Shown here: positions 1-37,094 of the stretch, piece by piece
Layout of the letters: each line of letters opens with the position of its first letter
Numbering within the stretch: the stretch's first letter is position 1
Source of the DNA: Candidatus Moraniibacteriota bacterium
GTDB lineage: Bacteria > Patescibacteriota > Minisyncoccia > Moranbacterales > UBA11712
Direction of reading: 5' to 3'
Assembly (NCBI GenBank): GCA_028695025.1
Contig: JAQVJV010000008.1
Location: 1 to 37,094 of the forward strand
DNA length: 37,094 bases
Made by a program: the position numbers and the translations under genes
Notes under the pieces: model-generated
Told to the model about the DNA's origin: nothing
Databases searched by the model: none
Seen by the model: only the letters and a program-made list of their open reading frames with translations

Positions 1-87
1 CCATTGAGTATCCGTCAGATCAGTATCATACTTTTTTCGTTTTTGTTTTTGATGTCGCATAGGATCACAAGTTTATGGCTTATGTTC

Positions 88-912
88 CTATTTTACACCA
101 AAAGCAGGCTTTTTTAACAGGCTCTTACACAACAAACTTTCGCTATGCTCAAAACAAACATAAGAAAGTTGTTGCACGTGAATAAGGTGCGCATAAGCTA
201 ACGTTTTTTTAATCGGCAGACAAGAGTCAAAATTAGCACGATTAAAGATGATAAAGGGATTCGAACCTTCCTTAGCCATTTTAAGATGATGTAGTCCCAA
301 GTGGTGACGGGTCTCCGAGCCAAACCTGACATCTATTTGTCTCTGGTGCCATTTTCGCGCAAATTCCGCGTGGCGCGAAATGTAGTCTTTGGCTCTAGGC
401 CCCAGACGCGCATTGAGCAAAGGATCATTCATAGCTTCGTCCGCTCCCAGAAATTTGCCGTATTGAATTTGTGAATTGCCCCCATAAAGTTTGGATAAAG
501 CGTCGTAATCAATCACGGATACCTCGCCGCAATTCCCACTCTCGAGCGCCAGAAAATCTTTTTGAGAGATCATTCCTCCTTCGGTTGCTCGGTCTCTGTC
601 ACCTTCTCTTTTCCAGAAAGTGTAGGCGTTTAAGATGCCCTCGAGCGTGGATAGAGGGCCAACGTTGTGGGCGACAATAATAATTTTATTGCCGCCCCTG
701 GAAAAACCAATATATTCCGTGGTTGTGGTCGTGAAATAACTCGACCAAGCCCCGGAATTCAACCCGGTTCTCAAGCGGGCCTGGATGATGTCCGGCAAAG
801 TGGCGATCCGGCCGCCTTTGCCCGCAAATTTTCTGGCCATTTCCCAAACCTTATCAAAATGGGTATGGTGATAGAAGGCCTTCACTAAAAGTTTTTTAAA
901 GGACAAGGACAT
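88..912 (-). CDS. hypothetical protein (conserved, no recognisable domain)
   Basis: Long ORF. Start trimmed to internal ATG (MSLSFKK...) because the upstream ORF extension is AT-rich promoter-like DNA. Divergent from the trmB-like gene. Confidence 0.5.
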   Translation of the reverse strand: MSLSFKKLLVKAFYHHTHFDKVWEMARKFAGKGGRIATLPDIIQARLRTGLNSGAWSSYFTTTTTEYIGFSRGGNKIIIVAHNVGPLSTLEGILNAYTFWKREGDRDRATEGGMISQKDFLALESGNCGEVSVIDYDALSKLYGGNSQIQYGKFLGADEAMNDPLLNARLGPRAKDYISRHAEFARKWHQRQIDVRFGSETRHHLGLHHLKMAKEGSNPFIIFNRANFDSCLPIKKTLAYAHLIHVQQLSYVCFEHSESLLCKSLLKKPAFGVK

Positions 913-1106
913 GGTATCTCTCCTTTTTCTCCGTAGTTTATTGAGATCATTGTCCCAACAGACCAAAATATATATTTTTAGAAATATCATCAATAATATT
1001 GGCTGAAATTGAAAAATAATCAGCCGAAAATAAAAAATATGTTGACATATAAAGCAAAATATTATATACAATAAATAGTGGCAAAATTGTTGACAAAATT
1101 GGACTT

Positions 1107-1844
1107 ATGGAAAATACGCTCGAAAACCAGCTGAAAAAAGCGGGACTCACGGAAAGCGAGGCAAAGGTCTATCTCGCCTCGCTTGAACTTGGAGAAACGA
1201 ATATCAACCGGATTTCCAAAAAATCGGGCATCAAAAGAAGCACGACTTACTGGGTCATCGATTCGCTCAAAGAGAAAGGGCTGATAAGCATTCTCAAAAG
1301 AAACAAAAAAACTTTTTATTTTGCTGAAGATCCCCGGAAGATAACCTGGCAAATGGAAGAAAATTTGAAGGAAGTCGGAGCGTCAATGCCGGGTCTTTTG
1401 GCGATTGCCAATTTCATCGACAAAAAACCGTCGGTTCGTTTTTTTGAAGGGCAATCCGGCATTAAGGAAGTCTTCAAAGATACCCTTTGCCATCCCAAAC
1501 AGGAAATTCTGGCCTGGTTTCCCCGTGCGTTCGAAAGTTTCATCGATGAATATTATGTCCCGCGGCGTATCGAGAGAAAAATCTGGGTGCGGGCGATCAT
1601 GCCGGACAGCAAAAAGTCCCGTGAATTCGCAAAGGCTGAAGAAAAACAACTGCGAAGGTCGAAACTGGTTTCCGAAGAGGAATTCAACCTTGATGTGGAA
1701 ATAACTTTGTACGGAGAAAACAAGGTCGGCATCATCTCTTTTGAGGAGGAAATAGCCATGATGATCGAAAGCCGGAAAATCCACAACAGCCTCAAAAATA
1801 TTTTCGAGATTATGTGGAAATATATTCCGGATAAAAAAGCGTGA
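1107..1844 (+). CDS. TrmB-family HTH transcriptional regulator (paralog 1 of 3 in window)
   Basis: N-terminal TrmB-type winged helix (LTESEAKVYLASLELGETNINRISKKSGIKRSTTYWVIDSLKEKGLI). Alignable with the 25306 and 34454 paralogs. Sits upstream of a sugar-type ABC binding protein. Confidence 0.8.
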   Translation: MENTLENQLKKAGLTESEAKVYLASLELGETNINRISKKSGIKRSTTYWVIDSLKEKGLISILKRNKKTFYFAEDPRKITWQMEENLKEVGASMPGLLAIANFIDKKPSVRFFEGQSGIKEVFKDTLCHPKQEILAWFPRAFESFIDEYYVPRRIERKIWVRAIMPDSKKSREFAKAEEKQLRRSKLVSEEEFNLDVEITLYGENKVGIISFEEEIAMMIESRKIHNSLKNIFEIMWKYIPDKKA

Positions 1845-1863
1845 ATGAAAAAAATTCCGCAAT

Positions 1864-1892
1864 TTGTCTACTTTTCCCATTTATTGTAAAAT
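1864..1892 (+). promoter_or_regulatory. sigma70-like promoter TTGTCT-17-TAAAAT upstream of solute-binding protein gene
   Basis: Hexamers with 17-nt spacer located 35 nt before the ATG at 1927. Confidence 0.3.
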
Positions 1893-1926
1893 TCAAACAG
1901 CAAATACTAAGTGTCTTTAAAACAAA

Positions 1927-3399
1927 ATGCGAAAAAAAATATCAATAATCTCTTCTTTTTTGCTTGTTGCGGTTCTTATGGTTTTTTCCGGATGCGGTTG
2001 CAAACAAAACAGCTCGACTGGCTATGAAGTCCACCTCGAAGTATGGGGGCTTTTTGACGATTCGGACGTGATGCAAAAGGCGATCAGCGATTATCAAAAA
2101 CGGAATCCGACCGTGAAAGAGATTATCTACAAAAAAATGACGGTGGATTCGTATGAAAACGACATCATGGACGCGCTGGCCACCGGGAACGGGCCGGACA
2201 TATTTCTCATCGGAAACACTTGGCTCGCAAAGCACAAAGCAAAGCTGGCTCCGGCTCCCATTGACAATCTTTCAAGCAACCAGTCCCTGATCATCACTCC
2301 CAAGCAAGTCCAGGACCAGTTCGTGGATGTGGTTTCTTCGGATTTTGTTTCAGACGGAAAGGTCTATGCCCTTCCCCTTTCGGTGGATTCGCTCGCGCTG
2401 TATTACAACAAAGATCTTTTGAACCAAGCCGGAATTTCCATCCCTCCCGTCACGTGGACTGATTTTGATACGGCGGTGAAAAAAATTACCAGGATTGACT
2501 CTCTGGGAAATATCGAACTTTCCGGCGCGGCAATGGGAATGTCGAGCGATGCCAGTTCCGGAACGGGAAAAATCAACCGGGCGACGGATATCCTTGCGCT
2601 TCTTATGATGCAGGCCGGGGCCAATATGGTGAATGCCGAAAGCGGCCAAGCCAGCTTTGCCGATTTTACCAAAACGACTTATGGCGCTGATATGTCCCCG
2701 GGAGAGCAGGCATTAGCCTATTATACAAAATTCACCGATCCGTCGAACGCCGAATATTGCTGGAATTCGCTTCAGCACAATTCGATCGACAGTTTCATCG
2801 AGGGGGGTACGGCGATGATGCTCAATTATTCCTGGAATATTTCCAAAGTCCAGTCCAAGGCGCCGAAGCTGAACTTGGGAATTGCCGATGTCCCCCAGAA
2901 TATGGACGCGGGCGGAAATGGAATTTCCATGGATTTTGCCAACTACTGGGGATATGCCGTTTCCAACTACAAAGTGCAAAACCAGGAATATGTGGAGCAG
3001 GCGACGGGGAACAAAAATACTTACGCGACCAATGACCAGCGCATCGCCGAAGCTTGGAAATTCATCCGCTTTCTCACGATGACGAAGGCATCAAGTTCCA
3101 GTCTTCCGGTGGCGCCGCAAACAACCGAAAGCGCCAATTTTGATCCGGCGGCGGAGTACGCGACCAATCAAAACAAACCTGCGGCTCGACGGGATTTGAT
3201 CGAGAATCAGAAATCAGATTTGCTCCTTGGCCCGTTTGCCGATGGAAATCTCATTGCCAAAAGCTGGCCCCAGCCGGACAATCTGGCGGTGGAAAGGATT
3301 TTTGACGAAATGATCGATGATGTCGCTCTCAAGGGAGAAAAAGTCCACGACGCGATCCAACGGGCCCAAAACAGCGTAAACGTTTTGACGAGAGATTGA
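1927..3399 (+). CDS. ABC transporter extracellular solute-binding lipoprotein (family 1, sugar-type), orphan (no permease adjacent)
   Basis: Lipoprotein signal ...VFSGCGC. Typical SBP_bac_1 features (GPDIFLIGNTWLAKHKAKLAP, LPLSVDSLALYYNKDLL). 490 aa. Confidence 0.8.
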   Translation: MRKKISIISSFLLVAVLMVFSGCGCKQNSSTGYEVHLEVWGLFDDSDVMQKAISDYQKRNPTVKEIIYKKMTVDSYENDIMDALATGNGPDIFLIGNTWLAKHKAKLAPAPIDNLSSNQSLIITPKQVQDQFVDVVSSDFVSDGKVYALPLSVDSLALYYNKDLLNQAGISIPPVTWTDFDTAVKKITRIDSLGNIELSGAAMGMSSDASSGTGKINRATDILALLMMQAGANMVNAESGQASFADFTKTTYGADMSPGEQALAYYTKFTDPSNAEYCWNSLQHNSIDSFIEGGTAMMLNYSWNISKVQSKAPKLNLGIADVPQNMDAGGNGISMDFANYWGYAVSNYKVQNQEYVEQATGNKNTYATNDQRIAEAWKFIRFLTMTKASSSSLPVAPQTTESANFDPAAEYATNQNKPAARRDLIENQKSDLLLGPFADGNLIAKSWPQPDNLAVERIFDEMIDDVALKGEKVHDAIQRAQNSVNVLTRD

Positions 3400-3420
3400 A
3401 TAGGTTTTGTCATTTTATTC

Positions 3421-3507
3421 TCTCCCTTTCATAAAGGGAGAGCGAGAGAGGGATTTAATATTTTTTGAAATCCCCTTTTGTTCCCCCTTTTGAAAAGGGG
3501 GAGAAAT
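3421..3507 (+). promoter_or_regulatory. three consecutive perfect hairpins in the 5' leader of the first pilin gene, the last one sequestering the GGGGGAG ribosome-binding site
   Basis: TCTCCCTTT-CAT-AAAGGGAGA (3421-3441). GGGATTT-11nt-AAATCCC. TCCCCCTTTT-G-AAAAGGGGGA (3482-3502) overlaps the SD located 7 nt before the ATG at 3511. Confidence 0.4.
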
Positions 3508-3510
3508 ACT

Positions 3511-4485
3511 ATGAAATTTTCAAAGAAAAATAAAATCTATATAAAAATATTTTTTTCGGCAATCATTCTTTTTTTCGCCGCATCTTCTGCCCATGCCGCG
3601 CTGGTTCCATGTGGGATTGGAGAGGGAAACGCTGACTGTACGCTTTGCCACCTGGTGGTCGGCTTCAAGAATATCTATGACTATCTCCTAACACTTCTTC
3701 TTTCCGCGGCAACGGTGGTGATAATAGTCGCTGGAGTGATATACATGATCTCAAGCGGTAACAAGAATTTGATTGATAAGGCTAAATCGGCTTTCATGTA
3801 CACAATCACAGCAATTGTTCTTGGTCTCACCGCTTGGCTCATGATCAATACGGTTCTCAACGCTCTCGGCTTCAAAAACGCCGGAAGCTGGTGGACCTTC
3901 ACTTGCGATACGACTCAAACATCGGTGAATAATAATCTGAATACGGGAATTAAACTTCCGGGATTAAGTGGAGGAGCGTCAACTGGAAGTCAAACAAATA
4001 AGGCTCAAGGGGACGGAACTTGCGGGGGAATAAAAGATAACGTTGAAGATCCGAACAATTGCGGAAAAACCTCTCAAGCTCTTGACACTTTGTTGGCTTG
4101 TATACAAAGCAGAATGAATGCAACAGGCATTGAAGTAAAAAAAAACTTTAATCCTTTCAAAATTGAGGAAGTTTTTGCGTCTGGAAAACTTTCAATTAGT
4201 ATAGGAATTGATGAAAACAGCCATGCTAATAATTCTTGTCACTATGGTGGCCGGTATTGCCAAGGGCAAGCCAATGCAGCTGATTTGCATGGAGATATGC
4301 CCGCTATAAAAGATGCGGCAATTGCTTGTAACGCTGATACAGTTATCTATGATAGTATGGCTTATTATGGAGGTAAGAGTAAGGCTTATACAGGAGGCAA
4401 TAATAAAACAGGAGATTGGGCGCATGTAAAACATGTCCATGTCAGCGTCAACAACAAAGCCTGCGGATGTGATTATTTAAAATAA
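3511..4485 (+). CDS. TrbC/VirB2-like T4SS pilin-family protein with a ~200-aa Cys-rich C-terminal extension
   Basis: Signal peptide. Conserved pilin core (LLTLLLSAATVVIIVAGVIYMISSGNKNLIDKAKSAFMYTITAIVLGL) shared with four downstream paralogs. C-terminal region has 12 Cys. ATG 3511 preferred over the TTG at 3478 because of the strong RBS. Confidence 0.7.
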   Translation: MKFSKKNKIYIKIFFSAIILFFAASSAHAALVPCGIGEGNADCTLCHLVVGFKNIYDYLLTLLLSAATVVIIVAGVIYMISSGNKNLIDKAKSAFMYTITAIVLGLTAWLMINTVLNALGFKNAGSWWTFTCDTTQTSVNNNLNTGIKLPGLSGGASTGSQTNKAQGDGTCGGIKDNVEDPNNCGKTSQALDTLLACIQSRMNATGIEVKKNFNPFKIEEVFASGKLSISIGIDENSHANNSCHYGGRYCQGQANAADLHGDMPAIKDAAIACNADTVIYDSMAYYGGKSKAYTGGNNKTGDWAHVKHVHVSVNNKACGCDYLK

Positions 4486-4489
4486 AAAG

Positions 4490-5293
4490 ATGAACAAGTT
4501 TTTGAAAGTGTCAATTATAATAATCATTGTTTTCGCTATTGCCATCCTGTCTCTTTGGCTGATTTCAATTTTCAAAGAAAAGCAAGGCCAACCGGAAACT
4601 ACAATAAATGAAACTTCAGAAAATTTGCCCTCCAGTCAGCCGGTTCAATTGCCGGGTAGCAGTCAAGGCCAAGAAGTTTTTCACGATAGTTCAATTCGAG
4701 TTGAAGATTTGGATAGTAAAGAGCAAGTTCAAGCGGCTTTTGAAAAATATGTCGATCAAAACACAAATGATTTCCCGGAATATTTGCAGGATGGAATTTC
4801 AACTGACTATCCAGTGAATGATGAATCCGGAAAAATAGTGGATTTACAAACATTTTTTTCCTTCGTTGGGGCAAATATAAACCCCCAAGTCAAAAAAATG
4901 ATTAATTCTAGTTTCTATGCCTTGTATTATTGTCCCAATGAAAACGGTCAAAAGGCATATGGAATTGCTTTTGACGCTATCTATCCAGATTCGAATAATT
5001 TGCAGTCGCAAAGCGGAGAAATGAAGGGCGCGATGAAAAAATGGGAGCCTTATATACTGAAAGATTTGCATTTCATTCTTTTTCCTGATGACAACATCTC
5101 TGAAAACGATTTGAATCAAGCATCGAACTTTCGAGATGGCGAATTCCGCTATGCAGATATCAATATTTCTGGAAAAAGCGAATCTATTGATTACGCTGTC
5201 AAAACCGACGAAGGCAATGGAGTGAATAGGATTTATATCACCACATCCCAAGAATGTCTCAAGAAATCATTGGATTATCTTTTTGATTATTAA
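4490..5293 (+). CDS. hypothetical membrane-anchored protein (N-terminal TM helix) inside the pilin locus
   Basis: Single N-terminal hydrophobic helix then a 240-aa soluble domain. Tightly packed between pilin genes on the same strand. Confidence 0.55.
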   Translation: MNKFLKVSIIIIIVFAIAILSLWLISIFKEKQGQPETTINETSENLPSSQPVQLPGSSQGQEVFHDSSIRVEDLDSKEQVQAAFEKYVDQNTNDFPEYLQDGISTDYPVNDESGKIVDLQTFFSFVGANINPQVKKMINSSFYALYYCPNENGQKAYGIAFDAIYPDSNNLQSQSGEMKGAMKKWEPYILKDLHFILFPDDNISENDLNQASNFRDGEFRYADINISGKSESIDYAVKTDEGNGVNRIYITTSQECLKKSLDYLFDY

Positions 5294-5306
5294 TATAAAA
5301 ACCAAC

Positions 5307-5951
5307 ATGAAAAAAACCATTCTTTATATCCTTGCGTTATTTTTTTTCACTTCTTTGGCTCTAGCGGCTTATGCGCAAGACATGACACCTATCGGTGAAT
5401 TACAAGATGCTCAAAAAAGCGGAACATATAGAAATCAAGCGGCTATTTCAAGCAACTCTTTTGCCAATCCTCTTGGAGTAGATACAGTTGAAGGCGTACT
5501 GGGGAATATCACGACTTATCTTCGCGGGATCGCCGGGACGATTGCGGTTATTTTCATCATCATCGGCGGAATAATGTACATGCTTTCCGGTGGAGATAAG
5601 GATTCAATTGAACGAGCTAAAAAAACCGTCATTTATGCTTGTGTCGGTCTTGCCATCGTGCTGGCCGCTCCTCTTTTTTATCAAGAAATCAAGGCGGTGC
5701 TCTCTGGAAATAGTCCCGGGTCTGCTTTTCAGTCTCTTCTTACGAACATCTTGAAACTCCTTTTGTCGATTGTCGGTTTTCTTGCTATAATATCAATGGT
5801 TGTCGGCGCCACTTGGATGCTCACGGCGGCGGGCGATGATAATCGGTATGAGCTTGGGAAAAAAATCGTCACCTATGCCATCGTCGGTCTCATTATCGCA
5901 GTCGGTGCATTGGTTATCACCAATCAAGTAGTGAGTCTCGTCAACGGTTGA
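5307..5951 (+). CDS. tandem-duplicated (two-repeat) TrbC/VirB2-like pilin-family protein
   Basis: Signal peptide followed by two copies of the pilin core: ...IAVIFIIIGGIMYMLSGGDKDSIERAKKTVIYACVGLAIVLA... and ...VGFLAIISMVVGATWMLTAAGDDNRYELGKKIVTYAIVGLIIAV... Confidence 0.7.
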   Translation: MKKTILYILALFFFTSLALAAYAQDMTPIGELQDAQKSGTYRNQAAISSNSFANPLGVDTVEGVLGNITTYLRGIAGTIAVIFIIIGGIMYMLSGGDKDSIERAKKTVIYACVGLAIVLAAPLFYQEIKAVLSGNSPGSAFQSLLTNILKLLLSIVGFLAIISMVVGATWMLTAAGDDNRYELGKKIVTYAIVGLIIAVGALVITNQVVSLVNG

Positions 5952-5999
5952 TAAAAAAGAAATTTAAATAAACATTGACCCAAGAAGGGAGGTGAATCG

Positions 6000-6362
6000 A
6001 TGAAAGAAAAAGCAAAAAATATGGTGAAATATTTGTACGCGGTTTTATTCCTGGTTCCTGCGACGACCCTTGCCCAGTTTACCTATCCGAGCGGAACCAA
6101 TCTTCCAGGAGATGGTGGAACCAGTCTTTATACCATCATCCAGAACATCATGCGCTGGCTGCTTTCCATTTTGGGTTTTGTGGCGGTGATCGGCTTTGTG
6201 ATTTCCGGAATTCTCTACCTGGTTGCGGCGGGAGACGAAGATGCCCAAGCGCGGGCCAAACGGGCGATGATCTACTCCATTACGGGAGTGATCGTGGGAA
6301 TGGCTGGGTTGGTGGTGCTCTATGCTGTCGGGAAATTTTGGAATGCCAACTCAAATTTCTAG
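6000..6362 (+). CDS. TrbC/VirB2-like T4SS pilin-family protein
   Basis: GGGAGGTG RBS. Signal peptide. Core motif WLLSILGFVAVIGFVISGILYLVAAGDEDAQARAKRAMIYSITGVIVG. Confidence 0.75.
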   Translation: MKEKAKNMVKYLYAVLFLVPATTLAQFTYPSGTNLPGDGGTSLYTIIQNIMRWLLSILGFVAVIGFVISGILYLVAAGDEDAQARAKRAMIYSITGVIVGMAGLVVLYAVGKFWNANSNF

Positions 6363-6387
6363 TCTTTGAAAAAATTTAGTTTCCACT

Positions 6388-6416
6388 CCCCCCTCCTTAA
6401 AGAGGGGGTTTGTGTA
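6388..6416 (+). terminator. rho-independent terminator after pilin gene 3
   Basis: CCCCCTC-CTTAAA-GAGGGGG hairpin followed by TTTGTGT. A second hairpin TCCCGGC-CTTTGA-GCCGGGA lies at 6476-6495. Confidence 0.5.
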
Positions 6417-6554
6417 TCCGGGCATTTGGTATATAATAAAATCAGATTAAATTTTACATTATTTTCTTGCTGTCATCCCGGCCTTTGAGCCGGGATCCAG
6501 GGTATGAAAATAAAAGTAGCAACTTTGAATGACTTGTAAATTAATTTATATTTT

Positions 6555-6902
6555 ATGATAAAAAAAATAAAAAAAATACTCCCATTATCTATTCTTGCGA
6601 TGACATTGTCCCAACCGGCTTTTGCTCAATGGAATACGTCAAATTATGATTCCACCAAGCTTCCTAAAACAGCGCTTTATTCGATTATCGAAAACACGAC
6701 CAAGTGGCTTTTGAGTGTTTTTGGATTTATCGCAATCATTGGATTTGTTCTTTCTGGAATCATGTATCTCTTGGCAGCGGGTGATGAAAAGACTCAGGAG
6801 CGAGCCAAGCGGGCAATGATATATTCGATTGTTGGAGTAGTGGTTGGTCTTGGGGGGTTGGTAGTGATATATGCTGTTAATTTTTTCTTGAGTCAGGGTT
6901 AA
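6555..6902 (+). CDS. TrbC/VirB2-like T4SS pilin-family protein
   Basis: Signal peptide. WLLSVFGFIAIIGFVLSGIMYLLAAGDEKTQERAKRAMIYSIVGVVVGL. Confidence 0.75.
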   Translation: MIKKIKKILPLSILAMTLSQPAFAQWNTSNYDSTKLPKTALYSIIENTTKWLLSVFGFIAIIGFVLSGIMYLLAAGDEKTQERAKRAMIYSIVGVVVGLGGLVVIYAVNFFLSQG

Positions 6903-6925
6903 GGGTAAAAAATATTTCAGAAGAA

Positions 6926-7288
6926 ATGAAAAAAAATATTCTTAAAAAAACAAAATTTATAACATTATTATTTTTTTTCGGCATTGCTTTTTTGGCAAAT
7001 GCTCAAACCGTGGCTTTACCGAAAAACACTGGTCTTCCAAGTGGGACATTGACCAGTGTCATTTCCAATCTTACAAATTGGCTTTTGGGCATTTTTGGTT
7101 TTTTGGCAATTATCAGTTTTATTATCTCCGGGATCATGTATATTCTGGCTGTTGGGGATGATAAGGCGCAGGAAAAAGCCAAGAAGCAGATGCGGTGGTC
7201 GATTGTCGGGGTTGTTATCGGGCTTGTTGGAGTCATTATCATCAACGCGGTTGACGCACTCCTTCGCGGTGTGAATAACAAGTTCTAA
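6926..7288 (+). CDS. TrbC/VirB2-like T4SS pilin-family protein
   Basis: Signal peptide. WLLGIFGFLAIISFIISGIMYILAVGDDKAQEKAKKQMRWSIVGVVIGL. Confidence 0.75.
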   Translation: MKKNILKKTKFITLLFFFGIAFLANAQTVALPKNTGLPSGTLTSVISNLTNWLLGIFGFLAIISFIISGIMYILAVGDDKAQEKAKKQMRWSIVGVVIGLVGVIIINAVDALLRGVNNKF

Positions 7289-7302
7289 AAATTTTTGCAA
7301 TT

Positions 7303-7342
7303 AAAAACCCCGCGGAGACGTTTGCCTCACGCGGGGTTTTCG
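7303..7342. terminator. bidirectional rho-independent terminator between the convergent pilin locus and membrane-protein operon
   Basis: AAAACCCCGCG...CGCGGGGTTTTCG. A/T runs on both sides. Confidence 0.6.
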
Positions 7343-8065
7343 TTATTTGGGGTGAACAATCTCGATCCGGATAGTCCGGACGGAGATCGTGTTGTCCCCC
7401 CAAATTTTCAAGAGATTGACTCCTTTATAAAGCATTTGGGGAGTCAATCCCTCGGTATTATCAAAAAAAACTCTTTCAAAGGCCGGTCCTTCTTCCGACC
7501 GCGAGGGCCGAAGCCTTCTTCCGTTGACCAGAAGGTAAATATTTCCAGATCTTGCCTGCTTCACTTCGGCGATGATCTGGATTTTTACCGCATCTGGTCG
7601 CCAGGAGAAATCCGTAGTACGAAACTGGGCGAATCCCCCTTTTTTTATATTTACACCCGTTCCGTTTTTTTCCGCTCTATTTCCTTCGATGAATTCCAAA
7701 AAGCGGGAATCACAGCTGGTTTCAATCGGTTTCGGTGCTGGAGCAAAAGCGGGTGGAACTGATGTGGATTTAGATCCTGGACCCAATCCTTGTTTCGGCA
7801 CCCACCACCCGATCGCAATGAGGGCGGCGATGACAAGCACTGGCGTCAGCCAACTGTATTTTTTAGTCGCCGCTGTCGCCGGAGCCGCTGGGGCTGGGGT
7901 TGAAGTTGCGTCGGGAGTTGGAGAATTTTTTGAATCAGCGGTTTTATTCGCTTGATCTTTCTCAATATCCCTCTTTTTTTTGACATTATTCAAAATGAGG
8001 ATTAAAGGTAGGCATATTAGTAAAGATACTGCGAGGATTACCAATGGAATTATAAAATTTCCCAT
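7343..8065 (-). CDS. hypothetical membrane protein (two TM helices, Pro/Ala/Thr-rich linker, C-terminal extracytoplasmic domain); operon partner of the SPFH protein
   Basis: TM1 at the N-terminus. Low-complexity TPAPAAPATAAT linker. TM2 WLTPVLVIAALIAIGWW. Stop is 2 bp from the upstream SPFH gene. Confidence 0.55.
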   Translation of the reverse strand: MGNFIIPLVILAVSLLICLPLILILNNVKKKRDIEKDQANKTADSKNSPTPDATSTPAPAAPATAATKKYSWLTPVLVIAALIAIGWWVPKQGLGPGSKSTSVPPAFAPAPKPIETSCDSRFLEFIEGNRAEKNGTGVNIKKGGFAQFRTTDFSWRPDAVKIQIIAEVKQARSGNIYLLVNGRRLRPSRSEEGPAFERVFFDNTEGLTPQMLYKGVNLLKIWGDNTISVRTIRIEIVHPK

Positions 8066-8067
8066 TC

Positions 8068-9183
8068 CTATTTCCTTTCAAAGTTGCGAAGAATTTCACC
8101 AAGAGGTCCAAGGATTTCATTCAATCCAAAAATTGTTAAGTTCTGAGCTTTGGAAATATTTTCTGTTGCTGATTTTATGGTATCAAGTGTTTGGAGGAAT
8201 ATAGCAGATTCGCCATTAGCTTCGATTGCCTTTGCGACTTCTTCAATATAATTCTTATCGCCTTGGGCAATGAGTTTTTTTGACTCCATCTTTCCCTTGG
8301 CATCTTGAATTATTCTTTGAGCATCAGCCTTTCCGATTAATAATTGCTCAAGAGCCTTTTCGATTGCAGGATCAGCTGCCTCAAATTCAGCAATTGTTAT
8401 ATCTTCGATTATTATTCCACCTTCGTCGAAGATAAATTTCCGGACGCCGGTAAGATCTTTAGGATCTTGAAAGATAAAGCGCGCGTCTTTTTCTTTAGAT
8501 ATGCCGATTCTTTCACGAAGACCCTCGTTTACATGCTCCATTTGAGTGCGAAGATAAATTTCTTTTTCAATTTTATCTTCTTTGGTTGAGTATTCGAAAA
8601 ACTGGAAGCCAGCTAAAGTTTCGCGCCACTTAGCCATAATCTGCCCGCGAAGGAACGTTTTAATATGTTCAACATTGAAAAGTGCCTTCCATGGGTTCCT
8701 AATTATGATATAAACGATAAGTTTTGCCCTAACATCAACTCCGTCTGCAGTCTTTAGATTTGGAGTTCCATTGGTCGGATCCTTATCTTCGGGTCCATAT
8801 TCAATAGTTAGAACAGATAATGGAAGAGAATGCAGAGGTTTTACCTTGGTGTCCTCTTTATCTGTCAGGGTCATATACCATTCATAAACTTGGTAGACCC
8901 ATGGTCGTCCGATATAATGTAAACCCTTGTTTACCCGAATAATCTTAGTTCCGATATCATTCGGGTCGCAGCATTTCTTTATTTCTTCCCAAACCCGTTC
9001 ATTGCAAGCGATGTAGACTTTGAAAAATATCCGGTCTCTTGTGATAGCAAGTCCGGTCATCTCAAGTACTCTCATCAAAAATGACCCAATATCTGCCAAT
9101 TTTCGTATGAGAATATCAAAAGTGATCCACAGTATTGCGAGTGATACTGCATAAGCTATTATTAACATAGCTATTATTAACAT
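8068..9183 (-). CDS. SPFH/Band-7 (stomatin/HflK/flotillin-like) membrane protein
   Basis: N-terminal TM helix. SPFH-like segments GIIIEDITIAEFEAADPAIEKALEQ, ADAQRIIQDAKGK, AKAIEANGESAIFLQTLDTIKS. Confidence 0.7.
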   Translation of the reverse strand: MLIIAMLIIAYAVSLAILWITFDILIRKLADIGSFLMRVLEMTGLAITRDRIFFKVYIACNERVWEEIKKCCDPNDIGTKIIRVNKGLHYIGRPWVYQVYEWYMTLTDKEDTKVKPLHSLPLSVLTIEYGPEDKDPTNGTPNLKTADGVDVRAKLIVYIIIRNPWKALFNVEHIKTFLRGQIMAKWRETLAGFQFFEYSTKEDKIEKEIYLRTQMEHVNEGLRERIGISKEKDARFIFQDPKDLTGVRKFIFDEGGIIIEDITIAEFEAADPAIEKALEQLLIGKADAQRIIQDAKGKMESKKLIAQGDKNYIEEVAKAIEANGESAIFLQTLDTIKSATENISKAQNLTIFGLNEILGPLGEILRNFERK

Positions 9184-9387
9184 CTTCCTTCTCCCTTTCT
9201 AATTTTTTAAAGAACTCTCTCAAGAGGGTCTTGTTTTTTACCTCTTGGACGCTCTTCGCGAGCATCGCAACATACTATCACATTTTTTGATGTTTGTCAA
9301 TCGAAAATTTTCCCAATGTTTCACGGAAAAAAGCCTTGTGTTTCCCAAAATTTCAAGCTAATATATATTGGCATATATAAGGCTAAA

Positions 9388-9468
9388 GGGCAGGTGGTGA
9401 AATGGCAGACACGCTAGCCTTAGGAGCTAGTGCCGCGAGGCGTGAGGGTTCAACTCCCTCCCTGCCCA
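9388..9468 (+). tRNA. tRNA-Leu (anticodon TAG), type II long variable arm, no encoded CCA
   Basis: Acceptor GGGCAGG/CCTGCCC. Anticodon arm CTAGC-CTTAGGA-GCTAG. T arm GAGGG-TTCAACT-CCCTC. Confidence 0.85.
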
Positions 9469-9517
9469 CATTCATTTCTTTTTGAGATTTTTACTTCTCT
9501 CTTGTTCGCAATCACCT

Positions 9518-9558
9518 CCAACATTCAATGTTCGGATTTCCCGAACATTGAATGTTGG
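9518..9558. repeat. perfect 18-bp inverted repeat with 5-nt loop (CCAACATTCAATGTTCGG-ATTTC-CCGAACATTGAATGTTGG) 10 nt upstream of the rluA start
   Basis: Read directly from the sequence. Each arm is itself nearly palindromic around TTCAA/TTGAA. No T-run follows. Confidence 0.6.
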
Positions 9559-9567
9559 GAAGCGCCA

Positions 9568-10302
9568 ATGCTAAAAATCATTTTCCAAAATCAGGATTTT
9601 ATCATCGTTGAAAAACCGGCGGGGCTGGCGGTCCATGGCGGAGCGGGGATGAGCGAGCCGACGCTCGTTGGTTTTCTCGTCGAAAAATTCCCGGAAATCA
9701 AAAACGTTGGAGACAATCCGGCGGTGCGCCCGGGGATCGTCCATCGCCTCGACAAAGAAACTTCGGGAGTGATGGTTGTGGCGCGCAACCAAAAGACTTT
9801 TGAATATCTCAAAAAACTTTTCGCGGATCGCAAAATTGAAAAAAAATATTTGGCGGTTGTCCATGGAAAACTCAAAAGCAAAACGGGGAAAATCGAGGGT
9901 GAGATGGGCCGCTCCAAAAAAGATTTCCGCAGACAATCCCTTGTCCGGGGAAAGATTCACCCTGTTGAATCCCGCAAAGCGGGTCTGGCTTCGCCAGAAT
10001 TCAACAGGGTAAACGTGCGAAAAGCAAGATATTCTTTAACCTTTTATAAAACACTAAGGGAATCCGGAGAAAAGACACTTCTCGAGGTCTCTCCCAAAAC
10101 CGGGCGGATGCACCAGATCCGGGTGCATCTGCAATCGATCGGCCATCCGGTTGTCGGGGACAAAAAATATACTTTCAAGCAGTGGAAGAATGACGCGGCG
10201 CCGCGTCTTATGCTCCATGCCGTTTCATTGGGCTTCACCAGCGCCCACAATGAAAAATATTTTTTCGAATGTCTCCCTCCGCCGGAATTTCAAAAAATTT
10301 GA
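9568..10302 (+). CDS. rluA: RluA-family pseudouridine synthase
   Basis: IIVEKPAGLAVHGG...HRLDKETSGVMVVARN...MHQIRVHL motifs. ORF extension upstream (9430) overlaps the tRNA and was trimmed to ATG 9568. Confidence 0.85.
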   Translation: MLKIIFQNQDFIIVEKPAGLAVHGGAGMSEPTLVGFLVEKFPEIKNVGDNPAVRPGIVHRLDKETSGVMVVARNQKTFEYLKKLFADRKIEKKYLAVVHGKLKSKTGKIEGEMGRSKKDFRRQSLVRGKIHPVESRKAGLASPEFNRVNVRKARYSLTFYKTLRESGEKTLLEVSPKTGRMHQIRVHLQSIGHPVVGDKKYTFKQWKNDAAPRLMLHAVSLGFTSAHNEKYFFECLPPPEFQKI

Positions 10303-10310
10303 ATCACAAA

Positions 10311-10337
10311 AACACCCCGATATGAAGGGTGTTTTTG
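10311..10337 (+). terminator. rho-independent terminator of rluA
   Basis: AACACCC-GATATGAA-GGGTGTTTTTG. Confidence 0.6.
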
Positions 10338-10341
10338 ATAT

Positions 10342-10416
10342 TGGAGCGAGTGAGCGGAATCGAACCGCCGTCTTATGCTTGGCAAGCATATGTACTAACC
10401 ATTGTACTACACTCGC
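10342..10416 (-). tRNA. tRNA-Gly (anticodon GCC), CCA encoded
   Basis: Reverse complement: GCGAGTG TA GTAC..GTAC A TATGC-TTGCCAA-GCATA ... GGCGG-TTCGATT-CCGCT CACTCGC T CCA. Confidence 0.85.
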
Positions 10417-10418
10417 GA

Positions 10419-11096
10419 TTAATATTCCCTAGACAACAAATCAAGCCATATAAGAATTTTCTTTTTGAGATATTTGTTGCCTAGCTGGATTGAACATACT
10501 CCGTAACTAACTTTTCTGGTTTTGTGTCTGCCATCTATAATTACTGGTTTATAAACATTATTTTTGTTTATATCTAATCTTTTACTCCAGTAATCTATAC
10601 AATTTCCTTGATCCAAATCAGGATAAACTATAATGTTAATTTTTAATTTATCTTCACTAATCTTACAGACTTCAACTAAAAACCTTTTAAATATTCGAAG
10701 CAAATCACTGTCAATATTTCCCACCCTAACAATACCATTTGAAAAATTTTTATCTCCTTCTCCCCAGTATAGAGCCAAACCAAGAAGAAAAATCTTATTA
10801 TGCTTTAATTTTTCAAAATCATCTTTTGCTTCTTTCTCTGATTTTTTGTAAAAGTTATGCCATTTTATTTTTTTCAAATTATTCAGATGTTTTAGTCTTT
10901 TTCTGCTTATCTCTTTTGCTCTTTTAGTTAGTTGTCTCTGGATATTTTTCGACCAATCAATATCCCTAAGCCAATAGGAGACCGTACTCTTGGAAACGCC
11001 AAGAATTTCAGCTATTTGCCGATAGCTCTTTTTGGCTCTCCTTAATTTGATAGCTTGTAATTTCTTATCTTTATTCATGAACCTTTGTGAATACAT
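10419..11096 (-). CDS. putative free-standing LAGLIDADG-type homing endonuclease with N-terminal HTH domain
   Basis: N-terminal HTH (KKSYRQIAEILGVSKSTVSYWL). Single LAGLIDADG-like motif FLLGLALYWGEGDK (compare I-DmoI LLGLIIGDGG). Lies between tRNA-Gly and the intron-containing tRNA-Phe on the same strand. Confidence 0.45.
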   Translation of the reverse strand: MYSQRFMNKDKKLQAIKLRRAKKSYRQIAEILGVSKSTVSYWLRDIDWSKNIQRQLTKRAKEISRKRLKHLNNLKKIKWHNFYKKSEKEAKDDFEKLKHNKIFLLGLALYWGEGDKNFSNGIVRVGNIDSDLLRIFKRFLVEVCKISEDKLKINIIVYPDLDQGNCIDYWSKRLDINKNNVYKPVIIDGRHKTRKVSYGVCSIQLGNKYLKKKILIWLDLLSREY

Positions 11097-11148
11097 TTGT
11101 ATATTAACACATCGGTTCTAATTTTAAAAGTACTCTAAATTTTATGGG

Positions 11149-11477
11149 TGCCGAGGGAGAGAATCGAACTCTCGACACAAGGATTTTCCTTGTTGCTGAC
11201 CCGGATTTCTCCGGGAGTCGGACTATTTCATCCCCTCTCTTCGTGAAAAGAGGGGTCGGGCGCTGATGCAGGGTTATTGTCGGGCCTCACCTGCTAGTCT
11301 CTACACCTGCCTTCGCTAAAGCCACGGGCTTTCCCGGCGAAGGATTGGCTCGAGATTACCATATCCCGATTTTACATCGAAACTTAGGCTTCCTCGAATT
11401 CACCCGATTTTCATTTTCACATTGCTGTGAAACGGACCGAAAACCAGTCCTCTGCTCTACCACTGAGCTACCTCGGC
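11149..11477 (-). tRNA. tRNA-Phe (anticodon GAA) interrupted in the anticodon loop by a group I intron; exons 11446-11477 and 11149-11188 (junction +/-1 nt)
   Basis: 5' exon GCCGAGGTAGCTCAGTGGTAGAGCAGAGGACT. 3' exon GAAAATCCTTGTGTCGAGAGTTCGATTCTCTCCCTCGGCA. Spliced product has a Phe-like anticodon arm GAGGA-CTGAAAA-TCCTT, variable loop GTGTC and discriminator A. The exon-terminal U forms a U:G pair in a P1-like helix GGACUG/CGGUCC. The intron ends in G. Confidence 0.75.
11189..11445 (-). ncRNA. group I (IC3-like) self-splicing intron, ~257 nt, no internal ORF
   Basis: Core segments resembling the Azoarcus and cyanobacterial tRNA introns: GCCGGGAAAGCCCGTGGC, GAAGCCTAAG, TATGGTAAT, GAGCCAA, GAAGGCAGGTGTAGAGACTAGCAGG. 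Terminal G before the 3' exon. Confidence 0.7.
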
Positions 11478-11541
11478 TTGTTATATATTGTTCAAATAAC
11501 TGTGGGCGCGAAAAAACTTTCACCCCGCGCCAAAATCTGCG

Positions 11542-11615
11542 TGGACGATGCTGGACTCGAACCAGCGACCCTCTGTTTGTAAAACAGATGCTCTAACCAG
11601 CTGAGCTAATCGTCC
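11542..11615 (-). tRNA. tRNA-Val (anticodon TAC)
   Basis: Reverse complement: GGACGAT TA GCTC AGCTGGTTA GAGC A TCTGT-TTTACAA-ACAGA GGGTC GCTGG-TTCGAGT-CCAGC ATCGTCC A. Confidence 0.85.
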
Positions 11616-11709
11616 TATATAAGTTAGTCTGTAGTCAAAACTGCTTGCCCGCCAAAGTCCCGCCGAAAGCGGGACGGAGGCGGGAGCTACGCGCCCGTCT
11701 AAATAAATC

Positions 11710-11796
11710 TGGTGCCGTGGGGGAGACTCGAACTCCCACGCCCTAATGGACACCAGCCCCTCAAGCTGGCCCGTCTACCGATTCCGGCACCACGGC
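11710..11796 (-). tRNA. tRNA-Leu (anticodon GAG), type II, CCA encoded
   Basis: Reverse complement: GCCGTGG ... CCAGC-TTGAGGG-GCTGG, long variable arm, GGGAG-TTCGAGT-CTCCC CCACGGC A CCA. Confidence 0.85.
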
Positions 11797-11802
11797 TTAA
11801 AT

Positions 11803-12273
11803 CTATTGCTTTTTTTCTTCTTTACCTTCCGCCACTCCTTCTTTATTTTCGGATATTTTTGAAGTATCTTCTTTTGACGTTTCCGCAGGCTTTTTGTTTG
11901 CATCTTCTCCAGCGGCAAACTTATCCAGTTCCTTGGTTTTCAATTTGGAGATACGCACTCCTTTATTGCGGAGGTAATAAAGCTTTGAGCGGCGGATTTT
12001 GGCTTGCTTCACGACTTCGATTTTGGCAATGGCGGGAGAATGAAGCGGGATGGTGATTTCCACGCCGATGCCGAAAGAAACCCGGCGGATAGTAACCATG
12101 GGAGAAGAACTTTGCCGGCCCTTGATAGCGATCACGATCCCCTCAAAAATCTGGATTCTTTCTTTTTCTCCTTCTTTGATCTTGCGATGAATTTTGACTA
12201 TCTCGCCCGCTTTGAGATCCGGCCTTTTCGAGGATTCGCGAACCTTGGCGTTGAATTGCTGTACCTTTTGCAT
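11803..12273 (-). CDS. rplS: 50S ribosomal protein L19 with Lys/Glu-rich C-terminal extension
   Basis: IHRKIKEGEKERIQIFEGIVIAIKG..VTIRRVSFGIGVE signature of bL19. Acidic/basic tail EGVAEGKEEKKQ. Confidence 0.9.
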   Translation of the reverse strand: MQKVQQFNAKVRESSKRPDLKAGEIVKIHRKIKEGEKERIQIFEGIVIAIKGRQSSSPMVTIRRVSFGIGVEITIPLHSPAIAKIEVVKQAKIRRSKLYYLRNKGVRISKLKTKELDKFAAGEDANKKPAETSKEDTSKISENKEGVAEGKEEKKQ

Positions 12274-12360
12274 CCTTTTGGTCTTTTATTGAAATTATTA
12301 TAAAAAATGACTTTTTAAAAGCTAGTTTATACTATAACTATTTTCCCAAACCGTCAAGCA

Positions 12361-12389
12361 TTGACAAATTGTTCCAGATGGATTATACT
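12361..12389 (+). promoter_or_regulatory. near-consensus sigma70 promoter TTGACA-17-TATACT with no annotated gene directly downstream
   Basis: Hexamers read directly. Downstream lie a 51-codon ORF (12487-12642) and structured GC-rich segments. Confidence 0.4.
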
Positions 12390-12696
12390 ATCCTAGTGCC
12401 CGATTGAAAAAGGGCCGCCCAAGGAGGGCAAAAACTACTTTTTCGAAAAAGGGTTTTTTATTTGGAAAATTTCTTCAAAAAAACATATGACTAGGCTCGA
12501 AATGGTCAAACAACTCGAATTTCTCATCGCTTTCCAAGCTGAATGCCTGGCTAAAGGAGACTGGGAAAGTTTTGACAACACAGAAAATGAAATCAAAAAA
12601 ATCGAAAGGGTGATTTTGGACGAAAAGCAAAAAACAGCTTGAATTTCAGGTGAATTCTCATTGTTTCACGAAGGGTATCTCTTGTTTCACAGGAAC

Positions 12697-12725
12697 TTGA
12701 CTTTTATTATATAAAATGCTATACT
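12697..12725 (+). promoter_or_regulatory. near-consensus sigma70 promoter TTGACT-17-TATACT for the 3D-domain gene, preceded by direct repeats TTGTTTCAC x2
   Basis: Hexamers and 17-nt spacer read directly. Direct repeats TTGTTTCAC lie just upstream of the -35. Confidence 0.5.
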
Positions 12726-12816
12726 ACCCCGTTAGGTCCTGAAAAGGGCTTTTTTGTTTGCCTCTCTTCGAGGCGGCTTGAAGTAAGGATCTGACATTAA
12801 CAATTCAAGCATTTCA

Positions 12817-13302
12817 ATGCGTATTTTGGCGACATTGATCCTCTCTGCGATCCTCGCGACGGTTAGTCCGGCGCTTGCCGCAGACACGGACGATAACGGA
12901 AACCAAAATGCCAAACAAACATTGGAAATCAAAAATACAAGCACTCTTGATGATAATTTTCTCTTGGCATCCTATGTGCCGAAGTTCTCTCAAGAAAAAA
13001 ATGAATTTCATCCGAAAAACAATTTTCTGATCAACGCCTCGGCCTATACCGCCTCCGCTGACGAATGTGGAAAATCAGACGGAATTACGGCAAGCGGCGC
13101 AATGGTCCGGCCAAACCATACTCTGGCTTGTCCCAAACAATATGCTTTCGGGACCAGGATCCGGATTGATGGTATGGGAACTTATACCTGTGAAGACCGC
13201 GGCGGCGCAATCAAAGGAAATCACTTCGATATCTATATGACTACCAAGAAAGAAGCCTTTGAATTCGGCCGCCAGCACCTTCTGGCTGTGGTAGTGGAAT
13301 AA
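12817..13302 (+). CDS. secreted 3D-domain protein (MltA/YuiC-like lytic transglycosylase fold)
   Basis: Signal peptide. 3D-domain hallmark AYTASADECGKSDGITASGAMV...TCEDRGGAIKGNHFDIYM. Confidence 0.75.
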   Translation: MRILATLILSAILATVSPALAADTDDNGNQNAKQTLEIKNTSTLDDNFLLASYVPKFSQEKNEFHPKNNFLINASAYTASADECGKSDGITASGAMVRPNHTLACPKQYAFGTRIRIDGMGTYTCEDRGGAIKGNHFDIYMTTKKEAFEFGRQHLLAVVVE

Positions 13303-13304
13303 AG

Positions 13305-13335
13305 AAAACCCCGACTCAATCGGGGTTTTCTTTTT
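13305..13335. terminator. bidirectional rho-independent terminator between the 3D-domain gene and clpP
   Basis: AAAACCCCGA-CTCAAT-CGGGGTTTTCTTTTT. Confidence 0.6.
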
Positions 13336-13351
13336 GGAGATTTTGGACGGT

Positions 13352-13939
13352 TTATTTTATGATCTTATCTACAATTCCATATTCTTTGGCTTCAATTGCG
13401 CTCATGAAATAGTCGCGTTCGGTGTCTTCCTGCACTTTTTTGATTCTTTGTCCGGTATGCTTGGAAAGAATTTCGTTGAGACGCTCTTTGGTGCGCATGA
13501 TGTGTTTCGCGTGGATGGCAACATCAGTGGCTTGTCCCTGGGCGCCGCCCATCACCTGATGGATCAATACTTCGCTGTTGGGGAGGCAGAAACGCTTTCC
13601 CTTTTTTCCGGAAGCGAGGAGCAGGGCTCCCGCCGAAGCGGCAAGTCCCACGCAGATGGTTGAGACGTCGGCTTTCGCGTATTGCATCGTGTCATAAATC
13701 GCAAGAGCCGCGCTCACGCTTCCGCCCGGTGAGTTGATATAGAGGCGGATATCGGCTTTGCTGTCCTGGCTATCCAAGAAAAGAAGCTGGGCGATTATGG
13801 CGTTGGCGATATGGTCATCAATCGGCCCTCCCAGAAAAATGATGCGCTCTTTCAGGAGCCGGGAATAGATGTCATAAGCCCGCTCGCCATAGGCGGTTTT
13901 TTCAATAACGGTGGGGATGAGAAATTGGTTTTGTAACAT
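13352..13939 (-). CDS. clpP: ATP-dependent Clp protease proteolytic subunit
   Basis: Catalytic-triad context [46 protein letters not shown]. Confidence 0.92.
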
Positions 13940-13951
13940 GAATATTTTTAA

Positions 13952-15226
13952 TTATAATTTTTCCAGAAATTGGAATACTTTTTCGTTGAGGATTATTCCT
14001 TGGATATAATTATACAGTTTTTCCATATCAATATTTTTTTCCATGTCCGGTATTGTTTTGTAGTACGCCATAGCTTTGTTGATTTCTTGCTCAACTTCTT
14101 CCGCAGGCGCTTTTATCTCTTCTCCTGCGGCAATTTCCCGAAGAACAAGGGCGGCACGCACCCGCTTTTCGGCGGTATCTTTCCATCCCTCCACGAGCTC
14201 GTCTTTCGATTTCTTGATATTTCCAAGGTATGTCTCGAGATCCATCCCCATCGAAGCTATATTTTGTTCCATCTCCCCCAGCATTTTTTCAAGCTCTTGA
14301 TCGATCAATATGTCCGGCAGTTCAATTTTTGATTCCCCGGCAATTTTTTCAATTGTTTCCGTTCTCCACTTTTCGCTTTCTTTTTTTTCCTGCTCAAGGT
14401 TTATTCCTTCGGAGAGGCTTTTTTTGAGAGCCTCAAAATTTTCGAAGTCGCCAAGGCTTTTGGCGAAGTCATCATTGATCTTCGGAAGTTCTTTTTCCTG
14501 GACGATTTTCATCTTAACTTTGAAGCGGGCCGGTTTTCCGGAGAGATCCTTTTGATGATAGTCTTTCGGGAACGCAAGGTCAAATTCTTTTTTGTCTTTT
14601 TCTCCCATTCCGACGAGGTTGTCTTCGAATCCGGGGATGAAATAGTTTTCTCCAATGGTGAGAGGGTGATTCTTGGCCGATCCGCCATCGATGATTTTTC
14701 CGTCAACAAATACGTCAAAATCAATTTCCACCCGGTCCCCTTTTCGGGCTCCTCTTGCTACGGTGACCAGCTTGGCCCGGCTTTTTTGCAGGGTCTCCAA
14801 TTCTTTTTCAATTTCTTTTTCTCCAGCCTTCTCCGGGTTTTTTCTTTCGATTGATTTTGCGATTGAGCGGTAGTTTGGGAGCTCTATCTTCGGCATGACG
14901 GCAACGGTTGCCGTGAACTCGAAATCGTTTCCCTTGGCAATTTTGGATATGTTTATTTTCGGCTCGCCAATAACTTCGATATGCCCTTTAAGGATTGCGT
15001 CAACGTAGGTTTTTTTGATGGCTTTTTCCGCGCCATGGGCAAGAATTTTTTCCGATCCGGCCTTTTTTTCCACGACATCAAAGGGCGCTTTTCCGGGGCG
15101 GAAACCGTCAATTTTGAGATCTTTGGAAATTTCCGCGGCGGCATTTTCCAAAAACCTGTCAAATTCGTCGGACGGAACCGTAAATTTCAATTCCACTTGG
15201 GATTTTGGCAGTTTTTTTATATCCAT
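13952..15226 (-). CDS. tig: trigger factor
   Basis: N-terminal ribosome-binding motif FRPGKAP. FKBP-like PPIase middle domain (GENYFIPGFEDNLVGM). Start trimmed to MDIKKLPK. Confidence 0.9.
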   Translation of the reverse strand: MDIKKLPKSQVELKFTVPSDEFDRFLENAAAEISKDLKIDGFRPGKAPFDVVEKKAGSEKILAHGAEKAIKKTYVDAILKGHIEVIGEPKINISKIAKGNDFEFTATVAVMPKIELPNYRSIAKSIERKNPEKAGEKEIEKELETLQKSRAKLVTVARGARKGDRVEIDFDVFVDGKIIDGGSAKNHPLTIGENYFIPGFEDNLVGMGEKDKKEFDLAFPKDYHQKDLSGKPARFKVKMKIVQEKELPKINDDFAKSLGDFENFEALKKSLSEGINLEQEKKESEKWRTETIEKIAGESKIELPDILIDQELEKMLGEMEQNIASMGMDLETYLGNIKKSKDELVEGWKDTAEKRVRAALVLREIAAGEEIKAPAEEVEQEINKAMAYYKTIPDMEKNIDMEKLYNYIQGIILNEKVFQFLEKL

Positions 15227-15242
15227 AAAAATAATGCAAATG

Positions 15243-15773
15243 CTATTTCTTAAACTTTTCCTTGTATAAACGCACGGCCTTTTCAACGGCTTCAATGGCC
15301 GCCTCTTTTCCTTCTACGCCGTCGATTGTTACAATTTTTTCCTCAATGGACTTATAAGTCTCGAAAAAGTGCTTGAATTCTTTCACGGTGTGGGGGTTAA
15401 CGTCAGAAAGATCAGCTACATTCTCCCAGCGGGGGTCTTTCACGGGGACGGCAATGACTTTGTCGTCGGACTCCCCGCTGTCGTCCATATGCATGACGGC
15501 TACGGGACGCACCTTAACCAAAATTCCCGGGGACAAAGGATAAGTTGAAAGGACGACAACATCCAATGGGTCGTTATCTTCCCAGAGAGTTTGCGGGGCG
15601 AAGCCATAGTCAAAGGGATAGTCCTGGGACGACTTCATAGCCCGATCAAGTTTGATGAGGCCTGTTTCTTTGTCGATTTCGTACTTGTTTTTCGATCCTT
15701 TGGGAATTTCAATGATTATATTGAATTCTTCGGGAGCTTTGTCGCCTAGCGACAAATCATGCCATAGGTTCAT
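15243..15773 (-). CDS. ppa: inorganic pyrophosphatase (family I)
   Basis: IIEIPKGSKNKYEID...DYGFAPQTLWEDNDPLDVVVL...HMDDSGESDDKVIAVP. Confidence 0.9.
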   Translation of the reverse strand: MNLWHDLSLGDKAPEEFNIIIEIPKGSKNKYEIDKETGLIKLDRAMKSSQDYPFDYGFAPQTLWEDNDPLDVVVLSTYPLSPGILVKVRPVAVMHMDDSGESDDKVIAVPVKDPRWENVADLSDVNPHTVKEFKHFFETYKSIEEKIVTIDGVEGKEAAIEAVEKAVRLYKEKFKK

Positions 15774-15809
15774 AAATTTGTATTTAGTATGATGTATTTA
15801 GTATTTTTT

Positions 15810-17105
15810 TTATTTCTCCTCTTCGTTTGTTTTTTCTGCTTCATCTTCTTCTTTTTCAATATCTGTTTTCTCATTACCACTTTCCTTTTCATCAGGTTCA
15901 TCTTTTTTTGTCTCTCCTGCCACAACATCAATTTTCCAACCGGTGAGTTTGGCGGCGAGTCGGACGTTTTGTCCTTGTTTTCCGATAGCAAGGGACAGTT
16001 GGTCAGACGGGACAAAAACGCGGGCTTCCTGATTTTCTTCATCAAGTTCCACTTTCAAAACTTTGGCCGGGGAAAGGGCGTTCGAGATGAATTTTGTCGG
16101 GTCTTCATTCCATTCAATGATATCAATTTTTTCTCCTCCCAATTCATCTATGACAGCTTGGACGCGGGTTCCTTTTTGTCCGACACAAGATCCGATCGGG
16201 TCGACTCCCTCTTCGCTCGACCAAACGGCGATTTTGGTCCTGGAGCCGGCTTCCCGGGACATGGCTTTTACTTCCACTGTTCCGGTGAAAATCTCCGGTA
16301 CCTCAATCTCAAAAAGCTTTTGCACGAGGGCCGGATGCGAACGGGAGAGGATGATTCCGGGGCCTTTGGCGTCTGATTCCACCTTCATGAGATAAATCTT
16401 GAGGCGCTGTCCCAAGCGATATCTTTCTCCATCAACCTGTTCCGAGGGAAACAAGATTCCGGTTGATTTTCCAAGATCAATGAAGATATTTCTTCCCTCG
16501 ATCCTTTGGATGACTCCGCTCAATACCTCCCCTTCTTTTTGCTTATACTCTTCATACATCGAATCGCGTTCCGCCTCGCGGATTTTTTGGATAATGACTT
16601 GCTTGGCGGTTTGGGCGGCAACGCGTCCGTAATCGCTCTTTGATTCCAATTTTTCCTCAATGATGTCCCCCACTTTGGCATCCGATTTCACTTTTTGCGC
16701 CTCTTCGACAGTGAGGTCCCGTTCCGGATTATAGCGAGGGATTTTTTCTTCGTCTGATTCGTTAGTATCCAGGGTTTCTTTCTCGCGAGAAGTTTCTTCC
16801 GGCTTGTCCGCCAAAGATTCATCGTCGTCGGATTCGAAAACACGGGTGGTTTCGTCCACCACTTCTTTCACAAGGAAAAAGTCTGCTCCCCCGGTGACTT
16901 CGTCGAATTGGGCCCGGATGTGTTGTCCGCGCCGGCCATAGTCTTTTTTGTAGGCGGCAGCAAGGGCTGATTCAATAGCTTCAATCACCTTGTTTTTATC
17001 AATTCCTTTTTCTTCGGAAATTTGAGCGATAGCGCTTCCAAATTGCCCGAGTCGCCCAGCTTGTTGTTCTTCGGCTGGCTTTTTGATTTTCTTTGGTCGT
17101 GGCAT
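15810..17105 (-). CDS. nusA: transcription termination/antitermination factor NusA with acidic C-terminal tail
   Basis: N-terminal domain ([14 protein letters not shown]), S1 domain and two KH domains ([43 protein letters not shown]). Confidence 0.9.
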
Positions 17106-17220
17106 AGGTCTTGGATTTTACATTTTAGATTTTTGATAAAAAAATGTCCGTTCGCACGGACACTTGAATCACATCAGGTGTATATAAAATAACAAAGAAA
17201 AAAATATTTGTCAAATCCCC

Positions 17221-17255
17221 AAACAAAAATCCCCCGTGGATAGCGGAGGATTTTT
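17221..17255. terminator. bidirectional terminator-like hairpin downstream of the large membrane/TPR gene
   Basis: ATCCCCCG-TGGATAG-CGGAGGAT flanked by A- and T-runs. Confidence 0.4.
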
Positions 17256-17289
17256 TTAAAGATCATGTCAAACCTGTATTTACCTGTAT

Positions 17290-20001
17290 TTATGGAGCCG
17301 GTTGTTGTTCCGGATTCACTTCTTCGGGATTCTCTTGATTTTGGTCCGGTCCGATCGGGGTATTGGGCGGGACGGGTTGCTGATCACGCTGGATGGAAGA
17401 TTGGTCGGGGGCGGTTTGGCCATCAGGATTTTGTCCTGCCGTAGCCTGGTCCAGCCCATCAAGGGCGCTTTTCCCGGACTTTAAGTTGGAAATAACTTTC
17501 TTAACGTCTTCATTATCAGGATTCAAGTCGGCTACCTTTTGGAATTCTTTTATGGCATCATCCTTGTCTCCGAGCTTATCATAGGTAAGTCCGAGGAAAT
17601 AGAGCGCGTTGGAGTAATTTTCAACCAGCTTCGTTGTGCTTTCAAGGGCCGTTTTGGCTTTTTCATGCTTCCCGGTTTGATAATAGAGCACTCCGAGCTG
17701 GAAGGAAATGCCGGCATCTTGGGGGTTCATCTTTTGGCTTTCTTCCAATTTGGCAATTGCATCGTCGATTTGCCCAAGTTTTTGAAGGGCGACAGCGATC
17801 ATGAATTGGGCCGGGATATAGTTGCTTTTGAGTCCCACGGCTTTTTCAAAGTTTTGTTTGGCAAGGACTATGTCTTCTTTGGCTTTTTCAGGAAGTTGCA
17901 TTTGAGACCCTTGCTTTTGCTGGCTGGTTTCCTTGGCAGTTTCCAGGTCTGCCATAGTGAGATAAATTTGCCCGATTTGATAGTAGATAGAAGGATCCTT
18001 GGGGCTCAATTTCAAGGCAGACATATAATTATCCAAAGCGGCCTGATCGGCACCGTCTTTTGACCCGATGACATTTTGGTTGATCTGGGCCATTTGGATG
18101 AAATTATCCGGATTGTTGGGGTCAAGGGTGATAGCCGTTTTAATTTGGTCTTCGGCAGTAAAATACAAATTGCTGATGTCTGCCCGGTCATTCTCTGACA
18201 GGTTCCCAATTCCCTTCTCGGCCACCTTTTGGTTCAGATAAGCAAAAAGAGCGACAGACAAATTGCGGTGATAGAGGTCGCGCGACGGGTCAAGATTCAC
18301 CACCCGATTAAGCTGGGTAATGAGATCTTCAACCTTGGCTCCTTCGGTGTCATTTTTGAGAGCTTTGTTGTATACCACGGCTGCCGCATATTTTTGCCCC
18401 TCGAGGAATATGAGAGAGATAAATCCAACGATAATAATCACAAAAACGAAAGACAAAATGAGCGATAAGCGCGGAGAAGATGTTTCGCTGATGATCTCCT
18501 CTTTCTTCTTGAAAACAATGGTTGCCAGAGTGGCAAACAGGGCTGTAAGCAGCCACCAGGAAAAATCCAAACTGATATTTGAGGCATAGAAAAAGAGAGA
18601 AACGGTGAGATATATCCAGGCGGCGGTGATACCGATCAGCGTGTATATCCCCTCATCATGTTTCCCGAATATTTTTACAAGGGAAGAAAAGACGTAATAC
18701 ACCATGGAAATAATCAGGAATAAGATAGCGGCGGCGCCCAAAAAGCCTGTTGAAGTGGCGAGTGTCAGAAAACGGCTGGCGGCTTCATTGAAGCGGACAG
18801 TCCAAAAATTGGTCAGGTTTATTTCCGCAGGCTTTCCTTTGAGATAATCAAGATCATAGTTGGAGAGTCCGGAACCGAGCAGGGCATGATCCTTCCAGGC
18901 GGATTTTACCACATCAAAAGAAGCGCTTTGTGACAATCCGACCTCAACCGGAAGCTGGACGCGGACAATTGATCCGGTCCGTCCAATGAGGGTGCTTATC
19001 AAAACCAAAGCGAGAGCCACCATTGGAATAATCAAGACCGTATTTTTTTCTTCATTGCCGCTGGAGATGATGGCAAGGCCGAGCAAAATCGCCATCCCAA
19101 CCAAAAATATGATCATAGATGTCCGAAAATTGATGGCAATGAGCATGAATATGAATAACAGGGCGCAAATAACCAAAGCAATTTTGAGCCAGTTGGGCCT
19201 CTTCTCCAGGAGCGCAGCGGTAGTGAGGATCAAAACCGATCCGATAAAGATAGAAAAGCTATAAACAGAGCCGATGGAGTTGAAAGACGCTTGAGCGAGA
19301 GACGGATTTTTAAAGATAAACTTGCCAAAAATCTGAAACATGGCATAAAGAGAAGCCAAAAAGGAGGAACCAATAAAAGTCAGGAGCAGGTAATTGATCT
19401 TTTCCCGCGAAGAAAAGTTATTGGTGATTACTAGGAACAAAGCAATAAGAGAAATAAATGAAACCAGGGAAAGGCTTTCATTGCCAAGGCTTCCCCAAGT
19501 GCTTTGGTCCCTATAAACGGAAAAAACAGTGCTTAGGGAGAGGATGAGCAGTAAAATTAAGACCGGGATCAAGAGGAAATTCTTTTTGATGCGGATCCTC
19601 CCTTCCCAAGCCAGTTTCCCGATCCAAGCCAAAAAAGCAATGCCGCCAACCAAGACCAAAAGAGCTTGCTTGTTGAGTTCCAGGATACTGGGAACGTTTG
19701 GGAGGAAAAACAAAGGAAGGAGGAATGTCAGAAGGTAGATTGCTCCTTGGATAATCCAGTCCATAATCTTTGGAGTGCTGGTGTCCCGCTTCGGTTTTTC
19801 CGGCGAAATATTTGAAGCGTGTCCGGCATGGGTAGGGTGGGTGTATGGCATAGCCGGGTGCGTATTTCCTCCAGCGGGTGGAGTGTTTGGCCTTTGTGGC
19901 GTAGTGTCGCGCCGTAAATCAATTTTCATTTTTTCTTTTTTCTTCACACCAGAGCGCACAGAAAAATCAATTACACCATGCATTGTATGATATGAAGGCA
20001 A
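17290..20001 (-). CDS. O-antigen-ligase-like (Wzy_C-type) polytopic membrane protein with C-terminal TPR repeats and Pro/Gln-rich disordered termini; exact start uncertain
   Basis: More than 10 hydrophobic helices. About 6 TPR-like repeats in the C-terminal third (YYQIGQIYLTMADLETAKE, YFLGLTYDKLGDKDDAIKEFQKVADLNPDN). P/T/H-rich N-terminus and P/Q-rich C-terminus. Confidence 0.65.
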   Translation of the reverse strand: MPSYHTMHGVIDFSVRSGVKKKEKMKIDLRRDTTPQRPNTPPAGGNTHPAMPYTHPTHAGHASNISPEKPKRDTSTPKIMDWIIQGAIYLLTFLLPLFFLPNVPSILELNKQALLVLVGGIAFLAWIGKLAWEGRIRIKKNFLLIPVLILLLILSLSTVFSVYRDQSTWGSLGNESLSLVSFISLIALFLVITNNFSSREKINYLLLTFIGSSFLASLYAMFQIFGKFIFKNPSLAQASFNSIGSVYSFSIFIGSVLILTTAALLEKRPNWLKIALVICALLFIFMLIAINFRTSMIIFLVGMAILLGLAIISSGNEEKNTVLIIPMVALALVLISTLIGRTGSIVRVQLPVEVGLSQSASFDVVKSAWKDHALLGSGLSNYDLDYLKGKPAEINLTNFWTVRFNEAASRFLTLATSTGFLGAAAILFLIISMVYYVFSSLVKIFGKHDEGIYTLIGITAAWIYLTVSLFFYASNISLDFSWWLLTALFATLATIVFKKKEEIISETSSPRLSLILSFVFVIIIVGFISLIFLEGQKYAAAVVYNKALKNDTEGAKVEDLITQLNRVVNLDPSRDLYHRNLSVALFAYLNQKVAEKGIGNLSENDRADISNLYFTAEDQIKTAITLDPNNPDNFIQMAQINQNVIGSKDGADQAALDNYMSALKLSPKDPSIYYQIGQIYLTMADLETAKETSQQKQGSQMQLPEKAKEDIVLAKQNFEKAVGLKSNYIPAQFMIAVALQKLGQIDDAIAKLEESQKMNPQDAGISFQLGVLYYQTGKHEKAKTALESTTKLVENYSNALYFLGLTYDKLGDKDDAIKEFQKVADLNPDNEDVKKVISNLKSGKSALDGLDQATAGQNPDGQTAPDQSSIQRDQQPVPPNTPIGPDQNQENPEEVNPEQQPAP

Positions 20002-20037
20002 AGTTAAGGTTGATTACTCATTGAATTATAACAGATC

Positions 20038-21618
20038 TTACTCCTTTGTCGAATCGGGGATATTTTTTGAAAAAATAGCTAAAAAAAGAATTGGAGCTAT
20101 GAATATAATGGTACCGATTTTGATATCCCAAAAGTAGTGGTCAAAAAACGAGATGACTAAAAAAGATATAGTAATAACATAATATTTAAATATTGTCAAT
20201 ATACTTCCCTTTTCCTTTGCTTCTCGCCAGGTATGTCCAAGATAAGTGATCAGTGAAACAAGGGCCAGTGAAACACCAATTGTCCCGAGTTCGCTGGCAA
20301 TTAATAAGTATATATTGTGGACCGGTTGATACTGCCAAGAGGGCAAATGCGGATATTTCAAATGTTCCCGAAAAACAAATTGGCCTAACCCTATTCCAAC
20401 TAATGGATGGTGGCTTATGATTTCACATGAAACTGCGGAGTACTGTTTTCTTTCGGCTAGGGACTGCTCCGAGAATAAGGTTGTGTAAGTTTTAGCCACA
20501 AAAGTTAACGTGAAGAGTGCGATAACAAGGGCGAGGGCAGAAAAAATAGCCACCCGCCTTGAAAAACAATATTTTTGTTTTTCAGCTGTTCGGGAAAGGT
20601 TTTCGGCCACGCCCGAGAAAGAATGAAACAAAGATGGAAAGAAGCTTGGCCGGTTATTTGTACTCTGGTTTGTGGGAGTGGAAGAAATAGCGTGAAACCT
20701 TTTCATGTTCCACAATACAAGAATAATCATCGCTATCAGATCGCTAAGTATGGCTGATCGGGAGAAAGTAACGAGAAGGCCTAGGGTCAAAATGATCCAA
20801 ATGTTTACTGCAAGCCGGGTGGGAATTTTGTCAGACAAGGTTTCGTGTGAAACTATAATGCCCCTTGTTTTTCTGCCGTAGAGGCTAAAGAGCCTTACGA
20901 GCACAAGATTTGTGGCCAAAACTTGAGGTATGATCAGGAATCCACTTAAAATATTCGAGTGCGGGAGTGTTCCATAGGCGCGAATATGTTTCATGTGTAA
21001 TATTATGATTTTCGCTACGCCGTTAATATTGGGACCCAGAAGGCTTTCGCCTAGAAAATGAAGACCAATGGAGGAATTGGCCAGGAATTGAATTATGGCC
21101 AAGGCTGATTGGAATAAGCCGTTGGCAATGAGGGCCAGGAGCAGATATTGTTGCCAGCGTTTTTCATGAAACAACTTATAGGCAATGACGCTGAAAAAGA
21201 GCAATTCAAGCCAAGTGGCGAATCTATGCCAGCTTATGAGAGGAAATTTAGCCCAGAAAATCGAGGATCCCGCCCAAAGGAAAAATAAAAAGAGAAAAAT
21301 AGTTGCATGTGTAATGCTTTTGGGGTTTAATATTGACTTTATGCTAAATTTATATTCTGATACCGTAATAATTTCGTAATACGCTCTAAATTGACAATAT
21401 AGGTATTTTATTATATAAATAAATATAGTTAGCAGGATAAGTAAATCCGCCCAGGTGAAACTAGGAGTCAGATATTCATTGAATCCCCCATTCAAAAAGG
21501 AATATTTGGTCAGAAAAACTTTGCGGATATTGAGAGTGAAGGTAGTGAAAAAAAGAATAATAAGCAGTTTCTCGACATTATTCCACAACCAGGTCAGTTT
21601 TTGTCTCAAGGTATCCAT
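20038..21618 (-). CDS. O-antigen-ligase family (Wzy_C) polytopic membrane protein
   Basis: Multi-TM. Central loop with RAYGTLPHSNILSGFL, an O-antigen ligase-like His-containing motif. Tandem with the previous gene. Confidence 0.6.
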   Translation of the reverse strand: MDTLRQKLTWLWNNVEKLLIILFFTTFTLNIRKVFLTKYSFLNGGFNEYLTPSFTWADLLILLTIFIYIIKYLYCQFRAYYEIITVSEYKFSIKSILNPKSITHATIFLFLFFLWAGSSIFWAKFPLISWHRFATWLELLFFSVIAYKLFHEKRWQQYLLLALIANGLFQSALAIIQFLANSSIGLHFLGESLLGPNINGVAKIIILHMKHIRAYGTLPHSNILSGFLIIPQVLATNLVLVRLFSLYGRKTRGIIVSHETLSDKIPTRLAVNIWIILTLGLLVTFSRSAILSDLIAMIILVLWNMKRFHAISSTPTNQSTNNRPSFFPSLFHSFSGVAENLSRTAEKQKYCFSRRVAIFSALALVIALFTLTFVAKTYTTLFSEQSLAERKQYSAVSCEIISHHPLVGIGLGQFVFREHLKYPHLPSWQYQPVHNIYLLIASELGTIGVSLALVSLITYLGHTWREAKEKGSILTIFKYYVITISFLVISFFDHYFWDIKIGTIIFIAPILFLAIFSKNIPDSTKE

Positions 21619-21707
21619 GAAACAATTTTATCACGAAACAAGAAAAACAACGATTGACGAATAGCTAAAATATATCTATGATAAAGCAGTTAATGCCAGA
21701 AATTTAA

Positions 21708-21780
21708 GGGCCTTTAGCTCATCTGGTAGAGCGCATCCATGGCATGGATGAGGTGACCGGTTCGAGTCCGGTAAGGTCCA
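21708..21780 (+). tRNA. tRNA-Ala (anticodon GGC)
   Basis: GGGCCTT..AAGGTCC acceptor with G3:U70. Anticodon arm CATCC-ATGGCAT-GGATG. Confidence 0.85.
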
Positions 21781-21786
21781 CAATAT

Positions 21787-21858
21787 GTCCTTGTAGTTCA
21801 ATGGATAGAACAATGGCGTCCTAAGCCATTGATGTAGGTTCGATTCCTACCAAGGACG
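21787..21858 (+). tRNA. tRNA-Arg (anticodon CCT)
   Basis: GTCCTTG..CAAGGAC acceptor. Anticodon arm ATGGC-GTCCTAA-GCCAT. T arm GTAGG-TTCGATT-CCTAC. Confidence 0.85.
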
Positions 21859-21955
21859 CAAGGGTATTTTTCTTCAATAAAAATTATAAAATGTAGCTTA
21901 AGTATTAAGCTGTTTTTGTGATGACAAATAGGTTTTTGCATGATAAAATAAGCCC

Positions 21956-22969
21956 ATGAAAAAGAAAAAGGCAAGCGATTTTCCAAAAGGGGAAATTGTG
22001 ATTTATAAAGCCAAAGACGGAATAGTAAAACTAGAAGTGGAGCTTCAGGAAGAAAATATATGGCTTGATGCGCATCAGATAGCTATGCTTTTTGGCGTGA
22101 ATCGCCCGGCGATTGTTAAGCATATAAACAATATTTACAAAACAGAAGAGCTTGTTGAAAAAGTAACCTGTTCCATTTTGGAACAGGTTGCCGCAGACGG
22201 AAAGATGAGAAAAATGAATTTGTATAATCTGGATATGATAATTTCCGTCGGTTATCGTGTAAACTCGCAAAGAGCTACACAATTCCGCATCTGGGCCACG
22301 AGAATTCTGAAAAATCATTTGTTAAAAGGTTTCACGCTGAACGAACAAAGGTTGAAGGGCTATCATCAGGCGAAATTGGGAGAATTGGAAAGCGCTTTGC
22401 GGCTTTTGAAGCGGGCGATTGACAGCAAGAAACTTCTCAAGGGAGAAGCTGAAGGACTCTTGAAAGTGATTACGGATTATACCAATTCCTGGATCCTGCT
22501 TCAAAAATACGACGAGGGAAGATTGGTTATCCGGAAAAATATTTTGAAAATCGGCAGGGAGCTCGAATATGATAATGCGAAAGATTCAATTGCGAAATTG
22601 AAAAACAGCCTGATCAAAAAGAAAAGCGCGACGGATATTTTCGGACAGGAAAGAGGACACGGACTCGAAGCGATTTTTGGAAATCTCAAACAATCATTTG
22701 GCGGGAAGAAACTTTATCCGACGCTTGAAGAACAGGCGGCGCATCTTCTCTATTTCGTGATCAAGGATCATCCTTTTGTCGATGGCAACAAGCGGATTGC
22801 CTCATTTTTGTTTGTGAATTTTCTCGCTGAAAACAACCAGCTTCTTCGCAAAAACGGCGAGCGGAAAATCAACGACAACGCCTTGGTGGCCCTTGCGCTT
22901 CTAGTTGCTCAAAGTCATCCGAAAGAAAAAGAATCAATGGTCGCGCTGGTGACGAATTTGCTTTTCTAG
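21956..22969 (+). CDS. RhuM-family / Fic-Doc family protein (N-terminal RhuM-type DNA-binding region, C-terminal Doc-like Fic motif)
   Basis: N-terminus EIVIYKAKDGIVKLEVELQEENIWLDAHQIAMLFGVNRPAIVKHINNIY (RhuM signature). C-terminal HPFVDGNKR (Doc-type HxFx(D/N)GNKR). Confidence 0.75.
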   Translation: MKKKKASDFPKGEIVIYKAKDGIVKLEVELQEENIWLDAHQIAMLFGVNRPAIVKHINNIYKTEELVEKVTCSILEQVAADGKMRKMNLYNLDMIISVGYRVNSQRATQFRIWATRILKNHLLKGFTLNEQRLKGYHQAKLGELESALRLLKRAIDSKKLLKGEAEGLLKVITDYTNSWILLQKYDEGRLVIRKNILKIGRELEYDNAKDSIAKLKNSLIKKKSATDIFGQERGHGLEAIFGNLKQSFGGKKLYPTLEEQAAHLLYFVIKDHPFVDGNKRIASFLFVNFLAENNQLLRKNGERKINDNALVALALLVAQSHPKEKESMVALVTNLLF

Positions 22970-23030
22970 TCTTTTTTATATTTTTTTTACTGAGGATTGG
23001 AGGGTTGGGGATAACAATAAAATAATTGAA

Positions 23031-23463
23031 GTGATCAACAAAATTCCGAAACCTATAATTGAAATAATCCAAAAAATCGAAGCCGCTGGTTTTGAAGCTT
23101 TTGTCGTGGGCGGATGCGTGCGGGATTTGCTGATGGACATGGAACCAAAAGACTGGGATGTGACGACGAATGCGAAGCCGGAAGATGTGATGAAAATTTT
23201 TCCGGACAGTTTCTATGAGAATGATTTTGGAACGGTAGGGGTTAAAATCAAAAATCAAAAGTTGATAAGGAAAAAACTGAAGTCATTGAAGTGACTACAT
23301 ATCGTATCGAATCAAAATACTCTGACAAGCGGCGGCCGGATGAAGTGCGGTTTGCGAAAACGCTCGAGGAAGATTTGGGAAGGCGTGATTTCACGATTAA
23401 TGCGTTGGCATTGAAAATCAAACCTCACCCCGACCCTCTCCCCGCCAAAGGCGGGCAGGCTTA
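23031..23463 (+). pseudogene. duplicated, frameshifted 5' fragment of the CCA-adding enzyme gene ending inside a MITE copy
   Basis: 23031-23440 is ~90-95% identical to 26172-26640 (MINKIP...FEAFVVGGCVRDLLMDMEPKDWDVTTNAKPE...). It lacks the ~90-nt KDTGAQK...EITEVVEV segment. +1 frameshift in the A-run at ~23270. Stop codon lies inside the repeat element. Confidence 0.7.
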
Positions 23464-23558
23464 GTAAGGAGAGGGAGGCGTCAAGTTGAACTCATTATTG
23501 GCAAAACTGATCGCCTTCTCCTTTATAAGGAGAAGGAGGGATGAGGTCGATGAGGTCG
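23423..23558. mobile_element. MITE-like palindromic element, copy 1 (inverted orientation, far end degenerate)
   Basis: Starts with CCTCACCCCGACCCT. Contains CCCTCTCC..GGAGAGGG (with a nested CCGCC-AAAG-GCGGG insertion) and CCTTCTCCTTTATAAGGAGAAGG hairpins. AGGGATGAGGTCG is the reverse complement of copy-2 CGACCTCATCCCT. Spacer is homologous to the copy-2 spacer in reverse. Confidence 0.55.
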
Positions 23559-23969
23559 AAAAATAAAAAAAGCCCGCAAGCAGTTTTGCTCACGGGTCGG
23601 ATTCTCCGCTCAACGAGTCCGCGAATGATCCATGAACTCGAGAAAGCGGAGAAGCGATGCTTGTTTCCCTTTCTTCCCAAACCGTTTGTCTGGGGCGTAG
23701 TTTTTCGGAGCCGGGTTCAACTAATCCCGTTGATCTCACTCCTTTCCTGATCTATACCCCCTACCTGTGGCTGGGATTTTCAGGGAAAACAAGGCGCTTC
23801 TCCCTCTGAATCCACTTTCCAAAAAGAAAATGAATTCGGATAGAGAAAGCAGGCGATGGATATTTTTTGAAAGACCATCCTTCCACTCAACGAGCTCGCG
23901 AACAATTTCGCAAACTCGAGAAAGTGGGGGAACGCAGTGCATTGAAAGCGTTCCCCGAAAAATTAGTGG

Positions 23970-24560
23970 TTAAAGAACAGTTTTGGACCCCTCAATGAGG
24001 GTTCGAAGAATCGTTGCCCAAGGTTTCAATGGGGTGCAATTCTCTTTTTCGTCTTCATTTAGCCCTTCCCATTGTGAGCGGGTAATGGCTCCCAATCTTT
24101 TGTGATAGTGGTTTGGGTATTCTCGTCTAGCCAAGTCTAGTAGCAAAAAAATGTTTACCCGTCCACACCTTATCTCAAAATTTTCGTACGGTTTATGACA
24201 AACCCAATCTATATGGGTTAACCGGTTTGAAATTTCATAACGATCTTCATGCGAGATTGTTTCTCCGTGAAGATTCAGATTTGAAACTAGGGCTAAGCCC
24301 TTGAGTTCTTTTTTTTGACCAAACCTATTTAACGATGCCAGGAATAATCGTAAGCCGTTTTCCCAAGAGGGCTGCTCGCCCTTATGGTTAGGTAATTCAA
24401 GGTCCGTCAAAATGAAATCCTGATTCTTGAATTTATCTCTTGCTTCACTAAATGACGATGCAAAGACTACTTGCACCGGCATTGCAGATAACTCTTTTTT
24501 TGCCCAATCCAATTGAATAGGACTGTCTTCAATTACCAAAACTTTATATTTCGGTTCCAT
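23970..24560 (-). CDS. orphan response-regulator receiver (REC)-domain protein with uncharacterised C-terminal domain
   Basis: KVLVIEDSPIQ...ILTDLELP (phospho-acceptor Asp)...ALVSN...HKPY (K-P) match CheY-like receiver landmarks. No HTH or known output domain. Confidence 0.5.
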   Translation of the reverse strand: MEPKYKVLVIEDSPIQLDWAKKELSAMPVQVVFASSFSEARDKFKNQDFILTDLELPNHKGEQPSWENGLRLFLASLNRFGQKKELKGLALVSNLNLHGETISHEDRYEISNRLTHIDWVCHKPYENFEIRCGRVNIFLLLDLARREYPNHYHKRLGAITRSQWEGLNEDEKENCTPLKPWATILRTLIEGSKTVL

Positions 24561-24583
24561 TTCTTCTCCTTGTTCTATTTCTA

Positions 24584-24612
24584 TACCGCCGAGGCAGGCG
24601 GTTTTTTTTAGT
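24584..24612 (+). terminator. strong plus-strand rho-independent terminator with no annotated plus-strand gene upstream
   Basis: ACCGCC-GAGGCA-GGCGG followed by TTTTTTTT. Confidence 0.45.
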
Positions 24613-24718
24613 TTTCAATGAGCTCGGAGGGTTTCCTCCTGGAAAATCACCGAGTGATGATTTTTCAGGAAGGGGAAATGATTTTTCCCGAATCCTGTCT
24701 TGGCCAAGGGGCGAAGCC

Positions 24719-24952
24719 CTAGCAGCCTATATTGTTGTCAACGTTGTTCATGCTCCAGTTGTGAGAGATTCTGCGCGCAGCTTTTGCGGAAAGGATATTC
24801 ATAGGGACAAAGAGCGTGGCTGCCAATGTGATCCAGATATTCGTCAGAAGGTGGATTCCGATGGCGATTATCGCGATGATCATGAGGAGGGTAGCTATTC
24901 TTTGGCTCTTCGGAATCACGTCGTCTGTGTATTTGCTGGCGTAGTGTCTCAT
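24719..24952 (-). CDS. hypothetical small membrane protein (77 aa, two hydrophobic segments)
   Basis: ORF with hydrophobic helices LLMIIAIIAIGIHLL and ITLAATLFVPMNIL. No homology recognised. Confidence 0.3.
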   Translation of the reverse strand: MRHYASKYTDDVIPKSQRIATLLMIIAIIAIGIHLLTNIWITLAATLFVPMNILSAKAARRISHNWSMNNVDNNIGC

Positions 24953-25170
24953 ATGTTTGGATTTAAGGATTATATGTCTTTCGGAATTTTTCGGTCTTTC
25001 AGCTTAACAGGGAATTATAGCAAGAAAATAGGGAAAAGTCAATAAAGCGAGAAAACGAATAAGTCAAAATATGGCTAATATAAAGCAAGAATATGAGATA
25101 TATAATAAATTCATCAAAAATATTGACTATGTGGCAAAAAGGGTGTAGAATAGAAATAGACTTTCTCGAA

Positions 25171-25296
25171 CCTCACCCCGACCCTTTTCGACCTCATCCC
25201 TACCTTCTCCTTATAAAGGAGAAGGCGATTATTTTTACCGATGAATATATTGATGCCGAGTTCCCTCTCCTTACTAAGGAGAGGGTCAGGGTGAGG
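25171..25296. mobile_element. MITE-like palindromic element, copy 2 (complete, 126 bp, 15-bp terminal inverted repeats)
   Basis: Left TIR CCTCACCCCGACCCT. Right end AGGGTCAGGGTGAGG. Internal hairpins CCTTCTCCTTATAAAGGAGAAGG and CCCTCTCCTTACTAAGGAGAGGG. Ends 9 nt before the trmB-paralog ATG. Confidence 0.6.
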
Positions 25297-25305
25297 TTTA
25301 AAACT

Positions 25306-26166
25306 ATGAATCTCACTGAATCACTCCAGCATATCGGTCTTAATGAAAAAGAAGCCAAAGTATATTTGGCGCTTTTGCAATTGGGAAAAACGACCGCTTA
25401 TTCCGTTTCGGTGCGAAGCGGAATCAAAAAACCGACGACATACGTCATCCTTGAGCAATTGGTCAAAAAGGGGTATGCTTTTGAGATCCCAAGGGCGAGA
25501 AAACACGTCTTTTTCGCCGAATCGCCGGACAAATGTTTCGCGATGGCGCGGGAGAAGCTGGTCTTGGCGCAGGAATCACTGCCGGAACTCATGGCGGCAA
25601 GGAAGGGGCAGAGCGAGAAAGTGAATATTTCCTATTTTGAAGGGCTTGATGGAATCAGGGAGATGTACGGCAAGTTTTTTGAGTTCATGAAAAAAAAGCC
25701 GGCTTCGGAGCGAGTCTGTTCCGGTTTCTATGCCCAGGCGCGGGGTATATCCAAGGAAGTGGATGATTTTTGGAAGGAGTATAATGCTCAAGTGGTGGCG
25801 CTTGATATCAAGAGGCGGGGACTGACTCCGAAAGACGAGACATTGAAATGGTATTTCGAAAACGCGAAGAATTTGAATATTGATCTTATTGGACTACCGA
25901 AAGAAATATATGACAGCAATGTCTCATTTGAAATTTTTGACGGGTTCGTTCAGATTATCTCCTACGGTTATCTCCAAGGCACCTTGATTGAAAACCGCGA
26001 TGTGGCCGATTCATTGCGGCAGATATTTGAAATAATCTGGAATGTGTATAAGAATGAAAAAGAAGTTGAAGAAACCTCACTCCAGCCTATTAAACCTCAC
26101 CCCGACCCTCTCCTTATCAAGGAGAGGGAGCCCGGCGAAAACAGATTTATTGGCGGAAGAGGTTGA
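25306..26166 (+). CDS. TrmB-family HTH transcriptional regulator (paralog 2) with MITE-derived C-terminal tail
   Basis: MNLTESLQHIGLNEKEAKVYLALLQLGKTTAYSVSVRSGIKKPTTYVILEQLVKKGYA aligns with paralog 1 from its first codon. The ORF-track start 25093 is read-through of the MITE. The last 24 codons (..KPHPDPLLIKEREPGENRFIGGRG) are encoded by mini-MITE copy 3. Confidence 0.75.
   Translation: MNLTESLQHIGLNEKEAKVYLALLQLGKTTAYSVSVRSGIKKPTTYVILEQLVKKGYAFEIPRARKHVFFAESPDKCFAMAREKLVLAQESLPELMAARKGQSEKVNISYFEGLDGIREMYGKFFEFMKKKPASERVCSGFYAQARGISKEVDDFWKEYNAQVVALDIKRRGLTPKDETLKWYFENAKNLNIDLIGLPKEIYDSNVSFEIFDGFVQIISYGYLQGTLIENRDVADSLRQIFEIIWNVYKNEKEVEETSLQPIKPHPDPLLIKEREPGENRFIGGRG
26095..26136. mobile_element. 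mini-MITE (TIR + one hairpin, 45 bp core) at the 3' end of the trmB paralog
   Basis: AAACCTCACCCCGACCCTCTCCTTATCAAGGAGAGGGAGCCCGGC, identical to copy 4. Confidence 0.55.
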
Positions 26167-26171
26167 AACAT

Positions 26172-27791
26172 ATGATCAATAAAATTCCGCAACCAATTAT
26201 AAATATTATAAAAAAGCTCGAAGCCGCCGGTTTTGAGGCTTTTGTGGTGGGCGGATGCGTGCGGGATTTGCTGATGGACATGGAACCAAAAGACTGGGAT
26301 GTGACAACGAATGCCAAGCCGGAGGAAGTGATGAAAATTTTTCCGGACAGTTTCTACGAGAATGATTTTGGAACGGTAGGAGTGAAAGTTAAAAATCACA
26401 AAGACACAGGAGCACAAAAAGCCAAACAGAGCCTAAAAGCACAAATAACAAAGACCGAGAAGAATGGGGGCGACGAAATTACGGAAGTTGTGGAGGTTAC
26501 GACCTATAGAATAGAAAGCAAATATTCTGACAAGCGGCGGCCGGATGAAGTGCGGTTTGCGAAAACGCTCGAAGAAGATTTGGGAAGGCGTGATTTCACG
26601 ATTAATGCGTTGGCGTTGAAAGTCAAACCTCACCCCGACCCTCTCCTTATCAAGGAGAGGGAGCCCGGCTATAAAGTTGTAGATTTGTTCAATGGGCAAG
26701 ATGATTTGAAGAATAAAATAATTCGAGCTGTTGGCGACCCAAACGAGCGGTTTGACGAAGATGCGCTGAGGATGATGCGGGCGGTTCGATTTGCAATAAC
26801 ACTCACAAATGAAAACGAAGTAAAACGAATTAGAACAAATAGCGGACCGAGAAAATTGAGTGAAGAAACGCCTTTTACAATTGAGGAAAAAACCGGGAAG
26901 GCGATTGTGAAGAACGCGAAAAATTTGAAATTCATTTCCCGGGAACGCATACAAGATGAATTGAATAAAATTTTGGTTTCGGATTTTGCGGCGGAAGGAG
27001 TTGAGTTGTTGCGGGAGCTGAAACTCCTCCAATATATTCTTCCGGAGCTGGAAAAAGGATACGGCGTGGGACAAAACCGCCATCACATATATACCATCTG
27101 GGAGCACTCGATCTTGTCTCTCAAAAATTGCCCGTCAAGGAAACTTGAAGTGCGGCTGGCAACCCTGCTTCATGACATTGCGAAGCCTGATACAAAAAGA
27201 GGGGAAGGGGCGTATTCGACTTTCTATAATCACGATCACGTCGGAGCTCGATTGGTTGAAAAAATTTTGAAGCGGCTTAAGTATTCCTCGGAGATCATCC
27301 GCAAAGTGAAGTTGCTCGTGGACAACCATATGTTTTACTACAACGTTGACGAAGTGGGAGCGTCGAGCGTCCGCCGGCTGGTCCGGAAAGTCGGCCTTGA
27401 GAATATCGATGATTTGATTGACCTTCGCGTTGGAGACCGGCTGGGTTCGGGCGTGCCAAAGGCTGTCCCGTACAAACTGCGCCATTTCAAATATATGGTG
27501 GACAAGATTTCCCACGATCCTTTGTCGGTCAAAATGCTCAAAGCGGATGGGAATGATATCATGAAAGAGTTGGATATGGAGCCTGGACAGAAGATCGGGG
27601 CGATTTTGGATGTTTTGCTTTCAGAGGTGATTGAAGATCCGAAGAAAAATAGAAAAGACATGTTACTCGAGCGAGCGAGCGCGTTGAGCGGCGAGGATCT
27701 TTCCAAACTTCGTGAAATGGCGAAAGAAAAAATTGAAGAAAAAAAAGAAGAAGAGGATAAGGAAATAAAAAATAAGTATTGGGTGAAATAA
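26172..27791 (+). CDS. cca: CCA-adding enzyme / tRNA nucleotidyltransferase (Pol-beta NTase head + HD domain) carrying an in-frame 15-codon mini-MITE insertion
   Basis: [32 protein letters not shown]-domain HDIAKPDT...H..H motifs. ATG 26172 (RBS GGAAGAGG) preferred over TTG 26163. Insertion encodes KPHPDPLLIKEREPG. Confidence 0.85.
   Translation: MINKIPQPIINIIKKLEAAGFEAFVVGGCVRDLLMDMEPKDWDVTTNAKPEEVMKIFPDSFYENDFGTVGVKVKNHKDTGAQKAKQSLKAQITKTEKNGGDEITEVVEVTTYRIESKYSDKRRPDEVRFAKTLEEDLGRRDFTINALALKVKPHPDPLLIKEREPGYKVVDLFNGQDDLKNKIIRAVGDPNERFDEDALRMMRAVRFAITLTNENEVKRIRTNSGPRKLSEETPFTIEEKTGKAIVKNAKNLKFISRERIQDELNKILVSDFAAEGVELLRELKLLQYILPELEKGYGVGQNRHHIYTIWEHSILSLKNCPSRKLEVRLATLLHDIAKPDTKRGEGAYSTFYNHDHVGARLVEKILKRLKYSSEIIRKVKLLVDNHMFYYNVDEVGASSVRRLVRKVGLENIDDLIDLRVGDRLGSGVPKAVPYKLRHFKYMVDKISHDPLSVKMLKADGNDIMKELDMEPGQKIGAILDVLLSEVIEDPKKNRKDMLLERASALSGEDLSKLREMAKEKIEEKKEEEDKEIKNKYWVK
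26628..26669. mobile_element. mini-MITE (45 bp) inserted in-frame inside the cca coding sequence
   Basis: Identical 45-mer to 26091-26135. 45 nt = 15 codons, reading frame preserved. Confidence 0.55.
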
Positions 27792-27923
27792 AATAAAGTT
27801 AAAAGTTAAAAACGAAAAGTTAAAAGTTTTTGTATTCACCGCACTCATGATTTATTTTAGAATAATTGTCGCGAAGCGGCTCCTTAACTTTTCACTTTGC
27901 ACTTTTAATTTTCAACTTTTTGC

Positions 27924-28535
27924 ATGGCTTCGCAAATTTCCCATGTCGTATATGCCCAGAAGTATCTGGAAAAAAATCCGCGGAAGGGCGGGGAGTTTTT
28001 CATCCTTGGGTCGATTTTTCCGGACATCCGAAGAATCGCGGATGGGATAGAAAGAAAAGATACGCATTTGCGTTTTTCAAAAACGGATCTTGATTTTTCC
28101 GGGATGGAGCTGTTCGATGCCGGTTGGAAATTTCATCTTTGGTGCGATATGCGGCGGGAAGAGATTCTCAACAAGTACGGTTTCTATTCCTTGCGGGGGA
28201 CGGATATTCCCGAGCCGGGAGTGAAACTTTTGGGAGATGAAATCGACTACGGCCGGATGAAAAACCGGGAGAAACTGGTTTCTTTTCTCAACAATCCGCC
28301 GATCGTGAAAACGACACTCGATATTTCACAAGAAACAATCGAGCGCTGGTACGCGATGCTGGCTAAATATTTTGAAAAAAAACCGAATGAAAAAACAATG
28401 CGGGCTTTTCTCACAAAGCAAAAAGCGTTCCATGGGAAAATTGACGAGATCATTGACGGCGTGAAAAAATTGAGGGAGAATCAAAAAGCGGTGGAAATAT
28501 TATCCAAAATATCTGCAGAGATTTTAGAAAATTAA
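27924..28535 (+). CDS. hypothetical protein
   Basis: 203-aa ORF with coding-like composition. No recognisable motif. Confidence 0.5.
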   Translation: MASQISHVVYAQKYLEKNPRKGGEFFILGSIFPDIRRIADGIERKDTHLRFSKTDLDFSGMELFDAGWKFHLWCDMRREEILNKYGFYSLRGTDIPEPGVKLLGDEIDYGRMKNREKLVSFLNNPPIVKTTLDISQETIERWYAMLAKYFEKKPNEKTMRAFLTKQKAFHGKIDEIIDGVKKLRENQKAVEILSKISAEILEN

Positions 28536-28640
28536 GCAATCGGGCTGTGGCCCCGAAAAATTCGCTTCGCGAATCTACGGGGTAAATATAACGGCAGTAT
28601 CCGCCAGGGGCGGACAAGCGTACGATTTATTAATAAGTTT

Positions 28641-28714
28641 CGGGCTGTGGTATAACGGCATTACGCACGCTTCGGGTGCGTGTAATCCGGGTTCAATTCC
28701 CGGCAGCCCGACCA
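28641..28714 (+). tRNA. tRNA-Pro (anticodon CGG), CCA encoded
   Basis: CGGGCTG..CAGCCCG acceptor. Anticodon arm CACGC-TTCGGGT-GCGTG. T arm CCGGG-TTCAATT-CCCGG. A CCA. Confidence 0.85.
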
Positions 28715-28719
28715 AGATT

Positions 28720-29133
28720 ATGAGAATAGGAATTATTGGAAGTATGCAATATACAGAAAAAATGGTTGAAGTTCGAGATAGGCTTGCCGCGCTTGGTCAT
28801 GATGCTTTTGTGACTGATTTGCATAAGCCGTTCATTGGCAAGTCGGATGAAGAAAAAGAAAGAATAAAATTGTACCAAAAATACAATAAAGACGCTATTC
28901 GTGAATTTTGGAATGCAATGCAGAAAGCCAACGCGGTGTTGGTTTTGAATCTGGATAAAAATGGAGAAAAGAATTATATCGGCGGAAACACATTCCTGGA
29001 AATAGGTTTTGCGCATATATTAAACCAAAAAATATTTTTGTATAATCCAATTCCGGAAATTCCGTATTATAAAACTGAAATTATCGCGATGAAGCCAATA
29101 GTTATAAATAGAGATTTATCACTAATCAATTAG
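28720..29133 (+). CDS. nucleoside 2-deoxyribosyltransferase-like (Rcl/DNPH1-fold) protein; start codon 6 nt after tRNA-Pro
   Basis: MRIGIIGSM..., AVLVLNLDKNGEKNYIGGNTFLEIGFAHILNQKIFLY resembles the nucleoside deoxyribosyltransferase family signature (xGTxFEhGyA). Confidence 0.5.
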   Translation: MRIGIIGSMQYTEKMVEVRDRLAALGHDAFVTDLHKPFIGKSDEEKERIKLYQKYNKDAIREFWNAMQKANAVLVLNLDKNGEKNYIGGNTFLEIGFAHILNQKIFLYNPIPEIPYYKTEIIAMKPIVINRDLSLIN

Positions 29134-29171
29134 ATAGAGACGCAAAATCTTGCGCATCTATCTACGGTGAT

Positions 29172-29474
29172 GTGAATCGTGTTATGAAATTTGTCATTGA
29201 AAGCCCAAAAACAAGTGTTGCCAATTTTTTCCGCCGCGCCGGGTATGTTTTTCAAAAACAAAATGACGGAGAAATGGCGTTTGTGCGAAAGCTGACAGAC
29301 CAGCCTTTCCCGAGGTTTCATTTGTTTGTGCGGATTGTTGATTATAAATTTCAGGTGAATTTCCATATTGACCACAAGGCAACGAGCTATGATGGGACAA
29401 GCGCGCATAGCGGAGAATATGATAAGGATAACGAATTGTTGAAAGCAGAAGCGGGAAGGCTGATGAGTTTGTGA
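29172..29474 (+). CDS. hypothetical protein (100 aa)
   Basis: ORF between two tRNA clusters. No recognisable motif. Confidence 0.4.
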   Translation: MNRVMKFVIESPKTSVANFFRRAGYVFQKQNDGEMAFVRKLTDQPFPRFHLFVRIVDYKFQVNFHIDHKATSYDGTSAHSGEYDKDNELLKAEAGRLMSL

Positions 29475-29478
29475 AAAA

Positions 29479-29549
29479 GGGGATATAGTAAAATGGCATT
29501 ACGCAGCATTCGCATTGCTGAATTCCGGGTTCGACTCCCGGTATCTCCA
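29479..29549 (+). tRNA. tRNA-Ala (anticodon CGC)
   Basis: GGGGATA..TATCTCC acceptor with G3:U70. Anticodon arm CAGCA-TTCGCAT-TGCTG. T arm CCGGG-TTCGACT-CCCGG. Confidence 0.8.
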
Positions 29550-29646
29550 CATAAAGGTGATGTCGAGACGGGGTTCCCGCCCCAATTATATTGGGGCGAG
29601 GCTCGCCCAAGTTATGCTTGGGCGGCGACTCCCCTCGGGTCCACAG
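29550..29646 (+). other. 97-nt highly structured spacer between tRNA-Ala and tRNA-Val (three 7-bp perfect hairpins)
   Basis: CCCCAAT-TAT-ATTGGGG. GGGCGAG/CTCGCCC. GCCCAAG-TTATG-CTTGGGC. Outer CGAGACGGGG...CCCCTCG pairing. Confidence 0.3.
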
Positions 29647-29720
29647 GGACAATTAGCTCAGCTGGTTAGAGCGCTACATTCACACTGTAGAGGCCGGAGG
29701 TTCGAGTCCTCCATTGTCCA
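29647..29720 (+). tRNA. tRNA-Val (anticodon CAC)
   Basis: GGACAAT..ATTGTCC acceptor. Anticodon arm CTACA-TTCACAC-TGTAG. T arm GGAGG-TTCGAGT-CCTCC. Confidence 0.85.
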
Positions 29721-29726
29721 CAATCT

Positions 29727-29813
29727 GGAGAGATGCCAGAGAGGCCGAATGGGCCGCACTCGAAATGCGGTAGGGCAGCAATGTCCTCGGGGGTTCGACT
29801 CCCTCTCTCTCCG
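29727..29813 (+). tRNA. tRNA-Ser (anticodon CGA), type II
   Basis: GGAGAGA..TCTCTCC acceptor. Anticodon arm CCGCA-CTCGAAA-TGCGG. Long variable arm. Discriminator G. Confidence 0.85.
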
Positions 29814-29857
29814 CCGATTTACAATTTAAAAAAATAGTGTTAGGTTAAGATAACGTA

Positions 29858-30376
29858 ATGTTAAGTTCACTGGCACAGAATTATTCAGGAATAAGCATTA
29901 TCGGGGCGATAGCAGTCGCGATATTGCTTTTTGTTTGGAATATGTTTTTGCAGATCAGCGTGAGCCGGGTAAAGAAAAATCAGCAACAGCTTTTTTCCGG
30001 AAAAAGCGGGATGGATCTTGAGAAATTGATTCTGGACCACGCGGATAATCTCAAGGAACTCGATCGGGACATCCAGGATCTTTACGGCATTTCCAACCAG
30101 ATCCATAATCTTGCCAGCCGTTCGGTGCATAAAGTCGGGGTGGTGCGGTTCAATCCTTTCAAAGATTTGGGCGGAGATCAGAGTTTTTCCATAGCGCTTC
30201 TTGACGGGCAGAGCAACGGCATGGTAGTTTCCGGGCTCCATACTCGGGAGGGGAACCGGGTATATGCCAAATCGGTGGAGAGAGGGAAGGCTGTGAAACA
30301 TCCGCTCACCGAAGAAGAGCAGGAAGCAATCAAGAAGGCGGAAAGCTCCGCGAACGGGCTGGCCCAGAAAGCCTAA
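29858..30376 (+). CDS. DUF4446-family protein (N-terminal TM helix)
   Basis: GVVRFNPFKDLGGDQSFSIALLDGQSNGMVVSGLHTREGNRVYAKSV pattern typical of DUF4446. Confidence 0.6.
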   Translation: MLSSLAQNYSGISIIGAIAVAILLFVWNMFLQISVSRVKKNQQQLFSGKSGMDLEKLILDHADNLKELDRDIQDLYGISNQIHNLASRSVHKVGVVRFNPFKDLGGDQSFSIALLDGQSNGMVVSGLHTREGNRVYAKSVERGKAVKHPLTEEEQEAIKKAESSANGLAQKA

Positions 30377-30405
30377 GTGAAATAATCAACTATAAAATTC
30401 CATAA

Positions 30406-32181
30406 ATGGCCGAAGCCGAAAAGAAACAAGTAAAAATTCCATCTCGCATAACTGTGAAAAAATTCGCGGATATTTTGAGTTTGGGGATTTCGGACGTGAT
30501 CAAGGAGCTCATGAAGAACAAAATCCTCGCGACGATCAACGATGAAATCGATTTTGAAACGGCAGCCATCATTGCGGAGGATTTAGGGTTCCAGGCTGAA
30601 GAAGATATCGAAGCCGGTGCCCAAGGCGCCGCGATGACGCTTGAGAAATTGGATGAGATCTTGAAAAAGGAAAAAGAAGCTGGCGTGAAAGAGGCGGGCC
30701 TTCGTGGCCGGCCGCCGGTGGTGACGATTCTCGGCCATGTTGACCATGGAAAAACAACCTTGCTTGATACGATCCGCAAAACTTCGGTGGTGGAAAAAGA
30801 GGCGGGGGGAATCACCCAGCATATCAGCGCCTATCAGGTGAAAAAGAAAGGCGAACTTATCACTTTCGTTGATACTCCCGGACATGAAGCCTTTTCGGCG
30901 ATGCGGGAACGGGGAGTGAGCCTCGCGGATATTGCCATTTTGGTGGTGGCGGCAGACGATGGCGTGCGGCCCCAAACGGAAGAAGTGATCAAATATCTCA
31001 AAGAAAAAAAGATTCCGATGGTGGTGGCGATCAACAAGATTGATAAGCCCAATGCCAATGTGCAACGCGTGAAACAGGAACTCGCCGATCGGGAAATTTT
31101 GATTGAGGAATGGGGTGGGAAAATAGTGAGCGCGGAAATATCAGCCAAGCAAAATATCGGCATTGACGATCTCTTGGACATGGTGCTTCTTGTGGCGGAA
31201 GTGGAAAATCTCAAGTCGAATTATAAACGGTTGCCGCTTGGAGTAGTTATCGAATCCCATCTTGATCCGAAAAAAGGGAACATGGCGACAGTTTTGGTAC
31301 GGACCGGAACTCTCAAAGAAGGGCAAGATATTTTGGCCGGTTCCGTTGTTGGCCGGGTACGGCGCCTGGAAGATTTCAGGGGGCGACAACTCAAGGAGGC
31401 GAGCCCTTCGACTCCGGTTTCTGTCATTGGCCTTCCGAAGCTTCCTAATGTGAATGATGTGCTTCAGGGCATGACGGATCTCAAATCAGCCAAAAGTTCG
31501 CAAAAAGAAATGCAAGCCGGCGGGGTGGAAATAAAAAGGATGGAAGGCCAATCCTCGGATAATGTGAAAAAATTGAATGTTATTTTGAAAACGGATGTGC
31601 AAGGGTCGCTTGAGGCGCTCGATCAAATCTTGGGAGCGATCAAATCGGATGAAGTGGCGATCAATTATATCCGCCAAGGCGTGGGAGACATCACCGAATC
31701 GGATGTGAAATTGGCGCAGACTTCCGGGGCGGTCATTTTCGGGTTCAATATTACTCCGACGACTGTGGCGAAGCGTCTTGCGGAAATGAACAAGGTGGAA
31801 ATCAAGAGTTACAAAGTGATTTATGAACTTGTTGATGATATCACCAAGCGCCTCGAGGAGATGCTCGGTGAAGAGGTTGTCCGGACGGATGTTGGCAAAC
31901 TCAAAGTCCTCGCGGTTTTCATGACTGGAAAAAAAGAAATGATTGTCGGCGGAAAAGCTTCCTCGGGAGTTATGAAAAAGGGAGAGAATATCGAAGTGGT
32001 CCGCGAAGAAAGAGTTCTCGGACGCGGAAAGCTTTCCAATCTTCAGCAAAACAAAGTGGATACGGATGAAGTTTCGCATGGCCATGAATGCGGAATTACT
32101 TTCGAAGGGGAAACCAAAATAAAAGAGGGCGATATCCTTACTTGTTTCCATGAGGAAGTAGTGAAGAAGAAGTTGCAGTAA
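30406..32181 (+). CDS. infB: translation initiation factor IF-2 (short N-terminus)
   Basis: G domain [29 protein letters not shown]-terminal beta-barrel domains. Confidence 0.92.
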
Positions 32182-32205
32182 TCAAAAATATAATAAACAG
32201 CTGAA

Positions 32206-32535
32206 ATGTCATCCAGGATTCTAAAAGTAAACGAGCTTATTCGAAATTCGATAGCTGAAATTATTAACCGGGAGATGGATTTATCCTCCGGTGTTTTTGT
32301 AACTGTGACCAAGGTTGACACTTCGGCGGATTTGCGTTATGCTCGAGTGTTTGTGAGCGTCTATCCTGAAAAAAAATTCGGAAATGTTTTGAAAATTATT
32401 CAAAGGAAAATTTATTTCATTCAGGGAGAGCTTAATAAAAAGCTCTCTATGAAACCGCTTCCTCGCATCGAATTCGTGACGGATAAAACCGAAGTGGAAG
32501 CAGAAAAAATAGAGAAACTATTCAAAGAAATTTAG
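32206..32535 (+). CDS. rbfA: ribosome-binding factor A
   Basis: RILKVNELIRNSIAEII...VTVTKVDTSADLRYARVFVSV. Classical infB-rbfA order. Confidence 0.85.
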   Translation: MSSRILKVNELIRNSIAEIINREMDLSSGVFVTVTKVDTSADLRYARVFVSVYPEKKFGNVLKIIQRKIYFIQGELNKKLSMKPLPRIEFVTDKTEVEAEKIEKLFKEI

Positions 32536-32621
32536 TTTTGTTGCGAGGAATATGGCGACAAAACAATCCGGTCAAAACGGGATCGCCACGCCCCTTTGGG
32601 GATCGCGATGACAATTTTATT

Positions 32622-33599
32622 ATGAATCAAAAATTTACCAAGGAATTCAACGAAATAAAAAAAGAACTGGAGAAAGCCAGAAACATTCTTTTGGTGGCCC
32701 ATCCCAGGCCCGATGGTGATACAGCTGGGTCTGTTTTTGCTCTTCGGGAATATTTGGTGGGAGATCTCCGGAAAAAAGTCTCAGTGGCTTGTGAAGATTC
32801 CCTTCCGGAGTATCTTCAGGTGATTTTTCCCGAAGAAAAATTTGAAAAACCGGACAATATAAACATTGACGATTTCGATCTTTTGGTCGGTTGTGATGCG
32901 GTGGAAAGAGGCTTTGAAAAAATTGTCGGGAAAAAAGAAAAAAATCAGAGGGTGGTTTTGATTGACCACCATGAATCGCTGGAAATGAAAAATATAATTC
33001 CGGATATCGTGGTGGCTGATCCGAAGTATTCATCGGTTTGCGAAATTCTTTTTGTTTTTTTTGATTTTCATCGGATAGGCATCAGCAAAAAAATGGCGAC
33101 AGCTCTTCTCACGGGAATTTTGCATGATACGGCCGTGTTTCAGCATGCCAATACCACTTCCCGAGTGATGGAGATTGCGGCGGAACTCATGCGGCGGGGT
33201 GCCCCGATGAACAAAATCATAGAAACGACTTTCAAAAACAAAAAACTGGCCACGCTAAAACTCTGGGGACGGGCGATGGAACGGGCGGAGGTCAATGAAA
33301 AAACAGGAGCGATCGTGTCTTTTGTCACAAGGGAAGATATGGAGGAGCTGGGTATGGATGACGACAGCGTGGGCCGGATTGCCGAACTCCTGAATACGGT
33401 TTCGGGAACGAAATTCTCGCTGGTGCTTGTCGAAAAAGACGAAAACAAGGTCAAAGGAAGCCTCCGGAGCGAGTGGTATAAAAATGTCGATGTTTCGGAA
33501 ATCGCCCGTCTTCTCAAGGGCGGCGGACACAAGTTAGCAAGTGGCTTTGAAATTGTCGGGAAAATAGTGAAAGATGAAAACGGAATAGCGATTAAATAA
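32622..33599 (+). CDS. nrnA: DHH-family phosphoesterase (NrnA-like oligoribonuclease / pAp phosphatase)
   Basis: ILLVAHPRPDGDTAGS, DHH motif VLIDHHES, DHHA1 GGGHKLASGF. Start trimmed to MNQKF (ORF-track start 32538 overlaps rbfA). Confidence 0.8.
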   Translation: MNQKFTKEFNEIKKELEKARNILLVAHPRPDGDTAGSVFALREYLVGDLRKKVSVACEDSLPEYLQVIFPEEKFEKPDNINIDDFDLLVGCDAVERGFEKIVGKKEKNQRVVLIDHHESLEMKNIIPDIVVADPKYSSVCEILFVFFDFHRIGISKKMATALLTGILHDTAVFQHANTTSRVMEIAAELMRRGAPMNKIIETTFKNKKLATLKLWGRAMERAEVNEKTGAIVSFVTREDMEELGMDDDSVGRIAELLNTVSGTKFSLVLVEKDENKVKGSLRSEWYKNVDVSEIARLLKGGGHKLASGFEIVGKIVKDENGIAIK

Positions 33600-33658
33600 A
33601 AAATAAGAAATTTTGATTTTCTGCTGTGTGGAACGATTTGTTTTGATATAATAAAAAC

Positions 33659-34312
33659 ATGGCAAATTATAAAATATTAGAGAATGATATAAAATTGTGC
33701 CGAAAATGTCATCTTCGCGATACTTGCAACCAAGTTGTTCCAGGAGATGGAAATCCAGAAACAGAAATCATGTTCATCGGAGAAGCGCCGGGGGCGGAGG
33801 AGGATAAACAGGGCATACCCTTCGTGGGCGCGGCGGGAAAATTTTTGAACCAAATGCTCAGGACGATCAATCTCAAGCGGGAGGACATTTTCATCGCGAA
33901 TGTTCTCAAGTGCCGGCCGCCGGCGAACCGCGATCCGTTGCCGGAAGAAGTAGCGGCTTGCTGGCCGTGGCTGCTTGAGCAAATCCAAACCATCAAGCCG
34001 AAGTTGATCGTTCTTCTGGGGCGCCATGCGATGGAAAGGTTTCTCCCCAACCAGAAAATATCCCAAATTCATGGGACAGCTCTTCGGCGCGAAATCGATG
34101 GCATTGGGAAACAGGTTTTTTATGCTCTCTATCATCCTGCCGCGGCGCTCTATCAGGGAAGCTTGCGTGAGACTCTTCTCAAAGATTTCAAAAGAATCCC
34201 AAAAGTTGTGGAAGCGATTGAAAAATCAGGAGAAATTGCAAATGTGCAAAAAGTTAAGGCAGAGCCAGAGAATAGATTTGAAGAAAAAATAAAACAAGAA
34301 AAATTATTCTAG
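33659..34312 (+). CDS. uracil-DNA glycosylase, family 4 (Fe-S type)
   Basis: CRKCHL..C, GEAPGAEEDKQGIPFVGAAGKFL, HPAAALY motifs. Confidence 0.85.
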   Translation: MANYKILENDIKLCRKCHLRDTCNQVVPGDGNPETEIMFIGEAPGAEEDKQGIPFVGAAGKFLNQMLRTINLKREDIFIANVLKCRPPANRDPLPEEVAACWPWLLEQIQTIKPKLIVLLGRHAMERFLPNQKISQIHGTALRREIDGIGKQVFYALYHPAAALYQGSLRETLLKDFKRIPKVVEAIEKSGEIANVQKVKAEPENRFEEKIKQEKLF

Positions 34313-34409
34313 AAATTACATTATGAATTTGTACAGTAATCCAGCCTGCCCGCTGCATTTTTAAATATATTCCAGTACAGTAATACAGTATACTGTATTA
34401 GCATTATAA

Positions 34410-34440
34410 AAGCCCCGGACGTTTTCTCGGGGGATTTTAT
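34410..34440 (+). terminator. rho-independent terminator after UDG gene
   Basis: AGCCCCGGA-CGTTTTCT-CGGGGGATTTTAT. Confidence 0.45.
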
Positions 34441-34453
34441 ATCCAACTCGTCT

Positions 34454-35206
34454 CTATTTCTTTGCGCTCTTCCAGGCGATATCAAAAAGGACTTTCATAG
34501 CCTGGGAAAATTCCGGGCTTTCAATAACGAGCGCATATGATTCTTCGCGTGAAGAAATAATCGTCACAATGTGGTCATAAATGCTGATAAAAGGTTCAAA
34601 ATTAGTTTCAAGGTCAAGATAGCGAACTTCGCGAAGAATGTCCTTGTTTTCTCTTTTCAAATACCAGTCTTTTTCCGAAGGAGGCATAACCTCTTTTTTG
34701 CAGCGTAGCGACTGCACTCGGATGCCCCGCTTCACTCTTTCATCAATTTGGCGGTGAATGAATCTGGTGCCCAAAATATCTGTCACATTGTCAACCAATG
34801 CAAAATCGCGTCGAAATTTTTCCTGCGCATTGAGCGAATCCATCAAAATCCGGCGCATGCCCGGAAGATCATCATAAAACCGCACCACGGGCTTTGTTCC
34901 CTTGGCGCCCTGAAGCGCGACCAGCAGGGGAATGAGCTGGCCGACAACAGTTGACTGGCTTTCCAGAATTTCTTTGAACTTGTTGGGATGCTCCGCCGTA
35001 TAGGAAATGCGTGTTCCGTTAACTGTTTTTGAAGCGAGGCCTTTTTCCGAAATATCTTCCATAATCTTATAAATCGTCGTCCGTTCAATTCCGGCATCTT
35101 TGGCAATGGCGTGGGGGCTTGCTTTTTGAAGTTTGATGAGAGAAATATAGGCCTTGGCATGATTGTCCTTCACTCCTAAAGCCTCCAAAAGCTGATAAAT
35201 ATCCAT
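34454..35206 (-). CDS. TrmB-family HTH transcriptional regulator (paralog 3)
   Basis: MDIYQLLEALGVKDNHAKAYISLIKLQKASPHAIAKDAGIERTTIYKIMEDISEKGLA. Divergent from the radical-SAM gene. Confidence 0.75.
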   Translation of the reverse strand: MDIYQLLEALGVKDNHAKAYISLIKLQKASPHAIAKDAGIERTTIYKIMEDISEKGLASKTVNGTRISYTAEHPNKFKEILESQSTVVGQLIPLLVALQGAKGTKPVVRFYDDLPGMRRILMDSLNAQEKFRRDFALVDNVTDILGTRFIHRQIDERVKRGIRVQSLRCKKEVMPPSEKDWYLKRENKDILREVRYLDLETNFEPFISIYDHIVTIISSREESYALVIESPEFSQAMKVLFDIAWKSAKK

Positions 35207-35344
35207 AATATCAATAAAATAGACAAATATATATCTGTAATTAAGCTAATATTGTATTATATTTACAAAATAGTCAATATATTTAGACATTAATCAGAAT
35301 AAATTATACGATGCTGAATTCCCAATAAAAAGGAGGATTTTCAA

Positions 35345-36736
35345 ATGAAAATTAGAGGAATACAGCTCATTAATACTTTCGGATTCGGGCGCAGTGTAAA
35401 TGAACAAATTTATGCGCCAATTGGACTGATTCGAATTGGCATGGCTCTCAAAAGGGCTTTTAGTTATGAAAAAGATGTTTCAACAACTGATGAACATCAT
35501 ACGGAAATATCAATTAGTCCGGATTCTAATGTTGTTGGGTTTTATGCAAACACTCTCACCTATCCAAGAGTGCTTGAGGCTGCTCTCAAAGCAAAACAAG
35601 CCGGTAAAATCGTTGTGCTTGGCGGTCCACATGCAATTTTGCGGGATCTGATTTTGCGAAATCAGAAAGAAGTAATTGATTTCGTAATTGAAGGCAAAGG
35701 TGAAATTCCTATAGTCCAACTAGTCGAAGCGCTTGAGGGGAATCGTTCTTTCGAAAACGTTTATTCATTGAGTTGGCGGAGAGGTAATGAGATTATCAAT
35801 AATCCATTAATGCCAGTTCATCTTTGGGACTGGGAGGAATATTGTCCGCCGGATTATGAGTTGTTGGTAACTGGGATAAGACCTTATCACAAGGCTTTCG
35901 CCAGAATTCATCGGGAGGAGGTAGGAAAAATTTTTCATACTTTCACGCATTTTGGCTGCCGCTATAAAGAAGCGATGAAAAAGAGAGAACGGCAATCTTG
36001 CATCTTCTGTTCGCTCTGCGATCCATTAAGAGTTAGGAAGCCTATGGAAATTCTGGCTGAAATAAAATATTATTTGGATCGCTACGCTCAAAAAGGTGAC
36101 GAGGTAGTAATAAAAGATTATGGCGATGATGTTGGAGGGCGGCCCCGACTTGTTTATAAGCTTCTTAGGGCTATCGAAAAATGTGAATGGTGGAATAACT
36201 ATAAAATATCCTTAACTTTCTATTGCCGAAGCTCTGAATTAACAGATCCGTTGGCAAAAGCATTTCAAAAACTTAATGCCAGCCTTTTCTTTGGCTTTGA
36301 TTCAGCTGATGATGAGGTCTTAAGGAAAAATGGCAAGGGGATGAAAGTAAAATCTCATTGGCGCGCTATCGAACTTTGCCAGACATATAATATTCCAATT
36401 CAGGCAAGTTTGATTGCAGGGTTAATGGGCGAAACGCATGAATCTCTCGAAGCTAATTTGAAATTTGCTAAAAAACTGAAAGCAACAGGGCTCGTAGAAC
36501 GGTTCAATTCCGGAATGCTCATTGTTTTGCCTGGAACACCAGCATTTGAAATGCTGGCTGAAAAGGAGCCGGGGCTTCGTGATCGCGATATTCTCACCCC
36601 AGACGTGACAAGAGCTCTTTGGCATAAGCATTTTACTAAAAAAGCTTCAGTTAAAGACGCTGAGAAATGCGCGAGAATCATTGATAAAATGTCACCCCTA
36701 CATGGAAGCATGGGGCGTGAAGAGCATAACGATTAA
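35345..36736 (+). CDS. B12-binding-domain radical SAM protein (non-canonical Cys cluster CX13CX2CX2C)
   Basis: Strong RBS AAAGGAGGA. N-terminal Rossmann-like B12-binding region (KIVVLGGPHA). Cys cluster GCRY..(13)..CIFCSLC. TIM-barrel-like remainder. Confidence 0.6.
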   Translation: MKIRGIQLINTFGFGRSVNEQIYAPIGLIRIGMALKRAFSYEKDVSTTDEHHTEISISPDSNVVGFYANTLTYPRVLEAALKAKQAGKIVVLGGPHAILRDLILRNQKEVIDFVIEGKGEIPIVQLVEALEGNRSFENVYSLSWRRGNEIINNPLMPVHLWDWEEYCPPDYELLVTGIRPYHKAFARIHREEVGKIFHTFTHFGCRYKEAMKKRERQSCIFCSLCDPLRVRKPMEILAEIKYYLDRYAQKGDEVVIKDYGDDVGGRPRLVYKLLRAIEKCEWWNNYKISLTFYCRSSELTDPLAKAFQKLNASLFFGFDSADDEVLRKNGKGMKVKSHWRAIELCQTYNIPIQASLIAGLMGETHESLEANLKFAKKLKATGLVERFNSGMLIVLPGTPAFEMLAEKEPGLRDRDILTPDVTRALWHKHFTKKASVKDAEKCARIIDKMSPLHGSMGREEHND

Positions 36737-36779
36737 GATTGCAGCATTCCAGTATACTGTAATGAAGTATAAAAAAGAG

Positions 36780-36815
36780 TCCCCGACGAAACGAATTTCG
36801 TCGGGGATTCTTGTT
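36780..36815 (+). terminator. rho-independent terminator of the radical-SAM gene
   Basis: TCCCCGACGAAA-CGAA-TTTCGTCGGGGA followed by TTCTTGTT. Confidence 0.65.
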
Positions 36816-37094
36816 GAGATCCGAGTCTTTAAAAGATGTTTACTTTTACTCCATGCATTTCCAAGTGCTCAAAATATTCAACATAGGCTGGAGGCAGACG
36901 AGGAAAGCGTTGGCATTTGCTACTGACGCGAGCTTGGTAAATAATAGACTCATAATAGCTTTTCCTCAGTAACTGTTCAATATCTTTTTAACAATACTCT
37001 CACGAAACACAAAACTATCATTTGCAAACTTGAATTGAGTTTTCGTTCACAGTTCTTCCAAAGCCTTCGGCATTTTTCGAGCCAAGAGAAACTT

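Follow-up and report, generated by a model that had tools for sequence, protein, structure and literature searches.

A group I intron at position 33/34 of tRNA-Phe(GAA) in a Candidatus Moranbacteria genome and its relatives in other Patescibacteria

Gene, splice junction and detection

A tRNA gene whose halves lie 257 nt apart raises the question of what separates them and how a functional tRNA could be obtained. Such a gene is present in the stretch of DNA analyzed here (37,094 nt of contig JAQVJV010000008.1, assembly GCA_028695025.1; hereafter "the window"), which derives from a Candidatus Moranbacteria MAG, i.e. from a CPR host as suspected in an earlier note made from the sequence alone. 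Four proteins encoded in the window match NCBI proteins of this MAG in the series MDD3487216-20 exactly. The interrupted tRNA-Phe(GAA) gene is complete, comprises 329 nt and occupies exactly positions 11149-11477 as proposed in that note; the letters quoted there represent the reverse complement, so that the position was right, while the gene itself and all features described below are on the minus strand. Exon 1 (11446-11477, 32 nt) covers tRNA positions 1-33 and ends with U33, and exon 2 (11149-11188, 40 nt, GAAAAUCC...GGCA) covers positions 34-73. CCA is not encoded, as A73 is followed by CCC. The intervening sequence (11189-11445), previously estimated at about 257 nt, has exactly this length, starts with GGUUUUCGGUCC, ends with CAACAAG including the terminal omega-G at 11189, and is free of ORFs. 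Joining of the exons in silico (72 nt) generated a perfect canonical cloverleaf with anticodon GAA and discriminator A73, which ARAGORN identified as tRNA-Phe(gaa).

The proposal that the anticodon loop of tRNA-Phe(GAA) is split by a group I intron was corroborated by this cloverleaf and by the Rfam model RF00028. An Infernal search returned a full-length match at 11455-11199 (model positions 1-253 of 253) of 76 bits at a gathering score of 50 and an E-value of 1.1e-19, which is far beyond chance, also when corrected for the 37 kb window. All four core segments to which the earlier note had drawn attention (GCCGGGAAAGCCCGTGG, GAAGGCAGGTGTAGAGACTAGCAGG, TATGGTAAT and GAGCCAA) were recovered. 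The RF00028 match was obtained only when a short stretch of about 400 nt was searched alone; it was absent from whole-window scans at the gathering threshold as well as with permissive filters and E-value, because the speed filters discard it. Likewise, the tRNA-Phe locus went unreported by ARAGORN run on the whole window with default settings. The intron-aware mode (-i) mislabelled it as tRNA-Arg(ccg) with a 241-nt intron. No further tRNA-Phe was found in the 37 kb window, and a loose search for paired P7 strands detected no group I core in the window besides this one. As the gene is missed or misnamed by routine tools, standard pipelines would report tRNA-Phe as absent or misname the gene. 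The locus illustrates cleanly how default ARAGORN and whole-contig Rfam searches overlook an essential tRNA gene, and the tRNA complements of MAGs can therefore seem incomplete although they are complete.

Conservation of the intron and of its structure

Homologs were collected by scanning one genome per GTDB species for the sequence ATAGTCC, representing the 3' strand of P7, followed within 8-38 nt by a tRNA-Phe 3' half beginning with G34. The 120 matches listed, which make all counts lower bounds, comprise at least 78 species genomes with a genuine tRNA-Phe(GAA) carrying an intron of 213-283 nt at 33/34, as well as 19 uninterrupted tRNA-Phe genes and 23 boundary-truncated introns or other false hits. 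Labels of the true hits include Moranbacteria, Magasanikbacteria, Falkowbacteria, Paceibacterota/Parcubacteria, Saccharibacteria, Berkelbacteria, Peregrinibacteria, Gracilibacteria, Liptonbacteria and unclassified Patescibacteria, i.e. the intron is scattered sporadically over many CPR classes. Hits outside of the CPR (Nitrospirae, Gemmatimonadetes, Poribacteria, Myxococcales, Rokubacteria, Dechloromonas) were rejected, being mostly false positives with an uninterrupted tRNA-Phe. At L028, L030, L035, L045, L099 and some 14 further loci, from many non-CPR phyla, the sequence tATAGTCC is located 0-5 nt upstream of an uninterrupted tRNA-Phe; it resembles a -10 box and mimics the 3' strand of a group I P7, thereby producing false positives in the pattern scan. 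About 15 MAGs labelled as Gammaproteobacteria, Bdellovibrionales or Nitrospirota (L010, L015, L018, L029, L043, L059, L060, L064, L073, L074, L095, L101, L103, L104, L121) have tRNA-Phe exons of the CPR type, interrupted by an intron of the Patescibacteria type. In many of these loci, the gene family encoding the HTH protein described below is present, too, which otherwise was seen in CPR genomes only. As exons, intron and, in many cases, this gene family are of the CPR type, the labels are probably wrong.

Covariation was assessed in a MAFFT alignment of 75 sequences (73 introns, the window intron and a published Doudnabacteria intron), which was not fitted to structure. When a structure built by hand, which comprises P10 as well as the P3/P7 pseudoknot, was imposed, 88.9% of the cells were paired, as compared to 76.0% in shuffled controls and 33-48% upon sliding of the structure. 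The latter control favours this structure, as one of the sequences in the alignment had served to derive it. Changes on both sides were observed for 63 of the 83 pairs, and the covariation score of 0.376 (versus 0.153) was reached by 0/500 shuffles. Every pair covaries in P2, P6a, P7.1 and, as far as the inner pairs are concerned, P9. P3 and P4 covary as well and are paired to more than 99%, while covariation is uninformative for the invariant P7. The distal part of P5, P6b and P8 are paired to 52-74% across the family and are poorly supported.

The internal guide sequence (11434-11443) pairs with both exons. Its part GGUCC (11438-11434) forms P1 with GGACU, the last five nucleotides of exon 1 (11450-11446), thereby placing a G opposite of U33 at the splice site, and the adjacent UUUUC (11443-11439) forms P10 with GAAAA at the start of exon 2 (11188-11184), which comprises the anticodon together with A37 and A38. 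Both helices follow the exons of the respective host: within P1 an A-U pair is replaced by C-G in 9 sequences and a C-G pair by U-A in 4, giving the exon/guide combinations GGACU/GGUCC, GGCCU/GGGCC and GGAUU/GAUCC. In P10, which is paired to 95%, U-A is replaced by C-G in 8 sequences and the combinations GAAAA/UUUUC and GAAGA/UCUUC occur. The pairing of the exon-final U with a G, noted before for the window, holds for 75/75 sequences. The 3'-terminal G of the intron, noted as well, is common to the window and all strictly mapped loci, where U(-1) and omega-G are found in 73/73 introns. The insertion site had been placed between nucleotides 33 and 34 with an ambiguity of 1 nt. It is indeed 33/34, because the U.G pair is invariant (75/75), P10 covaries with the 3' exon and three homologs have introns starting with A, for which 33/34 is the sole junction allowed.

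Downstream of the guide sequence, P2 (11415-11432) is a hairpin of 7 bp, all of which show compensatory changes, with a GCAA loop of the GNRA type; a GNRA loop is found at this place in about 70 of the 75 sequences. The 5' strand of P3 (UCGGGUG, 11401-11407; 99.2% paired, 4/7 pairs changed on both sides) precedes the P4-P5-P6 domain (11305-11397). Within this domain, P4 is formed by 11397-11392 and 11355-11350 and is 99.8% paired with compensatory changes, and P5 contains the motif CCUAAG...UAUGG (11388-11383 and 11363-11359), which we take to be the classical 11-nt GAAA-tetraloop receptor. The helices P6, P6a and P6b occupy 11349-11305; P6a is paired to 95.8% with compensatory changes in 7/7 pairs, while P6b has weak support and is specific to certain lineages. 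In the window, the extended P6 (11305-11349) reads CCUUCGC-YGGGAA...UUUNGCGAAGG, its distal hairpin being variable, and recurs nearly verbatim in L008, L077 and L110 despite quite different tRNA-Phe exons and lineage labels; judged from the sequences, it could be a conserved or an exchanged module. The 5' strand of P7 (G-A-GACUA, 11295-11301) carries a bulged A, presumably contains the guanosine-binding G-C pair, and is essentially invariant and 99.3% paired. Its 3' strand is UAGUCC at 11220-11225. In between are located P7.1, the 3' strand of P3 (CGCCCGA, 11256-11262), which closes the P3/P7 pseudoknot, and P8 (11232-11255), a hairpin of 10 bp in the window intron, whose basal pairs covary, whose distal part aligns poorly across the family and which overall is paired to 65.7%. 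The final element is P9 (11198-11219), a hairpin with covarying inner pairs and a GAAA tetraloop, which is found in the L9 region of 64/75 sequences. Thus, the pseudoknot enclosing the P4-P6 domain, together with P8, is present in full, and the P3-P7 fold, whose absence would have spoken against the original proposal, is backed by pairing of 99.2% for P3 and 99.3% for P7.

P7.1 (11268-11294) is a hairpin of 27 nt consisting of a 5-bp stem and a conserved 17-nt loop (UGAGGCCCGACAAUAAC), and a helix at this place has been named and drawn as P7.1 for a tRNA-Asn intron of Patescibacteria (PMC13011429). Across the family the stem varies freely in a covarying manner (5/5 pairs compensatory, 94% paired), while the loop, UGAG(U)CCCAACAAUAAY, is almost invariant. 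An invariant loop on a covarying stem points to a binding site or to a contact in the tertiary structure. At one position of the loop, the window intron differs from the family, having CCCGAC instead of CCCAAC, where A is present in at least 90% of the members. A minority of the introns (L013, L040, L061, L062, L089, L109) carries a different insertion at the place of P7.1 (alignment columns 226-276).

Splicing, the neighbouring gene and inheritance of the intron

Ordinary guanosine-initiated group I self-splicing, which would restore the essential tRNA-Phe, is the reading that we favour, with a probability of roughly 0.85. The sequence elements, their covariation among the homologs and the precise junction of the exons are those documented above, and catalysis by the window intron would be expected by homology to its relatives that self-splice in vitro. 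In the precursor, GGACU of exon 1 would pair with the guide GGUCC to form P1, so that U33, a universally conserved nucleotide, would come to lie in the U.G wobble marking the 5' splice site, where an exogenous guanosine bound in P7 would attack. Subsequently, P10 would be formed by the adjacent guide UUUUC and GAAAA of exon 2, which comprises the anticodon and positions 37-38; the G site would be taken over by the intron's terminal G, and exon ligation would release the mature tRNA-Phe. For a Phe 33/34 intron, one complete genome is known, from Doudnabacteria, in which ARAGORN finds the gene and one tRNA-Phe was counted (PMC13011429); splicing must therefore be essential there.

A decaying, catalytically dead intron in a tRNA-Phe pseudogene, with another tRNA-Phe in use elsewhere, would have to be reconciled with core helices and exons that are all intact: there are zero mismatches in P1, P3, P4, P7, P7.1 and P10, RF00028 scores well in excess of its gathering threshold, the joined exons yield a perfect cloverleaf, and the 37 kb window holds no second tRNA-Phe. 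A single tRNA-Phe gene is, moreover, normal in CPR genomes (Table S2, PMC13011429). What speaks for such a relic is that a single contig (37 kb) of the MAG is in view, that the window deviates at one nearly invariant position of the P7.1 loop, and that related genomes cope with an uninterrupted gene at the same locus. We consider it very improbable.

The tRNA-Phe gene is part of a cluster on one strand, in the order rplS, tRNA-Leu(gag), tRNA-Val(tac), tRNA-Phe, HTH ORF and tRNA-Gly(gcc). The sole promoter-like site on this strand is located upstream of rplS, and matches to the consensus are no commoner than in shuffled sequence; the scan for promoters and terminators yielded counts not above those of shuffled sequence. 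GC-rich hairpins are discernible in the raw sequence of two spacers, namely GGCGCG...CGCGCC between tRNA-Phe and tRNA-Val (11500-11530) and the nested CCCGCC/GGCGGG and TCCCGC/GCGGGA between tRNA-Val and tRNA-Leu (11640-11690), and may act as processing signals. Look-ups of the exact protein sequences of the HTH ORF and of L19 gave no match, as the start codons had been called differently, and the only other contig with the ClpP protein ends short of the tRNA cluster.

The ORF located 53 nt downstream of tRNA-Phe (10419-11096) is annotated as HTH only, and sequence profiles detect the HTH alone. Its product contains LYWGEG, a LAGLIDADG-like motif, and appears to adopt a LAGLIDADG-like fold; the AlphaFold model is confident (pLDDT 93.3), and a Foldseek search with this model returned no significant match. 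The family has at least 1430 members, which are from CPR bacteria in every case where the organism is named, and is always found within tRNA clusters abutting tRNA-Gly(GCC). In the window, tRNA-Gly(GCC) (10342-10416) starts 3 nt past the stop codon of the ORF. ORF and tRNA-Gly(GCC) also abut or overlap at L122, L125, L128, L130 and L132, even in the absence of tRNA-Phe, and the arrangement recurs in distant CPR lineages such as Magasanikbacteria and Kaiserbacteria.

Collaborative homing with a free-standing endonuclease was considered, because a homolog adjoins an intron-bearing tRNA-Phe in about 46 loci among the matches listed and because of the LAGLIDADG-like motif. However, homologs also flank uninterrupted tRNA-Phe genes (L130, L132) or occur without a nearby tRNA-Phe (L122, L125), and their constant neighbour is tRNA-Gly(GCC). 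We therefore rejected this candidate and conclude that the protein is not a partner specific to the intron. The same observations speak against the idea that splicing in vivo depends on a protein helper, for instance on this HTH and LAGLIDADG-fold protein serving as maturase. In addition, about 30 intron-bearing loci lack the neighbouring gene despite having room for it, and related introns of Patescibacteria self-splice protein-free in vitro (PMC13011429), which renders such a dependence improbable. It is an equally doubtful proposition that the protein is a domesticated derivative of a homing endonuclease acting in trans on tRNA genes or group I introns, where it might serve as a general maturase or as a regulator of tRNA loci comparable to WhiA. 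If this were true, persistence of the intron in these reduced genomes would be functionally tied to a dedicated protein.

Self-splicing as favoured above leaves the question of how the intron came to the locus. Two relatives (L130, L132), whose neighbour proteins are 57% and 51% identical to that of the window, possess the same synteny (RluA, L19, tRNA-Leu, tRNA-Val, tRNA-Phe, HTH, tRNA-Gly) and a tRNA-Phe that is uninterrupted, its junction being GGACU|GAAAA as in the window, while a third relative (58% identity) carries an intron of 255 nt. Filled and empty alleles thus occur in the same synteny, showing that presence of the intron is polymorphic at one locus. In a set of 37 loci, the distance between introns correlates with the distance between neighbour proteins (Spearman rho 0.62), a value reached by 0/2000 Mantel permutations. 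No endonuclease ORF was found in the window intron: the ORFs overlapping the region (20-83 aa) are all spurious, and none of them is in a peripheral loop.

On the simplest reading of these sequences, the intron seems to be mostly vertically inherited with repeated loss or occasional gain, since tRNA-Phe is uninterrupted at this locus in close relatives. A recent arrival by horizontal transfer, with an empty tRNA-Phe site being invaded by recombination or reverse splicing, instead of long vertical residence, could account for the variable presence at one syntenic locus, at which the empty site is the exact target of P1 and P10, as well as for the sporadic occurrence across many CPR classes and for the P6 extension common to the window and introns of differently labelled lineages (L008, L077, L110). 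Nevertheless, we regard it as unlikely: the intron is devoid of a homing endonuclease ORF, its divergence follows the flanking host gene, its guide sequence covaries with the exon of each host, and nothing points to a recent donor, as identity of the window intron to the other introns among the matches listed does not exceed about 75%. With filled and empty allele pairs, co-divergence and no endonuclease gene, the family lends itself to studies on the persistence of introns without ORFs in genomes of very small size.

Subgroup and comparison with known introns

The earlier note had assigned the intron to subgroup IC3. This assignment was not supported, in view of the covarying 27-nt P7.1 hairpin between P7 and the 3' strand of P3 and of a greater similarity to introns typed as IA1. 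In three tRNA introns typed as IC3 (Nakagawa et al., supplement), the 3' strand of P3 directly follows P7 and 31-40 nt separate the P7 strands, which are 68 nt apart in the window intron. P7.1 is shared by the window intron, the Phe intron of Doudnabacteria, an Asn intron of Nitrospirota that is typed as IA1, and the Asn intron of Patescibacteria, with distances of 59-75 nt between the P7 strands. In global alignments, the window intron scored 193.5, 191 and 166 with the IA1-typed and Patescibacteria introns as opposed to 128, 115 and 107.5 with the others, the ranges being 166-194 for the P7.1 group, 115-128 for IC3 and 108 for an IA3 intron of Elusimicrobiota. According to Nakagawa et al. 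(PMC13011429), no tRNA intron of Patescibacteria is typed as IC. By sequence comparison, the window intron would thus belong to the P7.1-bearing family of Patescibacteria tRNA introns, which is typed IA in the literature. The impression of IC3 arose because the core outside of P7.1 is very similar to the Azoarcus type.

Host tRNA and insertion site had likewise been regarded as unusual, which has to be revised. The position 33/34 is the classical insertion site in tRNA-fMet, the four classical types of bacterial tRNA introns had been enlarged to 21 cases by Williams (bioRxiv 10.1101/2020.01.27.920355), and a tRNA-Phe(GAA) 33/34 intron is listed for Doudnabacteria (GCA_016699995.1) in Nakagawa et al. 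2026, mSystems (PMC13011429), along with a tRNA-Phe 31/32 intron in an Elusimicrobiota genome. [quoted passage not shown] With at least 78 species from many CPR classes, the Phe 33/34 intron is far more widespread than this one published case, beyond which the present data provide the breadth of the family and a structure backed by covariation.

Among the systems compared, the tRNA-Phe(GAA) 31/32 intron of Elusimicrobiota (GCA_023213235.1), typed IA3, has the same host tRNA species as the window intron, but differs in its site, in P7 (ACGACUA / AUAGUCU) and in the lack of P7.1, and yielded the lowest reference score (108). The IC3 introns of Azoarcus tRNA-Ile and Anabaena tRNA-Leu(UAA) are compact, ORF-free and located in the anticodon loop as well, and their P3-P4-P6-P7 core is very similar (AAUUCGG.GAA.CCUAAG, GAGCCAAG, GGUGUAGAGACUA). 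Presumably, the tertiary contacts are alike, too, with the GAAA of L9 docking to the receptor in P5 and with a GNRA loop in L2. However, these introns are inserted at 36/37 and 34/35, respectively, lack P7.1 and belong to another published subgroup. The cyanobacterial and other tRNA-fMet(CAU) introns use the same 33/34 site behind the universal U33, but are typed IC3, have no P7.1 and 31-40 instead of 68 nt between the P7 strands, and score 128.

The closest experimentally validated relative is the tRNA-Asn(GUU) 35/36 intron of Patescibacteria (GCA_016700035.1), for which accurate self-splicing in vitro has been reported (PMC13011429). It has the same core, a nearly identical P7.1 loop (GUGAGCCCAACAAUAAUC), CCUA..UAUGG in P5 and GAAA in L9 at 68% identity, and differs in the host tRNA, in the site within the anticodon and hence in the guide sequence. 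Most similar to the window intron is the Doudnabacteria Phe intron, which gave the best score among the references with 74% identity over 206 aligned positions. It is shorter (211 versus 257 nt), lacking the P9 hairpin and the extended P6, and is flanked by exons of the GCCU / GAAGA type, for which its guide sequence compensates, but both introns share the host tRNA, the site, the logic of P1 and P10, the P7.1 loop and long identical stretches of the core.

Follow-up and report, generated by a model that had tools for sequence, protein, structure and literature searches.

Results

The DNA analysed here (the window, 37 kb) belongs to a contig of a Moranbacteria (CPR) bacterium. Its plus strand carries a truncated copy of the 5′ part of cca with one frameshift (23031..23441; ~88% identical to 26172-26646), the gene of a TrmB-family regulator (25306..26166), and the intact cca gene (26172..27791), whose product, a CCA-adding enzyme with the Pfam domains PolyA_pol, RNAbd, HD, and tRNA_NucTran2_2, matches a protein from a Moranbacteria MAG at 100%. 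No transposase was found in the window. Between 23.4 and 26.7 kb lies a cluster in which one repeat is present as six full and two partial units, against a chance expectation of ~0. All units of the 37 kb fall within 3.3 kb, the exception being a pair of another type at 3.4 kb.

A covariance model trained solely on copies from other organisms (R1) recognized full units at 23424-23479 (+), 23510-23550 (−), 25188-25229 (+), 25259-25300 (−), 26091-26132 (+), and 26624-26665 (+), and tail-only partials at 25167-25186 and 26071-26089. The full units scored 28–62 bits, compared with 25–42 bits for TM_ECO of E. coli; across the 37 kb there was one further match with E<0.1, a weak one at 3416-3455 (15 bits, E=0.024). 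The string CCTCACCCCGACCCT occurs four times exactly on the plus strand (23423, 25171, 26095, 26628) and also inexactly, with one mismatch at 25282-25296 (minus strand) and three at 25192; shuffled sequence was expected to hold 0.47 copies and reached six in 0 of 100 cases. The hairpin core CTCCTT-N3-AAGGAG is present five times against 0 expected, and all four stretches proposed by a preceding sequence-only reading fold better as single-stranded DNA than their shuffles (z −3.4 to −6.1). The cluster is thus present essentially as claimed, except that the four copies are in fact six units, which fall into an A and a B subtype. JGI metagenomes yielded no exact match to A 38-mers or B 27-mers, and the unit count for this genome refers to the 37 kb.

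Read on its G-rich strand, the unit has the form CCCTCTCCTT-loop-AAGGAGAGGG-loop-GGGTGAGGTT, with five blocks: a pyrimidine stem of 10 nt, a 3-nt loop, a purine stem complementary to the first, another loop of 3 nt, and a G/T-rich block of 10 nt. Since the GGGTGAGGTT block mirrors the purine stem AAGGAGAGGG, single-stranded DNA is predicted to be capable of folding into a hairpin to which a third strand is added by reverse-Hoogsteen pairing (triads G·G:C, A·A:T, and T·A:T). Allowed purine-motif triads make up 10 of 10 in three A units, 8 of 8 in an interrupted A unit, and 9 of 10 in both B units. From A to B one whole triad changes in a coordinated manner (C:G·G to T:A·A), and the same change is found in another Moranbacteria genome. 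An ITxF-like scan detected seven motifs of class II in the window, compared with none in 30 shuffles. In the retrieved loci, 175 of 434 pyrimidine/purine hairpins have a downstream block allowing 8 of 8 triads, whereas the upstream control never allowed seven or more, and ~35 distinct stem sequences are each paired with their own mirrored third strand. Triplex formation by the window units remains a prediction; purine-motif triplexes are not formed in RNA, and duplex DNA is a competitor.

Two of the six units lie in frame inside genes, in the tail of the TrmB-family protein and in a loop of the CCA-adding enzyme. The former, a solo A-type unit of 45 nt (26092..26136, +; R1 62.2 bits at 26091-26132; 10/10 allowed triads), is located at the 3′ end of the ORF and read through as KPHPDPLLIKEREPG; the C-terminal ~30 residues of the regulator come from unit-derived sequence. 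Immediately 5′ of it is a tail-only (third-strand) partial, AACCTCACTCCAGCC (26071..26089, +), a weak match (9.7 bits, E 0.46). The latter, again a solo A-type unit (26625..26669, +; 62.0 bits, 10/10 triads), occupies site 2 of cca between RDFTINALA and DLFNGQDDLKNKIIR, encodes KPHPDPLLIKEREPG as well, and corresponds to a loop at residues 154-164 with an AF2 pLDDT<50. The two 45-mers had correctly been recognized as identical (their spacing is 533), but with slightly offset positions, the actual ones being 26092-26136 and 26625-26669. The accompanying statement that the element has no coding capacity was incomplete in that each solo unit forms part of its host ORF, which continues through it in frame.

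The other four units form two composites. In copy 2, a tail-only partial A unit (25167..25186, +; 12.2 bits) precedes a B-type unit (25188..25229, +; 47.1 bits, 9/10 triads) with the tail CCTCATCC and the stem CCTTCTCC/GGAGAAGG, in which one whole triad differs from A. Inverted relative to this B unit is an A-type unit (25259..25300, −; 54.9 bits, 10/10 triads) whose G-rich strand is the plus strand and which ends 6 nt upstream of the TrmB start codon. Copy 1 contains an A-type unit (23424..23479, +; 27.7 bits, 8/8 triads) split by a 19-nt nested hairpin (23442-23460), and an inverted B-type unit (23510..23550, −; 39.0 bits, 9/10 triads) with a duplicated tail piece reaching 23558; its spacer and B unit are homologous to those of copy 2. 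The 3420..3502 stretch, found by R1 (E 0.024), triad scoring, and motif scan, combines, in inverted orientation, two further types of triplex motif (3420-3453, with plus as the G strand, 10/10 triads; 3470-3502, with minus as the G strand, one mismatch); the pair shares its class with the cluster units but belongs to a different sequence family. Of the two relatives suggested previously, 3421-3507 is this pair, while 6388-6416 (E 0.3-1) was not supported.

What had been described as a 126-bp element is an inverted A-type plus B-type pair with a spacer, as in E. coli, and its "15-bp TIR" is the third strand plus loop 2, the left one in copy 2 being the partial unit. A classical MITE, that is, an insertion sequence reduced by deletion, with 15-bp terminal inverted repeats and moved by a DDE transposase, would account for the complementarity of the copy 2 ends (14/15), the ~130-bp length with an AT-rich interior, the long hairpin fold (z −6.1), and the presence of several copies. 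Bacterial MITEs such as Correia, Nezha, and ERIC are also small, non-coding, multi-copy, capable of forming long hairpins, and sometimes intragenic. The basic unit, however, is asymmetric and lacks a TIR pair, with neither a target-site duplication nor a parent insertion sequence seen. Two ends exist on one copy only, units of 36–45 nt with a single "end" are the most frequent form both in the window and in other genomes, and this "TIR" obeys triplex third-strand mirror rules and covaries with the stem. No target-site duplication was seen at the window copies or when filled and empty sites of cca orthologs were compared, donor or target footprints were not resolved in the latter comparison, and no transposase with such ends was found. 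A MITE is thus very improbable.

Homology between the cca 5′ duplicate and the intact gene stops inside an A unit, 23424..23479, which according to alignments also represents the site-2 unit of that duplicate. The fragment is joined at a 24-nt identical stretch, and its left junction is devoid of a repeat. Among relatives, the interval from the Wzy_C gene to cca differs in gene content. The rearrangement with a junction in a unit is a single case (n=1), hence an anecdote that gives no rate. Metagenome assembly can mis-join a diverged allele (88% identity) at a 24-nt identical stretch like this one, and a 3.3-kb stretch holds all units of the 37 kb except the pair of another type at 3.4 kb; both facts might point to a chimera assembled from mixed strains or to a single tandem duplication. 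Yet two independent mis-joins would be needed because the left junction has no repeat, and independent assemblies carry the unit at the same cca site and in the same TrmB-cca spacer. Moreover, the unit occurs in >100 other genomes; its presence elsewhere in related Moranbacteria and in many phyla rules out a purely local duplication. A local artefact is the least credible of all explanations weighed here.

The core motif was detected at >120 loci from many phyla and is rare in viral contigs; two-hairpin variants exist in other genomes. Hairpins from other genomes have exactly one tail in 140 of 152 cases. In alignments of cca orthologs the same position is filled in some and empty in others; a genome with an empty cca site has units elsewhere, and related Moranbacteria have the unit also at other places. 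In one locus (L123) the site-1 and site-2 units are identical, loop included, while orthologous copies vary in their loops. The proposal of a dispersed, non-autonomous palindromic repeat family was upheld.

Sampled CPR units are intragenic and in frame in 15 of 28 cases (~54%), which is about the chance frequency; their host genes include those for UvrA, UvrC, IF-2, and LeuRS. In four orthologous copies the 30 structural nucleotides are 100% identical and the loops 0–67%, compared with 72–89% for codons and 45–78% for third positions in the flanks. Host genes differ in the frame used to read through the unit, and all three sense frames were found; thus, there is no conserved peptide. We infer that the constraint on the units is exerted on DNA structure, on neither peptide nor RNA, although the mirror symmetry could in principle be of mutational or copying origin instead of reflecting selection.

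A cis-acting RNA or DNA signal, such as a terminator, an mRNA stabilizer, a Shine-Dalgarno-sequestering hairpin, or a small RNA related to whalefall-1, is suggested by the Shine-Dalgarno-like AAGGAG in the hairpin and by the location of units 10 nt before the cca start (L124), 6 nt before the TrmB start (window), and behind successive genes (L132). The consensus of whalefall-1 (Rfam RF01762; Weinberg et al. 2010, PMC2864571), CUCUCCUU..GGAGAG-(second hairpin)-AGGGUGAGG, fits the G-rich strand of the unit, and the 25259..25300 A unit resembles it weakly (17.4 bits; gathering score, 37). Nevertheless, none of 18 loci exceeded any Rfam gathering score, and whalefall-1 was not matched at E≤1 by any of six loci carrying two-hairpin variants. 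Roughly half the units sampled in CPR reside within coding sequences of unrelated genes, the mRNA contains the C-rich strand in 13 of 15 intragenic units, so that genic units are mostly antisense to the whalefall-1 RNA, and the stems stay constant instead of showing the covariation of RNA pairs. PIT elements of E. coli showed neither promoter nor terminator activity (Hoyne & Maher 2002, as reported in PMC4666352). We consider such a signal improbable.

Discussion

The repeats of the cluster are probably units of the BoxC/PIT/TM_ECO-type intrastrand triplex motif and not a transposon bounded by terminal inverted repeats. This motif, known since the 1990s and distributed across bacterial phyla, was described in E. 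coli and characterized between 2000 and 2015 (PMC4666352; Hoyne & Maher 2000, 2002, as cited in Holder et al. 2015). It has the five-block layout of the window unit (class II purine motif, 3-nt loop before the third strand), and 8 of 10 triads are of the same sequence (GGAGAGGG / GGGTGAGG). The two distal triads, which are the sole difference from the published pattern and Table 1 (PMC4666352), are C:G·G in TM_ECO and T:A·T in the window, and the published TM_ECO regular expression is therefore not matched literally. A 42-nt consensus finds matches in 2984 of 5426 E. coli genomes, and the fepB-entC pair is TM_ECO #7/#8 (R1 25.5 and 42.4 bits). Common to both systems are invariant stems with variable loops, solo units next to inverted pairs joining type A and type B, the lack of an associated transposase, and rearrangement-prone loci; the instability of the cca locus fits the published tie of such motifs to rearranged loci (PMC4666352). 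They differ in the host, E. coli versus a CPR bacterium, and in that E. coli copies are "always intergenic" (PMC4666352). Given this architecture and sequence, and with the core motif in many phyla, the units do not constitute an uncharacterized, lineage-specific new family, as had been supposed. Holder et al. found no link of the motifs to mobile elements, and observed the triplex in vitro for single strands, but DMS footprinting did not reveal it in vivo (PMC4666352).

A different agent might be a single-strand transposase of the HUH type (RAYT or IS200-type) mobilizing a REP/REPIN-like element in trans, with the 5′ tail plus hairpin as recognition unit and inverted pairs as the mobile form. 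This reading accommodates the triplex architecture, attributing its conservation to the enzyme, and it agrees with the asymmetric tail and hairpin (single tail in 140/152), the inverted dimers with spacer, the solo units without TIR or visible target-site duplication, and the homogeneity of copies within a genome. REP, BIME, and REPIN elements likewise have high copy numbers and a 5′ tail placed asymmetrically on a short hairpin, BIMEs are inverted dimers of two subtypes (Y/Z) as are the A/B pairs, and occasional frame-preserving insertions are known, notably for RAYT subclass 2.4 of Cyanobacteria, Bacteroidetes, and scattered phyla (PMC6006769). However, the GT[AG]G tetranucleotide that defines REP is absent at the hairpin foot, neither a RAYT nor another Y1 transposase was found in the window, and the core is constant across phyla while REP sequences are species-specific (PMC6006769). 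Enzyme recognition does not predict that the tail mirrors the stem, with an own third strand for each different stem. We thus regard this reading as unlikely.

The parallel drawn with Rickettsia palindromic elements (RPE) was apt, and more so than claimed given the two units in frame inside genes. Reportedly, RPE were described by Ogata et al. in 2000. They, too, are palindromic repeats that lie in frame in housekeeping genes unrelated to each other, in a bacterium with a reduced genome; surface loops tolerate them, and they have no transposase of their own. By contrast, RPE are ~100–150 bp long, restricted to Rickettsia, and encode a conserved peptide per family, whereas the unit has 36–45 nt, occurs across phyla and in three frames, and shows triplex mirror symmetry. 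The NCBIfam library presumably includes RPE-domain models, none of which was among the matches listed for four host proteins. RPE have been reviewed (PMC10969869).

Taking the units as BoxC/PIT/TM_ECO-type motifs, we propose that they are non-autonomous DNA which may be kept, copied, or homogenized by host replication, repair, and recombination, or alternatively by an enzyme acting in trans. In transiently single-stranded DNA, hairpin or triplex formation could cause polymerase stalling, slippage, and ectopic recombination between units, and such events might have duplicated the 5′ part of cca and made the gene content of the locus variable. Genic units would persist if the frame is kept and if they are placed in disordered surface loops or protein tails.

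An unusual trait of this CPR bacterium with its tiny genome, and of its relatives, is the in-frame position of the motif within essential genes. New, then, are the motif in a Moranbacteria (CPR) contig, its in-frame genic units, and a cca fragment that breaks inside a unit.

Results

The features on which the sequence-only reading was built are present in the DNA, namely the CCTCACCCCGACCCT copies, the hairpin cores and a folding of the repeat stretches as single strands that is better than that of shuffles (nearest-neighbour folding, which covers the hairpin only and no third strand). The 15-mer CCTCACCCCGACCCT occurs in four exact and two degenerate copies, all within 23.4–26.7 kb (0.47 expected), and the hairpin core CTCCTT-N3-AAGGAG five times in the window, with none expected. 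Two identical 45-mers lie at 26092–26136 and 26625–26669. Alignment of the copies defined an asymmetric basic unit of ~40 nt, in which a C-rich 'tail' is followed by a 10-bp hairpin. It comes in two subtypes, A (AACCTCACCC-CGA-CCCTCTCCTT-loop-AAGGAGAGGG) and B (GACCTCATCC-CTA-CCTTCTCCTT-loop-AAGGAGAAGG). What had been described as a 126-bp element bounded by terminal inverted repeats (TIRs) is a genuine repeat but not a single unit: copy 1 (23424–23550) and copy 2 (25188–25300) each consist of an inverted pair of one A and one B unit with a homologous spacer, and an extra tail on copy 2 gives rise to the apparent terminal inverted repeat.

Applied to the window, R1, a covariance model of the unit trained on 36 copies from other organisms only (no E. 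coli and no window copies), recovered six full units, with scores of 62.2, 62.0, 54.9, 47.1, 39.0 and 27.7 bits, plus two partials that consist of a tail only; at E<0.1 there was one further match, a weak one at 3416–3455. Tail-only (third-strand) partials or duplicated tail pieces are located directly 5' of full units at 25167–25186, 26071–26089 and 23541–23558, and tail repeats resembling them were also seen in L029, a locus from another genome. Such pieces may be the footprint of slippage or of a copying mechanism. A 19-nt GC-rich mini-hairpin (CCGCCAAAGGCGGGCAGGC; 23442–23460) is nested in the stem-loop of an A unit, the only one seen in the window. The segment at 22998–23014 was considered as a degenerate unit and discarded, as it has at least two mismatches to the 13-nt core and no R1 match.

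On its G-rich strand the window unit reads CCCTCTCCTT-GAT-AAGGAGAGGG-TCG-GGGTGAGGTT, which is the layout of a class II purine motif: pyrimidine (Y) stem, loop of 1–6 nt, purine (R) stem, loop of 1–6 nt and third strand, the stem length being 8 or more and no more than one mismatch being allowed to the triads C:G·G, T:A·A or T:A·T (Y-stem base:R-stem base·third-strand base). Three A units have permitted triads (G·G:C, A·A:T and T·A:T, here with the third strand first) at 10/10 positions, the interrupted A unit at 8/8 and each B unit at 9/10. In subtype B one triad of subtype A is exchanged as a whole (C:G·G to T:A·A), so that stem position 3, the base paired with it and the third strand all change together. 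A simple ITxF-like triplex finder returned seven class II motifs in the window versus none in 30 shuffles. Among the loci listed, 175 of 434 pyrimidine/purine hairpins are followed downstream by a perfect 8/8 third strand, while the upstream control gave none with 7 or more; about 35 distinct stems occur in these loci, each with its own mirrored third strand. Given the triplex architecture and this mirror rule, the former 'TIR' is reread as the third strand plus loop 2 of a predicted intrastrand triplex motif. Mimicry of the 16S 3' end (Shine-Dalgarno) and FtsK/SpoIIIE recognition sequences had been considered as reasons for conservation across phyla; both were dropped because the mirror rule accounts for all conserved blocks.

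An inverted pair at 3420–3502, counted among the seven class II motifs, contains two other triplex types, CTCTCCCTTT/AAAGGGAGAG/GAGAGGGATT with 10/10 triads and TCCCCCTT/AAGGGGGA/AAGGGGAT with one mismatch. It is situated just upstream of a six-ORF cluster (3478–7288) that includes four TrbC/VirB2-like pilin paralogs, and it reaches into the 5' end of the first ORF of this cluster.

A pattern of the same kind is known from E. coli. TM_ECO is defined as CCCTCNCCC-N3-6-GGGNGAGGG-N3-GGGNGAGGG (Holder et al. 2015, PMC4666352). In this pattern a pyrimidine stem is followed by a purine stem and then by another G-rich block, which is laid along the purine stem in antiparallel orientation by reverse-Hoogsteen pairing (PMC4666352). 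According to the same paper, these are the 'BoxC' repeats of the 1990s, which Hoyne and Maher re-described as potential intrastrand triplex (PIT) elements (PMC4666352). Of 5426 complete E. coli genomes, 2984 contain a match to a 42-nt consensus (at 85% identity over 41 nt). The one E. coli match that was inspected is the motif pair between fepB and entC, TM_ECO #7 and #8 (PMC4666352, Table 1), and R1 scored these copies at 25.5 and 42.4 bits, respectively, which indicates sequence kinship. The window unit CCCTCTCCTT-N3-AAGGAGAGGG-N3-GGGTGAGGTT does not match the literal TM_ECO pattern; the sole difference resides in the two distal triads, which are T:A·T instead of C:G·G, and the unit is thus a sequence variant rather than TM_ECO sensu stricto. 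In E. coli, inverted pairs always combine type A with type B (PMC4666352), as do the pairs at 23424–23550 and 25188–25300. A+B pairs are also present in two loci from Moranbacteria relatives, L121 and L122, where a B/A pair (L121, 5211–5298) resides inside a called O-antigen-ligase (Wzy_C) ORF; it carries the same subtypes as the window pairs, and cca of that genome is free of units.

The core motif is widespread. Scanning one genome per prokaryotic species with CCTCACCCCNNCCCTCTCCTT yielded at least 120 loci (~4 expected by chance); those listed belong to Nostoc, Methylobacterium, Bacteroidota, Nitrospirota, Planctomycetota, Armatimonadota, Myxococcota, Gammaproteobacteria and many Patescibacteria, and nearly all of them run on into the hairpin of the unit. 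The earlier designation as an uncharacterised, lineage-specific family therefore does not hold, the core being present in many phyla and akin to BoxC/TM_ECO. The motif is rare in viral contigs (six loci), and a viral scan for the B tail gave no match. A BLAST search with a window 50-mer against plasmids and phages retrieved a single large plasmid-type replicon, from Methylobacterium, and no phage. Neither the exact A 38-mer nor the exact B 27-mer had any match in metagenome scans. A cyanobacterial contig (L088, 1792–1960) harbors a tandem array of five 41-bp units, and a contig classed as viral (L132, 805–9618) has four units, at least three of which are within ~25 nt 3' of the stop codon of a listed ORF.

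Had the repeat been the miniature element (MITE) with 15-bp TIRs that was assumed previously, taken here as DDE-type, paired ends and target-site duplications would be expected. Terminal inverted repeats at both ends are, however, found in copy 2 alone; solo units are one-ended, as are 140 of the 152 foreign units, which among the loci listed have exactly one tail per hairpin. Direct repeats flank none of the units and were equally absent when a filled site was compared with an empty one, and neither a transposase nor a parent insertion sequence was found among the window ORFs. Mobilization of the HUH/RAYT type shares with our units the logic of a tail plus a hairpin, but GT[AG]G is missing 0–2 nt 5' of the hairpin foot, where the invariant flank is AACCTCACCC-NNN, and no transposase or Y1_Tnp domain was found in the window.

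Several units reside within genes. An A-type unit at 26625–26669 is inserted in frame in cca, the gene for the CCA-adding enzyme, where it encodes KPHPDPLLIKEREPG between RDFTINALA and DLFNGQDDLKNKIIR. Another at 26092–26136, with a partial tail on its 5' side, makes up most of the ~30-residue C-terminal extension of a TrmB-family gene. E. coli TM_ECO copies, by contrast, are always intergenic (PMC4666352). In an ortholog alignment, CCA enzymes of Moranbacteria display two hypervariable loop sites, site 1 (26403–26477 in the window; amino acids 78–102) and site 2. Some orthologs are empty at both sites, several have a unit at site 2, site 1 or both, and others have different palindromic-looking inserts. 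Among the latter, KVRPFPSS..GIPQGQTLKNS, QGSTFPL..NSSRPNL and TNQSPTFPLLERSSRNSSKSDF recur at sites 1 and 2, which suggests further intragenic repeat families in the Candidate Phyla Radiation (CPR). The filled sites read ..ATT-CAA-CCTCACCCC..GGAGAGGGAG-GCGGGA-TTT.. and an empty ortholog AAGATA-AAAAATTCCGAT-TTTGAA, with no target duplication. In the AlphaFold (AF2) model the inserts at site 2 (amino acids 154–164) and site 1 (78–102) both have pLDDT<50, the former being flanked by strands E148–151 and E167–170.

Other CPR hosts of the unit, confirmed with Pfam, are UvrC, IF-2, UvrA, LeuRS (twice), an M16 peptidase, FemAB, methylpurine glycosylase (MPG; twice), DHFR, GluRS and peptide deformylase. 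The unit is read in any of the three sense frames (PHPxPLLxKERE, TSPQPSPYKGEG and LTPTLSLxRRG); hence, there is no conserved peptide. Of 15 intragenic cases, 13 have the C-rich strand as sense strand, a bias explained at least partly by stop codons in antisense frames (TGA in GGGTGAGG). In the CPR-labelled loci listed, 15 of 28 units fall within open frames 200 codons or longer, compared with a fraction of 0.58 when positions are drawn at random from the same loci; for the low-GC non-CPR loci listed, the values are 10 of 59 and 0.65. When 5.8 billion proteins were searched with PHPxPLLxKERE peptides in concatenated form, no candidates emerged, so the result is uninformative.

That the unit acts as a cis-regulatory RNA does not fit the copies in coding regions. 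At the gathering threshold, Rfam detected only tRNAs in the window and nothing in 18 loci. E-value mode gave non-specific miRNA-type hairpin matches and a weak match to whalefall-1 (RF01762; 17.4 bits versus a gathering score of 37), and a search for whalefall-1 at E≤1 in six loci yielded no match.

Four orthologous site-2 copies of cca, those of the window and of the relatives L123, L124 and L126, were compared (proteins 64–80% identical). Pairwise comparison gave 100% identity throughout over the 30 structural nucleotides, 0–67% over the six loop nucleotides and 72–89% over the flanking 120 nt of catalytic-domain codons (third positions 45–78%). In L123 the site-1 copy is the same as the site-2 copy, including the loop, and loops differ between orthologous copies. 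These invariant blocks and the identity within L123 suggest that either the structure-forming blocks are strongly constrained or copies are continually homogenized or re-inserted. Neither a peptide nor an RNA fits as the cause. RNA cannot form purine-motif triplexes (PMC4666352), and the mRNA is mostly the C-rich strand.

A truncated 5' copy of cca is located at 23031–23441 (GTG start, one frameshift in an A-run). Its differences from the functional gene (~88% identity) are in many cases synonymous, the site-1 allele differs, and the resident cca is its closest relative among 120 homologs. The cca homology of the fragment ends inside the A unit that also opens composite copy 1; a cca origin of the composite spacer was rejected, the similarity being non-significant (p=0.18). 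Relatives share the gene order Wzy_C, variable genes (HAD, Ddl, RhuM/Fic, DUF2204), small ORFs, TrmB and cca; what lies between the two cca copies is therefore native, and the fragment is the sole addition. The idea that the 3.2 kb between the 5' copies are an integrated island with the 45-mer as att site was abandoned because relatives have the small ORFs and TrmB upstream of cca; no integrase for an island was found, and the extra DNA is the 410-bp cca fragment alone. An assembly chimera is possible but unlikely, since two mis-joins would have to be assumed, of which one falls where no repeat exists. The simplest reading of the junction is that the fragment arose by ectopic recombination of one unit within a cca allele with another in the intergenic composite, which would fit the published link of triplex motifs with local instability.

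Gene content between Wzy_C and cca (20038–26166 in the window) varies among Moranbacteria with respect to the HAD hydrolase, D-Ala-D-Ala ligase, RhuM/Fic, DUF2204 and small ORFs. The window TrmB is only 24–26% identical to TrmB upstream of cca in L121 and L124, and three TrmB-family regulators (1107–1844, 25306–26166 and 34454–35206) are encoded in these 37 kb of a small genome. The window is a complete 37,094-bp contig from a Candidatus Moranbacteria (CPR/Patescibacteria) genome bin, and its CCA-adding enzyme shows 100% identity to a MAG protein at NCBI. The contig also contains ordinary housekeeping genes, among them those for NusA, trigger factor, ClpP, IF-2, RbfA, L19 and ten tRNAs. The NusA_N Pfam match in NusA (15810–17105) spans 159 residues versus 119 model positions, i.e., an insertion of ~40 residues; no triplex motif was found in this gene.

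Discussion

The repeat has a triplex-compatible architecture with covarying triads, is kin to BoxC/TM_ECO and is dispersed over several phyla. Judged by its sequence, it is a variant of the BoxC/PIT/TM intrastrand triplex motifs in a new host lineage. The earlier interpretation is supported in part: the observation stands, and the lineage-specific, uncharacterised MITE family does not. What is known of the E. coli elements comes from a survey reporting 3610 TM_ECO copies across 262 proteobacterial genomes (PMC4666352). The 23 copies of MG1655 are 'always intergenic' and without strand bias, and there is no association with transposons, phages or plasmids (PMC4666352). Promoter or terminator activity is absent; single-stranded TM_ECO forms a stable triplex in vitro, none was detected in vivo, and rearrangement among E. 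coli strains is significantly higher at loci bearing TM_ECO (PMC4666352).

In CPR, some copies are intragenic and in frame, the structural bases are invariant among the cca copies compared, and in the window a rearrangement junction falls inside a unit. The parallel with Rickettsia palindromic elements (RPEs) drawn by the sequence-only reading is borne out by in-frame units in cca, TrmB, UvrA, UvrC, IF-2, LeuRS and others; the CPR units share with RPEs the in-frame location in unrelated housekeeping genes and the placement in loops. The NCBIfam library includes RPE domain models, and none of them was among the matches listed at E≤1 for the unit-bearing cca, TrmB, LeuRS and MPG proteins. Among the papers covered by the literature search, none ties CPR to such repeats, and a 2024 review still treats RPEs as the exceptional case (PMC10969869). 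In CPR, BoxC-like motifs are in frame in essential genes and apparently not selected against. That their roughly random frequency there makes them a second, independent RPE-like case, with triplex-forming potential maintained in vivo, is a tentative proposal whose chances we rate slightly below even. If true, the invariant bases and whole-triad covariation would represent comparative evidence of in vivo maintenance that was not seen in E. coli biochemistry.

We propose that units are kept and spread by host replication, repair and recombination or by a trans-acting enzyme. Transient folding into a hairpin or triplex in single-stranded DNA would lead to stalling, slippage and ectopic recombination, and intragenic copies would survive where the frame is kept and the position corresponds to a loop or tail.

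With these data a wrong label, that of a MITE with TIRs, gives way to a testable structural one, and the BoxC/PIT/TM family, whose core is found across many phyla, now reaches the CPR. The units account for many short 'insertions' in CPR housekeeping proteins and flag likely recombination sites, assembly breaks or chimeras in CPR metagenome-assembled genomes. With orthologs that have or lack a unit, covariation of whole triads and invariant structural bases within coding sequence, the CPR copies represent natural experiments on the relevance of triplexes in cells and on how such motifs spread.

Follow-up and report, generated by a model that had tools for sequence, protein, structure and literature searches.

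The window analysed here, a 37,094-nt contig of a Candidatus Moranbacteria MAG (CPR/Patescibacteria), carries a full-length cca gene and, upstream of it, a second sequence that begins like cca and runs out inside a small palindromic repeat. The question raised by this locus is how a second 5' end of cca came to lie there and what part the repeat may have had in it. A sequence-only reading of the DNA had described the place as a duplicate of the cca 5' region at a rearrangement breakpoint; we report here what becomes of that description when the two copies, the repeat and the corresponding loci of relatives are compared.

The genes around the fragment are, in order, tRNA-Ala and tRNA-Arg, a RhuM/Fic gene, the cca fragment, a REC-like gene and a 77-aa ORF (both on the reverse strand), TrmB, cca and a conserved 203-aa gene. 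The RhuM/Fic-family gene (21956-22969, forward strand), which matches Pfam Virulence_RhuM and Fic, is the left neighbour of the fragment, and a spacer of 61 nt (22970-23030, forward strand) separates its stop from the GTG of the fragment. To the right lie the REC-like gene (23970-24560, reverse strand), which has a weak Response_reg match and is syntenic in siblings, the 77-aa ORF for a membrane protein, placed between the REC-like gene and TrmB, and the TrmB-family regulator gene (25306-26166, forward strand). The resident cca (26172-27791, forward strand) encodes 539 aa from the ATG at 26172, with PolyA_pol, RNA-binding, HD and tRNA_NucTran2_2 matches; its product is NCBI protein P0001 (100%), and the nearest homologues are 80-82% identical. 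The stop of TrmB overlaps a TTG at 26163, the start of cca in mechanical ORF calling, and the NCBI protein starts at the ATG at 26172. An encoded 3' CCA is absent from 7 of the 10 tRNA genes in the window (9388-11796, 21708-21859 and 28641-29815), the three that have it being Gly-GCC, Leu-GAG and Pro-CGG, and the organism should therefore need a working CCA-adding enzyme.

Relatives of the RhuM/Fic gene (loci L007-L086) share 45-60% identity with it and come from MAGs labelled Proteobacteria, Planctomycetota, Saccharibacteria, Peribacteria and other phyla; this spread of related sequences across many phyla suggests that the gene is mobile. At several CPR loci the RhuM/Fic gene adjoins TrmB and cca.

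The truncated copy of cca

Positions 23031-23441 of the window align with 26172-26646, the 5' end of the resident cca, at 88-89% identity, in direct orientation and at a distance of 3.1-3.2 kb. The alignment consists of two ungapped blocks, 23032-23260 with 26173-26401 (89%) and 23270-23441 with 26475-26646 (88%), to which shuffled sequences yield nothing comparable. The duplicate is real, although some of the dimensions first given for it need correction. The identity is below the 90-95% first estimated, there being 45 differences in 399 aligned codon nucleotides, and the internal segment missing from the copy, taken to be about 90 nt, is a net gap of 64 nt (3n+1) at the position called site 1 below, where approximately 73 nt of the resident gene stand opposite 9 nt of the copy.

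The cca part of the fragment (23031-23419, forward strand) opens with the GTG codon, at which the left edge of the cca homology also lies, and includes motif A (GGCVRD...DWD) and motif B (RRDFTINA). Both of its halves match Pfam PolyA_pol (PF01743) with E of about 4e-13, so that PF01743 and motifs A and B, by which the head domain of a class II CCA-adding enzyme is recognised, are all found here. The homology ends after motif B: motifs C-E, which would complete the catalytic core, and the neck, body, tail and HD domain are absent from the fragment, and no cca 3' sequence follows the repeat at its end, element A. Because core motifs and downstream domains are missing, the fragment is not a functional class II CCA-adding enzyme.

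Its reading frame is also broken. The ORFs 23031-23294 and 23291-23464 lie in different frames, and these frames together with the 3n+1 gap place the break at an A4 run (23257-23260, forward strand) from which one A is missing; read from the sequence, one A added to this run restores continuous reading, as expected from the frameshift in a poly-A run that had been noticed earlier. The second ORF stops at a TAG (23462-23464) within element A, again as described before. The 61-nt spacer, read directly, has no Shine-Dalgarno sequence at a proper spacing before the GTG, and its similarity to the cca upstream regions of the relatives and of the resident gene is not significant (p 0.19-0.87). The proposal that the conserved motif upstream of cca (TGCTAGGAT), or the relic of an element, survives in the spacer was dropped, its scores being no better than those of shuffles. 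With its truncation, one 1-nt frameshift and no RBS, the fragment is by its sequence a pseudogene, and on this point the sequence-only reading stands; since these are its sole disabling lesions, it would fit a young one.

The fragment is 92.7% identical in protein sequence to the resident cca, the other sequences among 240 homologues reaching at most 88.7%. A second 5' copy of cca is found in none of 166 other loci (some 90 of them containing cca) within the flanks retrieved, on which count the idea that truncated cca copies recur in CPR was rejected. In the comparison of sibling loci, the in-frame element described below is shared with siblings and the fragment occurs at no other sampled cca locus. 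No donor allele turned up: a degenerate pattern built on the site-1 peptide specific to the copy had 0 matches in metagenome contigs, and with the frame-corrected fragment as protein query the matches were confined to pieces of cca that were short, at contig ends or frameshifted. Two of the donor-search matches (L005 and L006) come from long-read assemblies, in which the ORFs are broken, and are uninformative.

The palindromic repeat at its end

The repeat belongs to a family, here named PHP, whose unit is a 13-nt tail followed by a 10-bp hairpin and which occurs either as 45-nt singlets or as inverted doublets of about 135 nt. There are five PHP copies in the window, all between 23.4 and 26.7 kb. 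Element A (23420-23558, forward strand; z = -3.7), which carries the in-frame TAG, is a full-length double-hairpin repeat, and element B (25169-25298, forward strand; z = -6.3) is a full-length repeat with two inner hairpins. Both doublets have 16-nt terminal inverted repeats with the ends AACCTCACCCCGACCC / GGGTCAGGGTGAGGTT and fold as long hairpins; they are 81% identical to one another over 96 nt, in inverted orientation. Two 45-nt half elements, identical to each other, flank the 5' region of the resident cca: element C (26092-26136, forward strand) lies 35 nt upstream of the cca ATG, and element D (26625-26669, forward strand) lies within cca, directly after motif B at the position called site 2, where its DNA (AAACCTCACCCCGACCCTCTCCTTATCAAGGAGAGGGAGCCCGGC) is translated in frame as KPHPDPLLIKEREPG.

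Element D is the key to the right-hand edge of the fragment. The cca homology had been said to stop at the left terminal inverted repeat of element A; it continues, in fact, for 22 nt into the element, to 23441, because this element stands in the resident cca as well, in frame and at the same codon, and beyond 23441 the copy follows the full-length version. These first 22 nt of element A are common to the in-frame element D, and the recombination junction lies in that stretch. A MITE-like palindromic repeat is accordingly found at the junction, as the breakpoint claim had it, but to call the duplicate 'MITE-delimited' is misleading, since the element is an in-frame part of cca here and also in L003, L004 and L089. 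These three siblings have one PHP element just upstream of the cca ATG and another in frame at the same site after motif B, and because they carry the latter at site 2 the in-gene element must be older than the event that produced the fragment.

Elements A and B show terminal inverted repeats on a short non-coding unit, and copies of the family are dispersed within and between genomes (the window; L002, L003/L004, L089, L096, L099, L132 and L147), as in MITEs. A comparison of the filled cca upstream site of L003 with the empty ones of L094, L002 and L090 hints at a target-site duplication, GAAAT, but the hint is not a robust one. Mobilisation of the stretch from element C through the 5' part of cca to element D, as a composite transposon or in an IS200/IS605-like manner, was considered and rejected, as the copy is without an intact left hairpin.

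The elements also touch the neighbouring genes. Between the end of element B and the TrmB ATG there are 7 nt, and TrmB reads through element C, so that the last 40 or so codons of this gene have no homologue and tblastn matches stop at residue 245-247. The ends of the elements are rich in GGAG/GAGG 7-12 nt upstream of start codons, both for TrmB (window 25285-25308) and for cca (L003 1885-1911), and from their sequence and position they could supply the Shine-Dalgarno of the downstream gene.

Between element A and the REC-like gene there is further structure. A terminator-like hairpin with a T-run, of the intrinsic type (23573-23596, reverse strand), is followed by an unexplained non-coding stretch of about 370 nt downstream of the REC-like gene (23597-23969, reverse strand), which folds far better than shuffles (z = -8.6) and holds two hairpin repeats of about 55 nt, 278 nt apart (approximately 23602-23660 and 23880-23940). 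It corresponds to no Rfam family, has no copies in the 166 related loci and belongs to about 1 kb that is missing from one sibling (the P0005 contig); it could be a structured RNA of a new kind or a further palindromic element. At the gathering threshold the Rfam scan of the window returns tRNAs only, and within 22950-25320 there are sub-threshold matches only. One such match, of the element B hairpin (25261-25298) to whalefall-1, scores 17.4 bits against a gathering threshold of 37 (E = 0.35) and is probably a chance similarity between hairpins.

Divergence of the two copies and origin of the fragment

The differences between the two copies are those expected of coding sequences. Codon position 3 holds 34 of the 45 (76%), which departs from one third with P = 8e-9 and from the 0.54 expected with one branch neutral with P = 0.002, and the Nei-Gojobori dN/dS is 0.11 with a dS of 0.47. 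When three outgroups are used, 14 changes fall on the branch of the copy, 11 of them at position 3, a noisy count given that the outgroups are distant and saturated. A truncated fragment cannot be under coding selection, and most of this divergence must therefore have arisen within a working cca gene. The divergence is patchy as well: 32 of 126 positions differ in 23031-23105 and 23270-23320 together, against 13 of 273 elsewhere (Fisher P = 8e-9). Synonymous sites are saturated in the diverged patches; elsewhere dS is 0.17, and the 120 nt next to the element contain only 3 differences. This mosaic in the sequence indicates patches of recombination or gene conversion. The copy and the resident are nonetheless mutual closest relatives, their third-position distance being 0.27 as against at least 0.40 to 13 relatives.

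The stretch from Fic to cca is variable among relatives. In L094 about 40 nt separate an intact cca from the preceding Fic gene, whose 3' end is identical to that of the window over 28 nt. The order is TrmB-Fic-cca in L022 and L026; Fic, a 133-aa gene, TrmB and cca in L097; and REC-like, TrmB and cca in L002 and L003. The contig of P0005, which like that of the other sibling, P0007, was read as a gene table, has Fic, 62 nt, the REC-like gene, a 76-aa gene, TrmB and cca, without the cca fragment. Two sibling strains, L003 and L096, provide a more detailed comparison: at least 570 nt, ending at the exact 5' boundary of the site-2 insert, are 100% identical between them, and so are at least 860 nt from approximately position 2580 onward. 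Between these flanks lies a tract of about 300 nt (L003 2274-2580) in which the strains differ in the family of the repeat and by 48 substitutions over some 270 nt, 33 of them at third positions. This is a recombination tract, one end of which coincides exactly with the site-2 insertion site.

From these observations we consider it probable that the fragment (23031-23464) represents the 5' end of a second, diverged allele of cca, left stranded when homologous recombination joined two haplotypes. The lineage would already have carried a PHP element in frame in cca after motif B and further copies in the nearby intergenic DNA, and recombination, presumably in vivo, would have paired the copy inside cca with a full-length one in that intergenic DNA. 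The haplotypes so joined would be one with Fic next to cca, as in L094, and one with Fic, REC, the 77-aa gene, TrmB and cca, as in the P0005 contig, either by a Campbell-type single crossover of a circle or by a double crossover with imported DNA. Such an event would leave one intact cca, with the first 130 or so codons of the other haplotype stranded beside Fic, where they would run on into what remained of the intergenic element and meet its stop after 14 codons; the 1-nt frameshift would have been acquired after the stranding. The second allele may have come from a close relative or from another strain of the population, and the fragment may be either the native 5' end, left behind on Campbell-type entry of a segment with REC, TrmB and the cca 5' part, or the imported piece. 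Comparison of the copy and of the 5' and 3' parts of the resident gene with 13 relatives gave no signal for the direction of the event, third positions being saturated (0.40-0.55), and the left junction, the 61-nt spacer, has no recognisable homology that would place the left crossover. The joining of two haplotypes is favoured both because the two parental gene orders exist in relatives and because L003 and L096 give an independent precedent for a tract that starts at the site-2 insert.

The joining of the two gene orders could, in principle, have happened in the assembler rather than in the cell, with a Fic-cca strain and a strain having Fic, an element, REC, TrmB and cca connected in silico through their shared repeat. 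The window is a MAG contig, its cca protein is found on one contig only, the join lies inside a repeat, the two copies resemble orthologous alleles in their dN/dS, and both gene orders occur in nature, all of which would suit a chimera. We regard one as unlikely, given that the stretch common to element A and the in-frame element type is only 22-24 nt, less than the k-mer length of the last assembly rounds, that no repeat capable of misleading an assembler is present at the left junction, and that a full element A in the cca of the other strain would truncate that gene anyway, the TAG being 42 nt in; neither the frameshift nor the lack of an RBS would be expected of another strain's working gene. 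A plain intragenomic segmental duplication of the cca 5' region through the repeats, followed by neutral decay, which was the simplest form of the duplication first suggested, has in its favour the direct repeat within 3.1 kb, the identical elements C and D on either side of the resident 5' region and the presence of both frameshift and truncation. The third-position bias, on the copy branch (11 of 14) as in the whole, the dN/dS and the high dS do not fit the decay of a truncated copy beyond the reach of coding selection, which moreover lacks the upstream element C and the resident leader, and we hold this explanation to be as improbable as the chimera.

A signature of purifying selection would also be left by a long-lived second functional member of the cca family, for example one of a split CC-adding/A-adding pair, that was recently truncated by a deletion at the element; two class II nucleotidyltransferases do occur in some bacteria. 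This is the disrupted paralogue of the sequence-only reading, and it fares slightly worse again: a long-standing second 5' copy appears in none of the roughly 90 other CPR cca loci within their retrieved flanks, the copy is far closer to the resident gene than other lineages are, with parts nearly identical, and no 3' remnant follows element A. Very improbable, finally, is a function for the fragment itself, in the form of a short head-domain peptide or of an RNA, regulatory or antisense, that affects cca. Its amino-acid changes are conservative and the neighbouring DNA is highly structured, but the frame breaks after 76 codons, there is no RBS, the nucleotide-selection motifs C-E are absent and the fragment is unique to this genome.

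Insertion sites in cca and comparison with known repeats

On the reading preferred here the stranded fragment is a recombination scar of an ordinary kind, and the interest lies rather in the repeats behind it. A survey of alignment A2 and loci L001-L166 shows that the cca genes of CPR/Moranbacteria have two hypervariable hot spots of in-frame insertion, site 1 (window 26385-26490), between GTVGVK and VEVTTYR, and site 2 (window 26625-26669), directly after the motif-B region. The repeat families found at them comprise the PHP type, 'NQSSAFPL..RSRNSSKPSFS', 'NFSKVRPFP..GIPQGQTLKN', 'SNFQFPIS' and 'IRNSKFEIRNKSK', and for 33 of 44 long hot-spot inserts there are copies in the DNA of the other site or beyond cca. 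At site 2 the PHP insert reads QPHP[SN]PLL[IG]KERE.. in proteins P0005, P0007, P0014 and P0083; at site 1 it occurs in P0005, which thus has it at both sites, and in L147, and the orthologues P0042, P0044 and P0055 are without the insert. Alignment to the solved enzyme 6ibp opens a gap of 14 residues opposite the site-2 insert, and the site-1 insert is likewise absent from that structure. In an AlphaFold (AF2) model with a mean pLDDT of 69, the insert forms a loop of lower pLDDT between strands 151-155 and 169-173, and we therefore place it, as modelled, in a loop of the protein.

Outside cca, the locus L099 has a full doublet (3075-3180) in frame inside a Wzy_C (O-antigen ligase-like) gene (2354-3919, reverse strand; ...SLPSPLQMGGQAYQGEGGENFPLLNKERARVRYDNA...), in which the nested-loop variant of element A recurs. 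The PHP family is therefore not restricted to cca.

These repeats may be compared with several known systems. The pairing of icd with e14 or phage 21 in E. coli provides an example of displaced gene-end fragments at integration junctions, and the locus described here shares with it the direct repeats of a gene fragment on either side of inserted DNA and the mainly synonymous differences between the copies, which in the icd/e14 type arise because both copies evolved as working coding sequence. It departs from that example in involving the 5' rather than the 3' end of a gene and in having a palindromic repeat, not an att core, at the junction; no integrase or recombinase is encoded in the 2.7 kb between the cca copies, the ORFs of which are the REC-like gene, the 77-aa membrane protein and TrmB. 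REP singlets and REPIN doublets, which are mobilised by RAYT transposases, resemble the PHP repeats, whose hairpin unit likewise occurs either alone (C, D) or doubled in inverted orientation to form a long hairpin (A, B). Unlike those extragenic repeats, PHP copies lie inside the frames of cca, TrmB and Wzy_C.

Rickettsia palindromic elements (RPEs), Coxiella QMITE1, ERIC and BOX are described as intragenic MITEs (PMC10969869). Like RPEs, the small palindromic PHP repeats occur as in-frame insertions that leave the ORF whole, and they do so in unrelated genes: cca, TrmB at its 3' end and the Wzy_C gene of L099. They differ in that the host is a CPR bacterium (Moranbacteria) rather than Rickettsia or Coxiella, in the much shorter unit, a 45-nt half or a doublet of about 135 nt, and in that two sites of a single enzyme are used again and again by several repeat families unrelated to one another. 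The resemblance is a functional one only. Homologous recombination and rearrangement mediated by MITE and REP sequences have also been described (PMC10969869 section 4.2; PMC3184786), and here, too, dispersed short repeats offer portable homology and the junction lies inside a repeat copy. What sets the present case apart is that one of the recombining copies lies in the reading frame of an essential gene, and that the outcome is a stranded gene fragment and, between strains, a modular exchange of alleles starting at the insert. We found no description of such elements in CPR/Patescibacteria in the limited literature searched, which is not proof of novelty.

A wider reading, which we put forward tentatively and hold with less confidence than the joining of two haplotypes, is that several families of short palindromes in Moranbacteria and related CPR insert time and again, in frame, at the two permissive loops of the essential CCA-adding enzyme and in other genes such as Wzy_C, and then act as portable recombination sites that define gene modules exchangeable between strains, the stranded fragment being a by-product. 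The unit of exchange would then be an element-flanked cassette of element C, the 5' part of cca and element D, an arrangement also found in L003. The fragment would be a dated and readable scar of recombination at a repeat inside the frame of an essential gene, with a function of its own unlikely, and together with the L003/L096 tract it would show that allele exchange in natural populations of CPR has boundaries marked by in-gene repeats. The genomes of CPR are small and regarded as streamlined, yet RPE-like selfish repeats are found in them at fixed cca hot spots across many lineages; this suggests that in-gene repeats give rise to recombination and to variation in protein length in CPR, a source of both that has been too little described. 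There is also a warning for the assembly and annotation of MAGs, in which peptides derived from elements, ORFs lengthened like that of TrmB, and gene calls that are split or duplicated can all arise.

Some Moranbacteria have much longer cca genes, of 680-719 aa (L099 4241-6316; P0021, P0031, P0049, P0081, P0097 and P0108). In the cca of L099, site 1 holds an insert of about 200 residues that, by eye, resembles an extra HD-type domain with HD..GR..H motifs.

Follow-up and report, generated by a model that had tools for sequence, protein, structure and literature searches.

The window analysed in this study, a 37,094-nt stretch, is a contig (JAQVJV010000008.1) of a metagenome-assembled genome (MAG) of a Moranbacteria bacterium. 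It encodes a TrmB-family transcription regulator and a CCA-adding enzyme (cca) next to each other on the plus strand, and each of these ORFs contains an identical copy of a 45-mer. Related copies, here called triplex motifs (TMs), occur in and around these genes, and a damaged second copy of the cca 5' end is located upstream. The features are as follows:

3420..3453, minus strand: intergenic TM variant of unrelated sequence (TCCCTCTC / CTCTCCCT / AGGGAGAG), with 8/8 triads
23032..23441, plus strand: frameshifted, truncated duplicate of the 5' end of cca (88-89% identity with 26173-26646)
23420..23480, plus strand: TM copy with a nested extra hairpin (CCGCCAAAGGCGG...) in its first loop
23497..23560, minus strand: reversed TM variant B with its third block duplicated
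25166..25185, plus strand: partial TM, consisting only of block 3' and the start of block 1, abutting variant B
25189..25238, plus strand: TM variant B (block 3' CCTCATCC, block 1 CCTTCTCC, block 2 GGAGAAGG)
25255..25299, minus strand: inverted TM copy with 89% complementarity to the 45-mer; its end is 6 nt short of the TrmB start codon
25306..26166, plus strand: gene for a TrmB-family HTH transcription regulator (PF01978), 286 aa
26072..26087, plus strand: degenerate TM left half (AAACCTCACTCCAGCC), abutting the 5' side of the intact tail copy
26092..26136, plus strand: TM copy in the 3' tail of the TrmB-family ORF, 35 nt 5' of the cca ATG and identical to that in cca
26172..27791, plus strand: cca, an intact ORF for a class II CCA-adding enzyme of 539 aa with a C-terminal HD domain
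26625..26669, plus strand: TM copy in cca, encoding residues 152-166 at a hairpin tip between motifs B and C; on the C-rich strand it reads block 3' AACCTCACCC, loop CGA, block 1 CCCTCTCCTT, loop ATCA and block 2 AAGGAGAGGG

The 45-mer (AAACCTCACCCCGACCCTCTCCTTATCAAGGAGAGGGAGCCCGGC) has two exact matches in the window, both on the plus strand (26092-26136 and 26625-26669) and 533 nt apart; zero matches were expected from 100 shuffles of the window. In both ORFs it is read in the same frame and encodes KPHPDPLLIKEREPG, as the original prediction had stated. The homopyrimidine and homopurine arms have a stop codon in none of the forward frames, and in the motif 3/3 forward and 1/3 reverse frames are open. 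Because all three forward frames are open, a frame common to both copies has a one-in-three chance. The peptide stretches predicted across motif read-through are ...NALALKVKPHPDPLLIK... or ...EREPGYKVVDLF....

The element is built of three blocks (CCCTCTCCTT / AAGGAGAGGG / GGGTGAGGTT), and its G-rich strand of 36 nt (CCCTCTCCTTGATAAGGAGAGGGTCGGGGTGAGGTT) has the order CCCTCTCCTT-GATA-AAGGAGAGGG-TCG-GGGTGAGGTT, with 10/10 triads of the allowed kind. Variant B differs from variant A by one shared position that is changed in all three blocks (C:G·G to T:A·A). Seven TM copies in the window score 8/8, two of them inside ORFs, and the motif is also found at non-coding positions. The computed hairpin energies indicate strong hairpins in the window (z-scores of -2.7 to -6.6). 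By direct reading of the sequence, the purine arm resembles a Shine-Dalgarno sequence, and the G-rich arm of the copy at 25255..25299 provides the Shine-Dalgarno-like GGTGAGG.

A literature search on the sequence led to Holder et al. (2015; NAR 43:10126, PMC4666352) and placed the 45-mer in the known BoxC/PIT/TMECO intrastrand-triplex motif class, as a member or a variant. It has the C-rich arm, the complementary G-rich arm and the mirror G-rich block that define the class (G·G:C, A·A:T and T·A:T triads; class II purine motif). The E. coli TMECO copies (CCCTCTCCC-TGT-GGGAGAGGG-CCG/TTA-GGGTGAGGG; Holder et al., 2015) line up with the window G-rich strand. Both have a near-identical core (CCCTCTCC...GGAGAGGG-NNN-GGGTGAGG), a second loop of 3 nt with a variable first loop, multiple copies that include inverted pairs, and no tie to known mobile elements; an association with local rearrangement may be a further common feature. 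The strict published TMECO pattern, CCCTCNCCC N3-6 GGGNGAGGG N3 GGGNGAGGG (Holder et al., 2015), did not match the window blocks CCCTCTCCT, AGGAGAGGG and GGGTGAGGT; the deviation is one position per block and is coordinated, as the terminal triad is T:A·T and not C:G·G in all three blocks, and the loops of 6 and 3 nt fit. The host here is a bacterium of the Candidate Phyla Radiation (CPR), whereas TMECO has been reported from 262 proteobacterial genomes, and 2/7 window copies and many copies in relatives are situated in frame within ORFs, whereas TMECO in E. coli is always intergenic (23/23; Holder et al., 2015). A stable triplex was found neither in double-stranded DNA nor in vivo (Holder et al., 2015), and thus selection may act on something other than the triplex itself. 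This E. coli sequence has also been described as a switch of the G-quadruplex-hairpin-duplex type (Kaplan et al., 2016; PMC5100583). Rfam searches of the window region and five motif-bearing loci, at gathering and permissive thresholds, returned no family, with only a sub-threshold match to whalefall-1.

Contigs were scanned with a pattern that specified only the hairpin and ACCC. At least 120 stretches from at least eight phylum-level groups matched, and the matches listed include Armatimonadota, Bacteroidota, many Patescibacteria, Gammaproteobacteria, Elusimicrobia, Dehalococcoidia and Melainabacteria. The pattern left the remainder of the third block (CCTC) unconstrained, and this part was almost invariant among the at least 120 matches listed, in which the stems were fixed and loop 1 was free. 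Over all loci, a perfect 8/8 upstream third block was found in 188 of 472 pyrimidine/purine hairpins, compared to at most 6/8 on the control side, and at least 10 different arm sequences each had their matching third block, which amounts to three-way covariation. About 80% of the motif matches lay outside long ORFs. In-frame TMs were nevertheless found elsewhere in guaA, mnmA, M16 peptidase, rluA-like and Wzy_C genes, and across hosts the motif is read in each of frames 1, 2 and 3 and also in reverse; the control genes for in-frame inserts were IF-2, NusA and Ddl, for which too few copies were recovered. Earlier work on BoxC/PIT was reportedly carried out by Bachellier et al. in the 1990s and by Hoyne and Maher in 2000 and 2002.

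The cca product contains PolyA_pol head, RNA-binding, HD and tRNA_NucTran2_2 domains. The gene is most likely essential, and the encoded CCA is missing in 7/10 tRNA genes of the window. As originally predicted, the motif-encoded residues 152-166 come directly after a conserved motif and before the next head-domain segment, YKVVDLFNGQDDL (motif C), and the insert is positioned at the tip of a beta-hairpin with motif B on one side and motif C on the other. Motif C is a flexibility element in class II enzymes. The alignment with orthologs that the original prediction called for confirmed an insertion: HMMER opened a gap of 13-14 residues precisely at this site when the enzyme was aligned with the solved CCA enzymes 6ibp and 1miv, and the insert is absent from the closest ortholog (P0002) and from the majority of 120 Moranbacteria orthologs. 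Its size needs correction, however. The 45-mer does encode 15 residues, but many orthologs of 75-78% identity keep a basal loop of 12 residues (LALKIKNSDFEI), and measured against that loop the gene has gained a net 11 codons instead of 15. In the structure model, residues 152-166 form the hairpin tip with a pLDDT of 61-70, while the remainder of the model is good. The surface position that the original prediction asked about is thus supported by the model, in which the insert appears to be a tolerated surface loop at a low-confidence hairpin tip.

The same and a neighbouring hairpin vary widely among orthologs. The window cca has a second insert, of low complexity and unrelated sequence, in the preceding hairpin (residues about 74-103), and the neighbouring hairpin takes in an entire extra HD domain in other orthologs. 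In the ortholog survey, TMs and other palindromic families were found in two cca loops, with insertion variation in two further loops. In different orthologs, the same motif in loop 3 or 4 yields PHPxPLL in frame 1 or NLTPTLS in frame 2, and orthologs P0005 and P0007 have the motif in both loops. PHPxPLLxKERE is found at the same loop-4 position and in the same frame in 8 other orthologs, some of which are just 64% identical, and unrelated inserts occupy the same loop in others. Motif occupancy is patchy on a neighbour-joining tree of the orthologs, the resolution of which is too poor for gain/loss counts; DNA-level dating of the insertions covered loci L005, L012, L063, L044, L082 and L203. 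In a comparison of hairpin density between cca and other long ORFs, the signal was swamped by parS-like palindromes and spurious ORFs. Translational bypass of 45 nt was considered, as AAAGTC and AAAGTT flank a 48-nt stretch, and was rejected: no stop follows the take-off codon, and the resulting cca loop would be shorter than in any ortholog.

The gene upstream of cca was originally described as trmB-like, and its product does belong to the TrmB family, but it is the HTH transcription regulator and not the tRNA methyltransferase. The ORF list places its start upstream at 25093, where the extra part consists of further motif copies, and the true start is most likely the ATG at 25306. The proposal that the motif replaces the native C-terminus is contradicted by the sequence: the native end ...IFEIIWNVYKNEKEVEE is retained, the motif lies 20 codons past the conserved W, and the ORF traverses the motif to a stop 27 nt further. 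Beyond the conserved IFEIIW the window tail has 40 aa, compared to 10-12 aa in four close orthologs with an NVYKN/EVYKN ending (P0123, P0124, P0129 and P0134). The equivalent tail copy is intergenic in L005 and L012, and so the TrmB ORF of the window runs through a motif that lies between genes in these relatives. In the tails of P0121, P0130 and the window, the motif is read in three different frames, and thus it is the DNA that is conserved, not the peptide. In the window, L005 and L012, the cca start has a TM 10-35 nt on its 5' side, as it does in L203, where the TM is disrupted; the degenerate left half at 26072..26087 has the same position as the disrupted TM in L203.

The cca fragment at 23032..23441, 3.1 kb upstream of the intact gene, begins at the start codon and stops inside the TM copy at 23420..23480, and therefore matches the stretch between the two identical 45-mers. 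Its frameshift falls in an A-run, and unique genes (Fic and a response regulator) lie on its two sides. Nested and partial TM copies are present at the locus. Relatives differ in gene order around TrmB, Fic and cca; in L203, the closest relative, the tail TM is disrupted and the upstream copies are fewer. Copies of the class in E. coli have been linked to local indels and rearrangements. Because the direct pair of 45-mers flanks the cca 5' segment and the decayed copy of that segment ends in a TM, we infer from the sequence that the motif marks a rearrangement-prone locus, in which motif-associated segmental duplication or recombination may have occurred.

Taken together, the 45-mer is a structure-defined triplex-motif DNA repeat that is likely translated passively where it falls in ORFs, resides at permissive sites and may be linked to rearrangement. 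Such a TM combines an arm made up of pyrimidines, the complementary arm of purines and a third block mirroring the purine arm, such that a triad is possible at every position. Copies would arise and turn over, and some lie in ORFs of the compact Moranbacteria genome, where they would survive because they bring no forward-frame stop, change the net length by a multiple of three and lie at a permissive site such as the cca hairpin tip or the TrmB tail. The cca copy would be translated into a proline- and charge-rich, probably disordered loop of 15 residues that is neutral or nearly so, and read-through of the TrmB copy would lengthen the tail by about 28 residues. One of the two identical copies was most likely copied or converted from the other recently. 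Given that PHPxPLLxKERE is shared in frame by 8 orthologs, one old insertion might have been kept by selection instead of being a neutral passenger.

The original prediction viewed the element as a mini-MITE that behaves like the Rickettsia RPEs; on such a reading it would be a non-autonomous mini-transposon that inserts in frame and is mobilised by a transposase encoded elsewhere. The element is indeed palindromic and multi-copy, it occupies two loops of cca and is found there in both orientations, Wzy_C and other genes also contain it, and its distribution over the ortholog tree is patchy. Like RPEs, which reside in frame in unrelated housekeeping genes at fold-compatible sites (Ogata et al., 2000; reviewed in PMC10969869) and are also patchy among orthologs (PMC10969869), it is palindromic and is tolerated as an in-frame repeat within an essential gene, and this part of the comparison is retained: the insertions in unrelated genes are at structurally permissive sites. 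RPEs are, however, about 100-150 bp long, restricted to Rickettsia and read in one conserved peptide frame (PMC10969869), whereas the motif here has 36-45 nt, is found in many phyla, consists of three triad-compatible blocks and is read in at least three frames. The MITE label itself was abandoned. The inverted repeat is internal, as the two outer flanks, AAACCTCACCCCGA and AGCCCGGC, lack complementarity and hence provide no terminal inverted repeats, and the flanks of the exact copies (CCTATT/.../GAAAAC and AAAGTC/.../TATAAA) have no common direct repeat that would represent a target-site duplication. The 45-nt size is far under that of an RPE or MITE, the use of three frames leaves the peptide unconserved, and the covariation of the mirror and hairpin blocks as triads is unexplained by any transposase-end model. 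In addition, the motif is spread over many phyla among the matches listed, and TMECO in E. coli is without association with mobile elements (Holder et al., 2015). A mini-transposon is therefore an improbable source of these copies.

Other small bacterial repeats share some of these properties. QMITEs of Coxiella burnetii and other intragenic bacterial MITEs also make in-frame fusions or tails, but they are lineage-specific and have terminal inverted repeats and target-site duplications (PMC5896051; PMC10969869). The RAYT-mobilised REP/BIME elements are GC-rich imperfect palindromes of 20-40 nt with an asymmetric conserved flank, mainly extragenic and often in inverted pairs (PMC3733652), all of which resembles the motif here; the conserved flank of the latter is a mirror copy of the stem, not a tetranucleotide. 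The tag that defines REP elements in that source (GTAG or CGTC) is absent from the 45-mer, and no RAYT gene was seen in a non-exhaustive look through the window.

Alternatively, the motif could be a selected cis-acting element of the trmB-cca locus, in which a hairpin or triplex regulates cca or TrmB, by sequestering or supplying the Shine-Dalgarno-like AAGGAG/GGTGAGG or through mRNA stability, or has a role in replication or recombination. The position of a TM just 5' of cca in the window and three relatives (disrupted in L203), the further TM that ends 6 nt before the TrmB ATG, the strong hairpins and the Shine-Dalgarno-like purine arm would suit such an element. TMs are also over-represented in or just upstream of cca (9/24, compared to 13.6% of the sequence, in sampled loci that are cca-centred and non-independent), which hints at a locus-specific factor; the same sampling weakens the enrichment as an argument for regulation. 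Most cca orthologs, including the closest one, are without a TM, and PIT/TMECO in E. coli showed neither promoter nor terminator activity and was not linked to gene function (summarised in Holder et al., 2015). We consider a selected regulatory role at this locus unlikely.

On a broader and equally doubtful reading, ultra-compact CPR genomes would systematically house DNA/RNA cis elements in coding sequence as in-frame loops, with cca as a preferred or targeted host. The elements meant are triplex motifs, parS-like palindromes and a covarying two-tier hairpin, H2, which is nearly confined to cca, is found there in two different loops, has compensatory changes in 12/18 base pairs and contains the conserved stretch ...TTYCC...AATTCCTCAAAG.... 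A link between the right flank of the motif (GAGCCCGGC) and the H2 outer arm was dropped, as TMs of Capsulimonadaceae have a similar AGCCGGA flank. If this reading were true, it would imply either that a structure-directed copy mechanism homes to cca or that the cca message contains an RNA/DNA structure under selection, e.g., for autoregulation by the CCA-adding enzyme.

It is very unlikely that PHPDPLLIKEREPG is a native, adaptive loop of this cca clade, functional in contacting tRNA or a partner, for instance, with the likeness at the DNA level being secondary. The PHPxPLLxKER pattern does recur at the same position and in the same frame in 9 orthologs and adjoins motif C, but it is missing in the closest ortholog and most others, unrelated inserts occupy the same loop elsewhere, the model confidence there is low, the identical 45-mer is found in the tail of another gene 533 nt away, and the motif is present in other frames and in non-coding DNA. 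Least probable is that repeat-induced chimeric joins made the in-gene copies or the cca fragment. The window is a MAG contig, and the fragment, about 88% identical to the intact gene with its frameshift in an A-run, resembles a co-occurring strain and could in principle be a strain chimera of the assembly, but independent assemblies of other samples have TMs at the same two positions (L005 and L012), many orthologs have TMs in cca loops, the cca ORF is unbroken across the motif, and the fragment is flanked by the unique Fic and response regulator genes.

The repeat at this locus is thus relabelled, from a lineage-specific MITE to a motif class found across bacterial phyla, and the class now extends to the CPR. 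Covariation of the triads over many variants provides comparative support for a three-strand constraint, which the work in E. coli could not give because one nearly invariant sequence is found there. The motifs can reside in essential genes, in any frame, at hairpin tips and tails, where they add peptide loops or tails. They also inflate 'hypothetical' sequence motifs (PHPxPLL, LTPxLS and SPxPSP...GEG) and may mark rearrangement breakpoints, and such segments should be recognised as repeat-derived in annotation. For the enzymology of the CCA-adding enzyme, the results mean that two head-domain hairpins are extremely permissive, one of them taking a whole HD domain.

The 45-mer AAACCTCACCCCGACCCTCTCCTTATCAAGGAGAGGGAGCCCGGC is present in two identical copies (26092-26136 and 26625-26669; chance expectation, none), which both read KPHPDPLLIKEREPG in their host ORFs, as the original prediction had stated. 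The two host genes are as follows.

25306-26166, + strand: TrmB-family HTH transcription regulator (PF01978), with the ATG at 25306 as the most likely start
26172-27791, + strand: cca (class II CCA-adding enzyme; HD domain at the C-terminus), directly downstream of the TrmB gene

The TrmB-cca adjacency is a conserved gene pair in relatives. Since an encoded 3' CCA is missing from 7 of the window's 10 tRNA genes, cca most likely encodes an essential enzyme. The AlphaFold model of its product (93 orthologs as input) was good overall (pLDDT 79.6, pTM 0.74), and its best structural matches were class II CCA-adding enzymes. At least three TrmB-family paralogs were observed in the 37-kb window (1107-1844, +; 1850-2641, -; 25306-26166, +) and up to four such regulators per 20 kb in relatives.

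In the cca product, the 45-mer segment forms residues 152-166, with the conserved motif B on one side and YKVVDLFNGQDDL (motif C) on the other, which is the proposed position between a conserved motif and the next head-domain segment. Alignment with the solved enzymes 6ibp and 1miv left a 13-14 residue gap at exactly 152-166. The basal length of the motif B-to-C loop in the 120 orthologs compared (59-81% identity) is 12 residues (LALKIKNSDFEI), and P0002, the closest ortholog, is without the segment. In the structure model, the segment lies between strands 147-151 and 167-171 as the tip of a beta-hairpin, with lowered confidence there. Eight other orthologs of the 120 contain PHPxPLLxKERE at the equivalent site (loop 4), and dozens have quite different inserts in this loop. 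These alignments show the cca segment to be an insertion, and its loop gathers others as well.

The full alignment revealed four variable surface loops in the cca orthologs. In different orthologs, two head-domain hairpins, loop 3 (GVK-SEVG-VVEV) and loop 4 (motif B-to-C), contain a common repertoire of repeat-derived peptides. The present motif is read in loop 3 as PHPNPLLIKER in P0005, P0011, P0061, P0090 and L063 and in another frame (NLTPTLSLSRRG) in P0007 and P0022; at the DNA level, it was found within cca of the relatives' loci L005, L044 (two copies) and L082 (reverse orientation). The cca orthologs of 680-719 aa, P0021, P0031, P0049, P0097 and P0108 (L015:4232-6316), owe their length to a complete extra HD domain (PF01966, residues ~112-206) in the loop-3 hairpin. 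The shared repertoire and this extra domain show loops 3 and 4 to be highly permissive sites with a history of repeated occupation.

Loop 3 of the window cca (26388-26480; residues ~74-103) has its own Lys/Gln/Thr-rich insert of ~25-30 aa (HKDTGAQKAKQSLKAQITKTEKNGG), which is unrelated to the triplex motif of the 45-mer and similar to inserts of P0006 and P0072. It is not palindromic (folding energy -5.5 kcal/mol) and was modeled with pLDDT <50; 64 nt are missing at its site in an upstream cca fragment. Recurrent inserts were also observed in a loop after GGCVRDLLM (ENPPAGGP, EQELRRASRSESDRSVGP) and in one in IFPDSFYEN (STYAPPGGASADKAGS), which are likely more GC-rich repeat-derived segments (orthologs listed for these loops: P0025, P0047, P0065, P0068, P0074, P0079, P0080; P0027, P0036, P0039, P0053, P0064, P0075, P0076).

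The motif had also been thought to replace the TrmB C-terminus. TrmB orthologs with an NVYKN/EVYKN ending (P0123, P0124, P0129 and P0134) stop 10-12 residues past the conserved IFEIIW (e.g., NVYKNKNEEKNL followed by the stop), and the equivalent copy of L005 and L012 is in the spacer, downstream of the trmB stop by 33 nt and upstream of the cca ATG by 10 nt. Thus, the C-terminus was not replaced; instead, the window ORF continues across a motif whose counterparts in relatives are intergenic, with a gain of ~28 residues. The motif in the TrmB tail is read in three frames in three orthologs (KPHPDPLL in the window, TSPQPSP in P0121 and PTPTLPLLRGG in P0130). With one arm consisting solely of pyrimidines and the other solely of purines, the motif leaves every forward frame and one of the reverse frames open. 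What is conserved is the DNA motif, not the encoded peptide, and the common frame of both window copies is a 1-in-3 coincidence.

The label mini-MITE had to be given up, as neither terminal inverted repeats nor a target-site duplication was found at the 45-mer; Rfam had no family matching it. A G/C-rich intrastrand triplex motif was named BoxC, later PIT and later TMECO, and its E. coli copies are CCCTCTCCC-N3-GGGAGAGGG-CCG/TTA-GGGTGAGGG (Holder et al., 2015, PMC4666352). The G-rich strand of the window element is CCCTCTCCTT-GATA-AAGGAGAGGG-TCG-GGGTGAGGTT, its third block being a mirror of the second; each of the ten positions gives an allowed triad (G·G, A·A or T·A). Compared to E. coli, the stem end is changed from C:G·G to T:A·T, coordinated in all three blocks, and in variant B (window 25192-25225) one internal position is altered in all three blocks. 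A perfect third block was found 2-5 nt upstream in 188 of the 472 pyrimidine/purine hairpins of all fetched loci, while on the control side of the same hairpins the match was at most 6/8; at least 10 distinct arm sequences in these loci each have their own matching third block. Such coordinated changes and matched blocks argue for more than resemblance to TMECO. Because the strict published pattern is missed by one coordinated triad, the element is a variant of the BoxC/PIT/TMECO class.

A contig scan of one genome per species, with the pattern limited to the hairpin and four upstream bases, identified at least 120 matching stretches. The matches listed included Armatimonadota, Bacteroidota, many Patescibacteria lineages, Gammaproteobacteria, Elusimicrobia, Dehalococcoidia and Melainabacteria, with dozens of copies per chromosome in Capsulimonadaceae (Armatimonadota); among them (A/G)ACCTC, further upstream and outside the search pattern, was nearly invariant. 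About 80% of motif matches were outside long ORFs. In-frame copies were found in guaA, mnmA, M16 peptidase and RluA-type synthase genes of other phyla and in Wzy_C genes adjoining cca in Moranbacteria. In a cca-centred sample of non-independent copies, 9/24 perfect copies were in or just upstream of cca, whose share of the sequence is 13.6% (binomial P = 0.003).

The window contains seven perfect copies, six of them within 23.4-26.7 kb with partial copies alongside. Two further features bear on their turnover.

26072-26087: degenerate left half of the motif, immediately 5' of the intact tail copy
23032-23441: frameshifted copy of the cca 5' end, 88-89% identical, beginning at the start codon

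As the degenerate half has the position of the disrupted copy in L203, the closest relative, the intact tail copy is probably newer. Within a genome, the spacer and cca copies share their right flank (AGCCCGGC in the window vs. AGGCGG in L005), which suggests copying or gene conversion inside each genome. The cca fragment loses homology within a motif copy whose loop holds a nested hairpin; from its start and end points, the fragment therefore corresponds to the segment that the two identical 45-mers bracket. A chimeric assembly of this Moranbacteria metagenome-assembled genome is conceivable but unlikely as its source. GAGGATTGGAGGGTTGGGGATAAC (22985-23015), just upstream of the fragment, is similar to the G-rich motif half (GGAGAGGGTCGGGGTGA) and may mark the left edge of the duplicated segment as a decayed copy. 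Two similar hairpin-like stretches of ~55 nt each (~23600-23655 and ~23875-23935; ...CYCAACGAGYYCGCGAA...AACTCGAGAAAGYGG...), with no match in Rfam, lie in the 400-nt non-coding gap from the fragment to a response-regulator-like gene. Around TrmB, Fic and cca, relatives differ in gene order, which would fit the instability reported at TMECO loci (Holder et al., 2015, PMC4666352).

A second palindromic family, H2, was observed in loop 3 or loop 4 of many cca orthologs and is absent from the window. It is a two-tier hairpin of ~65 nt with invariant internal loops TTYCC (5' side) and AATTCCTCAAAG (3' side), compensatory changes at 12/18 pairs and translations TNQSPTFP...NSSKSDFS or NFSKVRPF...GQTLKNS (L003, L006, L008, L009, L011, L012, L017, L030, L037 and L067; e.g., L006:10191-10262 and L017:10425-10496). 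In 1.78 Mb of fetched DNA, a profile search gave 16 matches in cca, one at L041's truncated start, probably in cca as well, a single clear copy outside cca (L009:5377-5448, -, upstream) and a marginal match in L103 (E 0.46). Clusters of parS-like palindromes (TGTTCCACGTGGAACA or TGTTTCACGTGAAACA), of which the window has none, were observed inside relatives' Wzy_C (O-antigen-ligase-like) ORFs upstream of cca:

L018:7871-9502
L020:8139-9335
L024:6446-7303
L048:5514-7382

They are read in frame as NVPRGTL, CSTWN, MFHVE and NVSHETL, and these Wzy_C genes have in-frame triplex motifs too.

The proposed likeness to Rickettsia palindromic elements (RPEs) holds for behavior, which matches their description (PMC10969869), but not for kinship, as membership tests placed the window element outside the RPE, MITE and REP families. 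In E. coli, BoxC/PIT/TMECO is reported to be strictly intergenic and to have no relation to known mobile elements (PMC4666352), whereas the window variant is also found within ORFs. In the searchable literature, which is incomplete in coverage, this class was found described neither for CPR bacteria nor within coding regions. The element is likely a passenger repeat that forms a DNA structure, undergoes translation at sites that tolerate it and promotes local recombination.
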